IMG/VR virus record: IMGVR_UViG_3300009126_000404 | Span: 96,001 to 160,000 of that record | DNA length: 64,000 nucleotides | Reading direction: 5' to 3' (one strand) | From: a virus | Shown here: one piece after another, positions 1 to 64,000 of the stretch | Layout: every line of letters starts with the position of its first letter | How positions within the stretch are numbered: the first letter of the stretch is position 1 | Made by a program: the position numbers and the translations under genes | The notes under the pieces: generated by a model | The model's database searches: none | What the model saw: the letters and a program-made list of their open reading frames with translations, nothing else | Told to the model about the DNA's origin: nothing

Positions 1-128
1 CAGTAATTATATTATCTTTCTTTTTTGTTTGCAAAGTAACGTTTAAATTGGCTTTAGCATGTTCAGGATGACTATTAATAAAGTAATTTAGCCAAGTACC
101 ATGAGAACCTGCATCAAATAAGGTCCAA
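1..128 (-). CDS. hypothetical protein, truncated by window edge
   Basis: Open frame from TTG (LDLFDAGSHGTWLNYFINSH...) to the edge, just downstream of the MazG-like gene. Confidence 0.35.
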
Positions 129-139
129 CTTACTGACAC

Positions 140-553
140 TTATAAATCGCCTGTTTGTCTATTCTCACTGTAATGAACATCAAACTCTCCACCAGGATAA
201 CGTGATTTTAGTTTGTGTACATTTTCTGCTATGACTTCATTAGGGTCGAGACCCAAAGCCCTACAAGAACTAATCCAATACCACATAATATCACCAAGCT
301 CTCGTTTAGCATGAAAGATAGTTTCATCGTCCAATGGTTTACCTTGGAATATACATTTTTTAACAATTTCTGCAAATTCGCCTCCTTCACTTGCTATACC
401 TATTGCACCAGTTAAAAGTGTTGCAATATTAACTCCTGATTCTTCTTCAAGATTTCGAATTTTATTTGCTAAGGCTTCTGTGTTACCACTTTCGCTACTT
501 GTAACTGCCTCTACAAACTCTTTATATTTATTTAAGTCAATTTGTTTTGTCAT
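140..553 (-). CDS. mazG: MazG-like NTP pyrophosphohydrolase
   Basis: GIASEGGEFAEIVKK and AKRELGDIMWY (ExxE...ExxD motifs). Confidence 0.85.
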   Translation of the reverse strand: MTKQIDLNKYKEFVEAVTSSESGNTEALANKIRNLEEESGVNIATLLTGAIGIASEGGEFAEIVKKCIFQGKPLDDETIFHAKRELGDIMWYWISSCRALGLDPNEVIAENVHKLKSRYPGGEFDVHYSENRQTGDL

Positions 554-939
554 TAGTCTACTTTTGGTAATTCTACTATAAATTTTTCATTTGTTGCAAC
601 TTTGTCCATGTCAAAATTTACACTCTCTCCACATCCACAACTACTTTTAGCTGATGGATTTACTACTTCTAACATAGTTCCAACTATATCATGTTTTAAT
701 TCAAGTGTTGTACCTACTAAAAACATAATACTTGAACTATCAACAGCCATCTTATATCCATTGTCCATTACAATAACATGATCTGCTTTTGTGTCAAGGT
801 CTTTCTCTTCTTTTAACTGCCATTCATAACTAAAACCTGCACACCCGCCACCTTTAAGACCTAGTACAGGAATCTTACCTTCGTTTGAATCACTTATTCC
901 TTTTAGATGCATTGCGGCATCGTTTGTTACATTAATCAT
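553..939 (-). CDS. iscA: A-type Fe-S carrier (IscA/HesB family)
   Basis: GGGCAGFSY and C-terminal SSCGCGESV motifs. Confidence 0.9.
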   Translation of the reverse strand: MINVTNDAAMHLKGISDSNEGKIPVLGLKGGGCAGFSYEWQLKEEKDLDTKADHVIVMDNGYKMAVDSSSIMFLVGTTLELKHDIVGTMLEVVNPSAKSSCGCGESVNFDMDKVATNEKFIVELPKVD

Positions 940-1463
940 TTTTCTATCTCCAGTGATGATATAAGCTCTAATGGCTCAGTATTTAAATACTTGAGGTTAA
1001 TTATTGTTACACCACCTAATACTGTTGCACCTGTTCGCTCAACTAATCGTTTAGTAGCAATCATACTCCCACCTGTTGCAACTAGATCATCTGCTATTAA
1101 AACTCTACTCGTATGTCCTAAAATACCTTGTTGCAATGTAAGTGTAGCCTTACCATATTCTAATTTATAACTTTCTCTTAGTAATCTACCAGGGTATTTA
1201 GCACCTTTTTTACGTACCATAACAAATGGAATATTTAAATCGTACGATAATGCGGCTCCTAGTACAAATCCTCTACTTTCAATACCAACTATATGTGTTG
1301 GTAAACGTTCTAGTCTAGCATCTATCTCATCTGCTAGATTTTGAACTTCTGGTATCCATAAATCACTAGCAAATAAACTATTAACATCATAAAAATTAAC
1401 ACCCTTAATAGGATAATCTTTAACTGTTCTTATATAATCTTTAATATTCATTATATGTTCCAC
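936..1463 (-). CDS. apt: adenine phosphoribosyltransferase (true start probably ATG at 1451)
   Basis: DYPIKGVNFYD, GIESRGF, VRKKG, PRPP loop IADDLVATGGS. Confidence 0.9.
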   Translation of the reverse strand: MEHIMNIKDYIRTVKDYPIKGVNFYDVNSLFASDLWIPEVQNLADEIDARLERLPTHIVGIESRGFVLGAALSYDLNIPFVMVRKKGAKYPGRLLRESYKLEYGKATLTLQQGILGHTSRVLIADDLVATGGSMIATKRLVERTGATVLGGVTIINLKYLNTEPLELISSLEIEK

Positions 1464-2377
1464 TCCTTATTAATTTTGCCTTCGCTAGGTCCATTTGCTG
1501 TGAATAAGTGTGGCAATTTTGGTGATACTCGGAATCCAGCATATTGGATCCAATCCATCCATAAACTATGTGCTGATGGCACTCTTGGAAAACTGTTAGG
1601 ACCTTTAATATAATTATATAATAATGCTGAAAACATGTCTACTGGTTGTCTTATATATAGTCCATTTTTTGTAAACTCACCTCCATCAAACAAATACATA
1701 TGATCATTAGCATAAGGTGTACTATTATATTCAAAAATACAATCATCTGAACATAAACAACCCGGCACCGTGTACATACCTTTAAATTCACCTTGTTTGT
1801 TTACCCAATTATGCAAAATATCTTTAAACTTTTCTTTATTAGTAGTAACCCATTCATGTCCATTAAAATATTTAATCATCAAATCCCATCTTACTTTTAC
1901 TACAAAACTATAAAAAGTTTTCTGCCAGTGTAAACTAGTTAGTAAAAACGATTCATGTGCTGACCAAACTTGTCCAACTGTTCCCTTTATTCTTTCTTTA
2001 GCAAACTCTATATAATTCGTATCTGATTTGCCTTTAAGCATATCCATATATTCTGGTTTATTATACCATTCTTGGTTTGTTTGAAAAAACTGCTCCCAGA
2101 CAGGAAAATATTGACTGCCATTCATAACATTGTGTATTGGTCTAAGATCTGTAATAGCATCCCAAATTATCTCTTGGTCATCACTTCTATATTCTGTAAA
2201 CTTATCTAATACCTCAGAATGCGGATCTTCATGATCTGCCCAAGTGTGCCCAAACAAGTCATAATCAAATTCATCAAATAAATCGAGAATTTCATAAAAA
2301 TCTTGTGTATACCTTGGATCTTTATTAAAATGTCTGGTTTGCCCACTAAAACAAATTGCTATTTTCTTTTTTTCCAT
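1451..2377 (-). CDS. hypothetical protein, possibly glycosyltransferase-like
   Basis: 308-aa ORF starting KIAICFSGQTR, an N-terminus seen in phage glycan-related hypotheticals; function uncertain. Confidence 0.5.
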   Translation of the reverse strand: MEKKKIAICFSGQTRHFNKDPRYTQDFYEILDLFDEFDYDLFGHTWADHEDPHSEVLDKFTEYRSDDQEIIWDAITDLRPIHNVMNGSQYFPVWEQFFQTNQEWYNKPEYMDMLKGKSDTNYIEFAKERIKGTVGQVWSAHESFLLTSLHWQKTFYSFVVKVRWDLMIKYFNGHEWVTTNKEKFKDILHNWVNKQGEFKGMYTVPGCLCSDDCIFEYNSTPYANDHMYLFDGGEFTKNGLYIRQPVDMFSALLYNYIKGPNSFPRVPSAHSLWMDWIQYAGFRVSPKLPHLFTANGPSEGKINKEWNI

Positions 2378-2710
2378 TTATTTGTCTGCATCATAATCAG
2401 GTGGAAACCCACCATACAACCCTGAAGGGTCTGATGAATAATACGGATCATTAAACATAGGATCATCTTCACTAGTGACGCCTTTAATTTCTGGAATGAA
2501 ATGCATTAATGTACTTTCTATTCCTAGTTTAAGTGTTTCTGTACTACTAGCACATCCACTGCAACTTCCACTCATTTGCATATGTAAAATACCAGTTTCT
2601 TCATCAAAATTTAAGACGTTTACTTGCCCACCGTGTTGTGCTACATTAGGTACAACATACTGTTCCATAACATCATCTATTTCTTTTAATAATTCTTCTT
2701 TAGTTTTCAT
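2378..2710 (-). CDS. NifU-C/NfuA-like Fe-S scaffold
   Basis: VVPNVAQHGG...MSGSCSGC...TLKLGIE (CxxC Nfu domain). Confidence 0.88.
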   Translation of the reverse strand: MKTKEELLKEIDDVMEQYVVPNVAQHGGQVNVLNFDEETGILHMQMSGSCSGCASSTETLKLGIESTLMHFIPEIKGVTSEDDPMFNDPYYSSDPSGLYGGFPPDYDADK

Positions 2711-2718
2711 ATCTATTC

Positions 2719-3267
2719 CTATAATATATGTGCATGTTCTAAGGCTTCATAGCCAAACCACATTGCAAATATTAAAAATGCATAACGTGTAATATTAAAT
2801 AATGCACGAGTATCTTTGTAATTCCTTAATACTTTGTATAGCATTGCAACAAATATTACTGCAAAACCTGCACCTGTCCAACTTACTACAGTATTGTTAA
2901 TCGCCTGAAACATAAATGTAAAAACTTCCATGCTTTCGCGAAAGAATATAAACCATACTGTAAATATTCCTGCCCAAAATGTTGCTGTATTATCAGCAAT
3001 TGCTTGAACGTGCCCTTTAATATGTGCTGGTAAATTATTACTAGTAAAAAACAAGTAAAGCATTAGCCCTGATAGCATTGCATACATAATTACTTCGTAA
3101 TTCTCTAAGAATTCACCTAGTAACACACCACCTGCTAATCCACTAAGCAGTCCAACACTACCTGCGGTAATTAATTTCTTATCTAATGAAACTGTTGATG
3201 TAATCATAAACAACAAAAACATCATCTCTAAGGCTTCACGCCCTACATATATAAAACTTGCTAACAT
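2719..3267 (-). CDS. FTR1-family iron permease
   Basis: Multi-TM protein with two RExxE motifs (GREALE, FRESME). Confidence 0.75.
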   Translation of the reverse strand: MLASFIYVGREALEMMFLLFMITSTVSLDKKLITAGSVGLLSGLAGGVLLGEFLENYEVIMYAMLSGLMLYLFFTSNNLPAHIKGHVQAIADNTATFWAGIFTVWFIFFRESMEVFTFMFQAINNTVVSWTGAGFAVIFVAMLYKVLRNYKDTRALFNITRYAFLIFAMWFGYEALEHAHIL

Positions 3268-3271
3268 TGAA

Positions 3272-3622
3272 CTAATCGCCCTTTCCTGGTTTCAATGAGA
3301 GTAATTCTCTCTTATTTGGTTTATCCGCCCATTCTTTTGCGTCAGGCGGAACATCTTCTGGTCTTAGTACTGTAATATTTGGCCAAACTTCCGACATCTC
3401 AGTATTAATCTTCATCCAATAATCTAATTCTGTTCCTTCTAACGCACTGTCTGGAACAATTGCGTCAACAGGACATTCTGGTTCACAGACACCACAATCA
3501 ATACATTCGTCTGGGTTAATTACTAAAAAGTTTTCACCTTCATAGAAGCAATCAACTGGACATACTTCCATACAATCCATATGTTTACATTTAATACATT
3601 CTTCTTTAACTAAGTATGTCAT
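3272..3622 (-). CDS. fdxA: FdxA-type ferredoxin (7Fe/8Fe)
   Basis: [18 protein letters not shown] and [12 protein letters not shown]. Confidence 0.92.
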
Positions 3623-4992
3623 TAGTAACTCATATCTTCATCAATATTATACCAAAATATCTTTTCATTAGCAATGATATTAAAAAGTGTTTGCACACCA
3701 AATCCTGCCGCACCTTTTGGAGTAGTTGTTGATCCTTTTTTTGCCCATGCCATGCCAGCAATATCTAAATGAGCCCAAGGTGTTTTCTTATCAACAAAGC
3801 GATATAAAAATTCTGCGGCTGTTGTTGAACCACCATATGCTCCACCAATATTCTGCATGTCAGCTATATCTGAATCAATCATTTTGTTCCAATTCTTGCC
3901 CATTGGCATACGAAAAAATTCCTCATCTACTTTTTTACCATTTAATTTAATTGCTTTTTCTAAATCATTACTGTTTGTAAATAAGCCTGCCATTTCATGT
4001 CCAAGTGTTGCAACAATTGCTCCTGTTAATGTTGCTAAATTAATTATAGCAGATGGCTTATATTCATTTTGTACATAAGTCAATATGTCTGCGAGTACAA
4101 GTCTACCTTCTGCATCTGTATTTAAATTTTCTACTGTTTGCCCACTTAATGATGTAACAACATCACCGGGTTTAATTGCTGTACCATCTGGCATATTTTC
4201 TACTAAACCTACAATACCAACTACATTCTTTTTTATATTTTTTGAAGCAATGGCGTGTAATGCCCCAACTACCGCGGCACTGCCACCCATATCGTATTTC
4301 ATGTCACCCATGTTACGACCTGGTTTAAGACTAATACCACCGGTGTCAAATGTAACACCTTTACCTACTAATGCAAATGGAGCATCTTCTTTAGCACCTT
4401 TCATATATTCCATCACAACTACATAACTGTCTTTTTCAGAACCTTGTCCTACACTTAATAGTAAGTTAAGACCCATTTCTTCTAGTTGTGCTTGATGATA
4501 AATTTTAACTGTAACACCTAAAGGTGAAAGTTGTTCATTAATACGTCTAGCATACTCTGCTGGGTATAAAACGTTACCAGGTTCACTAACTAAATCACGT
4601 GCAAAGTTTACACTTTTTGAAATACCAGAATCTTCTGTTGAAAATTCTACACTTTTTGGATCTGTTTTATATTTGTCAAAATTATAACTTGAAAGTGCCA
4701 TACCTTCATTAATACTATCCATATGTTTTGTGTTAATATCAAAATGAATTTCGTTCGCTACATCCTTAAACTTATTATACATACTACCACCTAATTTACG
4801 TGCTTTATTGGCAGTTTTTGGCAAAGATTTAATTACTGTAATATAATCATAGTCCTTATGAGCGAACTTAATATCAATTGATTTTGTTTTACTCTTAATA
4901 GCAAGTTGTTCTGATGCTCTTTTAACAGAATCACCTAGTTTTTTTGCCTGCTTACTACCTGAAAGTACTATAATTGCTTTGGTTAAAGCCAT
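3622..4992 (-). CDS. pepA: leucyl aminopeptidase (M17)
   Basis: [34 protein letters not shown]. Confidence 0.95.
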
Positions 4993-5021
4993 AAATCTCC
5001 TTATAATAGAATCTTATACAT

Positions 5022-5050
5022 ATTATAAAAGAAATACCTATTTTTGTCAA
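5022..5050 (-). promoter_or_regulatory. sigma70-type promoter for the pepA-fdx-FTR1-nfu-apt-iscA-mazG run
   Basis: TTGACA-17 nt-TATAAT on the minus strand. Confidence 0.75.
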
Positions 5051-5074
5051 TGATATTCTTTGTTTAATGGGAAT

Positions 5075-5107
5075 ATTTACTTAGCCGCATAGTACGGCTA
5101 AGTAAAT
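5075..5107. terminator. perfect 13-bp hairpin, probable terminator
   Basis: ATTTACTTAGCCG-CATAGTA-CGGCTAAGTAAAT just after the stop of 5116..5382. Confidence 0.65.
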
Positions 5108-5115
5108 TAAGTTTA

Positions 5116-5382
5116 TTAGCCTCGGGAATTAATTACCCAAGATGTTCCTGCACCAGAACCAGGTCCGTCGTCTACAGATGTTTCAGCTTCGTGTGCCGCA
5201 CATTCTGCTTCGTCAGCATACGTTATATTGATAATAACGCCTGTACTGTCTTCGGTTAAAGCGATTGTCGAGTCGAACTCTCTTTGAGTTCCACAAGGAC
5301 CGTGTGCAGTGATCCATGCGTCAGTATCTGCATATACTGTGCCTGCGTCTGATGTAATTGTATAATTTTTAACAAATGCCAT
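5116..5382 (-). CDS. hypothetical small acidic protein, possibly virion structural
   Basis: AAGGAG SD, late-type ATAAATA at 5420-5426, own terminator. Confidence 0.65.
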   Translation of the reverse strand: MAFVKNYTITSDAGTVYADTDAWITAHGPCGTQREFDSTIALTEDSTGVIINITYADEAECAAHEAETSVDDGPGSGAGTSWVINSRG

Positions 5383-5447
5383 GTTTATTTCTCCTTAAGG
5401 TATATTTACTATACTACATTATTTATGACAATTGGCTAATATACCGA

Positions 5448-5475
5448 TTGACAAACGGATAAATATGTATATAAT
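5448..5475 (+). promoter_or_regulatory. sigma70-type promoter with embedded GATAAATA for the plus-strand island
   Basis: TTGACA-16 nt-TATAAT upstream of GGAGA SD and ATG 5503. Confidence 0.6.
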
Positions 5476-5502
5476 AAAATAACAACAATTGGAGAGATTA
5501 TT

Positions 5503-5793
5503 ATGCAAAAATGGTTTAATTGGAGTCATTTAAGAAACACAGAAAAATATAATACTAAAATCCGTGGAAACGCAATAGTGTTATATTTTAAACATATGTG
5601 GATTGGATTTAGAGAAGCAGGTAAGCAATTATTACTTGCATTTGCTAGTTTTATACATGCTATATTTCCACCATTATTCGATTTTAAGTTATTAGATATA
5701 GTAATTAACCAAACAATTGGATTATATAAGTATCTGCCACACCACCCTGGATGGAAAAGATTAAAAGATGAACTTAAGAACAATTCTAAGTAA
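5503..5793 (+). CDS. hypothetical protein
   Basis: SD present; YFKHMW...FIHAIFPPLF motif; first gene of plus-strand operon. Confidence 0.65.
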   Translation: MQKWFNWSHLRNTEKYNTKIRGNAIVLYFKHMWIGFREAGKQLLLAFASFIHAIFPPLFDFKLLDIVINQTIGLYKYLPHHPGWKRLKDELKNNSK

Positions 5794-6478
5794 TGGATGC
5801 ACAATAAGTACCAGCGGCACCACAGGTCCTAAGAAGCCTATATGGCAAAGCCCAGAAAAGATTTACTTTGCAAACAAAGCGGCCGTAAGATGTCAAAAAA
5901 TTACTGAAAAGAGTAAAATCTTAACAGTATGTACATTAGATCATGCAGGTGGGTTGTTCGCACAAACACTTCCTGCAATAAGTGTTGATGCTCATGTAGA
6001 CATAGAACCATATAACCCATATACATGGATTAAAAATATTCAAAACGGATATACGCATAGCCATTTAACACCTAACATGGCTAGAGGTATTATGGCTACT
6101 AAAACATTTAAAAATGGATTTGATTTTAATGGAATAACTATTATGTGTGGTAGCGATAGAGTGCATAGTAATATTATTAAAGCATTTATTGACAAAGGTG
6201 CTACATTTATCGTTAATTGGGGCATGAGTGAAGTAGGGCCAGTTGCTATTAATAAAATATTTAACAAAGGTGATACAGTAGTAGAACATGAAAGCATTAT
6301 GGGAGACACTATTTACTGTGATACAAAAATCATAGATAATGAACTTCATGTTAAAGGTGACATTTGTGTTTTTGACGATTGGTTTGCTACAGGTGATTTA
6401 GTGGAATACAAAGATAGTACTTATTGGTTTCTAGGAAGAAAAAATAATACAGAGGAGAAACAAAGATGCGTAAATTAA
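5768..6478 (+). CDS. short AMP-binding (ANL superfamily) enzyme
   Basis: TSGTTGPKK P-loop, WGMSE, WFATGDL, FLGRK; lacks the N- and C-terminal subdomains. Confidence 0.75.
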   Translation: MNLRTILSNGCTISTSGTTGPKKPIWQSPEKIYFANKAAVRCQKITEKSKILTVCTLDHAGGLFAQTLPAISVDAHVDIEPYNPYTWIKNIQNGYTHSHLTPNMARGIMATKTFKNGFDFNGITIMCGSDRVHSNIIKAFIDKGATFIVNWGMSEVGPVAINKIFNKGDTVVEHESIMGDTIYCDTKIIDNELHVKGDICVFDDWFATGDLVEYKDSTYWFLGRKNNTEEKQRCVN

Positions 6479-7251
6479 AAAACAAACATGTATTTGTTAG
6501 TTTTGAACCTGGTGCACGTGGACATAAACTTGCTAGAGTAATAGCAACAATGCCTTGTATGCATTGGTATAGTTGTGAAGAGAATGGAATTAATCCATGG
6601 AATGTGTCTAAACCACATTTATCAGCTAGACAAAGACAATTAAGCAGATACCATTTTGATAGAATAACTCCAAAAGGTAAACTTCCTCCTCCACATGATT
6701 ATGTAGAAAAGTATATGCCTAATGAAAAGCATTATTATAAATTGTTTGATGAATTATTTGAAAAAAATGGCGGTGATGATATTATTAATAATGGTGAAAG
6801 AGTACTATTTTGTACACATAGTATGCCTGCTAAAATACTAGAATATTTTCCTCACAGTTTGATTTTTAATATTATACATGATCCAGAAACTACAACAAAC
6901 AGATATATTGACCTTGTTACGCAATTTCCTGCATATGTTAAACACTATGGCGTAGTTCCAAAGGATAACGAATACTTAGCATTTTTAAAAATATTGCACG
7001 GTAGAAAGAATGATCTAAATGTAGCTGATGTATGGGCATTTGAAAGAAAGAAAAAGTTTTATGAACCTGCAATGGAAGATAGACTTAGAAAAGAAACATA
7101 TGCTAAAATGCTTTCAAGCAACATATTTCGTAAAGCAGTTAATCATGAACGTGTAATGAACATTCCACTAGGTAAATTCAATTATAAAGAACTGAAAGAA
7201 TGGTTAAGGGTTAGAACTACAGAAACAGAAGATCAGGTTCTAATTTCATAA
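6466..7251 (+). CDS. hypothetical, sulfotransferase-like N-terminal loop
   Basis: VFVSFEPGARGHKLARVI resembles a PAPS-binding loop; weak. Confidence 0.45.
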   Translation: MRKLKNKHVFVSFEPGARGHKLARVIATMPCMHWYSCEENGINPWNVSKPHLSARQRQLSRYHFDRITPKGKLPPPHDYVEKYMPNEKHYYKLFDELFEKNGGDDIINNGERVLFCTHSMPAKILEYFPHSLIFNIIHDPETTTNRYIDLVTQFPAYVKHYGVVPKDNEYLAFLKILHGRKNDLNVADVWAFERKKKFYEPAMEDRLRKETYAKMLSSNIFRKAVNHERVMNIPLGKFNYKELKEWLRVRTTETEDQVLIS

Positions 7252-7751
7252 TATCTTTTCTGATTTAACTTCCATATAACTTGTGGTACATAAAAAACTT
7301 CTTCCTCGTTAACATAAGTCAAAACTCCTTGCTTTTCTAAAACAATTGCACTTCTATGTATACGACTCATCTTACCACTTCTATCATTATTATCATATGG
7401 ACTAGTAGTAATATAGATATTAGGATTATTTGCCCATTCAATTTGTAATGGTAAATGATCATTAAATCCATAATTCTGCTTTTGATATTTACTTAATCCA
7501 TCAAGTTTTTTTAATTCAATTTGAGCTCCACGAAACAATGCACGATATCCATCTTTAAAAGGATGTATACCACTAATTGCTACCAAACGATTATTATTAT
7601 ATGTGCCCCACCAACTACCACCAGTTTCCATACACCACTCAAATTTTAGAGCATGTAAACTGTTATTGTTGGTGTAATTTCTGTTATCACATTCTTGCAT
7701 GAAGGTTTCAAGCTCATGTGAATTAGTTAGAATCTGCTTGGTGCTTGGCAT
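7233..7751 (-). CDS. hypothetical, possible GNAT-like fold
   Basis: 172-aa ORF; RLVAISG...GYRALFRGA pattern; ATAAATA-N5-ATG start. Confidence 0.5.
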   Translation of the reverse strand: MPSTKQILTNSHELETFMQECDNRNYTNNNSLHALKFEWCMETGGSWWGTYNNNRLVAISGIHPFKDGYRALFRGAQIELKKLDGLSKYQKQNYGFNDHLPLQIEWANNPNIYITTSPYDNNDRSGKMSRIHRSAIVLEKQGVLTYVNEEEVFYVPQVIWKLNQKRYYEIRT

Positions 7752-7765
7752 ACTGTTATTTATGC

Positions 7766-8602
7766 TTATTTTTGAAGGTAAAAATAACCCGGTGATGTAC
7801 TTCGTTTAACTTTGGTTACTTTTCCAATATGATTAAGATCGAATTGAGTTGATCCTACTTGTATATGTTCCTGTTGTAAGTCTTGCCAAGCATCAATGGC
7901 ATAAGATCTCCACATATTTTTATAATCTAAAAATTCTACGCCTTCACTAAATCTCATAAATTGCCAATACTTATCAGTATGAATATGATTCCAATCCCAT
8001 TCATGATCCATATGTTTTGTTTTTATGCATTCAGTTTCTAATTTAGGAAAAGCCGCATATGTTTCTATTTGAAGTTTATGGCGTGTACTAATACCATGCA
8101 TTTGTGGATTGATATGAAATTCATTATGAGCAGTTTTCCTATCTTTAATAATAAAACAATCACCTGGTGGTTGAAATCCTGGCTCGTCAAAGTGAATGTA
8201 AATAGTTTTTATTTGTTCGTAACCACATAACCATAATGCCATAAGTCTGCCACTACCTGGATGTACTCTATATCTATTATGCCAAGGTTCATGTAAAATT
8301 TGTGGATTATATGTTAATTCGTTATGTTGGATTAATTCGCATAGATAGAATATTTTGCTTACATCTTCCATTACATCTCTATATTCCATTGAATTATCAG
8401 TAATACCTGCATCAGCAAATTCCATTACAGCCTCAAATGGAACACGTCTAAAATCTTCCAATTTACTTACTATATCATCTTCAGGAGAATGTAATATGTC
8501 CCAATCTACATAACTAGACGCAAGAAACCCACCCAATCTGTGATGATTCTTAAGCCAATGATCAAACATGTATTCTCCTGTTATGTCTTTTAAGTGTTTC
8601 AC
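7766..8602 (-). CDS. hypothetical protein
   Basis: 278-aa ORF overlapping its neighbour by 4 nt; HPGSGRL segment weakly ParB/Srx-like. Confidence 0.55.
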   Translation of the reverse strand: MKHLKDITGEYMFDHWLKNHHRLGGFLASSYVDWDILHSPEDDIVSKLEDFRRVPFEAVMEFADAGITDNSMEYRDVMEDVSKIFYLCELIQHNELTYNPQILHEPWHNRYRVHPGSGRLMALWLCGYEQIKTIYIHFDEPGFQPPGDCFIIKDRKTAHNEFHINPQMHGISTRHKLQIETYAAFPKLETECIKTKHMDHEWDWNHIHTDKYWQFMRFSEGVEFLDYKNMWRSYAIDAWQDLQQEHIQVGSTQFDLNHIGKVTKVKRSTSPGYFYLQK

Positions 8603-9303
8603 CCTTCTGACAAAATTCCAGCTATGTTAGTATGCCAATCTGGTCCAGGATGATCGTTATCTCTTGCCAATGAAAAATTTGCCTTTGACAAGTCAAGTAT
8701 TTCTTTCTGTCTTAATACAATATCATTGTTTTCACAAAAATTAAACAACATTAATTTGTTCTTTTGATAATTATAATGATCACTTTTATCATTCATTAAT
8801 GTTAGATATGAACTTAACCAAGTTGGTGACTTTAATTCTTCTTTAATTGCTTCTTCTGACAAATTTCTAAACTTTTCTAATGCACCGTTTTCGTGTATAT
8901 GCTCTCTACGAGCCTTAAATGTCCACATAACGTATATTTTCTTTGGTTTAAATGTTTTACAATATGTTATGGCTAGCCTTGCTATTTGATCGTTACTAGC
9001 ACCGCTTAAACCGCAATTTACAGCGTCTAAGAGTACAGGATAAGGGTCATTTATACCATATCCAAATGTATAACTACACCCAAATGCCGCTGATGCTCCC
9101 ATTGCTGGAACTAATTCACCTCTATAACGCCAATCATTAATGTAATACTCTACACTCTCTTCTTGCCAACCTGGTGCACAACCTAATTTCTTTTCACCTT
9201 CATCAAGCCAATTTCTAGTACCAGGATCATCATGCCCTAATGTAAATGTACTGAACCAATCTTTTTCAAGATAACGTGCTTCTTTAAAGTCTGTGTGATC
9301 CAT
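8599..9303 (-). CDS. SGNH/GDSL-like hypothetical
   Basis: AFGCSYTFG, NCGLSGASND, C-terminal DNDHPG (D-x-x-H). Confidence 0.6.
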   Translation of the reverse strand: MDHTDFKEARYLEKDWFSTFTLGHDDPGTRNWLDEGEKKLGCAPGWQEESVEYYINDWRYRGELVPAMGASAAFGCSYTFGYGINDPYPVLLDAVNCGLSGASNDQIARLAITYCKTFKPKKIYVMWTFKARREHIHENGALEKFRNLSEEAIKEELKSPTWLSSYLTLMNDKSDHYNYQKNKLMLFNFCENNDIVLRQKEILDLSKANFSLARDNDHPGPDWHTNIAGILSEG

Positions 9304-10037
9304 TAACTATCTTCCTTATTTAAATTAATATCGCCTTCCTTACCAGCAGTTATAATCTTCTTATAATGCTCAAATGCCTCATCAAACGAATCAAAAACAG
9401 CACGACAATAAAATTTTCGTTCTACAAACTTACCACCAAGTATTTCTTTAAGTATTGATGTTACTTCTGGGTAGTTAGAGAAGTCATCATCTAATGGCTT
9501 TCCTTTAAGTTCAATTTTAACATCAAATTGTCCTTTTGAACCTGAAGCACCTACAATGATATTAAAATTTGAAAACATTGCTCCTGAATATGCCCAAGTT
9601 TGACAAGCAATCTTAAACCATTCAGGATGTTCTTCTTTTTTCTGTTCAAAGAACTCTCTCCAATGATCATTGTCTCTTTCAATCTTACGAACTTTGTTTA
9701 CATCTTCATCACTATCAAGTCCTAAATCAACTTCTGGATATCCACTAATTTCCATAAACTTAGTTCCACGAGCTATTAAAGTTTGATCTTCTTCAGCTTG
9801 ATCGAACCATTCACCATCAAGTCTATTCGGAAGTATTGCGTGTAACTGTTTTTCAACTTTATTTGTGTCGTCACCTGTTTCAAAGGCTTTAACAATAGTA
9901 TAACCTATTGTCATTTTAGTATTATTAAGTTGAGATTCTCGTTGACTAAGATCAACAGTTCTACCTATTTTAATTTCATTAGCATTACTAATGTCCTTAC
10001 CATGCCTGTGAAAGTACTTTCCGAAATAAATGTACAT
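9303..10037 (-). CDS. GIY-YIG family nuclease (T5orf172-like)
   Basis: MYIYF...IKIGRT...R..QLN...EKQLH...GEWF. Confidence 0.75.
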   Translation of the reverse strand: MYIYFGKYFHRHGKDISNANEIKIGRTVDLSQRESQLNNTKMTIGYTIVKAFETGDDTNKVEKQLHAILPNRLDGEWFDQAEEDQTLIARGTKFMEISGYPEVDLGLDSDEDVNKVRKIERDNDHWREFFEQKKEEHPEWFKIACQTWAYSGAMFSNFNIIVGASGSKGQFDVKIELKGKPLDDDFSNYPEVTSILKEILGGKFVERKFYCRAVFDSFDEAFEHYKKIITAGKEGDINLNKEDS

Positions 10038-10048
10038 TTAACCTCCTG

Positions 10049-10708
10049 TTAATTCCATCTATAAAATATATGTGAACCTATTTGTACAACCTTCATCATT
10101 CCACGATCATTTATCCAATATGGAGAAACAGAAGTAGTATGATAATGTGTTGCTCCTTCTGTAATATCTACTACAGAGTCTGATTCATAAACACTAAGAA
10201 CTAAATGTGCAATTTTTTCTGCTATATGAAGTGATTCTTCATCATACATTGTATCTTCCCTACCATCGCAATACCAACTAAATTGACATTTATTAATAAC
10301 AGGAAAATAAATACGTTCTTCTTCTGCTAAGTCTGTATGTTGTCTAGTTTTCCAACTCTCTCTAGTAGGACCTTGCTTAACAACCTCACAAACTGTATTT
10401 GGATAACGCCAATCTCCAACACGATTCATCACTACCATAGTTGTAGCATACATACCTGCATATCCATCACTACGTGCTTCGTGATACATATTCTCAGTCA
10501 AGCATTTTATATCTGCTTGTGTATAAAATTCAGTATTAAAACTATCATTAAGATAATCATCACTATTGAGAACTTCATGATAATCGGGAGCGATACCTGT
10601 TGTATCTGCGGCTAAGTCTGGTGCAGGCCAAATAAGTGACCCAAATGCGAATATTAAAATAGCAATCATAGTAAGACCGTTAACTGCCCAACCTAGTATT
10701 TTAACCAT
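10049..10708 (-). CDS. SleB-like cell-wall hydrolase with N-terminal signal/anchor
   Basis: CLTENMYHEAR, VVMNRV, CQFSWYCDG, GATHYH, IGSHIFY. Confidence 0.9.
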   Translation of the reverse strand: MVKILGWAVNGLTMIAILIFAFGSLIWPAPDLAADTTGIAPDYHEVLNSDDYLNDSFNTEFYTQADIKCLTENMYHEARSDGYAGMYATTMVVMNRVGDWRYPNTVCEVVKQGPTRESWKTRQHTDLAEEERIYFPVINKCQFSWYCDGREDTMYDEESLHIAEKIAHLVLSVYESDSVVDITEGATHYHTTSVSPYWINDRGMMKVVQIGSHIFYRWN

Positions 10709-10738
10709 AATTTTGCCTCTTTTTTAGTTTATGTGTAT

Positions 10739-10767
10739 ATTATACGGCAAGATATCTTATTTGTCAA
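10739..10767 (-). promoter_or_regulatory. sigma70-type early promoter
   Basis: TTGACA-AATAAGATATCTTGCCG-TATAAT. Confidence 0.85.
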
Positions 10768-10780
10768 GTTTTTAAACCAC

Positions 10781-10817
10781 AAAAAAACCCTTGATTTGCA
10801 ATACAAAACAAGGGTTT
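10781..10817 (-). terminator. intrinsic terminator
   Basis: AAACCCTTG...CAAGGGTTT stem followed by U-run on the minus strand. Confidence 0.75.
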
Positions 10818-10850
10818 AAAAGAAGTTTCGCTCATTAAATGAGCTAACTT

Positions 10851-11072
10851 TTAGTCACGATCAAACAATTTCCACACGATTACTGCAGAAATAAGACCAA
10901 CTAGACCAGCATTCCCAAGTTGTTGAACTATTCCAATGACGGTACCAATCACATCACCACCAAGGAAAGGAACACTACCACCGAATACGACTTGTAAAAC
11001 GATCGCTAAAGATATCAACGAAACGCCAATACCTGTTGCGGCCGCAACGCCGTTTGTGATTTTATCTATCAT
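10851..11072 (-). CDS. small membrane protein (paralogue of 56458..56679)
   Basis: AGGAG SD; Gly-rich hydrophobic helices; VVFGGSVPFL motif. Confidence 0.8.
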   Translation of the reverse strand: MIDKITNGVAAATGIGVSLISLAIVLQVVFGGSVPFLGGDVIGTVIGIVQQLGNAGLVGLISAVIVWKLFDRD

Positions 11073-11097
11073 ATGTTTCTCCTATTTTTTTTATTTT

Positions 11098-11294
11098 AAC
11101 GTAACCATTTTCTTGATTTTTTGTATCTTAGGCTCGGCGGTCACTACCGGCACTTATTCTAACTTACTTTCAATTATAAAAAATCGCTTTTTTACAATCT
11201 ATCCTACGCTTTTTAGTGCGGTCGTTTGGACAAACCCGCCTTCCTTGAACCATAATATTGAGATGAAAAGTATCTCCATCGCAACCATTACGTT
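11098..11294 (-). ncRNA. candidate structured RNA / 5' leader of the membrane-protein gene
   Basis: No credible ORF; closing stem AACGTAA/TTACGTT; four hairpins including an 11-bp stem with a G.U pair and GCGA tetraloop; ATAAATA at 11311-11317 upstream. Confidence 0.5.
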
Positions 11295-11361
11295 TTCTTT
11301 TAAATCTCAGTATTTATTTGCAATTTACCTGAACTTAAATACAGGCTTTATTTAAAATAAA

Positions 11362-11523
11362 CTACTGTGATATCTTCTCTTTTATTTTTTGTGATAATTT
11401 TGCCTCTGCCGCTACTTCTGCTAACAGTTGGACTTCTTTAGGTTTAAGGTGTGGTGACATTTTCTTAATCTTTTTTGTCCACTCCTCAGTTAATTTTTGT
11501 AATTGTTTTTCGTCTTTTTTCAT
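11362..11523 (-). CDS. hypothetical 53-aa protein (absent from ORF track)
   Basis: MKKDEKQLQKLTEEW...; TAATG coupling with upstream gene. Confidence 0.65.
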   Translation of the reverse strand: MKKDEKQLQKLTEEWTKKIKKMSPHLKPKEVQLLAEVAAEAKLSQKIKEKISQ

Positions 11524-12029
11524 TATGCCGCTTTCTTAAATTCGTTTTCCATACTGTATGGAAGACCAAGTGAGAAACAAACATAACCTGCATCGGCTTC
11601 ATCGGCAAGACCTTCGCCTTGTAAAATCCACTTAATAGCAGTTTTACGATCATTTGCTCCATCAATAATAGTTTGAGTAATACGATCTTCAAATTCTTTT
11701 ACACGAACTTTTTCTTCTTCTGCTTCGGCTTCCATTACTTCATCAGCCGCTTTACCATAATGCTCGATTGCTTTTTTAAGTTCAGCATCTGACATAGCTG
11801 AAGTATTTAAACTTCTAGCATAACTCTTAGAATAAGCAGTTGAAGCCAACTCATAAAGAGTAGTTTCGTCTTGATAACGATCATACTCAGCAGGAGTATA
11901 AATTCCATACTCTGCCCAATGTTTAGGATCAGTAACAACCATACCAGACCATCTATTTTTAGGGTCTTCGTCAACCCAAGCCTGGGATTTAACGTTTATT
12001 GCTTCAATGTGTTGTACTAATGCATTCAT
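11523..12029 (-). CDS. hypothetical early protein
   Basis: AAGGA SD and own sigma70 promoter. Confidence 0.75.
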   Translation of the reverse strand: MNALVQHIEAINVKSQAWVDEDPKNRWSGMVVTDPKHWAEYGIYTPAEYDRYQDETTLYELASTAYSKSYARSLNTSAMSDAELKKAIEHYGKAADEVMEAEAEEEKVRVKEFEDRITQTIIDGANDRKTAIKWILQGEGLADEADAGYVCFSLGLPYSMENEFKKAA

Positions 12030-12057
12030 AATATTTCCTTTTTTTAACTATACTTAT

Positions 12058-12086
12058 ATAATACGGTAAGATGGGTTACTTGTCAA
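12058..12086 (-). promoter_or_regulatory. sigma70-type early promoter
   Basis: TTGACA-AGTAACCCATCTTACCG-TATTAT. Confidence 0.8.
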
Positions 12087-12097
12087 CCTTTTTTTAC

Positions 12098-12286
12098 CTA
12101 ATTTCTTACAATTATTAGGTTTTCTTCAAGAATAATCCCTTTATCTTGTGCCTCAGGTACCTCTTTGATACTATCTATAAGGTCTTTTGTAGTAACTTCA
12201 CTAATATTTATAACAAACTTATACACAAGAATTGCTAAAATAACCCCTATAAGTAAGATTAATATTGAGTTAAATTTCTCTATCAT
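12098..12286 (-). CDS. small single-TM protein
   Basis: ILILLIGVILAILVY helix; 4-nt overlap with upstream gene. Confidence 0.65.
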   Translation of the reverse strand: MIEKFNSILILLIGVILAILVYKFVINISEVTTKDLIDSIKEVPEAQDKGIILEENLIIVRN

Positions 12287-12561
12287 TGAGGCCTACCTAA
12301 ATGTAAAACCACATCATTGTCATAATATACTGCAAATGTATCAGCAAATTCCTTAATCATATGAGATTGAGGTCTATTATAACTAGGTGTACTTGAACCT
12401 CTGAACTTAATTCGCCTATCTTTGCTAGGTAGCAATCTTGTCACTTTACCATACAATGACATAGGAATGCCTTTGAATGTGCTACTCTCAGAATTAGGAC
12501 TAATATACTTTCGTAATAGTTTCTTATTCTCTTCGTTATAGTCTGCCCAAATTGTTATCAT
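12283..12561 (-). CDS. hypothetical protein
   Basis: AAGGAG SD; carries one copy of the 38-bp repeat. Confidence 0.7.
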   Translation of the reverse strand: MITIWADYNEENKKLLRKYISPNSESSTFKGIPMSLYGKVTRLLPSKDRRIKFRGSSTPSYNRPQSHMIKEFADTFAVYYDNDVVLHLGRPQ

Positions 12562-12733
12562 TTTATCTCCTTACTATAATTTTTCCACCACTTCTCAAAA
12601 TAATTCTCAAAGTTAATCTGTTCTGCTTCTTCAGGAATATCAGTTCCACTATACATAAAATCAAATATCATTTGTTTAATTTCTTCTTTGTCCATTACTG
12701 CAAATGTATCAGCAAATTCCTTAATCATATGAG
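12328..12733. repeat. 38-bp exact direct repeat (12328-12365 and 12696-12733)
   Basis: TACTGCAAATGTATCAGCAAATTCCTTAATCATATGAG twice; both encode HMIKEFADTFAV. Confidence 0.9.
12558..12728 (-). CDS. hypothetical protein (start revised to ATG 12728)
   Basis: AGGAG 10 nt upstream of ATG; begins MIKEFADTFAV. Confidence 0.55.
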   Translation of the reverse strand: MIKEFADTFAVMDKEEIKQMIFDFMYSGTDIPEEAEQINFENYFEKWWKNYSKEIK

Positions 12734-12853
12734 TTAAACTCCTATTAATTTGGTGCGGCTTATCAGTCTTGGCATACACCTGTTTTAACTGACTAACTTA
12801 GCTCACCCTCATGTGGGCAACACGGCCCGCCTTTGTGAGTACCACATAAACCA

Positions 12854-12964
12854 TTATACTCCTACTCCTAATAATGTTAAAATTATTGATAATGCGATTA
12901 GCGAACCAAATATTATGATGATCCACATCACGTAATAAACAATAGTTTCTATAATAAAATTCAT
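12854..12964 (-). CDS. 36-aa hydrophobic micropeptide
   Basis: MNFIIETIVYYVMWIIIIFGSLIALSIILTLLGVGV; tightly coupled to neighbours. Confidence 0.6.
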   Translation of the reverse strand: MNFIIETIVYYVMWIIIIFGSLIALSIILTLLGVGV

Positions 12965-12965
12965 A

Positions 12966-13034
12966 CTAAATTTCCATTGTCATTAATACAACAATAACCT
13001 GCAAGGTTAGTATTATAAGTGCGCCTTCTAACAT
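12966..13034 (-). CDS. 22-aa hydrophobic micropeptide
   Basis: MLEGALIILTLQVIVVLMTMEI; AGGAG SD inside upstream gene end; 1 nt from both neighbours. Confidence 0.55.
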   Translation of the reverse strand: MLEGALIILTLQVIVVLMTMEI

Positions 13035-13035
13035 A

Positions 13036-13158
13036 TTATGCTCCTATGTATGGTGCAAATGCTACTTTGCCCCAAAATATAAATTTTAACATCAGCAACA
13101 TTGCTAATGTTATAAATCCAAGCATAATAAAAATCTTCATTTTTACTGACAATCTCAT
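13036..13158 (-). CDS. 40-aa membrane micropeptide
   Basis: MRLSVKMKIFIMLGFITLAMLLMLKFIFWGKVAFAPYIGA; ATGA overlap with upstream stop. Confidence 0.6.
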   Translation of the reverse strand: MRLSVKMKIFIMLGFITLAMLLMLKFIFWGKVAFAPYIGA

Positions 13159-13508
13159 ATTGCTTGGCCCTCTGTTTGTTCCTTAATCCACCTTTCAACA
13201 AAAATAGTATCTTCATAGTTTTTTATCTTTACACTATTATCAACTATCTCAGGTGTTATAAGTTTCAACTCTAAAAAATCTACTAGCATATCCTCAAAAG
13301 GAATATTGTTAGATTTTGCCCAACGTAGAACCTTGTGTTCTTTTAAACGGCCTTCAAATCGTTTTTTACCTGTATACTTTTCAGCAAGTTCGCTCATGTC
13401 GTCAACTGACAATGTATCTATAATACAATCAGCAAACAATAATTTTAAGACACTGTGATCATTTCCTGTCCACGTTTTATCTATACCAAATCTTCTATTC
13501 ATACCCAT
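13155..13508 (-). CDS. hypothetical early protein
   Basis: 117-aa ORF in coupled run. Confidence 0.7.
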   Translation of the reverse strand: MGMNRRFGIDKTWTGNDHSVLKLLFADCIIDTLSVDDMSELAEKYTGKKRFEGRLKEHKVLRWAKSNNIPFEDMLVDFLELKLITPEIVDNSVKIKNYEDTIFVERWIKEQTEGQAI

Positions 13509-13512
13509 AATA

Positions 13513-13932
13513 TTATCCTACGTGTGAAAGAGATGACATACCTTCTGACATCTCACAAATATATCCGTTAAGAATACTATCTTCGTATTCTTTTGTTCCT
13601 TTAGGTGGCATTGGGTGAAGAACCATGTTCTCGTTCCAATACTTGGTGATTTCTTCATAAGTTTTAAATTTAACTGGTGGGCTTGTATGTCTGCTTACCC
13701 AACTGTTACCTTCAAAAGTTAAAAAACGTCCTGCAACAAAGTCTCCTGTTTCAGCAGGTGTACCTTCGTTTTTTACACTCCACTCAAATACATAAAGACG
13801 ACTTGTTGATTTTTCTAAGCCCAACATTAGAGTTTTAGGAATAGTAACTCCACGTGTTTCATAAACAATTTCAACTTCTGCATAAGAAGGCTTTTTAAAT
13901 AAATCAACAAAAGGTTTAATATCTGCTTTCAT
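13513..13932 (-). CDS. hypothetical early protein
   Basis: AGGAG SD; 139 aa. Confidence 0.7.
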   Translation of the reverse strand: MKADIKPFVDLFKKPSYAEVEIVYETRGVTIPKTLMLGLEKSTSRLYVFEWSVKNEGTPAETGDFVAGRFLTFEGNSWVSRHTSPPVKFKTYEEITKYWNENMVLHPMPPKGTKEYEDSILNGYICEMSEGMSSLSHVG

Positions 13933-13940
13933 ATAATCTC

Positions 13941-14234
13941 CTAAGAAAAAGTAATTCCAAAAAACTCAGTAGCAATACCAATATCTTTAACTGGTGCTCT
14001 ACCATCAGCACAACATACCTCATCATCACCAAATAACTCATCACCTGCTGGTATAACATCTTTAACAATCCAGTCTAAATGTTCAATTGCCGCATCAACT
14101 CTATTAAGTGCATCTTGTATACCAAATGCTTTTACATAAACACTATCAACGTGTGAACAATTCGCTTCTCTAGGGCGAATTCCAACCATATATTTTGTTT
14201 TAAAACTGTTTAAAAATGCTTTTGAGTTTTTCAT
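13941..14234 (-). CDS. hypothetical early protein
   Basis: AAGGA SD, first gene after promoter 14264-14292. Confidence 0.7.
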   Translation of the reverse strand: MKNSKAFLNSFKTKYMVGIRPREANCSHVDSVYVKAFGIQDALNRVDAAIEHLDWIVKDVIPAGDELFGDDEVCCADGRAPVKDIGIATEFFGITFS

Positions 14235-14263
14235 ATCCTTCCTTTATTGTTTAATATAACTAT

Positions 14264-14292
14264 ATTATACGGCAAGATGTCTTGATTGTCAA
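14264..14292 (-). promoter_or_regulatory. sigma70-type early promoter
   Basis: TTGACA-ATCAAGACATCTTGCCG-TATAAT. Confidence 0.85.
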
Positions 14293-14391
14293 CCTTTAAC
14301 GGCGGCTACAGCCCTTACTGTATAAGGGCTTTAATTTTTTTTTTGATTTTTTTTGGATTTTTTGGTGAAAAATTGGTGAATTTGGGCAGAT

Positions 14392-14646
14392 TTACCCCCA
14401 ATCTTTTTTATCTCCAGCCGCTTCGTTATCAGCATAGCCGGCTTTATATGCAATAATTTCATCTTCTGTCATATTTTTTTCTTCTACCATTGGACTATTA
14501 TGTGTTCCACCAGTAAAATAGTGTGGGTTGGAACCACGACCATAATAACTATCAGCACCACCTCTGTCATAAGGACCACCATGTCGTCTTTCGTGTTTTA
14601 TAATGCTATCTATTTGTTTTTGTATATCTAACCCTAAATCATTCAT
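14392..14646 (-). CDS. hypothetical phage protein
   Basis: RHGGPYDRGGADSYYGRG motif, recalled from marine phage hypotheticals. Confidence 0.7.
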   Translation of the reverse strand: MNDLGLDIQKQIDSIIKHERRHGGPYDRGGADSYYGRGSNPHYFTGGTHNSPMVEEKNMTEDEIIAYKAGYADNEAAGDKKDWG

Positions 14647-15230
14647 ATTATACTCCTTTGTATTAGTTGGTTAAAAAATTCTTTCTTATACAAACCTAGT
14701 ATTACAGATTGTAACAATCTTACATACTCTTTTCCTTGTTCGCTCCAAGGTTCTAAATACAATGTTAAACTCATTGCTAATTTCTCTGATCCAATTTGAA
14801 ATTCTAACTCATTTCTAAAAGGTTCATAAGCAGGATATGTGTTTAAAATGTGTAAATAATGTGTTATACTATCGCACCAGCTTTTATATATTCTTAGCCC
14901 CCATTTTGCATTTGGAGCACCTTTTGCTTTCATTTGTGGGACTGTTTCATCCCAAGTTCTTATACCAAATAAATTGTTTCCTTCTACTGCAAATCTACTT
15001 TTACCCCAGGCACTTTCATGTGCGGCTTGAGCAATAATAAGCTCTAATGGAACTTGCTTAGATAATGGATATTTTTCTTCATCTGTGTATAACTTATCTA
15101 CACAACTTTTAATTTCATATGCGAATTCTTTATTTGTTATTTCGGGTGGTGACAATGCTTTTGCATTTGTATAAAAGAATAAGGCCCACATAACGCCTGC
15201 TAAAATAATTAAATATTTCATTTTATACAT
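14643..15230 (-). CDS. glucosaminidase (GH73/Bax-like) with signal peptide
   Basis: IAQAAHESAWGKSRFAVEGNNLFGI; YLHILNTYPAY. Confidence 0.85.
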   Translation of the reverse strand: MYKMKYLIILAGVMWALFFYTNAKALSPPEITNKEFAYEIKSCVDKLYTDEEKYPLSKQVPLELIIAQAAHESAWGKSRFAVEGNNLFGIRTWDETVPQMKAKGAPNAKWGLRIYKSWCDSITHYLHILNTYPAYEPFRNELEFQIGSEKLAMSLTLYLEPWSEQGKEYVRLLQSVILGLYKKEFFNQLIQRSII

Positions 15231-15264
15231 ATAATATACAACAAATAACCCTATTTGTCAATAG

Positions 15265-15453
15265 CTAATTTTTCGCAGTTTTACTGGGTTTTTTATCTAA
15301 ATCTTCCTTTAAATCGCTTAAAATCTTGTGTTTTATGGGTGCTACAGCAACATCTCCAGCAGTAACACTAACTACACCACCTACAGTGAATAAAGTAGGG
15401 CCACAAGCGGTTAGTAGCAATAAAGCCAGTAATATAAAAAATATACGGATCAT
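15265..15453 (-). CDS. small lipoprotein
   Basis: Lipobox LLLTAC. Confidence 0.6.
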   Translation of the reverse strand: MIRIFFILLALLLLTACGPTLFTVGGVVSVTAGDVAVAPIKHKILSDLKEDLDKKPSKTAKN

Positions 15454-18146
15454 TAAAATTCAAATAGATTGTTGAAGGTGTTTTTAGCCGCGGCTTTATC
15501 TAAATCCCACTTCATTACACCTAATAAGTTTTCCAATTTTTTAGTAACTACTACTCTTTCCATATGTTCATCATCAAATGGAAGATCTAAAAACCACTGT
15601 GGAAGCCGTGTTTCATCTGTAGGATAGGCTACACTTGTCATACCTAATGGATTATCTTTTATTCTACAAACAATAGTTTTCATACCATCTGTAATTTCAT
15701 TAGCATAATTATCACTGTTAATTTCACGTAACTTATTCCAATTAAGTGCCGCGGTAACATGGCCAGGCATTGGTGGCTTTTTAATGTCTGCCGTTGTTTT
15801 GTTATTGTTATGTGCTACTTTACGATCTCTTTCAAACTTTGCCATTTTACCTCTATATGCAGTCAAGTTATTAACACGTTTAGGACTACCTTTTTCCCAA
15901 CTAGGCTTGGCTCTATATTCTTTACGAAACTCAATAATTTTATCAATTATTTCTTGTTCTTCACTACCAGTTAGCACATCGAGCAATACGTCTTTTAAAA
16001 AGTCTTGCATCCAAGGTGGAGTATCACTTCTCTTTAAATCTAATCCCATTGCTTTGATATAACCAGGATTACCATCTACATCTTCACGTTTACCTTCGTT
16101 ATCAAATACTAACATTGCGTAACGTTTCTTTGTAATAAAAATACCTGCACTTCCAACCATTTCTTTGTCTGCTTGAATAATACTACCCAAGTCTAATGTA
16201 GTATGAAATGTTCTACTCATAAATCCTGGAAATGTTTTACTTACTTCTTGACATACTGCATCATAATAAGCAATAATATTATCCCTATCCCAATTAATTT
16301 CATTTTTATCAATCTGTTCCTTTAATAAAGGATATGAACTAAAATATGTAGAGTCAGTATCTCCATATACAATTGCTTTACCTTGATGATCATATTCTCC
16401 AGCAATAATTTTATTAATTTCAGCCGCCATATGTCTTGCAATACAACGTCCTGTAAGTGTTGTACTTTGTCCTAATCTACTATCAAAAAATCTACTACCT
16501 GGGTTTAATAATGCACCATACAAACTATTTAAATTAATCTTTTTAACTAACTGTCGTTTGTCCCAAAATGCAAACTCATTGCCGCCTTTTTCACGTGCCG
16601 CTGATGCTTTTGCTTGTAACTCTCTACGATCTGCATACCAACGTTCTAGCAATCCAGGAATAATACCTTTTTTCTCATATGTAAATATTGTACCATTTGC
16701 ACTAATAATCCAAGGTTGCCCACTATTAAAAATAATCTCATATATTTCAGCACCTGTTGCTTTAAAACTAGTTCCATCTTCAAAATCAAGATGTAACATT
16801 TCATCTATATTTTTATCTATTACTAATTCATATTCTCTACACGCGAACTTTCCTTCCCATGCTTCAGCAACTGTTCTTGCATTTTGAATCATTTCTTTTG
16901 TGTGTGTATGGCGAACTTGCCCAACAATAGTTTCTGTACTCATATTGCAACTACGTAAAATACTAGGATATAGACTGTTTAAGTCAATACTACCTATCCA
17001 TTTATGCATTCCTTTTTTAGGATATGCAACATATGCACCAGCCGCCGTTGTTGTATCTCTGTCATAACGTTTATCTGGTACAATCATACCTTTAGTGTGT
17101 GCTTCATTCATAATAGCCTGGTCTGTTTGTGCAACAGCACCCATTGTTGTTTGTAGCAAAACTGTATTAGAATGTGCTAACACATTCGCTAAATCAATAA
17201 ATTGTAATTTAGCATCTAGTTTAACTAATAACTCAACGTCTTGTCTAGAATATGCAATAAACTTTTCAAAGTCATTGTTATAAAGTTGATCTAATGTTCC
17301 TTCGTAATCTACTTTGCGTTCTCCTACTTCGTATTCACCAATTGCATCTAGACTATAACTATGCATTTCATGGTATGTATACTTTCTATACAATTGCATA
17401 TAATCCATATGTACACGACCATATGTATCATATGTTTGTTGCTCTGCACCATAACGTTCGAATTTACGTTCTCTTGGTAACATATCCCATAAACAGAATT
17501 TACGTGTGTGGCTTTTAGACAACACTCGTGATACTCTGTTCACCAAATATGGAATATCAAAACCTTCACTATTCCATCCACTTAAAATATCAGCATCATC
17601 AATTAAATCCAAAAATGCTAATAGCATTTCTTTTTCTGTTGCAAACAAAATAGTATTTTCAAATTTATTAGTAATTTCTTTTGCCTCTTCTAGGTTCATT
17701 GACTTAGGACCAAGAGCAAGACAAATAGTCATATCCATCCAATTACAATGTAAACTAATTGCTGTTAATGGATTAAAAGGATCTTCCGGTGGAGCAAATC
17801 CAACTTCTTTATTAAAATCAGTCTCAATATCAAAAAAGCAAACATTTAACTTAGGAACACTAGTAGGGTCATAATTTTCAGCGAACGTTTTAAAAATAAC
17901 ATTTACATCGCTCTCATATAAACCTTTATGTCCATGAATCTTCTTTTCTGTGTTAAACTTTTTACTTGTGTTACATACAACACGTTCTAATTTCTCACCA
18001 AATATACTTGTGTACTTTCCATTTTGATCTCTATAATAAAATGTATACTTGGCAGGAATTTCTTTAAATTCTCTTTTACCATCTACACGTTCTACTATAT
18101 GTATAATGTCTTTGGCCTTGTCATGAAATGCGTCTACATAACTCAT
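15453..18146 (-). CDS. family-B DNA polymerase with 3'-5' exonuclease
   Basis: FDIET, GWNSEGFD, DLNSLYPS, KINLNSLYG, YGDTDS, KKRY. Confidence 0.97.
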   Translation of the reverse strand: MSYVDAFHDKAKDIIHIVERVDGKREFKEIPAKYTFYYRDQNGKYTSIFGEKLERVVCNTSKKFNTEKKIHGHKGLYESDVNVIFKTFAENYDPTSVPKLNVCFFDIETDFNKEVGFAPPEDPFNPLTAISLHCNWMDMTICLALGPKSMNLEEAKEITNKFENTILFATEKEMLLAFLDLIDDADILSGWNSEGFDIPYLVNRVSRVLSKSHTRKFCLWDMLPRERKFERYGAEQQTYDTYGRVHMDYMQLYRKYTYHEMHSYSLDAIGEYEVGERKVDYEGTLDQLYNNDFEKFIAYSRQDVELLVKLDAKLQFIDLANVLAHSNTVLLQTTMGAVAQTDQAIMNEAHTKGMIVPDKRYDRDTTTAAGAYVAYPKKGMHKWIGSIDLNSLYPSILRSCNMSTETIVGQVRHTHTKEMIQNARTVAEAWEGKFACREYELVIDKNIDEMLHLDFEDGTSFKATGAEIYEIIFNSGQPWIISANGTIFTYEKKGIIPGLLERWYADRRELQAKASAAREKGGNEFAFWDKRQLVKKINLNSLYGALLNPGSRFFDSRLGQSTTLTGRCIARHMAAEINKIIAGEYDHQGKAIVYGDTDSTYFSSYPLLKEQIDKNEINWDRDNIIAYYDAVCQEVSKTFPGFMSRTFHTTLDLGSIIQADKEMVGSAGIFITKKRYAMLVFDNEGKREDVDGNPGYIKAMGLDLKRSDTPPWMQDFLKDVLLDVLTGSEEQEIIDKIIEFRKEYRAKPSWEKGSPKRVNNLTAYRGKMAKFERDRKVAHNNNKTTADIKKPPMPGHVTAALNWNKLREINSDNYANEITDGMKTIVCRIKDNPLGMTSVAYPTDETRLPQWFLDLPFDDEHMERVVVTKKLENLLGVMKWDLDKAAAKNTFNNLFEF

Positions 18147-18280
18147 ATTTTTTTACTCACTTTTTTAAATCCCCAATCAACAAGATATTTGTGTCCACAA
18201 TTAATACATGGTCGAGGCACTGGTGAAACAAACCTATGACCACATTGTAAACATTCCAAATCATGTATTATTTTTTTCAA
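18143..18280 (-). CDS. 45-aa zinc-ribbon protein (TTG start)
   Basis: AAGGAG-9 nt-TTG; CLQC...CINC; the track start at 18403 lies inside the MTase. Confidence 0.6.
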   Translation of the reverse strand: MKKIIHDLECLQCGHRFVSPVPRPCINCGHKYLVDWGFKKVSKKI

Positions 18281-19379
18281 AAACGTATACTCCTTCGAAT
18301 TTTTCTCTACCTTCTGTTTTAAAGTTTCCAACACCAGGACGGGTGTTAAGCAACATCTTAATTGTGTTTGTATGTTTGAATCCAATCTTTTCAGCAAGTT
18401 CAATCCAACGATCTACAACGAAATATTCTTTATTACCATAACTTTTATAGTCTGCAATGTTTGTTGCAAATATTCCATCATCATTAAGACCCTTATGTAT
18501 ATTTTTCATTGTAGGAGCAACATATCCATCAAACCAATCATCCATGCTAGTATATTTAACCATACATTGTGTAGGCTCATCACTGTATTTTTCTAAATTA
18601 AAATAAGGCGGGCTACTAAATGCTAAATCAATATCTTCACATTGATATTCTTCTGATGGCAAACAAATAATCTCAGAACTGTTAGTTAGTAAACTATCTA
18701 AGTATTTTAAATATTCAAATGTTTCTGTATTAGGGTCTGTACCTATATAACTGTAGTTCATATTACTACTTGCTATTCCTATTAACCTTCCACCATAACC
18801 ACAGCTATAATCGTAAATACGACCCCATAGCACCGGACATAAACGTTCTGCAATTGCTCTAGCATGTTGTGGCTTAAAGTTTTGTACATTCTCACCTGTT
18901 ACTAATTCTAAACTTCTACGCATTGCTGTTGGATATACTAATTTATTTCCATCTCTAAATTCAAAGCATATTCTAATAGCTCTACGCAACTTAGCATCAT
19001 CATTAAATCTATCTTTTAAACTATTTGACCCTCTTCCCTTGGGTTCTGCTGTTTGCATATTTGTAAATAAAAATCTACAAAGTGTTTGTCCTAAATTGTT
19101 ACCAAGTCCAATTACATTATTTTCTACATGACTATATGATGCTCGTTTAAATTCTTTTAATGATTGTATTAGTCCATTTTCAGTATAATATATAATTGGT
19201 ACTATACCTCTATTTCTATATATATTAAAAACTTCTTCTATAGTATTTGTAGGATCTTCGTCATATACTTCAGCGGTAAATGTATCCAATTCTGGATACA
19301 AGTCTTCATAACCAGTAAACACATCATTAAAAATATGTTCTGTTCTTATACCCCAAAAATTGTGGATATGATTAATCAC
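18261..19379 (-). CDS. DNA amino-methyltransferase (m4C/m6A type)
   Basis: SAM motif YDYSCGYGGR; catalytic SSPPY. Confidence 0.8.
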   Translation of the reverse strand: MINHIHNFWGIRTEHIFNDVFTGYEDLYPELDTFTAEVYDEDPTNTIEEVFNIYRNRGIVPIIYYTENGLIQSLKEFKRASYSHVENNVIGLGNNLGQTLCRFLFTNMQTAEPKGRGSNSLKDRFNDDAKLRRAIRICFEFRDGNKLVYPTAMRRSLELVTGENVQNFKPQHARAIAERLCPVLWGRIYDYSCGYGGRLIGIASSNMNYSYIGTDPNTETFEYLKYLDSLLTNSSEIICLPSEEYQCEDIDLAFSSPPYFNLEKYSDEPTQCMVKYTSMDDWFDGYVAPTMKNIHKGLNDDGIFATNIADYKSYGNKEYFVVDRWIELAEKIGFKHTNTIKMLLNTRPGVGNFKTEGREKFEGVYVFEKNNT

Positions 19380-19382
19380 GTG

Positions 19383-19691
19383 CTAGGCTCCTAGATAAAA
19401 TTTAAGGATTCCTGAAGCCCAAATAAAAATTGCTATGGCATTAAGAAGAATTAATGATCTATCATGCCATAACATTCCAACTACCATCCAGCCAGCGACA
19501 CCAATAAGTGACATAACCATATTCCATGGTTCGTATCCGCCTATTCCTACTAGTGACATGCCAACAAGAAGAAAAATACTAGAGATCCATTTAATGTACC
19601 AAGATAAATCATATCTTGGTGTTACTTTTTTAATTGCTAGTTTTCTCCAATAACCTTTTTCTTCTTCCAATGGTAAATCTTGTTGTTTCAT
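19383..19691 (-). CDS. small multi-TM membrane protein
   Basis: Three hydrophobic helices with WHDRSL motif. Confidence 0.65.
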   Translation of the reverse strand: MKQQDLPLEEEKGYWRKLAIKKVTPRYDLSWYIKWISSIFLLVGMSLVGIGGYEPWNMVMSLIGVAGWMVVGMLWHDRSLILLNAIAIFIWASGILKFYLGA

Positions 19692-19948
19692 TAATCTGGT
19701 CGTCCAACACTTTCAAGTATAGTTTCTACTTGATCAAAAACATCTCTTTGTTTATGTAATTCGCCCTTGTGTGCTACTTTAATGGCTTTATTAATAATAG
19801 CAGGCTTAATGTCCATTTCTTCTGCAACGTGCTTAACTGTATCTCGTAGACCTTCATTAAGAGTCTCAACTTCTGCCATAACATGTATGCCTTCCTGTAT
19901 TAATGTTTTAAGTTTTGCTATATCGTCTTGATTGAATGTAATACTCAT
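19691..19948 (-). CDS. T4 DsbA-like dsDNA-binding protein
   Basis: Size and pattern (KLKTLIQEG...VAEEMDIKPAIINKAIKVAHK) resemble DsbA; own TTGACT-17-TATAAT promoter at 19977-20005. Confidence 0.55.
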   Translation of the reverse strand: MSITFNQDDIAKLKTLIQEGIHVMAEVETLNEGLRDTVKHVAEEMDIKPAIINKAIKVAHKGELHKQRDVFDQVETILESVGRPD

Positions 19949-19990
19949 AGATATTCTCCTAGTTTAGTTAATGTTTATTATAGACTATAA

Positions 19991-20860
19991 CTAGGCTAAA
20001 GTCAATTGTTTTCTTATGATATTTTGGGTAACATCTACAACCTGCTGTACATCTTTTAAGTCAATATCGTGTTGTCTACGTACAGATTCTAGTGTTGCTA
20101 GTGCAAATAGCTTCTTTCCTTGGTTTAACTGGAATAAACCTTCATATTTTCCATATATATAACATATAGTTTTTAATTTGTTCACTACATCAAATACCTT
20201 TATATCCCATTCATGAAATCCATTTAGCATTTTATATTCTTTTACCCATGTTTTTATATTATGATTAGGGAATATACTTAATGCAAAATACGTTACATTT
20301 GGGTCGTTTAACCAATCATCCATAGCAAGTACAACGTCTGCGTGTTCAGCCCACATTACATCTTGACCTAAGAATTGGTTATATAAATATTTCCATGTAT
20401 GAGCTAAACTCACAAACTTATTCATCTCATCACTGTATTCTCTTTTTAAAAATAAATCCATATAGCTATAACAATTATTACCCATAATAGTAGTAACTAC
20501 AGTTATAGGAAGTTTGTGTTCATTTCTCCATTTAATAATATCTGCTGTATTTGTTGCATGTGTAAACAATGCTATGTGTTTGCCTGGCTGTAACTCTTCC
20601 CATTTATTACATAAATTTTGTAATGTTTCTAGTTTTATATTCTCATTATTTCTTGCATCGTAATTATATATCTTTGCAAAAGAATCTGAAACATTCCACC
20701 AATCATTAATTACAGTAGCATCTTTAAACTTCGAACCCGCCTCGTCCAGCCATAGATTATTATGTACTACATTGTAGAATTGTGGACTTTGGTTGATTAT
20801 GTATGTTAATGCACTGGCGCTGATTGCACTGCGAGTGCATACAAGGTATATTTGATTCAT
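19991..20860 (-). CDS. hypothetical, weakly sulfotransferase-like
   Basis: IYLVCTRSAISASALTYIINQSP N-terminus. Confidence 0.45.
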   Translation of the reverse strand: MNQIYLVCTRSAISASALTYIINQSPQFYNVVHNNLWLDEAGSKFKDATVINDWWNVSDSFAKIYNYDARNNENIKLETLQNLCNKWEELQPGKHIALFTHATNTADIIKWRNEHKLPITVVTTIMGNNCYSYMDLFLKREYSDEMNKFVSLAHTWKYLYNQFLGQDVMWAEHADVVLAMDDWLNDPNVTYFALSIFPNHNIKTWVKEYKMLNGFHEWDIKVFDVVNKLKTICYIYGKYEGLFQLNQGKKLFALATLESVRRQHDIDLKDVQQVVDVTQNIIRKQLTLA

Positions 20861-20864
20861 ATTA

Positions 20865-21152
20865 CTAACGTCTGTTTGTTTGTTCTAAAAACTTAACACG
20901 TTCATCAAGTTCTTCAATTTTTTTAGATATTTTAGGATTGACTTTTTTCCATGCTTCAGGGTCTTCTTGGAACCAAGTTAAATTAAAACGATTAACAAAA
21001 TAGTCTAATAGTCTTTCCCATTTGCTATATACCCAAAAACTAATTCGGGTGCCACGCATGTATGCGACAAACAATGCACCACAACAGGCTCCACCTATAC
21101 CTGTGTAAATCCACAAGCGATCTGTAGCCATGTTCTGAATTATTTCCCACAT
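20865..21152 (-). CDS. hypothetical membrane-anchored protein
   Basis: One TM segment plus coiled C-terminus. Confidence 0.65.
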   Translation of the reverse strand: MWEIIQNMATDRLWIYTGIGGACCGALFVAYMRGTRISFWVYSKWERLLDYFVNRFNLTWFQEDPEAWKKVNPKISKKIEELDERVKFLEQTNRR

Positions 21153-22249
21153 TATTTAATATACATCTGAGGAAATGGATATTGATCTGGTTTAACCATT
21201 GCAATTACGTATGCTGTATCCATATGAAACCTCATGTCCGTTTTGTCTAAATCACTTGCTTGTTGGATATACACTAACGAATCTTTGTTTTTATCAATAA
21301 ACAAAATTCCTTCCAATGCACCTTTTTCTCTTTTAATGCTAAGATAGTTGTTAACGTTTGCTTGTGCATACAACTGAAGTGCTACACCATTATTACCGTT
21401 TACTATAGCATCTGTAATAGGACCAGTGTCAACACCTTTAGTAAATATATTTTGTAAAAGATTGCTTACGTCTTTTTTAAAGGCTGATTTATGTTTTGGA
21501 TCTGTTAAAGAGTTTGCAAATCCAGTTAAGTGTTTTAGATTCATTCCCGATGCTGGTATTTTTAATCCAGATGCTTCTATTAAATCTTTGTACCTATTTA
21601 TAAATTGGTCAACTAATTGAGTATAATTAGACGTAACACTAACATCTCTATCTGTAAATCTTGCCGCACCTACACTTCTTGTTTTTACTTCTACGTTTTT
21701 GCCATCAATTATTAAATCTCCTGAGCCACCCTGTGCTCCAATGCCAGAAATAGTTTTTGAAAGTACTGCTAATGTAAACTCACCTTCTCCAATTCCATAT
21801 CCTGAAACTTGGTTAAGATCATTTACAAATTCTGTAAATGCAGGGTTTACCCCATATCCTGGAAATATTTCTTCAAATGTTGATGCACCTGGTGATATTA
21901 ATTTACCAGTATTAACTAATTTATTAGCATTCCAGTTTGTAAATAATTCTTTTATTTGAGGTCCGGTGAAATCAATTGCCGCAATAATTTTTGCTATCTT
22001 ATTAGTTGCTTTTTGTACGTCTTCATCATCTATAGCGGTAACTCTATTTAATACACTTGCTACTCTGCCACCTGCTCCAACATCACGTAATGCTTGTTCT
22101 ATTTTATCAATAACGGCGGCAGTTGCTTCACCACCTTTACCATCTACAGGAAGAGCTTGGATCTTATCTATTAGTACTTGTTGTAATTTAAGTAACTCTT
22201 TTGGTGATGCTTCATCTAGTAATTTCTCAAATAAGTGTGTTAGTCTCAT
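21152..22249 (-). CDS. putative internal head protein with PD-(D/E)xK-like nuclease domain
   Basis: Leader MRLTHLFE; GEGEF...GDLIIDGKNVEVKT. Confidence 0.55.
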   Translation of the reverse strand: MRLTHLFEKLLDEASPKELLKLQQVLIDKIQALPVDGKGGEATAAVIDKIEQALRDVGAGGRVASVLNRVTAIDDEDVQKATNKIAKIIAAIDFTGPQIKELFTNWNANKLVNTGKLISPGASTFEEIFPGYGVNPAFTEFVNDLNQVSGYGIGEGEFTLAVLSKTISGIGAQGGSGDLIIDGKNVEVKTRSVGAARFTDRDVSVTSNYTQLVDQFINRYKDLIEASGLKIPASGMNLKHLTGFANSLTDPKHKSAFKKDVSNLLQNIFTKGVDTGPITDAIVNGNNGVALQLYAQANVNNYLSIKREKGALEGILFIDKNKDSLVYIQQASDLDKTDMRFHMDTAYVIAMVKPDQYPFPQMYIK

Positions 22250-22253
22250 TTTG

Positions 22254-22949
22254 TTAATTCCTATATTTAATAAGATCTTTTAATCTTTGTATATCTTGAC
22301 CTGAATCTTCTTTAACAGAAGACCATAATTTAATTGCTTTGTTAATAATGTTATGAGCATCATCGTCTGAGTCAAACCCATGATGACTAGCAAGGTCAAT
22401 TGAATCAGTATTGTAAATTTGTATGTCTTTAGGAATATTAAGATCTACTAGTGTTTTTACCAGTGACTCTGGGCTTGTTGTTTGATCTTCTAATTTGGTT
22501 TGAACGCCATTCCAAGTATATAATTCAACCATGCCATCATCTGCCTTAAAGGTAATACTTTTAGATGGCCTTGCTTCTTTAAAACCCTTTGTTCTACGGT
22601 CAACCGCTACTGTTTCTTCTAATTCTAAGTCGTAGTGTTTTTTATATGGGCCGGAAGCTATACTTAGGTTGCTAATATGGACTTCTATAAATTTTCCGTT
22701 ATTTAATTTAACATCAACTAATCCACCTCTTCCCATTACAGAAAATACCCTTCCGTTTTTTCCAGACTTAGTTAGAATAACTTTTTGTCCTTTTTTAACT
22801 TTATTAATGGTAAGTGGTTTAGTATTCTTCATTGAAGAATCTTTGTCAAAGTTATATGCAACATTTTTATATTGAGCATGGGTACGAGCCTCATCAATAT
22901 CTGTAGATTCATTTGCCTGCATCCAACGTGTTACTTTATATTTACTCAT
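22254..22949 (-). CDS. putative prohead core/internal protein
   Basis: VDRRTKGFKEA motif, acidic, several xE junctions. Confidence 0.5.
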   Translation of the reverse strand: MSKYKVTRWMQANESTDIDEARTHAQYKNVAYNFDKDSSMKNTKPLTINKVKKGQKVILTKSGKNGRVFSVMGRGGLVDVKLNNGKFIEVHISNLSIASGPYKKHYDLELEETVAVDRRTKGFKEARPSKSITFKADDGMVELYTWNGVQTKLEDQTTSPESLVKTLVDLNIPKDIQIYNTDSIDLASHHGFDSDDDAHNIINKAIKLWSSVKEDSGQDIQRLKDLIKYRN

Positions 22950-22961
22950 ACTTACGCTCTC

Positions 22962-23219
22962 CTATTTCTTAATTGCTTTCCAAAGTTGATTAACTAACTT
23001 ATCTTTTCTTTCTCTTCTATCTAGCTCAATTCCATAAGTTCTACCAATTTCTTCTAGTTTCACTTTGGTTAATTTTGCTAATTCTTTTTTATTTCTAAAT
23101 GCCGGTTTTATTATTATTGGGTTAGTAACGGTCTTTTTCTTAACTGTGACCTTAGGTTTTGATACAAATACTTGTTGTTTTGCACCATCGCCAAACATTT
23201 TTTTAATCCAATTAAACAT
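22962..23219 (-). CDS. small basic protein with Rho-N/HeH-like motif
   Basis: LAKLTKVKLEEIGRTYGIELDRRERKDKLVNQL. Confidence 0.5.
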   Translation of the reverse strand: MFNWIKKMFGDGAKQQVFVSKPKVTVKKKTVTNPIIIKPAFRNKKELAKLTKVKLEEIGRTYGIELDRRERKDKLVNQLWKAIKK

Positions 23220-23222
23220 ATT

Positions 23223-24590
23223 TTATTTTTCCCTCTTTCCTTTTATCCACTTAGCCTTTTCAGCTATATGATATGCTTCTTTTTTCTTATCTTCTTCAAC
23301 TCTGTCACTGTCTAAATAATTCCATAATGAATCAAGTTGCATCATTTCTTTTGGTGATAAGCGATCACCTCTTGCTACTAATTCATCAAATACTGCAATT
23401 TCTCTTTTTAATTCTTTTTTAGTCATCGCTCCAGGATGTTTACCTGAAAGTGTCCACGGTGATCTACTTGGATCTATTTCTTTTATAATTGATTCGTTTG
23501 CTCTTTTTAATGCCTTTGCTACACTTGGATGACTTGCTAAACCTTTTGCAAGTTTCTCAATAGCCGCATAAGCACCATCATAATTACCATCTCTATATCT
23601 TGGATCATTTAAAATTCCAAATGCCATTTTAATTTGTTTTGGAGAATATTCATTTAATGTATCGTCATGACGCCTGTTATTTGGTTCGAATCTAAAATCG
23701 TCGCGGTCTGCATCTGCTAACTTTAAATCGTCTGACATTGATTCAGTAGGATGATTTGCATAATTTGCTCTTATAAGACTTGGCTTTAATCCAAGTTCTC
23801 TAGTTCTAATATCATCAACAGCATTTTGAATTCTGTATGCTATCTCATTTTTAAGTTTAGAAGTCATATCTTCAGGCCTATGTTTAAATAATATTTCTAC
23901 ATACTCGTCAATTGTGTTTAAGTATCCTTCCATGTTACCCTTTGGTCCTTCTGTTACTTTTTCTCTAATGCCTCCAGTACCTATTTCATCTCTACAATCA
24001 GAACAAAGAAAATTATAAGGTTCTTCTGAGGCATGATCTGTTGAAGCTGGAATATCTTTACCACATTCTAAACATTTTACAACTTTTTCTTCTTTTACTT
24101 TTTCTGCACTTTCAGTACGATGTCGCCCAATTACAAGTTTGTCAAAAGCACTTTCCATATTGTCAACCATCGTCTCATAGCCACCAAGCATATTTCTAAT
24201 GTCATTAACCATATCGGAACTGTTATCTTTGCCTTCAATGTCTTGTAAGTTAAGAAGTATTTTTCTTACTCGCTTTAATTCTTTTCTTAAATTATGGATT
24301 TGAATACCTTTATAATCATTATAATCTTTACCTGATTTAACATTGTCATGATAAAGATCACTTGCTTCGTCCTCTTTAACACTTTCAAGCATTTTCCAGT
24401 ATTTGTTTACAATACCTCTACGTGCTTCAATTTCGTCTGGAAGAATATGCCCACGAGCATAATGATCTCCTTGAATTTGTAACATTAATTTTAGTTCTTC
24501 TTCTGTACCAAAGGCTCTGGCCATTTCCACACCATTTTCTGTGTGATAATTTTTATCTTCGTTATCTAAAAACTGAGCCTTTGTAAACAT
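23223..24590 (-). CDS. putative modular internal head (poly)protein
   Basis: Leader MFTKAQFLDNE; modules bounded by VKE/VTE/LNE/ANE/IKE; one CxxC...CxxC module. Confidence 0.6.
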   Translation of the reverse strand: MFTKAQFLDNEDKNYHTENGVEMARAFGTEEELKLMLQIQGDHYARGHILPDEIEARRGIVNKYWKMLESVKEDEASDLYHDNVKSGKDYNDYKGIQIHNLRKELKRVRKILLNLQDIEGKDNSSDMVNDIRNMLGGYETMVDNMESAFDKLVIGRHRTESAEKVKEEKVVKCLECGKDIPASTDHASEEPYNFLCSDCRDEIGTGGIREKVTEGPKGNMEGYLNTIDEYVEILFKHRPEDMTSKLKNEIAYRIQNAVDDIRTRELGLKPSLIRANYANHPTESMSDDLKLADADRDDFRFEPNNRRHDDTLNEYSPKQIKMAFGILNDPRYRDGNYDGAYAAIEKLAKGLASHPSVAKALKRANESIIKEIDPSRSPWTLSGKHPGAMTKKELKREIAVFDELVARGDRLSPKEMMQLDSLWNYLDSDRVEEDKKKEAYHIAEKAKWIKGKREK

Positions 24591-25627
24591 TATGCTTTCG
24601 CCTCTTCTGGAATACCCATTTTAGCAGCGTCACCATATTTCTTCATAGTCTTTCTTACAATCTTTCCCATTTCCTTACCCACCACTGTTCTATTTGGATG
24701 TACACCTTTTGGTTTCTTTGGCTTTTTGGGCTTTTTTGCAGGTGTAGGAACAGGCTCAACATCTTTAGTTGGAATAAATGTTGTTGTTTGATCTTTGTGT
24801 GGATTACCACTAGTCGGTATAGCACCTGATATAGTAACACCTTCTGCTACTTTTGACTCTTTATGCTTTTTCTTAGCGTTTGCTAACGCATGTTTAAACA
24901 TATCTTTTGCTATTACTTGTAGACTATCATCACGTTTATCATCAAAATCCATACCTTCTGCTACTTCTTCTTTAGGTGTATCTGTTTTTAATTCTTTAAC
25001 TGACTTACTGGAACCAGTATCGCCAGTCTCTTGTAAGTCCAAGTCTTCAGTTTCCTCGGGATGTGAATGTGTGTTTAGTTCCATTCCTTCAGGCTCAATT
25101 TGTGCTTTCATGGCATTATATTCAGTGTAACGACGTACTGCATCCATGTCTTTGCTAGATTGAGCAATTTTACTTTGAACCCAAGGTTCTAAATCATCTT
25201 GGTCTTGAATAACACTATGCAATTTAATTGCATCACGTGCCATAAAGTAAAGTTGACTACGAGCCATAAAGCCGTCTTCATCATCACTATCTAATACACC
25301 TTCTTTAATTGTTTTTTTATTCTCTTGAACTGATTCTTGATGAGCTGGGTGAACGTCATCTTTAGCACCTCGATCATCTACTACGTGACCTATTGTACCA
25401 AAGTGTGCGTCTTCTAAAGCATCATAAAGACCTGCTAATGCTTCTGCTACATCTTTTAAATAAGATGGGTCTCCATCTATTTCCATTACAGCCATCTCTA
25501 GTTGGCCGCCTTGTTTAAAAACTTTTTCAAATTTGTCTATTTCATTCATAATACGATTAAACGTATTATCAATTTTATTATATGTTGGGTGGTTTGTATC
25601 CATGTCGTTACCTCTGTTTAATGCCAC
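24590..25627 (-). CDS. putative acidic internal/core protein
   Basis: GFMARSQLY...LEPWVQSKI module after IKE; two VAEG junctions; probable start MDTNHP. Confidence 0.6.
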   Translation of the reverse strand: MALNRGNDMDTNHPTYNKIDNTFNRIMNEIDKFEKVFKQGGQLEMAVMEIDGDPSYLKDVAEALAGLYDALEDAHFGTIGHVVDDRGAKDDVHPAHQESVQENKKTIKEGVLDSDDEDGFMARSQLYFMARDAIKLHSVIQDQDDLEPWVQSKIAQSSKDMDAVRRYTEYNAMKAQIEPEGMELNTHSHPEETEDLDLQETGDTGSSKSVKELKTDTPKEEVAEGMDFDDKRDDSLQVIAKDMFKHALANAKKKHKESKVAEGVTISGAIPTSGNPHKDQTTTFIPTKDVEPVPTPAKKPKKPKKPKGVHPNRTVVGKEMGKIVRKTMKKYGDAAKMGIPEEAKA

Positions 25628-26438
25628 GACTGTTCATACCGCCGCGTCTTCTAATTTCTTCTAATTCGTTGTACGTATCTGTTATTGCTTTTATGAATGC
25701 TTGTATTACACCAGTTTTATTAAGTTGATAATCTATATTATCCCAATCTTTTTTCGTTGCCATATCTTTAAGTGCATTAAATTTACGAACAAGATCATCT
25801 TCTATTTGATTAAGCATAAGTCTTCCATATCCTTGGATTAATACTTCTGGATTCATTGGGTCTTCTTTATTTTTTGCCCAAATGCTTTCGTTTTGTTCTT
25901 CTTTATATTGGCCGAAATCAACTGAGCCTTTAAAATCTTTATCTTTAGCCATCTTTTTACGGAAGTCTGTTACAAAATTATTAATAGTATCAGCATCTAA
26001 ATAACGAACTAAATCTTGAAATATAGGATTTTGTGCTAATTTAATTTCACCTGCACCTAATGAACCAACTAAATCATAAATTGGCTTGGCTTCACCATGT
26101 GTTGCTTCTTTAACCCAATTATCACCACTTGCATCATGTGAATCATATTTACAATCACAACCTGTATCTGGATTATCAATTTGACAACCACAATATTTAC
26201 ATTTACCTACTGCTTCAATGAAATATGGAACCATGTCTTTTGCTTCAGCATTCATAGTTCTTCTAAAACTTTTTTCATTATCCGTAAAACGTTTTCCTGA
26301 TTCTGGAGTTCTACGATGCTCATCTTCACAATCTGCTTTCCATTTTGAATATTTTGCATATTCGTCCGCAGTCATATGACTAATATCATCTTTTGTTGCT
26401 ACGTCACATGGACCTTCGTTTAATTGTGATAATCTCAT
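25608..26438 (-). CDS. putative internal head protein
   Basis: Leader MRLSQLNE; Cys-rich module CKYCGC...CDC. Confidence 0.6.
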   Translation of the reverse strand: MRLSQLNEGPCDVATKDDISHMTADEYAKYSKWKADCEDEHRRTPESGKRFTDNEKSFRRTMNAEAKDMVPYFIEAVGKCKYCGCQIDNPDTGCDCKYDSHDASGDNWVKEATHGEAKPIYDLVGSLGAGEIKLAQNPIFQDLVRYLDADTINNFVTDFRKKMAKDKDFKGSVDFGQYKEEQNESIWAKNKEDPMNPEVLIQGYGRLMLNQIEDDLVRKFNALKDMATKKDWDNIDYQLNKTGVIQAFIKAITDTYNELEEIRRRGGMNSRGIKQR

Positions 26439-26629
26439 TTTAATTTCACCTCTTCAGTATAACCTACACTAGATTTTTTACGTTTGCCGCTAGTTAAATA
26501 CCCTTTAGGGTCTACTGCTCTACGTATCATCTTCTTTTTACCAAATAAAGGAAAAGTTACACTAGCAATATTACCTGCCGCTGTAGTTCCTGCATCTGCA
26601 TTTTCAGTTATAATGTCTGTAATCTTCAT
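26435..26629 (-). CDS. small putative internal protein (start revised to 26629)
   Basis: MKITDIITE; ATAAATA-N5-ATG. Confidence 0.65.
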   Translation of the reverse strand: MKITDIITENADAGTTAAGNIASVTFPLFGKKKMIRRAVDPKGYLTSGKRKKSSVGYTEEVKLK

Positions 26630-26634
26630 ACAAG

Positions 26635-26641
26635 TATTTAT
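26635..26641 (-). promoter_or_regulatory. T4-late-like promoter core ATAAATA
   Basis: Same core at 5420, 7757, 11311, 30944, 35900, 41356, 42676, 42843, 44141, 44599, 46940, 50487, 52752, 59184, 59645 (minus) and 60252 (plus), mostly just upstream of gene starts. Confidence 0.7.
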
Positions 26642-26660
26642 CAAATTCAAGAATTATTGG

Positions 26661-27422
26661 CTAGTAATTAAGGGTGACACTTAATAACTTCATAACATTT
26701 TCCCATGTTTTGGGTATATTCATAACTAAATGCATACTATCATTCTTCCAACTATGGGTTCTATGCGTCTTACGAGTATCTATATAGTATACTCCACCTG
26801 CTTTAACAGGCCAAGTATGTCCGTCTGACACCCATTCATATGCATCATGCCCAACATTTTTCGATACAAATGCACATACTCTAAACGTATCTCTTGTTAA
26901 TATTGGTTGATCTTTATGTGGTGGGAACCATCCGCCAGCACCACTATTAACAATCATTGTACGTCCTAGTGGTTTCCAATAGTCTAACAAAGGATGTAAA
27001 CTTTTACAATCTTTATATAATTGTGTAGGTTCATTAAAATCACATTCACTAAGTTGACGTCCTGTACGTCTCATTGCTTCTGGCATACTTAAACTGTCCC
27101 AAGGTTCATCACCTGGTAGTCCTACTAAACATAGTCCAGTTCTATTGTTTACTACACCTTCTCTACGTAAATATGGGACCCACTTATCGTCATATGCTTT
27201 AATTTCTTTGTTAAACCACCCTAAATCAATTTCCCATTTTAATGGTTCTACTGTACTCATTGCAGATAATTGTAATTCACATTTAATATCTTCTGCAGTT
27301 GGTTCATAAAATTCTGGATGATCTACCCACCATTCATAATGTCCTGCTTGTACTTTTTGATTTGCAGGAGGTGAAATTGATTCTAATTTTTTGCCATCTT
27401 TATCTACTTTTGAAAAATCCAT
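26661..27422 (-). CDS. Asp/Asn beta-hydroxylase-like 2OG-Fe(II) oxygenase
   Basis: FPPHKD (HxD) ... IDTRKTH (distal H). Confidence 0.7.
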   Translation of the reverse strand: MDFSKVDKDGKKLESISPPANQKVQAGHYEWWVDHPEFYEPTAEDIKCELQLSAMSTVEPLKWEIDLGWFNKEIKAYDDKWVPYLRREGVVNNRTGLCLVGLPGDEPWDSLSMPEAMRRTGRQLSECDFNEPTQLYKDCKSLHPLLDYWKPLGRTMIVNSGAGGWFPPHKDQPILTRDTFRVCAFVSKNVGHDAYEWVSDGHTWPVKAGGVYYIDTRKTHRTHSWKNDSMHLVMNIPKTWENVMKLLSVTLNY

Positions 27423-27425
27423 ATT

Positions 27426-27818
27426 CTATTCCTTATCTGAGCTAATAAAACTTACTCTTAAATTTGCATTATTAGCTACTTTTAAACTTGCATTATTAGC
27501 AGGATTAATAACACACCAAAGTTGTTTATCTGCAAGTTCTTCCTTACATAATAACACTGCTTGTGTTGCTATTCCTAGATTTCTATACTTTTCATTTACA
27601 AAGTATGCTGTTTCGAAATCTTCTTTTACTTCAACAGCACCTACAAGAATTCCGTTATTAATCCATATACCCCATGTATTATAATTGGAAATGAAAGATT
27701 CTGCAACCTTTTTTGTGAATGGCCACTCTAAATAACTTAATAATGCGGTTTCTTTTGTTAGTATACTTCTTAACTGAAAAATATGTTTTAGCTCGAGTCG
27801 CCTCAACTCTATCTTCAT
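27426..27818 (-). CDS. GNAT acetyltransferase (RimJ/RimL-like)
   Basis: YRNLGIATQA, NPANNASLKV. Confidence 0.75.
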   Translation of the reverse strand: MKIELRRLELKHIFQLRSILTKETALLSYLEWPFTKKVAESFISNYNTWGIWINNGILVGAVEVKEDFETAYFVNEKYRNLGIATQAVLLCKEELADKQLWCVINPANNASLKVANNANLRVSFISSDKE

Positions 27819-27819
27819 T

Positions 27820-28011
27820 TTACTTATCCATCAATTTAACTATTCGAGGTTTGAATAGTTTTTGAGGCCCTTTAGTAGTTTTTAATACTGGTTGGTTATG
27901 ATCATCAATAGTAAATCCTGTTACTACTGCTTTACGATTTTTAAATCTACCTACTAAAACTTCATCGCCGATTTGGATGTTAGGTAGCTGTAATATGTCT
28001 TTTATTTTCAT
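27820..28011 (-). CDS. small SH3/KOW-like hypothetical
   Basis: MKIKDIL...IQIGDEVLVGRFKNRKAVV. Confidence 0.6.
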   Translation of the reverse strand: MKIKDILQLPNIQIGDEVLVGRFKNRKAVVTGFTIDDHNQPVLKTTKGPQKLFKPRIVKLMDK

Positions 28012-28018
28012 TGGAAAT

Positions 28019-28162
28019 TTATTTATTTTCGTTAGTTACTTTAGCTAGTAATTTTTTTAATTCAAGTAATTCTTTTCGTAACTCTTTTATTTCTGCTTGA
28101 GCTTTTTTTAATTCTTCTAAGCCTCGATACCCATACTCTGTATATTCTGCTCGATCATTCAT
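28019..28162 (-). CDS. 47-aa coiled-coil protein (absent from track)
   Basis: MNDRAEYTEYGYRGLEELKKAQAEIKELRKELLELKK; TAATG coupling. Confidence 0.55.
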   Translation of the reverse strand: MNDRAEYTEYGYRGLEELKKAQAEIKELRKELLELKKLLAKVTNENK

Positions 28163-28464
28163 TACAAGCCTTTCACAGCACTTTTAATATTAATAATTTG
28201 AAAATCAGGGGATAGTTCTCCTGACTTGTTACCTTCATTTATTTCATATAATAACTTATCATTATTAATATGATCTAATACAAAATCATGTAAATGGAAT
28301 TCATATTCTCCATGTCGCCATTTTACTTCTGCGGCGCCGGCCTCTCGTGCTTTTTTAATATCCGCATAAACTCCAGCCACATATCTGTGTGGATCTAAAC
28401 ATTGAGTTGGTCCTGCGTGATGGGCAGGATCTTTTTTTTCCATTTGTACGATATATACTATCAC
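28162..28464 (-). CDS. hypothetical protein
   Basis: 100-aa ORF in coupled run. Confidence 0.6.
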   Translation of the reverse strand: MIVYIVQMEKKDPAHHAGPTQCLDPHRYVAGVYADIKKAREAGAAEVKWRHGEYEFHLHDFVLDHINNDKLLYEINEGNKSGELSPDFQIINIKSAVKGL

Positions 28465-30482
28465 CTAAATACCCTTATGTAATCTTTTATGATTTGTTCT
28501 CTATCTTTAATATTTTCAGTAAGTTTATTCTTTTTAATAACATTTATTAATCTTTTCTCAATTGCATCAAGATTTTTTTCATGTACCTTATCTTGTTCGT
28601 CTCTTTTCTTATCACCTGCATATTGCTGATTTAAAGTCTTCTCTGTTTGTGCCATTAATGCCGACATTAAATTATCTGCATGTGGATACTTTGCTTGAAG
28701 AGCCTTTAATTGATATTGAGTTCTTGCATCAAATCCTTTTAAATCTTCTTTGCCATCTCCATCTACATCTGCTTCCATGATTTCTGGGTTAGTATCAAAC
28801 CCTTTATGTGTAAAACCAGTATAATTAGAAAGAAAATTACTTATAAATTCTTCTGTGTCTTCATATGAACCTAAATGCTTACCTGGTACATTAACTATAA
28901 CAGATTTAGGTAAGTCAAGTCCTTCAGGACCTTCACCTGTTGCAGAGTCTGTATCCCATTTAATATTTCTAACCTTAAATACCTTATCTTCGGATAATAA
29001 AGTATATAATAAATGTGGTTTTGATTCTTTAACAATTTTATAATGTCTGTCAATGAAATGTGATACTCTAGATGGATGTACTTTTACAATTTTCCCATCC
29101 TTCTGAAGTGTAACAAAATCTTCCTTAGATTCTTTATAATTAGCCATGCCATATGTTGTATTAGTAGTAGCATTTCCTTGATCATCAAATGATGAAGATG
29201 TGTGTTTACTTCCTATCTTACTCAATTTTTTCAAACCTTTCTTAATTCCTCTGCCCACAGTTCTCTTCAATGATTTATGTTTAACATATGCACTAATAAT
29301 CTTATCATCCATATCGTGTAACTTCTTCCACCATGGATTATCAAGATGAGGTATTGCTATAGGATTTCTTTTATCTGCTTCTATATCACCTTCGCCAACA
29401 ATTGCTCTACCAATAGCCTGCCCAGCTAATCTTCCTTTTTGTTTATGTTTAATGTATGCATCAATAATTTCATCACCCATAAAATGTAAATCCTTCCACT
29501 CTTGAGTGTCAAGATATGGTATAGCATGAGGATTTTTCTTATCTTTTTCCATGTTACCTTCTACTAATCCTAAATTAAACAATTTGTGCGGGTTACTATT
29601 CTTACGTGCTTTAGGCATTAAGGGTTTTATTTTACCATTGCCAAACTTAGCCGCTTCTTTTTCTGTTTGTCCTGGCTTAACATCAACTGTAGTATTAACG
29701 CCTGGAACTATAACACCATCTTCATTAATACCAACTTTTTTCAAATCACTTCTAGTAATATTTCCACCATTTTCGTGGTTTATCTTTTGAAGTTTATGAA
29801 ATTGTTCTCTTGTAGGTTTAATTCCCATTCCTTTTAAATCTGAAATAGTAAATTCTTTTAAGTTTTCTAAAACTGGATCACCATTAACTTTATTAGTTAA
29901 ATCTACATTTTCATCAATTCCTGACTTATTAGCAGTAATAACCCAATCATCATAATAGCCTTCACCATGTTCATCTACAAATGCTTGTAAGATGTCATCA
30001 TAAAGGATTAGGTCAATACTTGCAAAATCTAATGCTACTCTAGTGTCTGCTTGAGATATATCATAATTCATATCATCTTCTTTAACTTCTTGTACTTTTA
30101 ATGCTTTGTTTATATGGTCATGAATAATGTCTTGAACTTGAAATTCAGTTTGATTATCTGTATCCATATCATTAGGAATAAGTCCTTGAGCCACCATTTC
30201 ATCAACACAACGAATAGCAATATCACGTGTGTCATCGTTTGTGATTTTACCTTCGCCTAATTCTTTTTTAAATGCGTCTAAGGCTTTTTTCTTTTTATTT
30301 TTGTTCTTTGCTATATGATGAGCGGCTTGATTTGCTAACCCATCACCTGGTATTAAGTCAGGTGAAACAGTTTTAACTTCTGGCTTAGAAGTTATTTTAG
30401 TAGTTGCTTTTGGTTTCTTTTGAAACCAAGTAAGTGGGTTATACCACTCTTCATCAATTTTTGATATGTCGTCTATTCTCAT
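28461..30482 (-). CDS. putative modular internal head polyprotein (start revised to 30482)
   Basis: Leader MRIDDISKIDEE; many xE junctions; duplicated ~57-aa module. Confidence 0.65.
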   Translation of the reverse strand: MRIDDISKIDEEWYNPLTWFQKKPKATTKITSKPEVKTVSPDLIPGDGLANQAAHHIAKNKNKKKKALDAFKKELGEGKITNDDTRDIAIRCVDEMVAQGLIPNDMDTDNQTEFQVQDIIHDHINKALKVQEVKEDDMNYDISQADTRVALDFASIDLILYDDILQAFVDEHGEGYYDDWVITANKSGIDENVDLTNKVNGDPVLENLKEFTISDLKGMGIKPTREQFHKLQKINHENGGNITRSDLKKVGINEDGVIVPGVNTTVDVKPGQTEKEAAKFGNGKIKPLMPKARKNSNPHKLFNLGLVEGNMEKDKKNPHAIPYLDTQEWKDLHFMGDEIIDAYIKHKQKGRLAGQAIGRAIVGEGDIEADKRNPIAIPHLDNPWWKKLHDMDDKIISAYVKHKSLKRTVGRGIKKGLKKLSKIGSKHTSSSFDDQGNATTNTTYGMANYKESKEDFVTLQKDGKIVKVHPSRVSHFIDRHYKIVKESKPHLLYTLLSEDKVFKVRNIKWDTDSATGEGPEGLDLPKSVIVNVPGKHLGSYEDTEEFISNFLSNYTGFTHKGFDTNPEIMEADVDGDGKEDLKGFDARTQYQLKALQAKYPHADNLMSALMAQTEKTLNQQYAGDKKRDEQDKVHEKNLDAIEKRLINVIKKNKLTENIKDREQIIKDYIRVFR
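29250..29560 (-). repeat. tandem ~171-nt (57-aa) diverged module
   Basis: EKDKKNPHAIPYLD..WKDLH.M.D.II.AY.KHK vs EADKRNPIAIPHLD..WKKLHDMDDKIISAYVKHK; boundaries approximate. Confidence 0.75.
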
Positions 30483-30483
30483 A

Positions 30484-30924
30484 TTATAACTCCAATGCCG
30501 TTTTAACTGCTGGTGAGGCGATATCCATCGCATATAATCCTGCTAATGCACCACCAAGTATCGTATCTAGACTTAATCCTGCTATTGCTATTGATGGCAA
30601 CATAGGAGATATTAGCATTAACAAAACAACCCCCAATCCTATCATTCTTGGATGGGCACGAAAGAATCCAAAGAATTTTTTTAATGTTGATTTTTCAACT
30701 TTTTCATTGCCGAGCTTCGTTTCTAAGTTTGCCATGTACTCTTGCATCTCTTTAGTCTTTGCCTTGTCAGGCTCTGGCTGTCCTTTAAACTTATGTACGG
30801 CTTTTTGTAAAATTGTTTTACTAAGTGTTTCGGCATCCATACTACCATCTTCAAGCAATGGTGCTTGTTTCTTAGCCCATTGTTCTAGTTCTAATAGTGT
30901 GTTTGTTACTTCATTAATCTTCAT
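30484..30924 (-). CDS. putative internal protein with C-terminal hydrophobic hairpin
   Basis: Leader MKINEVTNTLLE; late ATAAATA plus AAGGA SD. Confidence 0.65.
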   Translation of the reverse strand: MKINEVTNTLLELEQWAKKQAPLLEDGSMDAETLSKTILQKAVHKFKGQPEPDKAKTKEMQEYMANLETKLGNEKVEKSTLKKFFGFFRAHPRMIGLGVVLLMLISPMLPSIAIAGLSLDTILGGALAGLYAMDIASPAVKTALEL

Positions 30925-30938
30925 TACAGTTCCTTGTT

Positions 30939-32171
30939 TTAACTATTTATCGATTTATGCAATTCAATGAACGTTTCTTTCCAATTTGTTCCTCTTATTT
31001 CATCAAGTTTTTCTAAAAAATCTGTACAATTATAAGAATTACCGTCATAATCTATATTATTGTGTAAATAATTTACTAATTGACGTATACAAAGTTTATC
31101 TATGTGTATTGAGTTAGTATACATATTTATAATATCTAATTTAGCTTGTTTAGGAAGGTGTTTTGCATCTAGCATATCAGGGTTTGATAGTATTCTTATA
31201 TTAACGTGGTAATTATTAAAGTGATCTAATAAGTTTAATATTGTAAATGCATTAAGCATTTGCCAAGTAATACTTATTTCTATCTCTGTATTTGGTAATA
31301 ATTTATTAATACGCTCTATATTTTCATTTAACTTATGCCATTTACTAGGAAAACGTATATAATCATTTTGCTCACCGTAATCATCTATACTACATCTAAG
31401 CATTAACTTTTTAAAGTGTTTCCATTGATCAATTGCACGTTGATGTACATTTGTAATATTTGTGTCGTACTCTAGCACTACATTGTTACTTACACCACTG
31501 TCTATTAGATTTTGCAAAAATTTGTAGTGTGGCTCAACTAACATAGGCTCACCGCCTACTAGATATACATGTTCTAATTGATCTTTATGTTTATCTAACT
31601 GTTCCCAAAAGTGTTCACTTTCCCACCAATCATAATCCGATGCACGGTCTTTCTTTTGTTGTTTGTTTCCGTCCGAGATGTTTATTTTGGTACCGCTGTC
31701 GTAAAAATGATCAGTGGAGTGAACTTTTGCCCAGTCTTTATACCACATACTACTACTTTGAGGTCCGCACATTACACATTTTAAATTGCATAAATTACCA
31801 AACCTTAAATCCCAATAGATAGGCATTTGTGTTGTGCTACCATTAAGTGCTGTTACTTTTACTGCTTTATCGTAATCAAATACATCTTTGTACATTTCGT
31901 TTGTAAATGTACGTCTGCTTTTACCACCGTTATCTTCTTTAACCCAACATGTATTACATTCTACAGGTTTTTCTCCTGCTAAGAATTGCTTACGAATCTT
32001 GCGAGTAAATTCGCTATTATGTATTTCTTCTATTGTATGATCTTTAAAGTTATGTCCAGTGAGTCCACCATTTACGTGGTTGCTCATTAAGCAACATACT
32101 CTACTAGTTCCGTTTGTTTTAGTAGCGGCATGTATCCAAGGAATTGAACAAAAATTATTCTTCTGCATCAT
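30939..32171 (-). CDS. radical SAM protein with N-terminal twitch/SPASM-like domain
   Basis: FCSIPW, RVCC, CNTCW; CNLKCVMC; GGEP. Confidence 0.9.
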   Translation of the reverse strand: MMQKNNFCSIPWIHAATKTNGTSRVCCLMSNHVNGGLTGHNFKDHTIEEIHNSEFTRKIRKQFLAGEKPVECNTCWVKEDNGGKSRRTFTNEMYKDVFDYDKAVKVTALNGSTTQMPIYWDLRFGNLCNLKCVMCGPQSSSMWYKDWAKVHSTDHFYDSGTKINISDGNKQQKKDRASDYDWWESEHFWEQLDKHKDQLEHVYLVGGEPMLVEPHYKFLQNLIDSGVSNNVVLEYDTNITNVHQRAIDQWKHFKKLMLRCSIDDYGEQNDYIRFPSKWHKLNENIERINKLLPNTEIEISITWQMLNAFTILNLLDHFNNYHVNIRILSNPDMLDAKHLPKQAKLDIINMYTNSIHIDKLCIRQLVNYLHNNIDYDGNSYNCTDFLEKLDEIRGTNWKETFIELHKSINS

Positions 32172-33333
32172 TATTAATCCATTCTGATAGTTCTAAATCA
32201 AAACTTTCTAATGTAAGTGCACCATGTGTATCATAGTAATCTACAAAATGCCTTACTGTTTCTTTACGTTTTGTAGTATTGTTAAATGGCTTACGCATCT
32301 CATTTATAACATGATCAACACCTTCTAGTCTACTTTTATGCTTTTCAAAAAATGCTAAACTTTCTTTTTTAAATCTATCAGGAATGTTTTCCATTAGTAC
32401 TTCTGTCTTATTAACAACAGGTCGTATTTGTACTTTTGCATCTGGATAGTTATTCCATAAATATGTAATAAGTTTAGGTATGTGTCTTACACTTAAACTA
32501 TTTGCTGTTATATCCCATACCGCCAATCTAAAGTTTTTGTAATACTGATCCATTACTTGTAATTTTTCTTCCCATACTGTATCTTGCCTAGTCCACTCAT
32601 CAGCTGCACCCCAACCATCTACACTAAATCTTATGAATACATTTTCAACAGTTTTAAATTGCTTTAAATCTTTTTCTCTTAATAACCTTGTACCATTTGT
32701 ATTAATTACAAAATTTGCTCTTGGAGCAAGTTTACCTAGTCTTTCTACAGTAGTAGGAAAGTTTTTAAGATAAAAAGGCTCACCGCCTGCTAAGTATACG
32801 TGCTTTAAATTTTTATCAACGCTTGAAATGATATTCTCCCACGCTTGTGGATCATCACTCCAATCATAATTGCTTCTATGATATTTTTTTGCTTCTTTTT
32901 CTAAACGGCCTTCTTTCCAATTAAAATGCTTTGCCATTGATTTATGATTATGTAATATTTTATTACTGTTACCTGCGAAACACATAACACATGCTAAGTT
33001 ACATACGTTACCTAATCTTAAATCTAATGCATGTATTTTATTATCTTTAAATGGAACACCTTGGTTAATCATGCCCAACGCTTTTTGCCTAAAACTACGC
33101 ACACCTTCGCGTTCTGGATCATAACATTTAAAACAACCCGCAGGTTCGCCACCGTTAGCAATTTCTGTTCTAACCTCATGCATTTCTGGGCTATTCCAAA
33201 TATCACTTAATTTATAATCTTTAATATGATATTGTGAAAGTTTATTCTTTAGGTTTTTACAGCACAATGCTACATATCCATCATTATCGATGAATGTAAA
33301 ATTGTTCGTATATATACAATATTTTTCTGTCAT
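32155..33333 (-). CDS. radical SAM protein with N-terminal twitch/SPASM-like domain
   Basis: YCIY, LCC, CFKC; CNLACVMC; GGEP. Confidence 0.9.
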   Translation of the reverse strand: MTEKYCIYTNNFTFIDNDGYVALCCKNLKNKLSQYHIKDYKLSDIWNSPEMHEVRTEIANGGEPAGCFKCYDPEREGVRSFRQKALGMINQGVPFKDNKIHALDLRLGNVCNLACVMCFAGNSNKILHNHKSMAKHFNWKEGRLEKEAKKYHRSNYDWSDDPQAWENIISSVDKNLKHVYLAGGEPFYLKNFPTTVERLGKLAPRANFVINTNGTRLLREKDLKQFKTVENVFIRFSVDGWGAADEWTRQDTVWEEKLQVMDQYYKNFRLAVWDITANSLSVRHIPKLITYLWNNYPDAKVQIRPVVNKTEVLMENIPDRFKKESLAFFEKHKSRLEGVDHVINEMRKPFNNTTKRKETVRHFVDYYDTHGALTLESFDLELSEWINNDAEE

Positions 33334-33374
33334 AGGTTGGAGTTATTTTGTCGTACATCCAAGTTTGTGGACTT

Positions 33375-35894
33375 TTATTGTAACTCTTCTGGTATACCAA
33401 TATCTTGCACTACTTTATTATCTTTAAATCCGTCAATAACATATTTCTGTGCTTCTTTAGTCCAATTCTTTTGCATTGCTTTTAATAGTGATTCAAAACT
33501 ATTTAAATCTTTACCACTATCAAGTCCTAATTGTTGTGCTATTTCATCTGGTTGTTTCCAAGGACCATCTATTGTTTCGTTTTTATTTTTCTTAGTATAG
33601 CCTGTGCCTGCTTTATTAGGAACAGGTGTACGTTTAACACGCAATAACCCTTCTGTTGGGCTCCACATTAAACGTCTAGTTTCCATTGCACGACCGTCTT
33701 CTAACTTAGCATCACTTTCATCTCTATTGTGAACTGCGGCCAATGTTGCAATCATAATGTTACGATAAACACCTTTGTATTTTGAATCATCTTCATGTGG
33801 TGTATGATAATATGTTTTTAGCCAACCTGGATCTCCTGGCATAAAGTCAACCTGTACAAATCCTGTACGTGGTCTACCTTCAGGATCTACTTTGCTTTTA
33901 TCAAAGTTTTGTATTTTTACTTTTGTCATAACAACACTAGTTTTTCTAATATCACTGACAAGTGGATTTTTATTAAGAGCTTCAATAAACGCTGGAATCT
34001 CTTCTGGTGCTATTTTCAACGCTACATCAATATCACCACTAAATTGTTTTTTGCCTACACTGCCTAATGTATTATTTTGTAAATCAATACCTAACGACTT
34101 TTCTAATTGTTCTAATGTTGGTTTAATCTCATCAATATGTACTGTTCCAACACCTGGCATTGCTCCGCCCTCGTTTAATACAAAGTATTTTGTAATTAAA
34201 TTTTCATTTTCAAATGTACCATATTTTTCTACCCATTTGTATAAATTTGTTTTCCAGTATGGACTTTGACTTCCGTAATCCCAATGTTTCTTTTTCTTCT
34301 TATTTTTATTATTCTTGCCCGTTGGCGGTGGTGGGCCACCTGCGGCGCCACCTGGTGGTGCTAATGGTGATATCTCTGGATGTATATCTGGTCTATAAGT
34401 TGGTACGAATTTTGGACCGGTCTGAGGAATTTCTTTAGTCGTAATATCTGGATGTCTACCTGGTGTTTCAGGTGGAATATATGGCTTCGCATCTGGTTCT
34501 ACTTTAGTTGGTTCCTTTTTAGGCTCTACCTTAGGTTCCTTTTTAGGTTCTATTTTTGGTTCCTTCTTAGGCTCTAATTTTGGTTCCTTCTTAGGTTCTA
34601 TTTTTGGTTCCTTTTTAGGTTCTATTTTTGGTTCCGTCGCTGGTGGTTCTACTGGCATTCCTGGTTTTCCAGGCTCAACAGGTGGTTTTCCTGGATCATT
34701 CCAACCTGGTTTAATTCGAGTTGGAATAGAGTTAGGGTTCTGTCCTGGCTTCCATTTTATAGGATCAGGTACTTCAACAGGTGGCTCAATTGCTGGTGGT
34801 ACAAATGGAATAACTTTTGGATCACTGCCAGGTTCTGGTATTGGGCCTTTTCCTGGTTCATGTGGAGTAATTTCTGGATCATTTGCTGGTTCTGGTTGTC
34901 CTATGCCTGGAGGAAAAATTGGTACAATTTTCGGTTGTGGTACTAATTTGGGTAATGGATCAGCTTCAGGTTCAGGTTGTGTTATTGGTCCTACTCCTGG
35001 TTCATGTGGAGTAATTGGAACGGGTGCTGTACTTGCTATTATTTTATCTATTTGCTGAGTTTGTGTAGCTACTTCTGTTGTAGTTGCAGGACTTTTAACT
35101 ATTTGTGTTACTAATTCGTAAAGCAAATAAGCATCTAAGGCAAGTAATCCAGCATTTGCTACAATCATACCTGGACCTGTAATTGCGGTTGCACCTGTTA
35201 CTGTAGCATGTCTTAATCCTAGTTTTACTAAAAATCTTGAAATTAAACTCTTTGCAGTTTTCTTTTCTGTTTGAGTTGCTATTTTTTTCGCTAACTCTTT
35301 TGCAACTTTTTCATCAATTTCTGTTTGAGTTAATACTTTTTTAGTGTTAAAATCAATTACAACTGCTGGTTTTACAATTTTATGTGTTACAACACGTGGT
35401 TTAAAATTAGGTGTATCAGGTAATTTAAGTGCTGGATCGGCTTCTGCTAATAATTTAATAGACTCAAATACTAACTTACCTTGCGTACTGTCTAATGAAT
35501 AATCATGTGATTGAATTTCAAATTCTTTATTTGATGTCTTAAAATTTTTCTTACGCATTACTGTTTTAGCAACAAGATCAAGTTCGTTATTAACTGAATC
35601 CCAACGTAAAGCAAAAGGTACATTGACATCTGTAGCTAGGTCTTTTAGAACTGCTTCTGTATTTGGTCCTAATTCTGCTATAGGTTTGCCCCATTTTTTG
35701 TATTCTTGCTTGAATAAACGAGTAAGCTCACTCGCTGTAATTTGTTTTACATTACGCTCATCATTTACTCTGCTTAGAAAATGACGGGTGAATTCTACAT
35801 CAATTCCGACTTTTGCAAATAATCTGTCTGCAAAAACCTCTAATTGATCTAATTCTGTCTGTGATAAGGGTTTGTCTACTTCGTTTATTCTCAT
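33375..35894 (-). CDS. multidomain putative internal protein: N-terminal domain (possibly BECR RNase), hydrophobic segment, Pro-rich stalk, C-terminal pol-beta-type nucleotidyltransferase
   Basis: Leader MRINE; FTRHFLSRV; EPK repeats; after LNE: LGSVGKKQFSGDIDVAL...VQVDF. Confidence 0.65.
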   Translation of the reverse strand: MRINEVDKPLSQTELDQLEVFADRLFAKVGIDVEFTRHFLSRVNDERNVKQITASELTRLFKQEYKKWGKPIAELGPNTEAVLKDLATDVNVPFALRWDSVNNELDLVAKTVMRKKNFKTSNKEFEIQSHDYSLDSTQGKLVFESIKLLAEADPALKLPDTPNFKPRVVTHKIVKPAVVIDFNTKKVLTQTEIDEKVAKELAKKIATQTEKKTAKSLISRFLVKLGLRHATVTGATAITGPGMIVANAGLLALDAYLLYELVTQIVKSPATTTEVATQTQQIDKIIASTAPVPITPHEPGVGPITQPEPEADPLPKLVPQPKIVPIFPPGIGQPEPANDPEITPHEPGKGPIPEPGSDPKVIPFVPPAIEPPVEVPDPIKWKPGQNPNSIPTRIKPGWNDPGKPPVEPGKPGMPVEPPATEPKIEPKKEPKIEPKKEPKLEPKKEPKIEPKKEPKVEPKKEPTKVEPDAKPYIPPETPGRHPDITTKEIPQTGPKFVPTYRPDIHPEISPLAPPGGAAGGPPPPTGKNNKNKKKKKHWDYGSQSPYWKTNLYKWVEKYGTFENENLITKYFVLNEGGAMPGVGTVHIDEIKPTLEQLEKSLGIDLQNNTLGSVGKKQFSGDIDVALKIAPEEIPAFIEALNKNPLVSDIRKTSVVMTKVKIQNFDKSKVDPEGRPRTGFVQVDFMPGDPGWLKTYYHTPHEDDSKYKGVYRNIMIATLAAVHNRDESDAKLEDGRAMETRRLMWSPTEGLLRVKRTPVPNKAGTGYTKKNKNETIDGPWKQPDEIAQQLGLDSGKDLNSFESLLKAMQKNWTKEAQKYVIDGFKDNKVVQDIGIPEELQ
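34510..34635 (-). repeat. coding tandem repeat EPK(K/I/L/V), 12/24-nt period
   Basis: EPKIEPKKEPKIEPKKEPKLEPKKEPKIEPKKEPKVEPKK. Confidence 0.9.
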
Positions 35895-35925
35895 ACAACT
35901 ATTTATGCCAAAACGTATATTGATA

Positions 35926-36309
35926 TTACCAATAGAATACAGCTTGGTAGGTTATTAAATAAGTTATTAATGTATATGTAGCATAATGAGCTATTTGATC
36001 AAATGTTTGTACTCTCCAAAATGCAGGAGTAAGTCTTTTTATATTAAATTTATGATTAAAATTTGCTTTGCCACAATCTATATGCCAGTGAGCTACATAA
36101 TCTAACATTGCATAACCTAGTGCTAATATTGGACTGACCCAAAATAATAATACTATAAATGTTAAAATTCCATGGTCTAATGAATGTAAATGTAATCCTT
36201 TATTAAAATATTGTCGTTTACCTGATGGTTTTCTAAAAGATTGAATGGCTAAGTCAGCTACTGCATGTTTACACATTAATACAAACAGTAATAAAAGTTG
36301 GTCTTCCAT
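35926..36309 (-). CDS. DUF3307-like membrane protein
   Basis: KHAVAD...HSLDH...HWHID...DQIAH His pattern. Confidence 0.75.
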   Translation of the reverse strand: MEDQLLLLFVLMCKHAVADLAIQSFRKPSGKRQYFNKGLHLHSLDHGILTFIVLLFWVSPILALGYAMLDYVAHWHIDCGKANFNHKFNIKRLTPAFWRVQTFDQIAHYATYTLITYLITYQAVFYW

Positions 36310-36531
36310 TTATTCTATTGGCTTTTCACCTGTTAGGCGAGGTCTTGCAAACCATAATTTAAACCAGGCTTCTGTACCTGGCTGTATATTTCTATCTCTT
36401 TGAATTTTACCTTTAGCAGAACCGATAATACTAATATTACTACCCTCAGGAGCTTTCTCTCCTAGTTTATTTCCTTGCTTATCAGTTATTCCTGCTAAGT
36501 ATTTTAATCTGTAAACTTCATCTTGTGTCAT
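36310..36531 (-). CDS. hypothetical small protein
   Basis: IQPGTEAWFKLWF motif. Confidence 0.65.
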   Translation of the reverse strand: MTQDEVYRLKYLAGITDKQGNKLGEKAPEGSNISIIGSAKGKIQRDRNIQPGTEAWFKLWFARPRLTGEKPIE

Positions 36532-36869
36532 TAATGTGCTCCTAGAAATCTTTTATTACATCCACACTTGCAACCTGCTTTGCAATCACAGTCTATAACT
36601 TTGTGCCCACATGAACATATTTCTTTTTGAAAACTATCTAATGCTCTAGCATAAGATGAAGTCCCAAGTCTAACGTGTGCTTTATTTTTAACTGGCTCAT
36701 AATCATTATCAGATACCCATTCAATTTGCTCTGGATCATGTGTTCGTTTTGAGCCACAATGAGTACAGAATAATTCTGTTGGAATCCATTTGTCTGATGC
36801 CGCTACTGACCAAAATCCATTACATGATTGACAAGTAAAATGCCATATTGTTTCTTTATAAACTTGCAT
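36531..36869 (-). CDS. Cys-rich protein (Zn ribbon plus metallothionein-like tail)
   Basis: CQSC...CTHC; CSCGHKVIDCDCKAGCKCGC. Confidence 0.65.
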   Translation of the reverse strand: MQVYKETIWHFTCQSCNGFWSVAASDKWIPTELFCTHCGSKRTHDPEQIEWVSDNDYEPVKNKAHVRLGTSSYARALDSFQKEICSCGHKVIDCDCKAGCKCGCNKRFLGAH

Positions 36870-36981
36870 TATCTAATTCTTCTTCTAATTCAGCAATTAA
36901 CTTAGCAAATCTTTGTTTCTCAACACAATTAATTTTATGTGCTTCGTATATATTTTTATAATTTACTAACAAAAGTTCCAT
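36856..36981 (-). CDS. 41-aa hypothetical (absent from track)
   Basis: MELLLVNYKNIYEAHKINC...; fills the gap between neighbours. Confidence 0.45.
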   Translation of the reverse strand: MELLLVNYKNIYEAHKINCVEKQRFAKLIAELEEELDNASL

Positions 36982-36988
36982 GGTTTTT

Positions 36989-37603
36989 TTACTTAATTGC
37001 ACTGTCCTTCTCAAATATCTTTTCTTCTCGTTCACAAGTATTTGATTCTTGTGTTACTTGGCCTGCTTTAAACTGTTCTAACCCTTGTTGTACTTTTGAT
37101 AATGGGTCTTCGTCTGCTTGATACTTAATTCCAATTCCACCACTACTTTGCCAACGTTGAATATTTTTACCTAAATCGTCAATTAATATGTTTGGTGTCC
37201 CGTCTGCTTGTTTAGCATATGAAGTTTTATCACCAACTATATGAATATCAGTTGGTTTAATTTTTAATTTTCTTCCAATCCAATCTATCTTATGCATTTT
37301 ACTATTAGCATGATCATTTCTTAAAGGTGAACTTAATATTTTATATGAGCCAAAGAAATTTATAACCATTTGAATTAATTTATCTGCTGTAGGAAATTTT
37401 GGTAATTGAGCGAAGAAGTCTGTGCCTATCATTTTATCTAATGTTGGGTCAATATCTGCTGGTGGAATATCTTTATAGTTTCCTGTTTTAATACCTGCTA
37501 GTTTAGCCCATTCTTCAAAGAAGTTTGCTAATACGCCATCCATGTCAATATAAACAATTGGTTCGCTTTTTGGCTCTTCATTTATTATATCATTAATTAG
37601 CAT
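36989..37603 (-). CDS. HAD 5'(3')-nucleotidase (NT5C-like) with leader
   Basis: IDMDGVLANF; ILIDD; leader MLINDIINEE. Confidence 0.8.
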   Translation of the reverse strand: MLINDIINEEPKSEPIVYIDMDGVLANFFEEWAKLAGIKTGNYKDIPPADIDPTLDKMIGTDFFAQLPKFPTADKLIQMVINFFGSYKILSSPLRNDHANSKMHKIDWIGRKLKIKPTDIHIVGDKTSYAKQADGTPNILIDDLGKNIQRWQSSGGIGIKYQADEDPLSKVQQGLEQFKAGQVTQESNTCEREEKIFEKDSAIK

Positions 37604-38318
37604 ATACTTCTCCAGTTTCTATATAAGACCATATCTTCTTAAGTAATTTTTTTATAACAGGGTGACTACTGTCAAACCCAAATACTGAGAAATAAGCAAA
37701 TAAATTAGGAGACAATAAATTCTCTTTCTCTCTGTATTGTGCAGTTTTTCCTGCCATACGTAATAATGTAAGAGCAGTTTCTTTATCTGTTTTACGTACT
37801 AATTCACTAGCGATGTTTTTAGCATACGCCTCTATTTCATCATCGTTTCCTAAATATTCTCTAGATTTTTTTATTTTATCTGATAATCCTTTTACAGGTC
37901 TAAACTCACGTTGCTTTTTAAACCCTCTTTGTCGATATTGATTTTTATGAATTAATTCATGTTCTAATACATCAATAAGTCTATTCTTAATATTGTTTAC
38001 TCCTTCTGTACTAAAAGCAATTGTTTTATCTTTGTCAGAAAATAATAAATCAATTTCAAAATGATCAAATCCTTCTTCATCTTCAACAGGATCATAAGAG
38101 GCATTCATATTCATATCGCCTTCTCCTACATTTTTAGATTGTGCAAATCCTACTTCATCAACACCTATTGAATTTAACTCAACTTGTAATTTTTTAGCAA
38201 TATTTTTAAAGGAAATTTCTTTACCTGATCCAATAAAGGTTAAAAAAGGTGACAAGGCTGATTCAATATCTTGTCTAGTAATTAATTCGTTTTCATTTAT
38301 TATATCATTAATTAACAT
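37593..38318 (-). CDS. putative zincin metallopeptidase with leader
   Basis: HELIH plus downstream YLGNDDEIEAYA; leader MLINDIINE. Confidence 0.6.
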   Translation of the reverse strand: MLINDIINENELITRQDIESALSPFLTFIGSGKEISFKNIAKKLQVELNSIGVDEVGFAQSKNVGEGDMNMNASYDPVEDEEGFDHFEIDLLFSDKDKTIAFSTEGVNNIKNRLIDVLEHELIHKNQYRQRGFKKQREFRPVKGLSDKIKKSREYLGNDDEIEAYAKNIASELVRKTDKETALTLLRMAGKTAQYREKENLLSPNLFAYFSVFGFDSSHPVIKKLLKKIWSYIETGEVYAN

Positions 38319-40027
38319 TTTTTTAAATCCTGGTTTTCATCTAAAGATAATTTAGCCGCAATTGCCATTTGTCTTTTCTTTGCTTTGCTTTTACCTTTGA
38401 ATTGTGGTGCATCACTTTTATAAAAGTCTTTAATAACATCACTCATTGAAGTGTTTTTTGTTATTTTTTCATTAGTAACACTTGGTATTAGTACTTCTGG
38501 CATTTTTATATTAGAAATATCTTTGCCCATACTGTCTTTGTATGCGTTAGCAAGTCTACTACGTTCGTTAGGATCATCTGTTCTATAGAATTGATTTGCA
38601 ATGGCCATATCAGCAACTATCATGTCTGCTGGTGCTTCTATTATTATTGGCTTGTAATAACCTATCTTTTTAAAATCTTTGTTTGTTAAACTATAAAATG
38701 TACTTTCCCATTTATCAGGATGTAATGCAAATCCTCCATTACGTTCTGGAACTATCTCTGCTAATGGATCTGCTCCTTGATGGAACTTTCCTAATTTATA
38801 TAAACGAACTAACATTCCTTCTGCAATAGGCTTTTTTAAATAATATTCTAATCTACCTCGTTCTGTAGACAAGTCTGAATCTTCTTTTAATAAATCATCT
38901 TTTGTAGCAGTAAAATTACTTTGCTTCCATTGTTGTTTTAATTTATTAAGTGTTGCACCCATTTCTGGACCTGGCTTCATACCTTTAGCAATTAAGTCTG
39001 CACCTGTTATAGGAAAGTCTGGAACATTGGCAGTAACCGCATGATCAGCCATTTTACTTTGTCCTTGTAACTCTGCTAATGCTTGAATTTTTTCTTTTTC
39101 TACTCCATCAGCAATCATGTGTTCTACTTTAGTTTTATCAAGTGTATTGTTTTTATTCTTAACTAAAAAGTCTAATAGTACTGCTTCATTATTGCTTAAC
39201 TTCCAACGCTTTGCTATATCTACACTATTACCTAATTGTGCTAATGCTACAATAGGATTACCTCTGTCTTTTACTTTAGTTAAGTCATTTGTTGCCAATC
39301 CTATGATTTTACTTACACCTGCTTTTTCCATCATTGCTAATACACTTGCAACATTTTGTCCTGCAAGTAATTTACTCATTTCTTGCCAAACACGTTCAGC
39401 ACTTATTTGTGTTAATCCTTTTGCATGTGTACTAATTGAATTTAATGTATCTCCATCCCATGTAGGCGTTGATAATCTACCTTGGAAACGAAAGTAACGT
39501 AATATTCGTAAATAATCTTCTGTAATTCTTTCTTCTGGATCGCCTACAAATTTACTTACTTTATCTTGTAAATCATCCATACCATTAAAGTAATCATATA
39601 CATTACCATCAATATCCATACTCATAGCATTGTATGTTAGGTCTCTGCGTTTAGCATCTTCTTCCCAACTACGCACAAATTCAACTTCAGCATGTCTGCC
39701 GTCAGTTTCTTTGTCTGCTCTTAGTGTTGTTATCTCAAATGGTTTGCTGTCTATGATTGCTGTAATAGTACCATGTTCTAAACCTGTTGGTTTATATGAT
39801 ATACCTGCTTTATCAAGTATAGCAATCATTTCATCTGGTGTGGCGTCTGTAGCGAAGTCAATATCTTTAGGTGATTTTCCTAGTGCAATATCTCGTACTG
39901 CACCACCTACTATTCGCATTTCGTGATTGTTGTCTTTAAATACTTTGTCAAGAGTTTGTATAGGCGTAGATATAATAGGTTTTATATTTAATCTTTCCTC
40001 GTATATAAGTAATTCACCGATACGCAT
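38312..40027 (-). CDS. cca: class-II tRNA nucleotidyltransferase (CCA-adding), no HD domain, extra C-terminal module
   Basis: VGGAVRD, DIDFAT, EITTLR..DGRHAEV, RRDLTYNAM, EDYLRILRYFRF, ISAERVWQE; leader MRIGELLIYEE. Confidence 0.9.
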   Translation of the reverse strand: MRIGELLIYEERLNIKPIISTPIQTLDKVFKDNNHEMRIVGGAVRDIALGKSPKDIDFATDATPDEMIAILDKAGISYKPTGLEHGTITAIIDSKPFEITTLRADKETDGRHAEVEFVRSWEEDAKRRDLTYNAMSMDIDGNVYDYFNGMDDLQDKVSKFVGDPEERITEDYLRILRYFRFQGRLSTPTWDGDTLNSISTHAKGLTQISAERVWQEMSKLLAGQNVASVLAMMEKAGVSKIIGLATNDLTKVKDRGNPIVALAQLGNSVDIAKRWKLSNNEAVLLDFLVKNKNNTLDKTKVEHMIADGVEKEKIQALAELQGQSKMADHAVTANVPDFPITGADLIAKGMKPGPEMGATLNKLKQQWKQSNFTATKDDLLKEDSDLSTERGRLEYYLKKPIAEGMLVRLYKLGKFHQGADPLAEIVPERNGGFALHPDKWESTFYSLTNKDFKKIGYYKPIIIEAPADMIVADMAIANQFYRTDDPNERSRLANAYKDSMGKDISNIKMPEVLIPSVTNEKITKNTSMSDVIKDFYKSDAPQFKGKSKAKKRQMAIAAKLSLDENQDLKKC

Positions 40028-40036
40028 ATTAAGTCC

Positions 40037-41332
40037 TTATTTAAAGCCATACTTTTGAGCTACACCCAGTAAATTTGAATCCCAATAATTACCTTTGTTT
40101 AAGTTACTCCAATAACTTTTAAGTTTACCACCCTTTTTCTTATCTTTCTTCTTAGGTTTTTCTTTTGGTTTTATTTTTTTGTTTGCTACTTTTTTAGCTA
40201 CTACTTTAGAACTAGTGGCACCTGCTGCCGGAGCTATATCTGTCTTTTTAGCAGTTTGTTTAGAAGTTTGTTTAGCGGTTACTTTAGCGGCTGTTGAAGT
40301 TGCCGCCGGTGTTGTACTAATTTTAACTTTTTTAGCCTTAGCCGCATCATCTGCCGCCTTTTGTAACTTATCATCTACTTTGCCTTTTAACTTATCAACT
40401 GCTTTAGTTGTTGCTTTAGTTGCCGTTGAAGTTGCCGCCGGTGCTGTTGAGTGTGGCATTACATCTTTTACTTTTTTAGATGTTGTTTTAGTTGTTACTT
40501 TAGCGGCTGTTGAAGTTGCCGCTGGTGTTGTATCAACTTTAACTTTTTGTGCTTTTTTTATTAAAGCATCATCTGCTTTCTTATTGATTTGTTTAGCTGT
40601 TGCATCACTGGCTGCTTTTGCTAATTTTGGATCTACTTTACCTTTTAATTTATCAACTGCTTTAGTTGTTGTTTTAGCAACTGCTGTTGATACTGGAGCA
40701 GTAGTCGTTTTATTAATTGCTGTAGCTATTGAAGAAGAAGGCGAAGATAAATCTAAAATTTTCTGTTTAATCTTAGCGGCATGTGGTGAATCAATTCTAG
40801 TTACTGTTGCTTTACCATCTACACCTGCAATGAATTTACCTTTTGATGTTGTTATAGTATCGCCTGGCTTTGCTGTTTGTACAACTTTTTTAGATGTTGT
40901 AGTTGTTGCTGTACTTCCCACTGATGCATTAGAAACTTTATTAATACCTTTAGGAACTTCTACATTTTTTGGAGTTGGAATATCTGCTGTTTTCTTTTGA
41001 GCTATTTTAGCTGCCTTTTTGGATTTATAAATTTTCTTACCTACTTTATAACCTTTACCTATTACCTTACCAAGTACTCCGCCTGCTATTGTTATTGCTA
41101 CGTCGGTTCCTACTCGAGTGGCTAATTCTGCTTTAGTAATTTCACCTCTCTCATATTGCTTTTTTGCTTGATATGTATCGTATGCAGTCCACGCCGCACC
41201 ACCTGCCCATAATGCAACAGGTATTAATGGTAAAAACTCAAGAATAACTTGTCGTTCATCTTTATTAACACCTCGTTCTTTTAAAATTGTATCTGCGGGT
41301 AGGTCTTTTTCTACCAAATTGGCTATTCTCAT
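40037..41332 (-). CDS. Lys/Ala/Thr-rich repetitive putative internal protein (start revised to 41332)
   Basis: Leader MRIANLVE; hydrophobic FLPLIPVALWAGG after ILE; H1-like low-complexity body. Confidence 0.7.
   Translation of the reverse strand: MRIANLVEKDLPADTILKERGVNKDERQVILEFLPLIPVALWAGGAAWTAYDTYQAKKQYERGEITKAELATRVGTDVAITIAGGVLGKVIGKGYKVGKKIYKSKKAAKIAQKKTADIPTPKNVEVPKGINKVSNASVGSTATTTTSKKVVQTAKPGDTITTSKGKFIAGVDGKATVTRIDSPHAAKIKQKILDLSSPSSSIATAINKTTTAPVSTAVAKTTTKAVDKLKGKVDPKLAKAASDATAKQINKKADDALIKKAQKVKVDTTPAATSTAAKVTTKTTSKKVKDVMPHSTAPAATSTATKATTKAVDKLKGKVDDKLQKAADDAAKAKKVKISTTPAATSTAAKVTAKQTSKQTAKKTDIAPAAGATSSKVVAKKVANKKIKPKEKPKKKDKKKGGKLKSYWSNLNKGNYWDSNLLGVAQKYGFK
40281..40700 (-). repeat. 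216-nt (72-aa) internal duplication
   Basis: ACTTTAGCGGCTGTTGAAGTTGCCG at 40281 and 40497; TTKAVDKLKGKVD twice; outer boundary approximate. Confidence 0.8.
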
Positions 41333-41380
41333 AACTGATAAGTCTCCTATGTAACTATTTATCAATTAATGATATTATGT

Positions 41381-41665
41381 TTATAATATAAACAGTTGTA
41401 TGAATGCCCAGGTGTTCATAATTGTAAACCATGAAACTAATAATATCGCTGTACTTCCACGTCTGTATGTACTAATAAGTGCTAACATACTTCCGAAAAG
41501 ATATAATGGAACAAATATTCTGGTTGCTGGGTCTAAGATTGTAAAGGCTAGTACTGCACTTCCTGTTACTAATAGTATGGTTTCTGCTAATTCAGCATAG
41601 AATGCTAATTTATCTTCGTAACTCTTTTTAAAAAATCGATATATATTTTTAAGAATTTCTACCAT
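41381..41665 (-). CDS. small multi-TM membrane protein
   Basis: Three hydrophobic helices. Confidence 0.65.
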   Translation of the reverse strand: MVEILKNIYRFFKKSYEDKLAFYAELAETILLVTGSAVLAFTILDPATRIFVPLYLFGSMLALISTYRRGSTAILLVSWFTIMNTWAFIQLFIL

Positions 41666-41734
41666 ACACTGTTACCTCTCAGTATTTACCGTCACTGCAT
41701 GATAGTGCAACAACTACTATTATTATTTTGAAAC

Positions 41735-42289
41735 TTAGGAGACGCCGTTCTTACGTAGCCATTCAAATATTTCTTTATTACTAAATTGTGGGCTACGTCT
41801 GTGACTTTCTGGAAGAGAGTCCCAATCTCTAAGTGCTGGATGCGTTTTTTTGCTTTCACTAAAAAATAATCCATAATGCCATCCTTCTTGGATCATTTCG
41901 TCACGCCATCTATTATGATGCCATTTGTTTAAATCAAATGTAGCACTTTCTACTACTTCAGGATCAATATCAAGTTCAACATCTTGCATTATATCATATT
42001 GATTTGATATTTCTATATTAAAATCTGGAACAAATTTATAATCCCAAGCGGCTACAATAATTGCGGCCTCTTCTTGTGTTAAATCTCTTATTAATGGTAT
42101 CGTATATGTATGTGGAAATTCTGGGCAATTTGGGTCTTCGCCGTATTCCATTGCTACTTCGTGATCACCTTGTTGATATGAAAAAACAATGCCCTCTGGA
42201 CCGAAACGTTTACAAATTCCTAACCAGTCCTTTGCAGTTTCACTGTCCAGCGGGTTTGCCGTTTTTAACATTGCGTGATGTTGATACAT
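41735..42289 (-). CDS. RyR-domain-containing protein
   Basis: HHNRW...EGWHYG...SKKTHPALRDWDSLPE. Confidence 0.75.
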   Translation of the reverse strand: MYQHHAMLKTANPLDSETAKDWLGICKRFGPEGIVFSYQQGDHEVAMEYGEDPNCPEFPHTYTIPLIRDLTQEEAAIIVAAWDYKFVPDFNIEISNQYDIMQDVELDIDPEVVESATFDLNKWHHNRWRDEMIQEGWHYGLFFSESKKTHPALRDWDSLPESHRRSPQFSNKEIFEWLRKNGVS

Positions 42290-42654
42290 TAAAATTTCTT
42301 CTTTTTAGGTTTACTTTCTGCGTAGTCGGCTTCTGCAGATGCAGAGCCTGAATAACTACCACGTGTTCCTGTATGTGATGTATCTGTTTGCACTACAATT
42401 TTATCAGGATTTTCGCTTGTACTATTGACGTAAAGTCCGAACCACGCCGCACCAGCACCCGTAATCACACTAACTAGTCCTGCTTGAGCCATGTTAGGAT
42501 CTTCGAGTAACATAAACCAATCTACAACATTGTAGAACATGTAAATGTATACTGCTATAAATGCACGTGGAAACAAACGTAACCTATCTATCCAATAGGG
42601 AAGTGCTTCAAATGAACTAATATTACCATCTTGGTTTAGATCTGTGTTTGCCAT
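42289..42654 (-). CDS. two-TM membrane protein (holin-like candidate)
   Basis: RLFPRAFIAVY...SVITGAGAAWFGLYV; late promoter and AGGAG SD. Confidence 0.6.
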   Translation of the reverse strand: MANTDLNQDGNISSFEALPYWIDRLRLFPRAFIAVYIYMFYNVVDWFMLLEDPNMAQAGLVSVITGAGAAWFGLYVNSTSENPDKIVVQTDTSHTGTRGSYSGSASAEADYAESKPKKKKF

Positions 42655-42708
42655 ATGTATCTCCTGTTATTTTTGTATTTATCTTACTTAATTATTAGGG
42701 GGTACTAA

Positions 42709-42801
42709 TTACGCCGCTACTGGGCCTAACCAATTCCATAGTATGATTGCAACTACAACCGCACCAATTACCCACATTTTGTTTGCTTTTAACCATTCCA
42801 T
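42709..42801 (-). CDS. 30-aa single-TM micropeptide (absent from track)
   Basis: MEWLKANKMWVIGAVVVAIILWNWLGPVAA; AAGGAG SD; late promoter. Confidence 0.7.
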   Translation of the reverse strand: MEWLKANKMWVIGAVVVAIILWNWLGPVAA

Positions 42802-42854
42802 AATGTGTCTCCTTAACTATAGTATTTCAAAATACTACATAGTATTTATCTTAT

Positions 42855-43346
42855 TCAGCCTTGATTCCACCTATTCCAGTTCGCCTTACGGGCATCAATA
42901 GATTCATCTATTGTTTTATTGGCTATTGTAATGCCATAACGACGCCCTGTAATACCTGTTACATTATGATATAAGTTAACTTGAATTTCGTGCCACTGTT
43001 GAGCTGGAAACTTAGCATCTTGTGTAGGTGTGATACGATCTTCTTCATACCAAACTGTATGTACATTATCTCCACCTGGATCAATAATATAATTTATAGC
43101 AAAATCTCTTGAATTGTCTACATGTACTGGTATATCGGCAGTCATTGTTTGGTATCTAAATTTTCTATAATTAGGAAACAATGGTTGTAAATACTCCTTT
43201 AATTCTTTTTGAACATCGTGTACAGTATAATTATTGCTATCCCCTTTAAATACATTTTCAAGTTCTAGTATTTCTTCTAAAGGTAGTATTAAATGCTCTG
43301 GAATTTTTGGTATATTTAAAATCCAAAACATTATATTTTTTTCCAA
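42855..43346 (-). CDS. cupin/2OG-Fe(II) oxygenase-like protein
   Basis: IPVHVD...AINYII...WHEIQVNLYHNV. Confidence 0.6.
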   Translation of the reverse strand: MEKNIMFWILNIPKIPEHLILPLEEILELENVFKGDSNNYTVHDVQKELKEYLQPLFPNYRKFRYQTMTADIPVHVDNSRDFAINYIIDPGGDNVHTVWYEEDRITPTQDAKFPAQQWHEIQVNLYHNVTGITGRRYGITIANKTIDESIDARKANWNRWNQG

Positions 43347-44014
43347 ATTTGGTGACTATCATAGTTTTCAACATATTCTATTATTTTATCTGCTATAATT
43401 ATATTACCTTCTTTATTAATGCCATTAGCACTATTTTGATAGCCAATGAAATAAGGTGTTAAATGATTGTGTGTAATATCCATTTTATAAATTTCATTAT
43501 CCACTATACCAGATGTAAACTTAATCCAGTCTGGAATTCTATTATGTGTGAAATGTATAACTGGTATTTGTTTAGCAGTGCAATATTGATCTATTTGAAT
43601 CATTGCTCCAGTAAACCTATTCATTTGTAAATCTTGATGATAAAAGTATTGCCTATTATCTGTTACTATATCATTTGCTTTATCTAATGTTAAATCTTCT
43701 GCTAGAATTTTATTTGACTTTTTAAAATAATCCATTTCATCTTTGGTAATTGTACCCTTTGAAATATCTTGTACAAAACCAGGTACAAATACATAAGTAG
43801 GTATTGCATGGAATATAATCGCCATACTAATATCTTTTTGCTTTTTTAAATAAAATAATATTCGTTCTTCACTACATGCTCCTATTCCATAATATGAATT
43901 ATTAGCATCATAACACTGATATTTTTCTTGTATAATATTTACAAATGTATCTATTGAATTATCTTTTTTAGTTTTGTACTTAGTCATGCTATGACCGAAA
44001 AATCGTATATTCAT
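43331..44014 (-). CDS. hypothetical, SGNH-like
   Basis: IRFFGHSM; YGIGACSEERI; C-terminal NGINKEGN..IAD. Confidence 0.5.
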   Translation of the reverse strand: MNIRFFGHSMTKYKTKKDNSIDTFVNIIQEKYQCYDANNSYYGIGACSEERILFYLKKQKDISMAIIFHAIPTYVFVPGFVQDISKGTITKDEMDYFKKSNKILAEDLTLDKANDIVTDNRQYFYHQDLQMNRFTGAMIQIDQYCTAKQIPVIHFTHNRIPDWIKFTSGIVDNEIYKMDITHNHLTPYFIGYQNSANGINKEGNIIIADKIIEYVENYDSHQIWKKI

Positions 44015-44028
44015 TTAAGTTCCTTTAA

Positions 44029-44103
44029 TGGAGCGGACAGCTAAGAATCGAACCTGCGACTTTGGGCTGGAAACCCATTATGATACCACTTCACCATGTC
44101 CGC
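44029..44103 (-). tRNA. tRNA-Gly(TCC), CCA encoded, bulged T-stem
   Basis: GCGGACA/TGTCCGC acceptor stem, U73, anticodon loop TT-TCC-AG, TTCGA T-loop. Confidence 0.9.
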
Positions 44104-44166
44104 AACCGACATGGGTCAAAGACTCCTACGCCGGCATAACTATTTATCTGAGTGTTTAATGGCCAT

Positions 44167-44202
44167 AAAAAAACCCGATATACAATTAAGTATACCGGGT
44201 TT
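44167..44202 (-). terminator. intrinsic terminator
   Basis: AAACCCGGTATAC-TTAATT-GTATATCGGGTTT followed by U-run. Confidence 0.8.
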
Positions 44203-44228
44203 AGAGTTTCTTTATAATAACGTAATAA

Positions 44229-44534
44229 TTACGCTACTGTTATTGCGCCTGCAGTTGAAAGCGAAAGAGCTTGTAGAGCAGTTTGTACTGCCGCTGCATC
44301 TGCCCAAGAACTGTTTTCCATTGTTACTGTGAAAACTGTTCCGCCTGAAGCGTGAGCTGAAAGACCCATAACTGTTCCATGCTGTGCCATACATTCAAGG
44401 ATTTGACCCACTTCTTCACCGGGGTTAACTTCACCTGAAACGTCTGCCGCACATGTAAGTGTGAATGAAGTCATAGTTGCACCATAATTGTGCTTTCCGA
44501 ACTCAATTGCGTTTGCTGGATTTGCTGTTGCCAT
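44229..44534 (-). CDS. small putative virion structural protein
   Basis: Late promoter, AGGAG SD, own terminator; Ala/Thr-rich. Confidence 0.65.
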   Translation of the reverse strand: MATANPANAIEFGKHNYGATMTSFTLTCAADVSGEVNPGEEVGQILECMAQHGTVMGLSAHASGGTVFTVTMENSSWADAAAVQTALQALSLSTAGAITVA

Positions 44535-44633
44535 TTTATATTTCTCCTAAAATTACAAATTAATGTAATTTAAAAATTCTGTGCTGTTGCACTACTTTTA
44601 TTTATGACATCTTGGTGAAAATTAACTAATAAT

Positions 44634-46529
44634 TTATCGTTTGACCGCGTTTAATTCAACAAATATCGTCCAAATAATGGTTTTTGCCGCTTCTCCAGTG
44701 ACTAAAACCTTTAAACTACTATTAGAACTGTCTGCTGAAACCGCACTTGTAGAGGCACTTAGGCTATCTACTAGTGTTTCTGTACTTTGACCACCTATTA
44801 AAGTTAATGTTCCACTCGTTTGATTTATAAGTCCTTGTACTCTAATACCATAGTGATCAGTACCATCACTTGCGACAATGTGTACTTTATACATAACTGT
44901 ACTATCATCATCTATTATTACTCTGTTTCCTGTAGTTAGTAATGCTTCTGTAGGGGTTGCGTCTGTTGTAGTAATAGACATAACAAAGTTTTCATGTGTT
45001 GCTACTACCACATTTGATACTTTTGCTACTTGTGTTATGCTATCTGTAAATGATTTATCACCTATTATGGTTGCTTCTGCATGTTTAGTATCAACATAGT
45101 TAGTAGATGCCAATCCTGCAATACTTGGTATATATGGTTGATTTGCTAATGAATTATAATCACCATCAAACAATGAAGGTAAATTAGTTAACGCATTATA
45201 ATCACCACTAAATGATCCAGCACTAGTAAAACTAAAGTTTCCTGCACCATCTGTTGTTAAAACTTGTCCATTAGTACCATCTGATATACCTAAATCTGTA
45301 AGTGCATCAGGTGAATCTGTAATTCCATATCCTGCTATTGTTGTTGGTCTGTTACTTAAATCTGCCCATGAACCACTAAACAATGTAGGTAAATTTGTTA
45401 AATCATTATAATCACTACTAAAGTGAGCTCCAACTTCAATTATTTTTTGGTCTACATATGCTTCTGTTGCAAAATTACTACCACCTGATCCTGTTGTTGC
45501 ATCTGTAGCTGGTGCCCATTCTGATCCATCCCATTTTAAAACTTGTCCTGATGTTGCGCCAGTTGTACTTACATCTGTTAATGCACCTAGTGTAGTTGCA
45601 CCGCCACCACCGCCTGTATTAGTAATCCATGCATAATCTGTTCCTGTCCAACTTAGAATTTGGTTTGCTGTTGCACTACCTACATTTAAGTGTGTGTTTA
45701 CTTCTGAATTTCCGTAACTGCTTAATAAGTTTGTTGTATCTGTTAAGTCCGATACATCTGCTGGTATAGTTGGAGCACCTGTTAATGAAGAATATGCTCC
45801 ATCAAATAATGTTGGTGTGTTAGTAAAGTTCGTGTAATCTAAATAGTAAGTACCATCTTGACTATCCAGTGTATCTGCATTACTTCCGCCACCACCTGAT
45901 GTATTATCTGTAGCTGGTGCCCATGCACTACCATTCCATTTTAAGACTTCACCTGAACTTGGTGCAGTGCTACTTACGTCAGTTAATGAACCAAGTGTCG
46001 TGTTTGCTATTTGATTCTGTACCCAAGTCTGTGTTGCATATCCTGTTAAATCTGGAATTACTGGAGTATTGGTAAGATTGTTATAATCGCCATCAAAAAA
46101 TGAAGCGTTTGCAATTGCAGTATTAATTTTACTTGTTACTTCTGTAGATAAATCGTAATTTGCAATTGTACCCGCCAAAGATGCTGTAGTAACATAAAGA
46201 CTAAGATCTGGTGGCGAATGTATAGCCGCTATTTGAGCGTCTACATAAGTAGTATCTGCTTTGGTTGCTATTGATGTATTAAGTGTTGCTACTTCTGTTG
46301 CTAATGCTGTAGTTGTAGCATAGTTACTTAAATCAATACTTCCACCTGAACTAATATTAGCTATTAAGGCATTAACTTGTGCTAATGTTGTAAAGTTACC
46401 TACTGTATTTTCAAACGATTTGGTCGCAGTTTTATATACTAGAATATCGCCTTCAGCAATATTATCTGCTAAGTTAAAATCTGGTGTAGGTAGTTGTTGA
46501 ATACCACCGCTAAATGCTTGAATCGCCAA
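44634..46529 (-). CDS. tail-fibre/baseplate-type structural protein with repeats
   Basis: LTDV...GxVLKWxGSxWAPATD twice; (F/L)DGDYNxLTNxP repeated; Gly linkers; TTG start after GGAGA. Confidence 0.75.
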   Translation of the reverse strand: MAIQAFSGGIQQLPTPDFNLADNIAEGDILVYKTATKSFENTVGNFTTLAQVNALIANISSGGSIDLSNYATTTALATEVATLNTSIATKADTTYVDAQIAAIHSPPDLSLYVTTASLAGTIANYDLSTEVTSKINTAIANASFFDGDYNNLTNTPVIPDLTGYATQTWVQNQIANTTLGSLTDVSSTAPSSGEVLKWNGSAWAPATDNTSGGGGSNADTLDSQDGTYYLDYTNFTNTPTLFDGAYSSLTGAPTIPADVSDLTDTTNLLSSYGNSEVNTHLNVGSATANQILSWTGTDYAWITNTGGGGGATTLGALTDVSTTGATSGQVLKWDGSEWAPATDATTGSGGSNFATEAYVDQKIIEVGAHFSSDYNDLTNLPTLFSGSWADLSNRPTTIAGYGITDSPDALTDLGISDGTNGQVLTTDGAGNFSFTSAGSFSGDYNALTNLPSLFDGDYNSLANQPYIPSIAGLASTNYVDTKHAEATIIGDKSFTDSITQVAKVSNVVVATHENFVMSITTTDATPTEALLTTGNRVIIDDDSTVMYKVHIVASDGTDHYGIRVQGLINQTSGTLTLIGGQSTETLVDSLSASTSAVSADSSNSSLKVLVTGEAAKTIIWTIFVELNAVKR

Positions 46530-46542
46530 GTGTAATTCTCCC

Positions 46543-46914
46543 TTAAATTAATATAACAACTTTGTCAATAGAACCATGTAATGCAGGGTCGTATGATCCA
46601 GCACCTAAATATGCTCTGTCAACTTTAACACGCAAATAAACAAAGTTACCTTCAAAACTTGTACCTTTAGTAATAGTTTGGGCAGTAAATTGTAAATATG
46701 CTGTTAGGTTGTCCAGATCAATAGGAAACCAATCAGTTTCTGCTGGATTCTCAACAATAGTAGCTTCTAAGTGTATTCTACCTGTAAAATTGTTCACATG
46801 GAAACTCATGGTATGTAAACCATCAGCAAAACCATAGTAACCGTCGCCTTTTACTTTATCACTTGTGTAAGTAAGTTCGTTTTTGTTTGTTAGAACTATG
46901 TTAGAACTAGCCAT
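46543..46914 (-). CDS. putative virion structural protein
   Basis: Late promoter GATAAATA and AAGGAG SD; beta-rich; upstream of fibre gene. Confidence 0.6.
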   Translation of the reverse strand: MASSNIVLTNKNELTYTSDKVKGDGYYGFADGLHTMSFHVNNFTGRIHLEATIVENPAETDWFPIDLDNLTAYLQFTAQTITKGTSFEGNFVYLRVKVDRAYLGAGSYDPALHGSIDKVVILI

Positions 46915-46945
46915 TAATAATCTCCTTTAATCTTACAAGTATTTA

Positions 46946-47563
46946 TCAATTATCAAGTTCTTGAAGGGTTATACAGGTTTCCATAGTTAAACGAAGCATG
47001 TCGCTATATGCTAATTTGAATAACATCATAGTTTCTTCGCTGTTTGTAAATATTGTTGGTGGTTGTGCTAAACGACCAGGTGAACCAAAATATGACCCAT
47101 ATGCAGTTGATACAACTCTGTTATCACCTTTAGGAAAATGTTCATATATCCATTCTACCATACGCCTGCTTTCTTGGGGTGAAGTAGTTCTATCCCAATT
47201 ATGCCATGATGATACTTTATGTTTATACCTATTGAACCATAACTTATCACGTATAACTACTTTCCTATCACGTTTATGTAATAATTCTCTATGTAAATCA
47301 TTTAATGGTTTAGTAATTTCTATTACTTCATACTCACCATTTAAAACACTTTGTATAATTTTATCACTTGATGTATAAAGATTACAATCATATTCATGTT
47401 TACTTCTAAACATTTTTACTACTCTGTAATTTAATCTTCCGCTATCGTTAAATCTCTTATAAGTAAAATGAAAATTACGTGGAATTTTTATTATTCTTAG
47501 ACGTGTATCAAATTCTCTGTAAAATACAGATTCTGTTGGCAATATTTGTGGATTATTCTCCAT
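46946..47563 (-). CDS. hypothetical protein
   Basis: 205-aa ORF coupled to ClpA. Confidence 0.6.
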   Translation of the reverse strand: MENNPQILPTESVFYREFDTRLRIIKIPRNFHFTYKRFNDSGRLNYRVVKMFRSKHEYDCNLYTSSDKIIQSVLNGEYEVIEITKPLNDLHRELLHKRDRKVVIRDKLWFNRYKHKVSSWHNWDRTTSPQESRRMVEWIYEHFPKGDNRVVSTAYGSYFGSPGRLAQPPTIFTNSEETMMLFKLAYSDMLRLTMETCITLQELDN

Positions 47564-49811
47564 TGATTGTTAATCTATCTTGTTTCCAATCAAGATCTAA
47601 TGTATAATCTTTAGGATGATCCAGTAAATATTTTGCTAATGGAAGTTTTACAGATTCGTTAATTAATCTTGCACATGGCCTTGCACCCATTTTAGGATCA
47701 TATCCTTTATCTTCTAGCATTGCTAATAGTTCTGGACCCCACTTAAGAACAATATGTCTACCTTCTACATAAGTCTCAAGTTCGCCTAAAAACTTAACAA
47801 CAATACGTTTCATATCATTTCTTGTTAGTGAATTAAACTTAACTACACCATCTAATCTATTACGAAATTCAGGAGCAAAATAATTCTTAACAGCATCGTC
47901 TACTGCTTTTGCGTTATAAGTTTCTTCGTTAAATCCGATGCTCGTAATTGCGGCATCTCTAGCACCTAAGTTACTAGTCATAATAACAATTGAATTCTTA
48001 GCACTCACTATTTTACCTGTGCTACTTGTAAGTGTTCCTTCATCAAGTAAATTTAGTAATACACCCATTAAATCTGGATGTGCTTTTTCTACTTCGTCTA
48101 ATAATAGTACACAATTTGGATTATCTTCTAATTGATTAATAAGTAAACCATCGCCCGCTTTACCATCACCATGTCCAACATAACCTGGTGGACTACCAAT
48201 TAGTTTTGAAACTGTATGACGTTCTTGGTATTCTGCCATATCGTATCTACACAACTTCATACTCATTGCTTGTGATAAACGTTTAGCAAGTTCTGTTTTA
48301 CCTACACCAGTTGGTCCTGTGAACAAATAACTAGCAATAGGCTTTATAGGATCTTTAAGTCCTGCCATACTAACTGTAATACTGTCTACTACAGAATCAA
48401 TTGCTACTTGTTGTCCAAATACTGTACTTTCTAAAAATTCTCTTACTTCTGCATGTTTAGTAGATGTTTCTTTATCTTCTACTTTTCCTAAATGTTCTTT
48501 TGGAATACCAGTTAGCCTTGCAACCTCTGCCTTAATTTCATCATCACTTAAAATATCTAAACGCTCTTCTGCTGGTAATATTCTATTATATGCACATGCT
48601 CTATCAATAATATCAAATGCTTTGTCTGGAAGTTTTTTATTAAAAAGATATTGATTACTTAAATCAACAGCAAGATCTCCTGCCTCTGGTCTAATAGTGA
48701 CATCATGGTATGCTTCATATCCTACTAATGTATTGGCAATAACTTCTTTGGCGTCTTTTGTGTTGGGCTCATCTATTACAATCTTAGTAAATCTACGTGT
48801 CAGAGCCGCTTCTTTCTCAAATACTTTTCTATATTCTTCATCAGTTGTAGCTCCAATGACTTTTAACTTACCATCATTTAATGCTGGTTTTAACATATTA
48901 CCTGCATCCATAGTACCATTTGTACTACCTGCTCCAATAATTTGGTGAATTTCATCTATAAACAAAATAATATTAGGTTCCTTTATTAATGCATCACTTA
49001 ACACTTTCATGCGTTCTTCAAAATCACCTCTGTATTTTGTACCAGCAACTAACTTAGTCATATCTAATTCCCATATAACCTTATTTTTAATTAAATCTGG
49101 TACATGTCCTTCTACAATAAGTTTTGCTAATCCTTGTACAATAGCTGTCTTACCAACACCACTTCCACCTGTTAATATGCAATTGGACTTTTTCTTACGT
49201 GCTACTGTTTGTACTAAGTCTTTTAATTCTTTTCTACGACCAACTACATCATCATAATCATTATATGATTCATTCATATTTGTACAAAACTGTTTTAGTA
49301 CATCTCTAGGTCTAATCCTATTTTGTTGTCTACGTGGATCAACCTCAGGGCCCATAGGACCAAATATTTGTTCATGCTCTTGTTGATTTGTTTCTTGCAT
49401 CCATTTTATAACTTTATCTTTATTAAGACCCATTTGTTGAGCATACTGTGCCGCTATACTATTTTCTTCACCTAATATGCTTAATACTAAGTCTAATTGA
49501 TTAAGATGCTTTTTACCTTGAAACAATGCTTGTGTTAATGCTCTGTTAAAAACTCTTTCTAACATTTGTGTTTTAAATGGATTGGGTTCTTCTTTGGTAT
49601 TTTTAATTAATTCTTTACATTCTTTTTCTAAATATTCAACAAGTGCAATTTGTAAATTATCAGAATCTGCACCGACCTCAAAACACATTGCAATAACATG
49701 CGGATCATCTAACATAACTGCCGCTAGATGTTCAATAGTTACATATTCATGTTTTAATTTTTTTGCTAAATTTATAGCAGTTATTACAATTTTCTCAATT
49801 TCAGTCATCAC
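47553..49811 (-). CDS. clpA: ClpA-type AAA+ unfoldase
   Basis: HEYVTIEHL N-domain; two Walker A (GGSGVGKT, GPTGVGKT); FIDEIH; LLDEVEKAH. Confidence 0.92.
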   Translation of the reverse strand: MMTEIEKIVITAINLAKKLKHEYVTIEHLAAVMLDDPHVIAMCFEVGADSDNLQIALVEYLEKECKELIKNTKEEPNPFKTQMLERVFNRALTQALFQGKKHLNQLDLVLSILGEENSIAAQYAQQMGLNKDKVIKWMQETNQQEHEQIFGPMGPEVDPRRQQNRIRPRDVLKQFCTNMNESYNDYDDVVGRRKELKDLVQTVARKKKSNCILTGGSGVGKTAIVQGLAKLIVEGHVPDLIKNKVIWELDMTKLVAGTKYRGDFEERMKVLSDALIKEPNIILFIDEIHQIIGAGSTNGTMDAGNMLKPALNDGKLKVIGATTDEEYRKVFEKEAALTRRFTKIVIDEPNTKDAKEVIANTLVGYEAYHDVTIRPEAGDLAVDLSNQYLFNKKLPDKAFDIIDRACAYNRILPAEERLDILSDDEIKAEVARLTGIPKEHLGKVEDKETSTKHAEVREFLESTVFGQQVAIDSVVDSITVSMAGLKDPIKPIASYLFTGPTGVGKTELAKRLSQAMSMKLCRYDMAEYQERHTVSKLIGSPPGYVGHGDGKAGDGLLINQLEDNPNCVLLLDEVEKAHPDLMGVLLNLLDEGTLTSSTGKIVSAKNSIVIMTSNLGARDAAITSIGFNEETYNAKAVDDAVKNYFAPEFRNRLDGVVKFNSLTRNDMKRIVVKFLGELETYVEGRHIVLKWGPELLAMLEDKGYDPKMGARPCARLINESVKLPLAKYLLDHPKDYTLDLDWKQDRLTINGE

Positions 49812-50481
49812 TTTTTAATCTCTTTATAAAGTCTTCCACATCATTGTTATTATTTAAATGTGGTATATCTATCTTTAAATTTATCCTTAAATTGCCTTTT
49901 CTTTTTGTTTTTCTATTATATAATCCGTGGCCTTTAAGTACTACTATAGTACCTGTTTGTGCATCCACAGGAATATCTAATTCACAATGTTCACCTGTTG
50001 GTGTCATTATCATAAATGGAACACGTTTCATTACATCAATAACATTTAATGTTTTATACATTATAATATTATTTCCTTGTCTTGTAAAGACTTTATTCGC
50101 CTTTTCTTTGACATTTATTATATATTTCTTTCCCTTATCAGTTACTTTAAACTTGTCACCTAATAAGACACCTGCTGGAATATTTACTTTTAAATATAAA
50201 TCTTCACCTTCAATTGCTATATAATCATTAACACCATTTATCTGTTGTTCAATAGTTAGAGCTACATCTATCATTTTAGTGTTTGTTGTTTTAACTATAG
50301 GAATGAGTTTCTTTTTAGTTATTGCTTCATATGCATCACTAATCGCTAACCACTCAGCAATAGTTCCACCTTTGTCAGGGTGGTTTTTTAAAGCTAACCT
50401 TTTGTATGCTAATTTGGTCTCTTTTAATGTAGCACCTGGTTTTAGACCAAGGATAAACCAAGGGTTATTTAACTTCTTCAT
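49801..50481 (-). CDS. DnaJ/CbpA-type co-chaperone (start revised to 50481)
   Basis: J-domain with HPD (NHPDKGG); C-terminal LKGHGL...KGNLRI; no Zn finger. Confidence 0.88.
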   Translation of the reverse strand: MKKLNNPWFILGLKPGATLKETKLAYKRLALKNHPDKGGTIAEWLAISDAYEAITKKKLIPIVKTTNTKMIDVALTIEQQINGVNDYIAIEGEDLYLKVNIPAGVLLGDKFKVTDKGKKYIINVKEKANKVFTRQGNNIIMYKTLNVIDVMKRVPFMIMTPTGEHCELDIPVDAQTGTIVVLKGHGLYNRKTKRKGNLRINLKIDIPHLNNNNDVEDFIKRLKSDD

Positions 50482-50526
50482 CGTAGTATTTATTGGCATG
50501 ACGAAGTGGGTTAAACGCTAGTGTTT

Positions 50527-50997
50527 TTAAAATAAGGTTGTTTTTTTAGTCTTGTTATCATCAGAAGACTTATTATCATTTAACCATTTATTAAAGAATC
50601 CATCTTTTTTAATTTCCATTTTCTTTTCAGTTTTATTATAATCGTCAATGCTTTTTTCTGTTTGCTCGTAGTATTCTTTGTATGCTTCAATTACGGCTTT
50701 TTGTTGTGATAATAATTTTATTACATCCGCCATATTTAATGAAAGGGCTTCATACCCTTCTGTGGTTAATGCATATATAACAATAGGCTCGCCTGTTTCT
50801 TCTAATTGTTTCCACAAAACTTCTACGTTATCTTCTGTAATGATTTCCCAATCAGCATTTCTTAGTTCTAATTCACTTGTATCAGGTAATACTAATGCTG
50901 GTCGTTCTACTGGTTCTGATTTGTATGTTACTACGTCTGGCATAGATGCACATCCAGTTAAGGCTAATACACCTATTAATAATGTTTCTTTAATCAT
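50527..50997 (-). CDS. putative o-spanin lipoprotein
   Basis: Lipobox LALTGC; directly after a TM plus coiled-coil gene. Confidence 0.65.
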   Translation of the reverse strand: MIKETLLIGVLALTGCASMPDVVTYKSEPVERPALVLPDTSELELRNADWEIITEDNVEVLWKQLEETGEPIVIYALTTEGYEALSLNMADVIKLLSQQKAVIEAYKEYYEQTEKSIDDYNKTEKKMEIKKDGFFNKWLNDNKSSDDNKTKKTTLF

Positions 50998-51467
50998 GGC
51001 TTGTAATTTGGGTTAGCAAGTCCAGGACATTCGTTGTTGGCTTTTGATTTCTTTGTGACATTTAATTCTTCCTCCGTTAATTCAGCTCCACTTAGTATCT
51101 CTATACATCTCATTACATTTGCACCGGCTTTGTCAATTATTTTTTCAACTAATCCAGGCTTTGCTTGTGCAAGTTGTCCTAAGTCATGTTTGCTTAACTT
51201 CTTCTCTAACGTATCAACACGTGATTGAGCTTCGGCAAACTCTTTGCTTACTTCATTAAATTGTTTTTGTACTTGTTCTAAATCCTGCTTTATGGCTTCC
51301 ATTGCGGCATCGCTTTCTTTAGCCGCTTGTTCTGCCTGTGCCGCATTTGTTGCGTATATAAGAATTTGTTGTTGTGTGTATTGGTAATATTTCCATGCAC
51401 CAAATCCTAGAACGCCAAATATGACGGTCATGATTAGAAGCATTTTGATTTTTCCTAATAAAAACAT
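50994..51467 (-). CDS. putative i-spanin
   Basis: N-terminal TM, long coiled coil, C-terminal Cys residues. Confidence 0.65.
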   Translation of the reverse strand: MFLLGKIKMLLIMTVIFGVLGFGAWKYYQYTQQQILIYATNAAQAEQAAKESDAAMEAIKQDLEQVQKQFNEVSKEFAEAQSRVDTLEKKLSKHDLGQLAQAKPGLVEKIIDKAGANVMRCIEILSGAELTEEELNVTKKSKANNECPGLANPNYKP

Positions 51468-51471
51468 TTTA

Positions 51472-51939
51472 TTAATATTTGTTTAAAAATTTGATTCTTT
51501 CTGTTATTGCGTGGGCTTCGGGATTAGTAGCAATTGTATAATCGTAACTACTAGAATGTACACTTGCTTCAAAGTTTTCTTTATTCCACTCTGTTGGCAT
51601 ATCACTCTTGTATGCATTAAATTTAAAACTTTTTGCTGATTCGTCTACACGAGTTATATCATTTAATATGCTATCGATAGCTTCAAATAATTTACTATTT
51701 CTTTCTAACTCGACATATACTTTATAATTTCCGTTTTTATCTGGCCCAGGAGATACATCTACGTCTATAGTATCGTGGCCTGTTTCTATAAATTGGCTTA
51801 GGTCTTTTGCTGGATCAACATCTTTAACATCAAAAGCAACAACGACAATATTTTTATCATCGCCTATTTTACTTTTGTATTGATCCACACTAAATGTTGT
51901 TTCTATTAAATTTATTAAATCGTTATTTTGTATACTCAT
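51472..51939 (-). CDS. hypothetical phage protein
   Basis: 155-aa ORF in coupled run. Confidence 0.7.
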   Translation of the reverse strand: MSIQNNDLINLIETTFSVDQYKSKIGDDKNIVVVAFDVKDVDPAKDLSQFIETGHDTIDVDVSPGPDKNGNYKVYVELERNSKLFEAIDSILNDITRVDESAKSFKFNAYKSDMPTEWNKENFEASVHSSSYDYTIATNPEAHAITERIKFLNKY

Positions 51940-51940
51940 A

Positions 51941-52480
51941 TTATTCTAGTCCTAATGTATCGGCTGGTGCATTATCAGATGCTATCTCATCCGTATATGC
52001 TTGTTCTACAGCATCACTATTAATATCTTGATCATCAACACGTAATTTACTAGACTCTACATCATCTAAGTATTTTCTAGGCATTACCAATGTTACTAAC
52101 CATACAGGCTTAATAACCTTCTTAGCACGTGTTTGCCCTGGTCGCCTACCATCTGCATTATCTTGTCCTTCACTATCATCTGGACTTCTTAATTTAGCGG
52201 CTGTAACATAATCATCTTCTGCAAAATATACTTTACAACCATGTTTTGTTAATCTCATTGCACCTTCTGGATCTGGCATTAATTTTTTAGGATACATTAA
52301 TGTAACAGTAACCCAATATCTATCAATCTTAGGTCCTTCTACTATTTCACCTTCTATCCAATTCTTATATGCATATATATTAGCCGTATCCAAAACACGT
52401 TCTATATCCATAAGAGTTTCTAATGCACTATCTCTATTAGTATTTGCTTTTAAATTATCTAAAATGTTAAGTTGATCCAT
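51941..52480 (-). CDS. hypothetical phage protein
   Basis: AAGGA SD; 179 aa. Confidence 0.7.
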   Translation of the reverse strand: MDQLNILDNLKANTNRDSALETLMDIERVLDTANIYAYKNWIEGEIVEGPKIDRYWVTVTLMYPKKLMPDPEGAMRLTKHGCKVYFAEDDYVTAAKLRSPDDSEGQDNADGRRPGQTRAKKVIKPVWLVTLVMPRKYLDDVESSKLRVDDQDINSDAVEQAYTDEIASDNAPADTLGLE

Positions 52481-52491
52481 TGTATATTCCT

Positions 52492-52746
52492 TTAATAATT
52501 ATATCCTGATGATGAATTGTTATTTCTTAGTTGTTCAAATAAATCTTCATGCTGTTCGATAATCTCTTCATCTTTATCTTGCATATTGTCTATTTGGTCT
52601 TGTATTTTTTCAACGGCTCTTTCTAATTTATCAACTTTATCATCAATAACTGCTTGAGTAGTTGATAAACTAAAGGTTTGAGTTAGATTCCAACCGCCTA
52701 ACGCAATTAAAATACCTATCAATAACATTATTATCTGGTCTTTCAT
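52492..52746 (-). CDS. TM plus coiled-coil protein (start revised to 52746)
   Basis: MKDQIIMLLIGILIALGGW; ATAAATA-N5-ATG. Confidence 0.65.
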   Translation of the reverse strand: MKDQIIMLLIGILIALGGWNLTQTFSLSTTQAVIDDKVDKLERAVEKIQDQIDNMQDKDEEIIEQHEDLFEQLRNNNSSSGYNY

Positions 52747-52789
52747 ATACTTATTTATGACATTTAGTATAACTGTCAATAGATAAATG

Positions 52790-53131
52790 TTAGGTACTTG
52801 TTTCTGATACTTGATTAAGGGTGTATTTTGGTATCTCAATCACTAAATCTTCATCTAATATAACAGTTTGGCAGGAAAGTCTTGAATCAGGGTCAAGCCC
52901 CCAAGCCTTGTCTAAAAGATCATCTTCAAGTTCATCTGATTCTTCAACACTATCTAAACCTTTGCGAACATAAACATGACATGTCGTACACGCACAAGCC
53001 ATTTCACAAGCATGTTCGATATTAATATTATTGGCTAGTAAGGCTCTACAAACACTAGTTCCAGAATCTGCTTCAATAACTTTTCCCTCTGGACAAAACT
53101 CTATATTGGGTAAAACAGTTATTTTTGGCAT
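52790..53131 (-). CDS. fdx: ISC-type [2Fe-2S] ferredoxin
   Basis: HACEMACACTTCHVYV...SRLSCQ. Confidence 0.92.
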   Translation of the reverse strand: MPKITVLPNIEFCPEGKVIEADSGTSVCRALLANNINIEHACEMACACTTCHVYVRKGLDSVEESDELEDDLLDKAWGLDPDSRLSCQTVILDEDLVIEIPKYTLNQVSETST

Positions 53132-53733
53132 TTATTGTTTACAATAATATCAACAATTCCAGACCAATCGTTTGCCCTTTGAATACCGTTAGTTAATTCT
53201 TCATTCTCATTATGATTGTGTGTTAAAAGTATAGATTTTAATCCTATTCTTGCTCCATCTTCAGCATTTTCTAGTTTATCTTCTATCCAATATGTTTCAC
53301 TACCTACATATTCTGCTAATGCCTTATCTTTATGAGAACCTGTATCTAAACAAATTATTTCTTTAAATGTACCTTTCCCAAATATATTTTCTAAATTATA
53401 TCTTCTTAATCTTATTGATTTTTTATCTAAACTTAAACTAGTTATACAATGAAACCTATATCCGTGTTCATATAGTTTTGCTACACCACTTCTAGCATCT
53501 CTATATGCTTTTAAATAACCAATCCATGCACTTTCGTTAAAAATTTTAATTAGTTCTTTACCTACAGGCTTTTCCATTCCATACTGTTCACAAATATCAT
53601 ACATTCCATGTGCAACAAGAACATGACCATGCGATTCCATCCACTTGTGGAAGGCAGTTTCCCAATCAAGCAATACACCATCACAGTCTGTTAGTATTAT
53701 TTTATCAGACATTTTTATCTTTTTATCTATCAT
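53119..53733 (-). CDS. HAD-family phosphatase/nucleotidase
   Basis: LTDCDGVLLDW; WIEDKLEN. Confidence 0.75.
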   Translation of the reverse strand: MIDKKIKMSDKIILTDCDGVLLDWETAFHKWMESHGHVLVAHGMYDICEQYGMEKPVGKELIKIFNESAWIGYLKAYRDARSGVAKLYEHGYRFHCITSLSLDKKSIRLRRYNLENIFGKGTFKEIICLDTGSHKDKALAEYVGSETYWIEDKLENAEDGARIGLKSILLTHNHNENEELTNGIQRANDWSGIVDIIVNNKCQK

Positions 53734-54041
53734 AGTTTAGGCATGTCTAGTAAATCTGCAAATTCTTTATGTTCCTTAGTGTCATACACACTCTTTCCTG
53801 GCCATCCACCAAATACACCAGTTTCCAAACTATTTTTAATCCATTGTAAATGTATATCATTGTCTAGTGCTTCTTTTCTTTTAATTTTATGTAAATGTTC
53901 TGGTTCTATATTGTGCAGAGTAGTCATATCAAACATTTTAATATTAGGCATAAATTTCATTTTAACTAACATAGCTTCAGCATCATCTAATACAACGCAA
54001 TCATGATAATCATTAATAATTATACTCCAAACTTTTTTCAT
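53730..54041 (-). CDS. hypothetical protein
   Basis: 103-aa ORF in coupled run. Confidence 0.6.
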   Translation of the reverse strand: MKKVWSIIINDYHDCVVLDDAEAMLVKMKFMPNIKMFDMTTLHNIEPEHLHKIKRKEALDNDIHLQWIKNSLETGVFGGWPGKSVYDTKEHKEFADLLDMPKL

Positions 54042-54481
54042 TAACGTCTCATTCTTGCAATTTCTACTGCCTCTTCTTTGTTATCTTCAAAAATAGGAAC
54101 CATATTACTTTTATGCATTGTAGCAATCCCAAGTAATCTACGTTTACCAGTATATTTCATAGGTTCTTTACGTGTAGCAGTTCCACTAATATTATTACTA
54201 ACACTTGGATATTGCTTAGTTTCTCTTACTTTTGGGGGTTGGTATGGGTTTCTATTTACTAATTGTTTTTCTGGTGCTTTATAGTCACCATTAATGTATT
54301 CTATATAATCTTCAAACTTATCAAACTGTGCCGCGTGTATATGACGTTTACGACAATTTTTATTATGCTGTTTCCATTGTACTCTTAATTGCTCTTGTCT
54401 CTCCACAGTCATGTGTTTTTGTTTCCTTTTACGGCTATATTGTGTTGTGGTCATCCAAGGACCTACTAGATGCATTGACAT
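54041..54481 (-). CDS. hypothetical early phage protein
   Basis: GIATMHKSNMVPIF motif; TTGACA-17-TATTCT promoter at 54488-54516. Confidence 0.7.
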   Translation of the reverse strand: MSMHLVGPWMTTTQYSRKRKQKHMTVERQEQLRVQWKQHNKNCRKRHIHAAQFDKFEDYIEYINGDYKAPEKQLVNRNPYQPPKVRETKQYPSVSNNISGTATRKEPMKYTGKRRLLGIATMHKSNMVPIFEDNKEEAVEIARMRR

Positions 54482-54505
54482 ATGTATAGAATAACAGAAA
54501 ATATG

Positions 54506-55744
54506 TTATTTGTCAACCAAGTTAGAGCCGTAAACTAGTTCACCTAATTTCTCATTATAGTCATACAAATACATTCCTCTAAACTTATCTTGCTCTTTAG
54601 TAATATTTTTAAAAGATTGTAAATGAGAATCCGATGCATTTATTGCCCGTCTCATGTCCGGCAATGATTCTATAAGAAATCTAGTTTCCTTAGTTGAGGC
54701 ATATTTTGCCTCAAGTTTATCACATATAGCATATGCTTCTTTTTTAAAATTATCTGGTAAGTTTCCTACTCTAAAATAACTTGGAAATACAAGCAATCGT
54801 ATATTACTCTCCATTTCGTGATCAGCTATAAAGTCTACAAAGTCAAGCATATTATCATAGTTAAATATTTGATAACTACTATTAATTTGAACTTTGAACC
54901 AATCTTTGTTAATTGCTTGATATAAGTACAGCTTTTTACATGTTTCTTCCATTTGGCTCCATGTAAACACTCCATTGCTTCTCATATATTCAAACATAGA
55001 GCCAACAGCATCAATACTAATATCTAAAACAAGTCTTTTAAGTTTATTAAACTTATCTAGTTTCTCAAAATCTAATTTTGATCCATTTGTTGTGATAACT
55101 ATTTTAACTTTTTCTGGATGCCCGTATTCTTCAATAAGTTCCATTAACTTATATGGGCTGTCGTCCATAAACGGTTCGCCACCTGTCATCCATATTTGTC
55201 TTATACCATCAAGTACACTTGGATTTGCTTCTAAATATTCATTAATATTATTAAAATTTTTCTGATGTTGCTCTGGGACTTTTTTATATTCTTCAGGAAA
55301 CAATGGATACATATGTTTCGCTTCAGGAATTAGACTGTTACTGTAGTTTGCACTACACATCCTGCATTTAAAATTACATACGTTACTAAAGTTAACAAAC
55401 AGATGACTTATATTATTTCCACGTAACTTTGGATTAGTATATGGTTCTGGATGGCCTAATGTGTCCATCATACTTTGTCCTAACCAATGTATTCTTTGAC
55501 TCTTAGTACCAATTTTTTCTTTTTGCAAACAATGACTACAACCTTGTGTGTCCCATTCCCCATCAAGCATTTGCTGTCTAAGTGCGACCATTTTATCACT
55601 TTCGTGACTGGCTCCCATGTCATCATCACTCATCATACATCTGCTCACAACTCCAGATGGATGCCAACTTATTGTATTAAAAGGTATTGGGCACCAACTT
55701 TTACTGTGTAAGTTCTTCCACGTACTGTCTTCTTTGAATTTAAT
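54506..55744 (-). CDS. radical SAM protein with twitch/SPASM-like domain; probable ATT start
   Basis: CNFKCRMC, GGEP; the domain's WCPIPF lies in frame upstream of the track GTG (55648); AGGAG-7 nt-ATT. Confidence 0.85.
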   Translation of the reverse strand: MKFKEDSTWKNLHSKSWCPIPFNTISWHPSGVVSRCMMSDDDMGASHESDKMVALRQQMLDGEWDTQGCSHCLQKEKIGTKSQRIHWLGQSMMDTLGHPEPYTNPKLRGNNISHLFVNFSNVCNFKCRMCSANYSNSLIPEAKHMYPLFPEEYKKVPEQHQKNFNNINEYLEANPSVLDGIRQIWMTGGEPFMDDSPYKLMELIEEYGHPEKVKIVITTNGSKLDFEKLDKFNKLKRLVLDISIDAVGSMFEYMRSNGVFTWSQMEETCKKLYLYQAINKDWFKVQINSSYQIFNYDNMLDFVDFIADHEMESNIRLLVFPSYFRVGNLPDNFKKEAYAICDKLEAKYASTKETRFLIESLPDMRRAINASDSHLQSFKNITKEQDKFRGMYLYDYNEKLGELVYGSNLVDK

Positions 55745-55754
55745 GCCTATTCTC

Positions 55755-56207
55755 CTACATTAATTCAAAGTGTGGTGCGTCTATAAAAGGCCTACGACCT
55801 TGTGATCTACGAAGATCGATATATTCATTCATGGCTTCAGCCATAGTTCCATCAAACTCCCTAATATCACCAACACTCCAAGCCGCTCCCCATTTGACTG
55901 CAACGTCATATTCAAGAGCCGCTTTTTTTATAGAATCAGCCACATCATCATAAAGATTTAATTCCCATGATATTGACGGGCCTACAAAAGCCACAAGATC
56001 TACAGCACGACCTTCAAGGTGTTTTGACTTTAATGTTTGAGATTTACCTGCTTCAACATATTTCTTTTGTGTTTCTAATGTTCTTACTCCCTCAATAACA
56101 CCAAAGTCAACTCGTGTAAGTTCTATTGCTTTTTTTACTACTTGAATCAAATTGGGGTCAACACCTTCCAATCTAGATTCACTTCTATTACTTAATTTAA
56201 AAGCCAT
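55755..56207 (-). CDS. M15-family L-Ala-D-Glu peptidase (endolysin)
   Basis: RTLETQ...SKHLEGRAVD...DAPHFEL. Confidence 0.88.
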   Translation of the reverse strand: MAFKLSNRSESRLEGVDPNLIQVVKKAIELTRVDFGVIEGVRTLETQKKYVEAGKSQTLKSKHLEGRAVDLVAFVGPSISWELNLYDDVADSIKKAALEYDVAVKWGAAWSVGDIREFDGTMAEAMNEYIDLRRSQGRRPFIDAPHFELM

Positions 56208-56212
56208 TATTT

Positions 56213-56368
56213 TTATTCACTTTTCATTAGTGTCCAGACACCGTATGCCATTAGTGCCCAAGCAATTGGGGTTACTGGTGCAATCCACATAAGTAGGCCA
56301 GCACCTATTAGTGCTACGCCATCCCATGATGTACGTTCAGTTAGTCTGTCTTTAATCCAATCAATCAT
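56213..56368 (-). CDS. 51-aa two-TM holin candidate (absent from track)
   Basis: MIDWIKDRLTERTSWDGVALIGAGLLMWIAPVTPIAWALMAYGVWTLMKSE; AAGGAG SD; directly upstream of endolysin. Confidence 0.65.
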   Translation of the reverse strand: MIDWIKDRLTERTSWDGVALIGAGLLMWIAPVTPIAWALMAYGVWTLMKSE

Positions 56369-56392
56369 ATTGATCTCCTTTTCTGTAATCTA

Positions 56393-56429
56393 GCGCCTTA
56401 ACAATGTATATATTACAATCTTAAGGCGC
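56393..56429 (-). terminator. hairpin after membrane-protein gene
   Basis: GCGCCTTAA...TTAAGGCGC; weak U-tail. Confidence 0.45.
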
Positions 56430-56457
56430 CAGTAATTTTAGTAAAATGGATTGTAGT

Positions 56458-56679
56458 CTACTTCTTTACAAGAAGTGCCCATAAAATGCCCACCGTGATT
56501 AGGCCGATAATGCCTTGTGATCCCAGGTCAGCAATAATAGCCGAGATGTTATTAATAACACCTAAAGATAGAAATGGCACGGTAGAACCGAATACCACTT
56601 CTAGGGCTATGCTTAGTCCGATTAGACTAATTGCAACTGTTTGTACAGAAGCAATAGTATCAGTAATAGTTTTAAACAT
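56458..56679 (-). CDS. small membrane protein (paralogue of 10851..11072; start revised to 56679)
   Basis: MFKTITD...VVFGSTVPFL...LGSQGIIGLI. Confidence 0.75.
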   Translation of the reverse strand: MFKTITDTIASVQTVAISLIGLSIALEVVFGSTVPFLSLGVINNISAIIADLGSQGIIGLITVGILWALLVKK

Positions 56680-56829
56680 ATATATGTTCCCTTTCACTGT
56701 CATAGCAAAATATGAAAGTCAATCTAAAACCATTCAGATGACTGCTACTCATTTCACTATACTGTATTTAGTGTATACTAGAAATTCATTTATGTCAAGA
56801 ATTAATTGCACCACTATATACAGTACCTT

Positions 56830-57030
56830 TTATAAAATTCCGGTAGTTTTTATATGATTTAATGGTAATGCTTTTCCGTCTTTATCCACAACCAGTACTC
56901 CATCTATGGTTCCACTCATATATTGCTTACCATTTGATGAAACATACATACAAGGTTTTAACTCTATTCCATTAATAGTACGTTTATAGTTGTGTGGTCT
57001 CGGTGTTTTTGATGGTGCTTTGTATCCCAT
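56830..57030 (-). CDS. hypothetical protein
   Basis: 66-aa ORF with AAGGA SD. Confidence 0.65.
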   Translation of the reverse strand: MGYKAPSKTPRPHNYKRTINGIELKPCMYVSSNGKQYMSGTIDGVLVVDKDGKALPLNHIKTTGIL

Positions 57031-57061
57031 AGATATCCTTTTGATATCTATTTACCATCTT

Positions 57062-57385
57062 TTAGATTTGAACCGGGTCTTTTGCAGTTACAAGGAACAT
57101 TTTGAGCATAATTCCATTAACATTTTCATGCGTCAGATACCCGTCTACGCAATCGCCTTCTTTTGTAATACCAGGCAGTTCTACCATTTTTTCGTCTTCA
57201 GTAGCATAATCTTGGAATACGCCAACCTCATATAGTCCTGATTTACCACCGTATGACATTTCATTACAGATAATGCTTAGTTGATATTTGCCAAAATCAA
57301 GAATTGCTTGTTTGCCTTTATGACCTCGGCCTTGGTCTTTCATTTTTACATCTTTAAAACGCATAATTGGACTCTCAAATTCCAT
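57062..57385 (-). CDS. hypothetical protein
   Basis: SYGGKSGLYEVGV motif. Confidence 0.7.
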   Translation of the reverse strand: MEFESPIMRFKDVKMKDQGRGHKGKQAILDFGKYQLSIICNEMSYGGKSGLYEVGVFQDYATEDEKMVELPGITKEGDCVDGYLTHENVNGIMLKMFLVTAKDPVQI

Positions 57386-57574
57386 TTACTTTAGTGGTAG
57401 TTCCATTTGACTTTCTAATACAATTAGTTGTTTTTCAAGTTCTTCTATATAATTTTCTAATGTATCTATAGTAGTATAGAGGTGTCCAGTGTCATGTTCT
57501 TGAATACGACTACGAAACACCTCTGCTAATTCTCGGCACATGTCTATTGTATGTGTTATTTCACTAAACTTCAT
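57386..57574 (-). CDS. hypothetical protein
   Basis: Coupled ORF. Confidence 0.65.
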   Translation of the reverse strand: MKFSEITHTIDMCRELAEVFRSRIQEHDTGHLYTTIDTLENYIEELEKQLIVLESQMELPLK

Positions 57575-57801
57575 TTAAAAAATTTCTCAAACTCTTCTGT
57601 TGCTTTTTGTTTTGCCTTGCTTTGTGCTTTAACTTGTTCTTCGGTATACATAGGTGTTTTGACCGTATTTACATAGTCAATTTCTTCAAGAATCTCAATA
57701 CGTTCCTTAACTTTTTTAAGTGCCATACGGATTTCTTGGCTGTTTTCTTCTTTATTCATTTCTTCTTTAATAATTTCCACAATTTGCCTACTACTAATCA
57801 T
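57571..57801 (-). CDS. hypothetical protein
   Basis: First gene after sigma70 promoters in 57802-57970. Confidence 0.65.
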   Translation of the reverse strand: MISSRQIVEIIKEEMNKEENSQEIRMALKKVKERIEILEEIDYVNTVKTPMYTEEQVKAQSKAKQKATEEFEKFFK

Positions 57802-57939
57802 ATCCGTTCTTCCTGTTAGTGTTACTACTATAACACGATAGTTGTATTTCTGTCAACTATTTTATCTATTATTATATTGTTTAGTCAATACAACAAATAG
57901 TAATCTACTTTGTTAACGAAATCCAATAACAATGTGTAC

Positions 57940-57968
57940 ATTATACAACAAACACACATTAAAGTCAA
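57940..57968 (-). promoter_or_regulatory. sigma70-type promoter (second promoter at 57827-57856)
   Basis: TTGACT-17-TATAAT. Confidence 0.65.
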
Positions 57969-57987
57969 TACTTTAATTAAATTTATC

Positions 57988-58064
57988 TGGCGGGCCTGAA
58001 GAGATTCGAACTCCTGACCTCCTGTTCCGTAGACAGGCGCTCTATCCAACTGAGCTACAGGCCC
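57988..58064 (-). tRNA. tRNA-Arg(ACG), CCA encoded
   Basis: GGGCCTG/CAGGCCC acceptor; CCTGT-CT-ACG-GA-ACAGG anticodon arm; TTCGAAT T-loop. Confidence 0.95.
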
Positions 58065-58102
58065 ATTTATATATTAGCAGATAGTAGTGATATGTCAACC
58101 AC

Positions 58103-58132
58103 AAAAAAAGGCCAGCATAAAGCTGACCCTTT
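58103..58132 (-). terminator. intrinsic terminator
   Basis: GC-rich hairpin followed by U-run after the OMP gene. Confidence 0.65.
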
Positions 58133-58156
58133 AATTTTTGATCTAAATTAAATCAA

Positions 58157-58744
58157 TTAAAATTGAACTGTTATTCCAAATCCTAATTCTGTATCAGTTG
58201 ATTCCCAATCATTGTTTAATGATTTAGTTAATTTTGCTGATAATGAAGTAGATTCAGTTAACGCCAATGATGTACCAATATTAATATGTGGTGCATCTTT
58301 GCTTATATCAAAATAATCTCCTTCTGTAGATTTTAGTCTATAGCCAACTTCAGCATAAGGTTTTATAAGACCTAAGTCAATATTTGCACCTGCTGAAGGT
58401 GTCCAATGAATCTCAGATTTAGCAAATGTATCACCCCAATTATACTCAACTTCACCGTCTACATATCCTGTAATACGACCTACTGGTATATCAAGAGTTT
58501 TACCGGCCGCAAGTCTATAATCACGGTTAGTGCCGTTATCAGTTAGTCCTGCTCCAATATCCAACACTTTGCCTATTGAATATACATCTAATGATCTAGA
58601 TGTATCGTTTGTTGATAATTCATACCCAATATGAGTACTCTCAACAGCAGTTGAGATAGAAGTATTATCAAAATTTGCGGCGTTGGCCACACTAGCTAGA
58701 GCGACAGCAAATGCCGCCGAAATGATAGTCTTTAGCTTTTTCAT
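58157..58744 (-). CDS. outer-membrane beta-barrel protein (start revised to 58744)
   Basis: Signal peptide MKKLKTIISAAFAVALASVANA; alternating strands; C-terminal ...GITVQF. Confidence 0.75.
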   Translation of the reverse strand: MKKLKTIISAAFAVALASVANAANFDNTSISTAVESTHIGYELSTNDTSRSLDVYSIGKVLDIGAGLTDNGTNRDYRLAAGKTLDIPVGRITGYVDGEVEYNWGDTFAKSEIHWTPSAGANIDLGLIKPYAEVGYRLKSTEGDYFDISKDAPHINIGTSLALTESTSLSAKLTKSLNNDWESTDTELGFGITVQF

Positions 58745-58818
58745 ATATTTTTCCTTTTTTTGAAATATCAAGTGTGTGTTTTGTGTGTGATTATATTGCT
58801 ACGTGCTTTATAATATAG

Positions 58819-59178
58819 TAAGTTGATTCTGTTGCCAGGCTCAACTTACAAAACCCCTACATACCTAAATTAGGCTGCCATTGCCATTTCTGGCTCATAA
58901 TTGTTATTTGCAATTATAAATTTCTTCGCGGTAACGGCGCTTAGATCCCGACAACTCCACTAAACCTATTAAATACCAGTCGAACCTATTTCAGCCCCAT
59001 CAAAAACACTTTACAAGCAGTGACTTTACTTATCCTGTCTATTACTACGGCGTTTCGCCATTTGTACATTGTAGTAACTCTGTCCTTTATGTGTTGTCTC
59101 ATCTATAAAGTGTTTTTGGTGGAGCTGCTCGGTACCGCCCCGAGGTCCTGAATATCGTTGAGTTCGTTTCAACATTGC
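58819..59178 (-). ncRNA. ssrA: circularly permuted two-piece tmRNA, alphaproteobacterial type; tag ANNNYEPEMAMAA
   Basis: Acceptor piece ends CTCGG-GGCGGTA-CCGAG-CAGCTCC-A-CCA at 59117; coding piece starts GGGGCTG at 58998; G3.U70 pair; GGCAACAGAA near coding-piece end; outer ends approximate. Confidence 0.92.
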
Positions 59179-59202
59179 TCTTTTATTTATGATAACACAA
59201 AA

Positions 59203-59619
59203 CTAGTGTATGTCAACCGGTTTAGCGTTTATTTGTGCAGGTTCTAGGGTTTTTTTCTGGTAATCAGCTATTGCGGCCTTAATTGAGTCTTCCGCAAGTA
59301 CACTACAATGAATTTTAACTGGTGGTAAAGCAAGTTGCTCTACAATATCTGTATTCTTAATCTTTTTTGCTTCATCTAGTGTTTTACCTATGAGAACGGT
59401 AGTAACCATACTAGATGCCGCTATTGCTGAGCCACAACCGTATGTTTTAAACTTTACATCTTCAATTATATCATCTTTAACTTTAATTTGTAGTTTCATA
59501 ACGTCACCACAAGATGGTGCACCAACCATTCCGGTTCCTACATCTACATCTTTAATGTCCATTTTACCTACATTTCGTGGGTTTTCGTAATGGTCTAAAA
59601 CTTTCTTTGAATATGCCAT
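59203..59619 (-). CDS. iscU: Fe-S scaffold IscU
   Basis: GAPSCGDVMKLQI, GCGSAIAASS, LPPVKIHCSVLAED. Confidence 0.95.
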   Translation of the reverse strand: MAYSKKVLDHYENPRNVGKMDIKDVDVGTGMVGAPSCGDVMKLQIKVKDDIIEDVKFKTYGCGSAIAASSMVTTVLIGKTLDEAKKIKNTDIVEQLALPPVKIHCSVLAEDSIKAAIADYQKKTLEPAQINAKPVDIH

Positions 59620-59651
59620 ATTTTCTCCTATCCTATACGAATAGTATTTAT

Positions 59652-60185
59652 CTAGATTGATGCAAAGACGTTGTCGGGTGTAGTTACAATATATGGATCT
59701 GGGTCTTTTTCTGAACTATCTGGCTCTACAAACATTTTTTCAATTACGCCATTGTTTACAATCATTGCATAACGTCTACTACGCATATTAAAACCTACAA
59801 CTGACATGTCAATTAACATACCCATTTCTTTAGTAAATTCACCATTTCCATCTGGGATTACTTTAACATTCTTAAGTTTATTGGCATCACGCCATGTATT
59901 CATAACAAATGAGTCATTTACACTAATACAATATATGTCATTTATTCCATTAGCATAAAAATTTGGTGCTTTTGCTTCAAATCCTGGTAACTGATAAGTA
60001 GAACAAGTAGGTGTAAACGCCCCTGGTAAACTAAACACTACAACTTTTTTATTTAAAAAAATTTCATCTGTTGTAAGATCTGCCCATGTTGATGGCAACA
60101 TCTCACATGAATTAGGTTCAGCTGAATTACTTGGAACTCTAACTTTGAATGTAACTGATGGAACAGTACTATTTTCTTTTGTCAT
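59652..60185 (-). CDS. peroxiredoxin (Prx5-like)
   Basis: FSLPGAFTPTCS, SVNDSFVM, RSRRYAM; TTGACA-17-TATAAT promoter at 60214-60242. Confidence 0.92.
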   Translation of the reverse strand: MTKENSTVPSVTFKVRVPSNSAEPNSCEMLPSTWADLTTDEIFLNKKVVVFSLPGAFTPTCSTYQLPGFEAKAPNFYANGINDIYCISVNDSFVMNTWRDANKLKNVKVIPDGNGEFTKEMGMLIDMSVVGFNMRSRRYAMIVNNGVIEKMFVEPDSSEKDPDPYIVTTPDNVFASI

Positions 60186-60266
60186 TACTATATCCTTTCT
60201 ATTAATTATGTATATTATATGCTAAATCATCACGTTTGTCAAGTATTTTGAATAAATAGTTATATT

Positions 60267-60587
60267 ATGCTAGAACAACAAACACTCCAATTTCAACAAT
60301 TTATAGAACCATTAATAGGTTTAGGTATTACTGCGGTAGTAGTATTGTGGCTTAAAGAAGCTGTAGGTGACATTGTAGCCAGTATACGTTGGAAAATGAA
60401 ACCAGGTTTTGAACCAGGTGACGAAGTATATTTAGACAGTGAAAGAGCAACAATTATTAGTATAGGATGGAGAGAGACCATATTTGAGATAGATAATGGT
60501 AGAGGTAAAGTATGGAGATACATTTACAATAAACGAATGCCTATACATAAACTAGAGAAAGTAATTGTTGATAAAAAGACAAAATAA
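60267..60587 (+). CDS. small MscS-beta-domain-like membrane protein
   Basis: One TM followed by FEPGDEVYLD...IISIGWRET. Confidence 0.55.
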   Translation: MLEQQTLQFQQFIEPLIGLGITAVVVLWLKEAVGDIVASIRWKMKPGFEPGDEVYLDSERATIISIGWRETIFEIDNGRGKVWRYIYNKRMPIHKLEKVIVDKKTK

Positions 60588-60595
60588 ACTAGTAT

Positions 60596-61993
60596 ATGAA
60601 AAAATACAATACAAAAGAACTACAACAAAAAGATTGGAATCACAATATTCATCCTTTTACGGATTTTTCCAATCGTAACCCTGCATTAATAGTATCATCG
60701 TCAGATGGTAATTATGTATATGACAGTGATGGCAATAAGTATTTAGACGGTGCGGCTGGACTGTGGTGTGTAAACATTGGCTATAATCATCCTGTAATGA
60801 AAAAAGCAATTGCTGATCAGCTTGATGAAATACCTTATTATTCAACATTTGGATCAACAGTTTGTCCACCATCTATAGAACTTGCCGCAAAACTTGCAGA
60901 ACTAGCACCTGGGGATTTAAATCATACATTTTTTGGCACAGGTGGATCAATGGCAAATGATACAGCAATACGTATTATACATTTTTACTTTAATAAACTT
61001 GGTAAGCCAACTAAGAAAAAGATTATCTCACGTGTAGATGGATATCATGGCAGTACATATATGGCTATGACATTAACAGGCGTAAAATTTGACCATATTG
61101 GGTTTGATCTTGCTCCTGATTTAGTACATTATATATCATGCCCTAACAGTTATAGAAGAATTGAAGGTAACAATCCAACTAATGTTCGGTTAGTAACATT
61201 TTGTAATGAATTAGTAGAAGAATTTGAGAACAAAATACTTGAACTAGGACCTGATAATGTTGCGGCATTTATAGCTGAACCTATCATGGGTGCAGGTGGT
61301 GTTATTGTTCCTCCACCGGGCTATCATAGAAGAATGAAAGAAGTATGTGAGAAATACGATATTCTTTATATTGCAGATGAAGTAGTAACTGCATTTGGTA
61401 GACTTGGACATTGGTTTGCATCTGAATCAGTATTTGGTATGGTGCCTGATATTATTACATGTGCTAAAGGAATATCATCAGCATACATTCCACTATCAGC
61501 AACTATATTGTCAGATAAAATTTACGATGTAATTAGTGATGGACCACAAGAAGATGGAGCATTATTTACTCATGGATTTACATATGCAGGACACCCTGTT
61601 GCGTGTGCGGCTGGACTTGCTAACATTAAAATAATGGAAGACGAAAAAATACTAGAACATGTACGTGAAGTTGGCCCATACTTTGAAGAACAACTAAAAC
61701 AAATGAGTAAACACTCTATAGTTGGTAATGTGCGTGGTAGTCATTATATGTTATGTATGGAACTAGTTAAAACAAAAGAAACTAAAGAATCATTTGATAG
61801 TAGTATTAAAGTTTGTGATAGGGTTGCTAAACACGCCCAAAGTCATGGCTTAATGATTAGATCAGTTGGAAATCATCTTGTTTTATCACCACCATTAACA
61901 CTTACTAAAGAAAATATAGATGAAATAATAACAACATTAGATGCAAGTTTTAGTGCTACTGAAAAAGAATTAATAGACGAGAGAATAAGATGA
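60596..61993 (+). CDS. class-III PLP aminotransferase (omega-amine/polyamine type)
   Basis: DGAAGLWC, GYHG, AEPIMGAGG, ADEVVTAFGR, AKGISS, HGFTYAGHP. Confidence 0.92.
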   Translation: MKKYNTKELQQKDWNHNIHPFTDFSNRNPALIVSSSDGNYVYDSDGNKYLDGAAGLWCVNIGYNHPVMKKAIADQLDEIPYYSTFGSTVCPPSIELAAKLAELAPGDLNHTFFGTGGSMANDTAIRIIHFYFNKLGKPTKKKIISRVDGYHGSTYMAMTLTGVKFDHIGFDLAPDLVHYISCPNSYRRIEGNNPTNVRLVTFCNELVEEFENKILELGPDNVAAFIAEPIMGAGGVIVPPPGYHRRMKEVCEKYDILYIADEVVTAFGRLGHWFASESVFGMVPDIITCAKGISSAYIPLSATILSDKIYDVISDGPQEDGALFTHGFTYAGHPVACAAGLANIKIMEDEKILEHVREVGPYFEEQLKQMSKHSIVGNVRGSHYMLCMELVKTKETKESFDSSIKVCDRVAKHAQSHGLMIRSVGNHLVLSPPLTLTKENIDEIITTLDASFSATEKELIDERIR

Positions 61994-63021
61994 CTACAAA
62001 TATACAAGAATTAACTATCCCAGATTATGAACGAGTAATCCATGCTACAAACAGTGACACTGGATTAGATTGTTTAATAGCAATTCATTCTACAAAACTA
62101 GGACCAGCTATAGGTGGTTCACGATTTTGGCAATACGAAAAAACACATGATGCTATAGAAGATGTATTAAAACTATCAAAAGGCATGACATATAAAAATA
62201 GTCTTGCTGGATTAAACGCCGGAGGAGGCAAAGCGGTTATCAATTTGCGTAATGCAGAAAAAACTCCTGCTCTATTAAGAAGTTTAGGAGAAGTTGTAGA
62301 TGCATGTAACGGTAGATATCTTACAGCAGAAGATGTAGGAAGTTCTCCAGCTGATATGCAAATAATCAATGAAATGACTAAACATGTTTTATTAACAGAC
62401 AGAGATCCAAGCCCTGCAACTGCATTCGGAGTAATAAGGGGAATGGAAGCTTCAGTTAATTTCCTAAGACAAGAAATGGCTCCTGGGCAAAGTTTAAAAG
62501 ATTTACATATTTCTATTCAAGGACTAGGCCATGTAGGAATGTCACTGGCCAGAATGTTACATGATAAAGGTGCAATACTAACAGTTACAGATATAAATAA
62601 AGACAAATGTTTGGAAGTAAAAGAAAAGTATGACGCTTCAATTGTAGAACCCGATGATATATATGATGTTGAGTGTGATATTTTTGCTCCGTGTGCATTA
62701 GGTGGGTCAGTTAATAAGGAAACTGTTGAAAGATTACGATGTAAAATCTTGTGTGGTGCCGCTAATAATCAATTATGTGTTTCAATGGTTGGTTATGCAT
62801 TAAAAGATAAAGGAATTATAAATGTTCCAGATTTTCTTGTTAATGCAGGTGGAGTAATTGACGCATATAAAGACTTTAGTCGTCTACCTTCAGATTTTCA
62901 TGTAGCAAATATGATTGATGGAATCTATGATAGAGCTTTAATATGTTTAAAAATTGCAGCAGACAGCGATGTTCCAACAAATTTAATAGCCGAGCAAATG
63001 GCTGAAAAACGATTAAAATAA
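61990..63021 (+). CDS. Leu/Val/Phe dehydrogenase family
   Basis: GPAIGGSR, GMTYKN, GGGKAVI, TAEDVG, QGLGHVG, GAANNQ. Confidence 0.92.
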   Translation: MTTNIQELTIPDYERVIHATNSDTGLDCLIAIHSTKLGPAIGGSRFWQYEKTHDAIEDVLKLSKGMTYKNSLAGLNAGGGKAVINLRNAEKTPALLRSLGEVVDACNGRYLTAEDVGSSPADMQIINEMTKHVLLTDRDPSPATAFGVIRGMEASVNFLRQEMAPGQSLKDLHISIQGLGHVGMSLARMLHDKGAILTVTDINKDKCLEVKEKYDASIVEPDDIYDVECDIFAPCALGGSVNKETVERLRCKILCGAANNQLCVSMVGYALKDKGIINVPDFLVNAGGVIDAYKDFSRLPSDFHVANMIDGIYDRALICLKIAADSDVPTNLIAEQMAEKRLK

Positions 63022-63050
63022 ACGAACACAAATTAACTAAATACATTATA

Positions 63051-63833
63051 ATGAAATACAATATAAATTGGCAATTAGCAGAACTATGTGGAAATATTTC
63101 TAAAATAGTATATAACGATCTTAATACAGTAACTGAATACTTAAAAACTAATAAAATTAAATATTCAAGTATAAAGATGTTTGATAATGATAATGCCGAA
63201 GGCTATGGAATAGTAATGCATGATTATATTATTTTAGCATTTAGAGGAACTGGTGCTAAAGATGATGGTGAATTTTCTATATCCGCGGCTTTTAAAGATT
63301 TTCTTGCTGATATTAAAGCATGGCCATCTGAAAGTGAAACACAAGGTAATGTTCATTCTGGATTTAAAACAGAATTAGATAAACTATGGCCGCAAGTTAC
63401 TAAATGGTTAGGAAAAAAATACAAAACTAAAAAAGTTGTAATAACTGGACACAGTTTAGGTGCCGCAATGGCAACTATATGTGCTAGTAGATTACATGAA
63501 CTTGATGCAGACTTAGTTTTATATACATTTGGATCTCCAAGAGTTGGAGATGGTTATTGGGCTAAACAATTTGATGATATTGAGGCTTATCGTATTGTAA
63601 ATAACAATGACCTTATTTGTAGAGTACCACCATTTGGATATTATACACATATTGGGCAACTTCATTATATAACATATGATCTTAAAATTAAAACAAATAT
63701 GACACCGTGGCAACGGTTTATTGATAGAGTTAGAGGTACATTAAAGGCATTTAGTAAGTTTCAAATGTTTGATGCTATATATGACCATCCTGGAAATCAG
63801 TATGTTAAGAAAATTAAGAAAGCTCGTAAATAA
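63051..63833 (+). CDS. class-3 lipase
   Basis: AFRGT, VHSGF, TGHSLGAA, FGSPRVG, NNNDLI. Confidence 0.9.
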   Translation: MKYNINWQLAELCGNISKIVYNDLNTVTEYLKTNKIKYSSIKMFDNDNAEGYGIVMHDYIILAFRGTGAKDDGEFSISAAFKDFLADIKAWPSESETQGNVHSGFKTELDKLWPQVTKWLGKKYKTKKVVITGHSLGAAMATICASRLHELDADLVLYTFGSPRVGDGYWAKQFDDIEAYRIVNNNDLICRVPPFGYYTHIGQLHYITYDLKIKTNMTPWQRFIDRVRGTLKAFSKFQMFDAIYDHPGNQYVKKIKKARK

Positions 63834-63999
63834 TTTGTGTGTGGTCATTTCCACGCACCCATGTACCCTCTAAACTTTTAATAACACATTTCCCTTTAAA
63901 TTTTTTAACAGTTAATTCTAACTGCTCGTCACTACCAACTAAATCAGCTTTTAGTATATCATAACAAGGCACTTTGTTCTTATCTAATGCAAGTATAAT
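63814..63999 (-). CDS. C-terminal part of hypothetical protein (truncated by window edge)
   Basis: Open frame from window end to TAA at 63814. Confidence 0.4.
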   Translation of the reverse strand: MILALDKNKVPCYDILKADLVGSDEQLELTVKKFKGKCVIKSLEGTWVRGNDHTQIIYELS

Positions 64000-64000
64000 C

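Follow-up and report, generated by a model that had tools for sequence, protein, structure and literature searches.

A conserved, folded mRNA leader with two modules absent from Rfam precedes a small membrane-protein gene in marine myophages

Introduction

H-type pseudoknots that carry an A-rich tail are typical of small aptamers. A pseudoknot also makes up the 5′ part of the gene 32 operator of phages T4 and RB69, where it is followed by an unstructured UUAAA/UAAA tract holding the ribosome-binding site (RBS); protein binding across the RBS is cooperative and starts from the pseudoknot (PMC535899). A glutamine riboswitch (glnA RNA) has been reported beside the two-piece tmRNA in genomes of Melnitz-like phages and pelagimyophages (PMC9004378).

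We analysed a 64,000-nucleotide stretch of DNA, hereafter the window, that comes from a 183.8-kb (~184-kb) IMG/VR virus record. Upstream of a gene coding for a 73-aa membrane protein, it contains a structured phage mRNA leader that was previously uncatalogued and that includes two defined modules, A and D, absent from Rfam. The leader is real, strand-specific, conserved, folded and non-coding; its stems covary and it is tied to this gene. We infer the promoter and the ends of the transcript, as well as any regulatory effect and the partner behind it.

Results

Locus and putative promoter

The window is about 33% G+C and its minus strand carries nearly all genes. It also contains two tRNAs and a permuted alphaproteobacterial-type tmRNA. 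A gap of 289 nt separates a 53-aa ORF (11362-11523, minus strand) from the 73-aa ORF. An earlier note, made from the sequence alone, had pointed to the long interval between a late promoter core and the next SD sequence. This interval is indeed present: ~239 nt, non-coding and devoid of genes, extend from the ATAAATA core to the start codon. ATAAATA occurs 21 times on the coding (minus) strand of the window versus 6 times on the plus strand, mostly 25-50 nt 5′ of an SD followed by an ATG. This strand bias and this spacing make it reasonable to read ATAAATA as a late promoter core, as first proposed, and to consider a 239-nt leader as exceptional in length for this phage genome. The exact T4 late consensus, TATAAATA, is not enriched in the window (found 5, expected 16; depleted), and, in this phage, the first T of the T4 consensus seems to be missing from the late promoter.

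The features of the locus are collected in Table 1. The AUAGGAG sequence is kept in every leader type, and the predicted unpaired probability of the spacer/SD region can be compared with a mean of 0.51 for the whole leader. The hairpin located 5′ to the putative promoter is retained in relatives with changed pairs (CCUA/UAGG, CUAG/CGUGG; alignment judged by eye). It may correspond to the 3′ end of the upstream transcript or to a stability element. On the other side of the 73-aa gene, the sigma70 consensus promoter of the Hydrolase_2 gene sits directly past the terminator-like hairpin.

Table 1. Features of the leader and of its surroundings (positions in the window)
Feature	Position	Strand	Basis or remark
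Hairpin CCUG..CAGG	11328..11345	-	Between stop of 53-aa ORF and late promoter
Late-promoter-like core ATAAATA, context AATAAATACUG	11311..11317	-	Sequence; invariant in 12 relatives; putative promoter activity
Hairpin H1; core 11257-11285 (GAUGGAGA-UAC-UUUUCAUC plus outer GUUG/CAAU)	11251..11293	-	Consensus fold adds ACGUAA/UUAUG
29-codon ORF (MVAMEILF...)	11199-11288	-	ORF list
Module D: stem GCGG/CCGC (11236-11239 with 11218-11221), loop GU..CGA, then ACU-AAAAAGCG-UAGGAU	11201..11240	-	Model R2
Hairpin H3, 11-12 bp, A/U-rich, GCGA tetraloop	11172..11199	-	Three different sequences fold at same place
Module A, H-type pseudoknot	11101..11151	-	Model R1, covariation, RNAalifold (S2)
S1 of module A (GCCGG/CCGaGC)	11147-11151 with 11132-11137, A11134 bulged	-	Covariation
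L1 of module A	11145-11146	-	2-nt loop
S2 of module A (GUGACCG with UGGUUAC)	11138-11144 with 11101-11107	-	29 nt before AUG
L3 of module A, A-rich	11108-11131	-	24 nt
A-rich unstructured spacer (GUUAAAAUAAAAAAAAU) + SD + start codon	11070..11100	-	Mean unpaired probability 0.79
SD AGGAG	11079-11083	-	Sequence
Start codon ATG of 73-aa gene	11070-11072	-	Sequence
73-aa Gly-rich protein, two hydrophobic helices; downstream gene of leader	10851..11072	-	ORF
Intrinsic-terminator-like hairpin + U run (AAACCCUUG..CAAGGGUUUUUUU)	10781..10817	-	Sequence; closes transcription unit
Perfect TTGACA-17-TATAAT promoter	10739-10767	-	3′ of terminator-like hairpin
Hydrolase_2 cell-wall hydrolase, N-terminal hydrophobic segment	10049-10708	-	Next gene past TTGACA-17-TATAAT promoter

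The 73-aa protein

Homologues of the 73-aa protein form 257 clusters with 64-100% identity, all unnamed and all from marine samples, and its gene is among the most conserved small genes in a large group of marine myophages. No function was obtained from Pfam, PHROGs or Atlas. Together with the neighbouring hydrolase, the protein resembles a pinholin accompanied by a signal-anchored endolysin. This reading is weak: the adjacency is confined to the window clade and holins are normally less conserved. In many relatives, a permuted two-piece tmRNA gene is found directly 3′ of the 73-aa gene (L030:3257-3463, L007:1172-1392, L006:3254-3480 and others). The window tmRNA is at 58817-59220, 48 kb from the 73-aa gene, and the two genes may once have been one unit.

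In another group of relatives, called type B (L006, L008, L016, L028 and others), a ~45-aa single-helix ORF (ending ..FKEDDVPSK) is located ~40-180 nt upstream of the 73-aa gene. In many of them its stop codon falls within the loop of a conserved CCUU-CGAAAU-AAGG hairpin. This arrangement suggests translational coupling of two small membrane proteins in type-B relatives.

Leader designs among relatives

Blastn searches with the whole gap gave no match against 45 viral loci or against INPHARED phages, and homologues of the leader were reached only via loci gathered by the downstream 73-aa protein. More than 150 loci were collected in this way, comprising 45 viral contigs, 80 metagenome contigs (kept from 433 confirmed loci encoding the protein) and 30 loci found by exact-protein look-up. 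The whole window-type leader is present in 12 distinct marine-metagenome sequences (alignment A3, 84% mean identity). More distant lineages (L029/L142, L044, L045, L204 and the L037 group) share with the window leader only the 55 nt at its 3′ end. In them, the promoter and the 5′ part of the leader are unrelated to those of the window; H1 to H3 are missing from these distant relatives, which retain module A. L204 has the promoter region as in the window, but different short hairpins.

Across clades, the promoter preceding the leader is either of the ATAAATA type or sigma70-like. The commonest design, found in 57 of the 84 distinct leaders, has UAAAAC after a hairpin NNNN-CGNNNN-NNNN whose stem occurs in five covarying versions. 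Other relatives have long leaders behind sigma70-type promoters. In L190-L202, a TTGACA-17-TATACT promoter is followed by a ~230-nt leader made of several hairpins that ends in a CAUC-CGGAGU-GAUG + UAAAAC element before the 73-aa gene; it is unrelated to the window leader and equally long. Overall, a structured leader precedes the 73-aa gene in every lineage, with at least four interchangeable designs. This pattern points to post-transcriptional control of the gene being under strong selection.

Folding of the whole leader

The folding energy of the minus strand is -47.9 kcal/mol, corresponding to a z-score of -2.30 (3 of 200 shuffles were as good), whereas the plus strand, with a z-score of -0.31, folds no better than shuffles. 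The idea of a structured RNA specific to the minus strand, put forward in the earlier note, is therefore borne out by these values, and the region is conserved in 12 relatives, where three hairpins withstand indels and replaced sequence; every one of the minus-strand stems that the note had listed is present in the sequence. The SD is predicted to be open in the nested fold as well as in the pseudoknot-compatible fold. The energies of these two folds are close, with -47.9 kcal/mol for the former versus about -39.5 plus -7.4 kcal/mol for S2 for the latter. No terminator-like site was found between 11073 and 11320 on the minus strand.

Within the window clade, 94% of the stem cells are paired, versus 33-53% with slid partners. 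From alignment A3, RNAalifold predicted H1 with its ACGUAA/UUAUG extension, the stem of module D and, for the pseudoknot, S2. Covariation among homologues had been suggested at the outset as a check. Stems do covary across clades, but within the window clade the changes are nearly all one-sided and a shuffle control does not separate them from chance; the control is uninformative because of this one-sidedness.

No Rfam 15 family, including PreQ1, SAM-II/V, glnA, Downstream-peptide, fluoride and tmRNA, matched the leader at gathering threshold, in agreement with the initial failure to recognise a known riboswitch consensus. With E values up to 10 (801 nt and 186 nt), only chance matches were obtained; these lay on the wrong strand or concerned families that are eukaryotic or unrelated for other reasons. 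Leaders of 20 relatives also had no Rfam match, nor did the type-D leader described below at a relaxed threshold. The glnA and Downstream-peptide models matched neither the window nor 20 related loci.

The window has ORFs of 29, 27 and 20 codons. The 29-codon ORF, which would have offered a coding explanation of the region, has no ATG or ends after 4 codons in 6 of the 12 relatives, and its frame is changed in the rest (29, 39 or 43 aa). Missing or frame-shifted in half of the relatives, it does not account for the region. No ORF is common to the 12 homologous leaders.

Hairpins H1 and H3

Hairpin H1 forms in every variant, with energies from -9.4 to -17.8 kcal/mol, despite a 5-nt insertion and a rebuilt tip in one sub-clade. 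In H1, 91% of the cells are paired, with swaps among G-C, G.U and A-U that are compatible with the minus strand only. The GAGAT/ATCTC hairpin of the earlier note belongs here: it exists, as part of a longer hairpin with its outer stem.

The 11-bp stem with a GNRA loop and a single G.U pair (11173-11198), also singled out at first, is real and corresponds to H3; it has been rebuilt from other sequence in three lineages. In relatives, AUUGUAAAAAA-GCGA, UGGAAAA-GCAA or -UCAA, and AUUGGAA-AGU are observed, and the loops are GCGA, GAGA, GCAA, UCAA or AGU. An A-to-G change in relatives yields a G.U pair.

Module D

In type-D phages (L027, L161, L155, L032, L166), the leader of this gene aligns over its full length with the GCGG..CCGC hairpin of the window and the invariant AAAAAGCGUAGG that comes after it. 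Between the window and type D, which represent two clades, GGGU, CGACC and AAAAAGCG are invariant while the 4-bp stem covaries (GCGG/CCGC, GUGG/CCAC, CUGG/CCAG). The covariance model R2 was built from type-D leaders of other phages only. It matches the window at 11201-11240 with 26.1 bits and an E value of 3.8e-5; the sole other match in the window and in the 184-kb record is weak (28784-28824), lies antisense inside a 690-aa gene and was therefore taken as chance. Of the GCGG-GTTTG/CAAAC-CCGC hairpin proposed earlier, the outer GCGG/CCGC stem is present and covaries, while the inner GUUUG/CAAAC part shows no informative variation. Beside that inner part, the G/A at 11231 stays paired with the U of the downstream GGAUA tail. 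Pairing of loop and tail (UGUCC/GGAUA in the window, GUCU/AGAC in L027) would make module D a pseudoknot; its register differs between clades and two lineages offer just 3 bp. A pattern scan of IMG/VR gave no new members of module D, and no antisense partner of the conserved GUGACCGCUGAAGC was found in the window beyond chance.

Three low-GC marine Gammaproteobacteria share a ~95-nt conserved element (L234:773-870, plus strand; L235, minus strand, match 1563-1599; L265:1461-1560, plus strand). It begins with a module-D-like motif (GUGGGU..CCGACCAC-UUUAAAAAAAGCG) and has a second stem with compensatory changes (ACACG/CGUGU versus CUCG/CGAG). Each 1.6-Mb genome contains a single copy, and its neighbouring genes are not the same. 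The element has no Rfam family and was not detected as a tmRNA by ARAGORN or Rfam. R2 found it in 4 of the 81 genomes of that gammaproteobacterial family, which rules out a universal housekeeping RNA; it may be a small RNA of a previously unrecognised kind. Kinship of this element with module D is uncertain, the loci having been picked by pattern.

Module A

The covariance model R1 was derived from 8 non-window phage sequences and includes S1 only. Its match at 11070-11155 (33.7 bits, E value 1.2e-5) is the only one in the 184-kb record. Over 155 related loci, every R1 match belongs to this leader type and sits immediately upstream of the 73-aa gene. Besides the known loci before the 73-aa gene, a pattern scan of IMG/VR for module A returned only chance matches in high-GC coding sequence. 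The shared element consists of S1 (GCUCAG/CUG(A)AGC), a 2-nt L1, and S2 (GUGACCG), which abuts S1 and has CGGUCAC as partner. The A-rich loop before the 3′ strand of S2 is variable, with 20-27 nt, and S2 ends 19-29 nt 5′ of the AUG. The CGGU/ACCG hairpin that had been drawn in this region is not conserved; its bases form instead the two pseudoknot stems common to distant phages.

In A6, a model-guided alignment of 18 sequences, 91% of the cells pair versus 27-46% with slid partners. Column 9/24 of S1 shows GC, AU, GU and UA. S2, although absent from R1, reaches 97.6% pairing, one position being AU, GC or GU. In the window clade, one U-A pair has been deleted on both sides at once. About 10% of the paired cells in module A are G.U, which restricts the structure to the mRNA-sense strand. 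L1 and L3 are variable in both sequence and length, and only a bulged A is fixed. Module A is represented by a small number of independent lineages, about five or six, and is retained where the proteins differ by ~25% and the flanks are unrelated.

Alternative pairings

GGCGG (11236-11240) had been noticed as having two mutually exclusive partners. Both pairings, with CCGC (11218-11221) or with the distal CCGCC (11136-11140), are possible in the sequence. The distal pair is G-C in 5 rows, A-U in 5 and G.U in 1. As the G-C and A-U forms follow the two sub-clades, they represent a single double-change event. A switch through GGCGG/CCGCC is hypothetical. Similarly, AACGUAA (11288-11294) can pair with UUACGUU (11098-11104), as in the closing stem proposed at first, but this pairing competes with the pseudoknot and with the H1 extension, and RNAalifold passes over it. 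The alternative pairings occur in the window clade only.

Discussion

With moderate confidence, we favour a new gene-specific leader that would act as a translational or stability element recognised by a protein or by the ribosome. The stretch would be the 5′ untranslated leader of a late monocistronic mRNA for the 73-aa membrane protein. It would consist of separately folding modules, in the order promoter, H1, module D, H3, module A, A-rich single-stranded tract, SD and AUG. Judging from the alignments, modules A and D each stand alone as leader of the same gene in other marine phage lineages, and the window clade combines them in tandem. The pseudoknot borders the ribosome-binding site on its 5′ side, 20-30 nt ahead of the AUG, and would from there set translation initiation or mRNA stability. 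A protein or the ribosome would recognise it, and the adjoining A-rich tract would be where binding lands or spreads, by analogy with the operator of T4 gene 32. Small-molecule sensing would not be involved. The variable L1 and L3 and the lack of a terminator or an anti-SD make a structural or protein-recognised element fit better than an aptamer. Since most relatives use another leader design, the function may be generic, for instance to keep the RBS free, rather than regulatory.

Another reading is a new metabolite- or ion-sensing riboswitch, single or tandem, in which module D and/or module A would be the aptamer and the alternative pairings the switch. An H-type pseudoknot with an A-rich tail would be in keeping with the usual build of small aptamers. 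In module D, the unpaired bases (GGGU, CGA, AAAAAGCG) are invariant beside a covarying 4-bp stem. The distal pair has G-C, A-U and G.U forms, the nested and pseudoknot folds are near in energy, and glutamine riboswitches have been reported in related marine phages (PMC9004378). We nevertheless consider this reading unlikely. Nothing matched in Rfam for stretches of 96-186 nt even at E values up to 10, the element is tied to one gene of non-metabolic appearance, the alternative pairings trace back to one evolutionary event confined to the window clade, and the closing stem was not chosen by RNAalifold. The SD, free in both folds, the lack of a terminator and the variable loops of module A argue against a classical riboswitch for this module, whereas the invariant unpaired bases of module D keep the possibility alive there. 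The most far-reaching version, to which we give little credit, would see modules D and A as two new classes of aptamer or protein sensor placed in tandem. Together they would give the window clade a two-input switch (GGCGG/CCGCC, AACGUAA/UUACGUU) that times production of a membrane-active, possibly lysis-related, protein universally conserved in abundant marine phages, and module D would have relatives in streamlined marine Gammaproteobacteria.

The remaining explanations would take away all or part of the RNA leader. If recent common ancestry were combined with DNA-level signals, such as the promoter, protein-binding inverted repeats and recombination scars between swapped leader cassettes, no RNA function would be needed. 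The 84% average identity of the window clade, with its weak within-clade statistics, and the wholesale swaps of leaders of this gene between lineages would agree with this. What makes it improbable to us is that module A is kept despite ~25% protein divergence and unrelated flanks. In addition, the compensatory changes, the G.U pairs and the paired deletion are RNA-level events, which a DNA palindrome or the opposite strand would show as mismatches, and the plus strand folds no better than shuffles. The region from the promoter through H3 could also be an independent small RNA gene, leaving only module A in the mRNA leader; the absence of H1 to H3 where distant relatives keep module A, and L204, with the same promoter region and different short hairpins, would fit. 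We hold such a gene to be highly improbable: H3 is not followed by a terminator (its stem is of A/U only, with no U tail in the L186 and L102 versions), a second promoter was not seen before module A, and elsewhere module D belongs to the leader of this very gene. Least plausible, to the point of being nearly discounted, is that a small upstream ORF explains the region, whether the 29-codon one or a short ORF across the pseudoknot. The window does have three such ORFs, and in some relatives a short ORF (..SVVTAEA..) runs across module A. Yet the former is lost, truncated or in another frame among the 12 relatives, and the latter runs into a UGA in lineages L037 and L045, precisely at compensatory stem changes.

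Two RNA motifs absent from Rfam are now provided with covariance models and alignments. If a ligand were found, the leader would become a new phage riboswitch. With preQ1-I, SAM-II/SAM-V and guanidine-III riboswitches, the pseudoknot shares a size of 40-55 nt, a topology in which a short G/C stem and an A-rich strand go with a hairpin loop paired to a 3′ segment, and a position just upstream of the SD; module D has a five-A run after its 4-bp stem. Unlike in these riboswitches, the SD is here outside the pseudoknot, the loop nucleotides of module A are unconserved, a single gene family is concerned and there is no Rfam match at an E value of 10. The glnA RNA of Melnitz-like phages and pelagimyophages likewise belongs to marine myophages of this ecological group; the window has a permuted tmRNA and, in many relatives, the 73-aa gene is directly upstream of the tmRNA. 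However, the element described here precedes the 73-aa gene, not the tmRNA, and the glnA model does not match it.

As in the T4 gene 32 operator, a phage mRNA leader has here a compact H-type pseudoknot bordering the ribosome-binding region on its 5′ side, and an A/U-rich single-stranded tract (UUAAAA/UAAAA) then holds an SD that is not sequestered. In the window, this tract (GUUAAAAUAAAAAAAAUAGGAG, 11079-11100), made of UUAAA/UAAA-type units with an unpaired probability of 0.79, lies between the pseudoknot and the AUG. The gene controlled in T4 codes for the ssDNA-binding protein gp32, which itself binds the operator and represses its own translation (autogenous control), whereas here it codes for a hydrophobic membrane protein of 73 aa without family. 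The pseudoknot has 51 nt with a 24-nt loop 3, compared to ~28 nt in T4, and the unstructured tract 20-30 nt (29 nt from S2 to AUG), compared to >40 in T4; in addition, modules H1, D and H3 are found upstream. Overall, the window leader resembles the T4 gene 32 operator in architecture only and is not a member of it. If its pseudoknot acts like that operator, a long-isolated mechanism would extend to a different gene class and to environmental phages.

What the first reader, a model, noticed from the sequence alone, without database searches (positions are those of the whole stretch)
33375..35894. 839-aa chimera: possible RNase, membrane segment, Pro stalk and nucleotidyltransferase
The N-terminal ~125 aa (FTRHFLSRVNDERN...LVAKTVMRK) has the HxxxR helix and terminal strand pattern of BECR-fold RNases, which is an inference. 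A Gly/Ala hydrophobic stretch follows, then ~250 aa of Pro-rich and EPKK repeats and a Lys tract. After an LNE junction comes a pol-beta-type NTase (GS..SGDID...QVD). The architecture resembles a polymorphic-toxin effector, and cleavage would release a free NTase that could AMPylate, repair RNA ends or make signalling nucleotides.
Basis: partly seen in the sequence, partly recalled or inferred. Interest (0 to 1): 0.75.

Follow-up and report, generated by a model that had tools for sequence, protein, structure and literature searches.

The report
Capsid-targeted phage two-enzyme precursor
An 839-residue protein of an uncultured giant T4-type marine phage links a possibly RegB-like RNase domain, through a throw-away repeat linker, to a DNA-polymerase-X-like nucleotidyltransferase that begins exactly at a head-protease cutting motif, so it is probably loaded into the capsid, cut free and injected with the DNA, which would be a new kind of phage cargo but is untested.

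Summary
The C-terminal 264 aa fold with very high confidence (pLDDT 96.6). They match family X DNA polymerases over palm plus thumb (Z 9.8 to Pol beta, 8.3 to ASFV Pol X), whereas other nucleotidyltransferases match only the ~88-residue core. No Pfam model covers this domain. In about 135 of 176 non-redundant relatives it is preceded by hydrophobic-x-Glu directly before an N-terminal Gly-Gly; 22 others start Met-Gly-Gly. That motif is the known cut site of the T4 gp21 head protease, which a syntenic relative encodes. A stand-alone homologue in phage PA5oct is annotated as a virion protein. The N-terminal 125 aa form a very common phage domain whose fold could not be predicted. A targeted profile comparison gives a weak hit to T4 RegB that aligns the catalytic histidine. 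The linker ranges from 2 to 862 aa among relatives and the Pro-rich stalk is not conserved. Best reading (0.55): a capsid-targeted, protease-processed polyvalent precursor delivering a PolX-like enzyme. First-stage notes and two follow-up reports of this scan describe similar tagged nucleotidyltransferase/ligase cargo on other phage genomes.

The parts
33375..35894 (-). Whole ORF, 839 aa plus stop: precursor protein
   Evidence: identical protein in the database, and full-length relatives of 470-1260 aa
35880..35894 (-). N-terminal tag M1-R2-I3-N4-E5 (I-x-E), candidate capsid-targeting/propeptide motif
   Evidence: M1, R2, E5 and D7 are invariant in 14 diverse relatives. The same tag class starts 8 ORFs in a 20-kb block. 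T4 Alt, gp67, gp68, gp21, gp22, gp24 and IPI-III start the same way.
35511..35894 (-). Conserved N-domain (residues 1-128), fold unknown, possibly RegB/BECR-like; invariant H38, R42, D45, R47, N48, K110, R114
   Evidence: PHROG 23027 and 14518, function unknown; hhalign to the RegB family P 1.4e-4 to 2.8e-3; AlphaFold2 pLDDT 44.6
35091..35213 (-). Hydrophobic Gly/Ala-rich segment (residues 228-268), weak TM-like helix
   Evidence: best 19-mer hydropathy 1.55; a comparable segment reaches >=1.6 in 43 of 122 relatives
34317..35027 (-). Pro-rich low-complexity linker (residues 290-526); not conserved in the family
   Evidence: linker length is 2-862 aa among 125 fused relatives and median Pro content is 3%
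34508..34635 (-). 24-nt x 5.3 tandem repeat encoding the 8-residue Glu-Pro-Lys repeat (residues 421-462)
34287..34316 (-). Lys tract (residues 527-536)
34179..34286 (-). Conserved pre-junction segment (residues 537-572) with the W..NL......KYG motif
   Evidence: conserved in long- and short-linker relatives; the only other occurrence in the window is at the C-terminal end of ORF 40037-41332
34170..34178 (-). L573-N574-E575: predicted prohead-protease cleavage site, just before G576-G577
   Evidence: E575 and G577 are invariant. There are 135 [LIVMF]-x-E|GG junctions against 22 Met-Gly-Gly starts among non-redundant relatives. gp21 specificity is L/I-x-E (PMC9026906).
33378..34169 (-). C-domain (residues 576-839): family-X-polymerase-like nucleotidyltransferase, palm + thumb + C-terminal helical bundle
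   Evidence: AlphaFold2 pLDDT 96.6, pTM 0.91; Foldseek PDB top hits are Pol lambda/beta; VIA Z 9.8/9.3/9.0/8.3 to Pol beta, Pol lambda, TdT and ASFV Pol X; BFVD hits are phage proteins and giant-virus PolX
34026..34064 (-). Nucleotide-binding/catalytic motif G611-S612-x2-K615-x3-S619-G620-D621-x-D623
   Evidence: G611, K615, D621 and D623 are invariant in 55 diverse homologues; the motif aligns to the Pol lambda G-S...G-D-x-D motif
33846..33854 (-). Third catalytic carboxylate strand, Q681-V682-D683
   Evidence: Q681 and D683 invariant

Best explanation
The gene encodes the precursor of a capsid-packaged 'internal/ejection' protein of a T4-type jumbo marine phage. It is built like a small polyvalent protein. 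A short T4-like N-terminal tag (M-R-I-N-E) and a conserved 125-aa N-domain, possibly a RegB-like RNase, are joined by a dispensable low-complexity linker to a 264-aa nucleotidyltransferase. That C-domain has the palm and thumb of family X DNA polymerases. Inferred steps are as follows. The precursor enters the prohead core. The gp21-type (S77) prohead protease cuts after Glu in L/I-x-E motifs, above all at L573-N-E575, giving a mature enzyme with a free Gly-Gly N-terminus. The linker is discarded, and the enzyme leaves the head with the DNA. In the cell it would use D621/D623/D683 to add nucleotides to a nucleic-acid 3' end. Its recurrent fusion to ligase-type domains elsewhere points to fill-in or tailing followed by sealing, either of the incoming genome or of damaged RNA/tRNA. 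Shown here: the domain architecture, the fold, the catalytic residues, the conservation of the junction motif, and the protease gene in a syntenic relative. Inferred: packaging, cleavage, injection and substrate.
For: (1) Fold. The C-domain model has pLDDT 96.6. Family X polymerases match about 160 residues across palm and thumb (Z 9.8-8.3), while TUTases, PAP, MenT and CD-NTases match only about 88 core residues. The catalytic triad and the G-S/K motif are invariant. (2) Junction. Every fused relative has [LIVM]-x-E directly before G-G. Among non-redundant N-termini, 135 have [LIVMF]-x-E|GG, 22 start M-GG and about 19 are other. Stand-alone homologues next to N-domain genes carry 19-residue leaders ending I/L-x-E, the same length and form as the T4 IPI leader read from the T4 record. 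T4 IPII/IPIII, Alt, gp21, gp22, gp24, gp67 and gp68 begin alike. gp21 cuts after L/I-x-E, and Alt loses 6 residues at ITE-6. (3) Protease. Relative G001 shares gene order with the window at 60-82% identity and encodes Peptidase_S77 and Gp23; G004 and G005 do as well. (4) Virion evidence. The PA5oct stand-alone homologue is annotated 'structural protein, ESI-MS/MS'. (5) Tag block. L/I-x-E occurs within the first 12 residues in 8 of 21 ORFs at window 21152-41365, against 18 of 216 elsewhere (Fisher p 5.6e-4). Two adjacent genes share a 27-nt tag cassette identical at 26 of 27 positions. (6) Polyvalent context. Elsewhere the N-domain is fused to AAA_33/Zeta-like kinase, GNAT, NT5C, HD+CCA-type NTase, DUF6267 and ParB-like modules, and one homologue has LPD23 in its linker. 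(7) Partners of the C-domain are RNA_ligase (PF09414) and DUF6267, which carries K-W-D-G and E-G-Y-V ligase-type motifs. In 41 of 80 loci the N- and C-domains are fused or encoded by overlapping genes.
Against: There is no direct evidence of packaging or cleavage for this phage or for any fused homologue. The window's own record (184 kb, about 51% complete) has no head genes or protease, so their presence is inferred from relatives. The gene lies among replication and metabolic genes, not in a structural module, although T4 ipI-III and alt also lie outside the head cluster. The hydrophobic-x-Glu before Gly-Gly could be part of the fold rather than a cut site. The PA5oct homologue has no leader yet is reported in virions, so a leader is not required for packaging there. 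The N-domain also occurs internally and at C-termini and as a very common 128-aa stand-alone protein, which suits an enzyme better than a pure targeting module. The PolX-specific minor-groove and steric-gate residues are not evident from sequence, so templated DNA synthesis is unproven. The canonical late promoter TATAAATA is absent upstream of the gene.
Confidence: 0.55

Rival explanations
1. It is a cytoplasmic, non-packaged multidomain nucleic-acid repair or processing enzyme. The N-domain binds or cuts RNA or DNA ends, the C-domain fills in or tails them, and they work with separately encoded ligase, kinase and CCA enzymes. On this reading the hydrophobic-x-Glu-Gly-Gly element is a structural or regulatory feature, and the shared N-terminal tags reflect co-regulation or translation-initiation preferences.
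For: The partner repertoire looks like an end-healing, fill-in and sealing kit: RNA_ligase, ligase-like DUF6267, AAA_33 kinase, HD+CCA and NT5C. The gene sits among DNA polymerase, CCA enzyme and nucleotidase genes. The N-domain is highly conserved with invariant polar residues, as an enzyme would be.
Against: It does not explain why the domain starts either at Met-Gly-Gly or directly after [LIVMF]-x-E in about 90% of cases. It does not explain the T4-IPI-like 19-residue leaders or the virion annotation of the PA5oct homologue. It does not explain why the tag is confined to one 20-kb block. Linker length varying from 2 to 862 aa argues that the two domains need no fixed geometry.
Confidence: 0.25
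2. One reading: a polymorphic-toxin-like effector. An N-terminal BECR RNase toxin is followed by a membrane anchor, a Pro stalk and a C-terminal NTase that is released to AMPylate targets or make signalling nucleotides.
For: The N-domain gives a weak, register-consistent profile match to RegB, with H38 aligned on catalytic His48. The N-domain is combined with many different C-terminal enzymes, a polymorphic pattern. A hydrophobic segment recurs in relatives.
Against: In polymorphic toxins the variable toxin is C-terminal, is secreted by a dedicated system and is followed by an immunity gene. Here the conserved neighbours are a DUF3307 membrane protein and radical SAM genes, and no secretion system is present. 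The NTase matches PolX over palm plus thumb, not the AMPylating, CD-NTase or RelA/SpoT families. The Pro stalk is not conserved. The hydrophobic segment scores 1.55 and contains Asp and Glu.
Confidence: 0.08
3. A membrane-anchored, TonB-like envelope-spanning protein (hydrophobic anchor plus Glu-Pro/Lys-Pro rod) used in superinfection exclusion, lysis control or DNA entry.
For: The hydrophobic segment followed by Pro-rich Glu-Pro-Lys repeats superficially resembles TonB. Some ejection proteins of giant phages carry TM segments (PMC5694885).
Against: No TonB_C or other envelope domain was found. A nucleotidyltransferase needs cytoplasmic NTPs. The linker shrinks to 2-20 residues in many relatives, and most linkers are not Pro-rich.
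Confidence: 0.04

Closest known systems
Phage T4 internal proteins IPI/IPII/IPIII and Alt (capsid targeting sequence plus gp21 processing)
   Same: A short N-terminal leader ends in L/I-x-E. The cargo is unrelated to head structure. The genes lie outside the head module. The lineage has a gp21-type protease. Cargo is delivered with the DNA.
   Different: Here the pro-region is 575 aa and contains a conserved folded domain and a repeat linker. The cargo is a PolX-like nucleotidyltransferase, which is not known among T4 internal proteins. Packaging has not been demonstrated.
Polyvalent proteins of phages and conjugative elements (Iyer et al. 2017, PMC5512222)
   Same: These are multidomain phage proteins that combine Pol-beta NTase, GNAT, Zeta-type kinase, ParB-like and (P)BECR-type modules in shuffled architectures, and they are predicted to be packaged and injected. 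One homologue carries LPD23.
   Different: The window protein has only two globular domains, and neither is in Pfam. Its module borders carry T4-type protease motifs, which is not a defining feature of that class.
Family X DNA polymerases, especially the minimal ASFV Pol X (palm + thumb only)
   Same: The palm and thumb fold match (Z 8.3 over 157 of 176 residues for ASFV Pol X; Z 9.8 for Pol beta). The G-S...G-D-x-D motif and the third Asp are shared. Like ASFV Pol X it lacks the 8-kDa and fingers domains, and relatives are coupled to a ligase.
   Different: There is no significant sequence similarity (E 1.6). Only one of 55 members gives a trace Pfam PolX palm hit, at E 0.096. It has an extra C-terminal helical bundle. 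The conserved S-K-Y-K-G-x2-R-N segment replaces the PolX Y-F-T-G-S helix-N motif. The substrate is unknown.
Pseudomonas jumbo phage PA5oct protein EST35_0231 (QCG76112)
   Same: It is a stand-alone homologue of the C-domain (27% identity, same motifs) and is annotated as a virion protein by ESI-MS/MS.
   Different: It has no leader, no N-domain and no linker, and its function is unknown.
T4 RegB endoribonuclease (BECR/RelE-YoeB-like, PF10715)
   Same: It has three N-terminal helices followed by strands. The H-[FL]-L-D-R helix aligns N-domain H38 with catalytic His48. hhalign gives P 1.4e-4 to 2.8e-3.
   Different: The match covers only the helical half (50-68 columns), and 10-column block shuffles can reach the same score. 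The second catalytic His68 aligns to Lys62. There is no HMM-level hit and no confident model.

Membership tests
Pol-beta superfamily nucleotidyltransferase | h-G-[GS] x(7-13) D-x-[DE] motif plus a third carboxylate on a later strand | tested here: met
   G611-S612 ... D621-x-D623 and D683 are invariant in 55 diverse homologues. The motif aligns to that of Pol lambda.
Pol-beta superfamily nucleotidyltransferase | Minimal palm fold (alpha-beta-alpha-beta core) | tested here: met
   Model pLDDT 96.6. The core, model residues 14-122, superposes on TUTases, PAP, MenT and CD-NTases at rmsd 2.0-2.9 A.
Family X DNA polymerase | Palm followed by the thumb (nucleotide-selection) subdomain | tested here: met
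   156-175 residues align over model 1-238 with Pol beta, Pol lambda, Tth PolX, TdT, Pol mu and ASFV Pol X, at Z 9.8-7.6. Foldseek E is 2e-5.
Family X DNA polymerase | N-terminal 8-kDa/dRP-lyase and helix-hairpin-helix fingers domains (absent from minimal ASFV Pol X) | tested here: not met
   The domain starts about 12 residues before its first helix. Matches begin at Pol beta residue 102-142. Stand-alone homologues start at the same point.
Family X DNA polymerase | Sequence-family membership (Pfam DNA_pol_B_palm/thumb; PDB sequence similarity) | tested here: not met
   The window domain has no Pfam hit. One of 55 members hits DNA_pol_B_palm at E 0.096. The PDB profile search gives E 1.6.
Family X DNA polymerase | Template-directed DNA synthesis or gap filling | not testable with these tools
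   This needs biochemistry.
T4-type CTS-tagged, gp21-processed head-internal protein | N-terminal leader and/or internal junction with L/I-x-E | tested here: met
   I3-N4-E5 and L573-N574-E575. The junction is conserved in 135 non-redundant relatives. T4 comparators were read from the T4 record.
T4-type CTS-tagged, gp21-processed head-internal protein | gp21-type (Peptidase_S77) prohead protease in the same genome | tested here: inconclusive
   It is absent from the 51%-complete record. It is present, together with Gp23, in syntenic relative G001 and in G004 and G005.
T4-type CTS-tagged, gp21-processed head-internal protein | Physical presence of the processed protein in virions | not testable with these tools
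   The only evidence is the GenBank note for the PA5oct stand-alone homologue.
Polyvalent proteins (Iyer et al. 2017) | Phage-encoded multidomain protein that combines conflict-type enzymatic modules in shuffled architectures | tested here: met
   N-domain partners are AAA_33/Zeta, GNAT, NT5C, HD+PolyA_pol, DUF6267 and ParB-like D-G-H-H-R. LPD23 occurs in homologue P0120.
BECR / PBECR / RegB-type RNase (N-domain) | Profile-level sequence membership | tested here: inconclusive
   There is no Pfam hit to PBECR or RegB at E<=1 for 25 members. Targeted hhalign to a RegB alignment gives P 5.8e-4, 2.8e-3 and 1.4e-4, against 12.6+-2.3 for column shuffles, but block shuffles reach the same score.
BECR / PBECR / RegB-type RNase (N-domain) | Fold: N-terminal helices followed by a 4-5-stranded sheet | tested here: inconclusive
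   The AlphaFold2 model has pLDDT 44.6 (three helices and two strands predicted). The best structural match is Z 3.9.
BECR / PBECR / RegB-type RNase (N-domain) | Catalytic His in a helix plus Ser/Thr or basic residues in a late strand | tested here: inconclusive
   H38, R42 and K110 are invariant and T111 nearly so. Their spatial arrangement is unknown.
Polymorphic toxin system | C-terminal toxin with an adjacent immunity gene and a dedicated secretion route | tested here: not met
   The conserved neighbours are a DUF3307 membrane protein and two radical SAM genes. The element is a phage genome with no secretion system in the 184-kb record.
TonB-like envelope-spanning protein | TM anchor + Pro-rich rod + TonB C-terminal domain | tested here: not met
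   There is no TonB_C hit. Hydrophobicity is 1.55. The linker is not conserved.

The most novel reading that the evidence does not exclude
T4-type jumbo marine phages load their capsids with a ready-made nucleic-acid toolkit made as tagged proteins and polyproteins. The toolkit would comprise a RegB-like RNase, a PolX-like polymerase, a K-x-D-G ligase-like DUF6267, a PNK-like kinase, a CCA enzyme and a nucleotidase. The prohead protease would cut the polyproteins apart at L/I-x-E joints and the enzymes would be injected with the DNA. The PolX-like enzyme and ligase would then repair the incoming genome (sunlight lesions, nicks, restriction breaks) or host-cleaved tRNAs before any phage gene is expressed.
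Probability: 0.25. Interest if true: 0.85.

Novelty: new variant of a known kind. Interest (0 to 1): 0.62.

Why it matters
Packaged, injected enzymes are known from a few models: T4 Alt and the IPs, the N4 and phiKZ virion RNA polymerases, and P1 Dar. A virion-delivered family-X-like polymerase has not been described in the library searched. If packaging is real, it would extend the idea of 'first-minute' phage weapons to nucleic-acid repair or tailing. Both domains are abundant in marine viromes, with hundreds to thousands of clusters, and neither has a Pfam model. Naming them would annotate a sizeable block of viral dark matter. The conserved L/I-x-E|Gly-Gly junction gives a simple, testable rule for predicting capsid cargo and polyprotein processing in uncultured T4-like phages. 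As a by-product, DUF6267 can be proposed as a ligase-type nucleotidyltransferase.

Tried and rejected
The N-domain fold could not be determined. AlphaFold2 on a 25-sequence alignment gave pLDDT 44.6, and a structural search with that model gave nothing above Z 3.9. The weak DUF3867 hits (10 of 25 members, best E 0.0012) were not pursued.

Complex prediction, intended to test N-domain/C-domain binding, was not available.

PF03420, Gp23, Portal_T4 and DUF6267 searches of the window's own record were empty, but the record is half a genome and the controls did not ring.

The T4 late promoter TATAAATA is under-represented in the window (5 found, 16 expected) and absent upstream of the gene. A shorter ATAAATA lies 12 nt before the start codon. 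It is only weakly enriched before tagged genes (4 of 10 against 22 of 227), so no promoter claim is made.

DUF6267 is not detectably related to the C-domain and has no PDB sequence relative.

The weak Pfam NUC hit at residues 177-231 (E 0.012, below cut-off) falls in non-conserved linker and was dismissed.

The A6-versus-A2 comparison meant as a control was invalid, because A6 held full-length fused proteins.
Full report
OBSERVATION. The stretch 33375..35894 holds one open frame on the minus strand, 839 aa; the plus strand is closed. A conserved N-domain occupies residues 1-128. A hydrophobic Gly/Ala segment lies at 228-268, with a best 19-residue hydropathy of 1.55. A Pro-rich region spans 290-526 and includes an 8-residue Glu-Pro-Lys repeat encoded by a 24-nt x 5.3 tandem repeat. 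A Lys tract at 527-536 is followed by L573-N-E575, G576-G577 and a domain with the Pol-beta signature (G611-S612 ... G620-D621-x-D623 ... D683). The window is part of a 183,842-bp IMG/VR phage record (33% GC, about 51% complete). The record carries a T4-type DNA polymerase, a CCA enzyme, a nucleotidase, a Lon-like protease and many radical SAM genes.

THE FAMILY. More than 875 database proteins of 470-1260 aa share both terminal domains. In an alignment of 14 diverse members the N-domain and C-domain are highly conserved, while the middle cannot be aligned. Across 125 fused relatives the linker runs from 2 to 862 aa (median 517). Only the window protein and its nearest kin are Pro-rich, and a hydrophobic 19-mer reaches 1.6 or more in 43 of 122. 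The linker is therefore a tolerated, fast-evolving tether, not a conserved stalk. A segment of about 35 residues just before the junction (W..NL......KYG) is conserved. Within the window it recurs only at the C-terminal end of ORF 40037-41332, which has the same overall design: tag, hydrophobic segment, low-complexity region and Lys tract.

C-DOMAIN. A full-library search found 533 cluster representatives. Most are stand-alone proteins of 250-300 aa that begin exactly where the window's domain begins. In 55 diverse members G611, K615, D621, D623, Q681, D683, R711 and G749 are invariant. No Pfam family covers the domain. The only PDB sequence signal is an insignificant alignment of the G-S...G-D-x-D motif to Pol lambda. 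AlphaFold2 gave pLDDT 96.6 and pTM 0.91. Foldseek against the PDB is headed by Pol lambda and Pol beta. An exhaustive structural comparison gave Z 9.8 (Pol beta), 9.3 (Pol lambda, Tth PolX, Leishmania Pol beta), 9.0 (TdT) and 8.3 (ASFV Pol X, 157 of 176 residues). These matches cover palm plus thumb. TUTases, poly(A) polymerases, MenT, OAS and CD-NTases align only over the ~88-residue core. Among viral models the nearest are uncharacterised phage proteins, followed by giant-virus family X polymerases. The domain is thus a minimal PolX-like enzyme (palm and thumb with an added C-terminal helical bundle). It lacks the 8-kDa and fingers domains and has no sequence-level PolX membership.

THE JUNCTION. 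All fused relatives have [LIVM]-x-E immediately before G-G. Stand-alone homologues fall into two classes: they start M-G-G, or they carry an 8-26-residue leader ending in hydrophobic-x-E before the G-G. Among non-redundant N-termini, 135 have [LIVMF]-x-E|GG (91 in fusions, 44 with short leaders), 22 start M-GG, and about 19 are other; several of the 'other' cases are slips of my pattern. The chance frequency of such a tripeptide at a fixed place is about 2%. Homologues encoded just upstream of N-domain genes have 19-residue leaders of the form M-[NK]-L-[FY]-E-L ... [IL]-x-E. The T4 IPI leader, read from the T4 record, is also 19 residues, begins M-K-T-F-K-E-F and ends I-T-E. IPII and IPIII begin MKTYQEFIAE, and Alt, gp67, gp68, gp21, gp22 and gp24 all start with L/I-x-E within 6-10 residues. 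The literature states that gp21 cuts after L/I-x-E and that the first 10 residues of IPIII are the capsid targeting sequence. It also states that Alt loses six residues at ITE-6 and that giant-phage head proteins have propeptides of about 125 residues (PMC9026906, PMC5694885). DUF6267 domains fused behind the C-domain likewise start right after L-x-E.

PROTEASE AND VIRION EVIDENCE. The window's own record lacks head genes. Relative G001 has the same gene order around its fused homologue, at 60-82% protein identity over eight neighbours. It encodes Peptidase_S77, a gp22-like scaffold and a Gp23 capsid protein. G004 and G005 also encode Peptidase_S77 and Gp23. In jumbo phage PA5oct the stand-alone C-domain homologue is annotated as a structural protein found by ESI-MS/MS.

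TAG BLOCK. The window protein starts M-R-I-N-E, and M1, R2, E5 and D7 are invariant in the family. In the 184-kb record, 10 of 237 ORFs start with the pattern M-[KRL]-[ILVF]-x-x-[ILVF], and eight of these lie at window 21152-41365. An L/I-x-E within the first 12 residues occurs in 8 of 21 ORFs of that block against 18 of 216 elsewhere (p 5.6e-4). The tagged neighbours include a CCA tRNA nucleotidyltransferase and a 5'-nucleotidase. Two adjacent genes share a 27-nt tag cassette identical at 26 of 27 positions, and the similarity stops right after the Glu codon. In other phages the same cargo types (NT5C, CCA-type enzyme, the PolX-like domain) carry the N-domain instead of the short tag.

N-DOMAIN. 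It has 1630 short relatives, many of them 128-aa stand-alone proteins in large marine phage contigs. In 80 IMG/VR loci it is fused to the C-domain in 17 and lies directly downstream of a C-domain gene, with a 4-bp overlap, in 24. In the other 39 it is joined to other modules: AAA_33/Zeta-like kinase, GNAT plus DUF5661, DUF6267, HD plus CCA-type NTase, NT5C and ParB-like motifs. In Sinorhizobium phage phiM12 it sits at the C-terminus of a 602-aa protein. Its fold could not be obtained, and Pfam, PDB and Atlas searches were empty. hhalign gave P 5.8e-4 (68 columns), 2.8e-3, and 1.4e-4 after trimming (50 columns). The register was the same each time and placed H38 on the catalytic His48 and D41-R42 on D51-R52. 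Column shuffles scored 12.6 +/- 2.3 (maximum 20.3) against 31.3 for the real alignment. Shuffles of 10-column blocks reached 31.2, the reversed profile scored 23.4, and an unrelated control gave P 0.16. RegB has three helices and a four-stranded sheet, with His48 and His68 catalytic (PMC3014915). I rate the RegB/BECR reading at about 45%.

FUNCTIONAL CONTEXT OF THE C-DOMAIN. Elsewhere it is fused to DUF6267 (six cases), to RNA_ligase PF09414 (three cases), and to cytidylyltransferase-like and NUDIX domains. The DUF6267 alignment has invariant H-x-E-D, K-W-D-G-x-P-A, G-D, F-x-P-N, E-G-x-V and K-x-V-x-R. This is the order of ligase/capping-enzyme motifs I, III, IIIa, IV and V, which I judge from established knowledge of covalent nucleotidyltransferases. 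A PolX-like enzyme repeatedly coupled to a ligase points to fill-in or tailing followed by sealing of nucleic-acid ends. Parallels are ASFV Pol X with its ligase, bacterial LigD, and T4 Pnk with Rnl.

VERDICT. The best explanation (0.55) is a capsid-targeted precursor, processed by the prohead protease, that delivers a PolX-like nucleotidyltransferase and possibly a RegB-like RNase. It is a variant of the T4 internal-protein/Alt principle and of the polyvalent-protein class. Packaging, cleavage and substrate are all inferred. The main rival (0.25) is a non-packaged cytoplasmic repair enzyme. The polymorphic-toxin and TonB-like readings are unlikely. First-stage notes and two follow-up reports of this scan describe the same kind of tagged NTase/ligase cargo on other phage genomes. 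I reached the tag, junction and ligase conclusions from my own calls, and I took the RegB comparison from one of those notes.

Noticed in passing
window 21152-41365: This is a block of eight ORFs that start with a T4-like tag (M-[RKL]-[IL]-x-x-[ILV] ... L/I-x-E). It includes a CCA tRNA nucleotidyltransferase (38312-40027), an NT5C/HAD nucleotidase (36989-37603), a 241-aa protein (37593-38318) and several proteins with no family. They are candidates for a capsid-cargo set.
   Followed up: partly
window 37577-37603 and 38292-38318: The first 27 nt of two adjacent, otherwise unrelated genes are identical at 26 of 27 positions, and the similarity ends right after the Glu codon. The tag appears to have been copied as a cassette.
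   Followed up: yes
window 40037-41332: This 431-aa ORF has the same design as the N-terminal two thirds of the target: tag, hydrophobic segment, Ala/Thr/Lys low-complexity region, Lys tract and a terminal W..NL......KYG motif. It has neither globular domain and no Pfam hit.
   Followed up: partly
loci L045, L068; proteins P0131, P0146, P0164, P0257, P0265 (alignment A4): Pfam DUF6267 has invariant K-W-D-G, G-D, E-G-x-V and K-x-V-x-R motifs in ligase order. It looks like an uncharacterised nucleic-acid ligase or covalent nucleotidyltransferase. It is recurrently fused to the PolX-like domain or to the N-domain.
   Followed up: partly
genome G000 outside the window (e.g. 18339-23343, 59640-64126, 66125-71727, 75407-83242) and window 30939-33333, 54506-55648: The phage record carries some twenty or more paralogous genes of about 400 aa with radical-SAM-type Cys motifs or PHROG radical SAM hits. 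This is an unusual expansion for a phage.
   Followed up: no
loci L019, L020, L024, L028, L034, L044, L051, L057, L061: A short module of about 45 residues (G-V-G-K-V-V-P-G-V-N-T-T-x-D-V ... K-Q-A-x-K-F-G) recurs at the N- or C-termini of N-domain-containing polyproteins. It has no family assignment and could be another docking or targeting element.
   Followed up: no
window 35906-35912, 30950-30956 region, 41362 region: The string ATAAATAGTT lies 12-30 nt upstream of three tagged genes, including the target, while the canonical TATAAATA is depleted in the window (5 found, 16 expected). It may be a variant late promoter. The enrichment is weak.
   Followed up: partly
window 47553-49811: A 752-aa Lon-like ATP-dependent protease gene (phrog_4871, E 2e-225) is encoded by the phage.
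   Followed up: no
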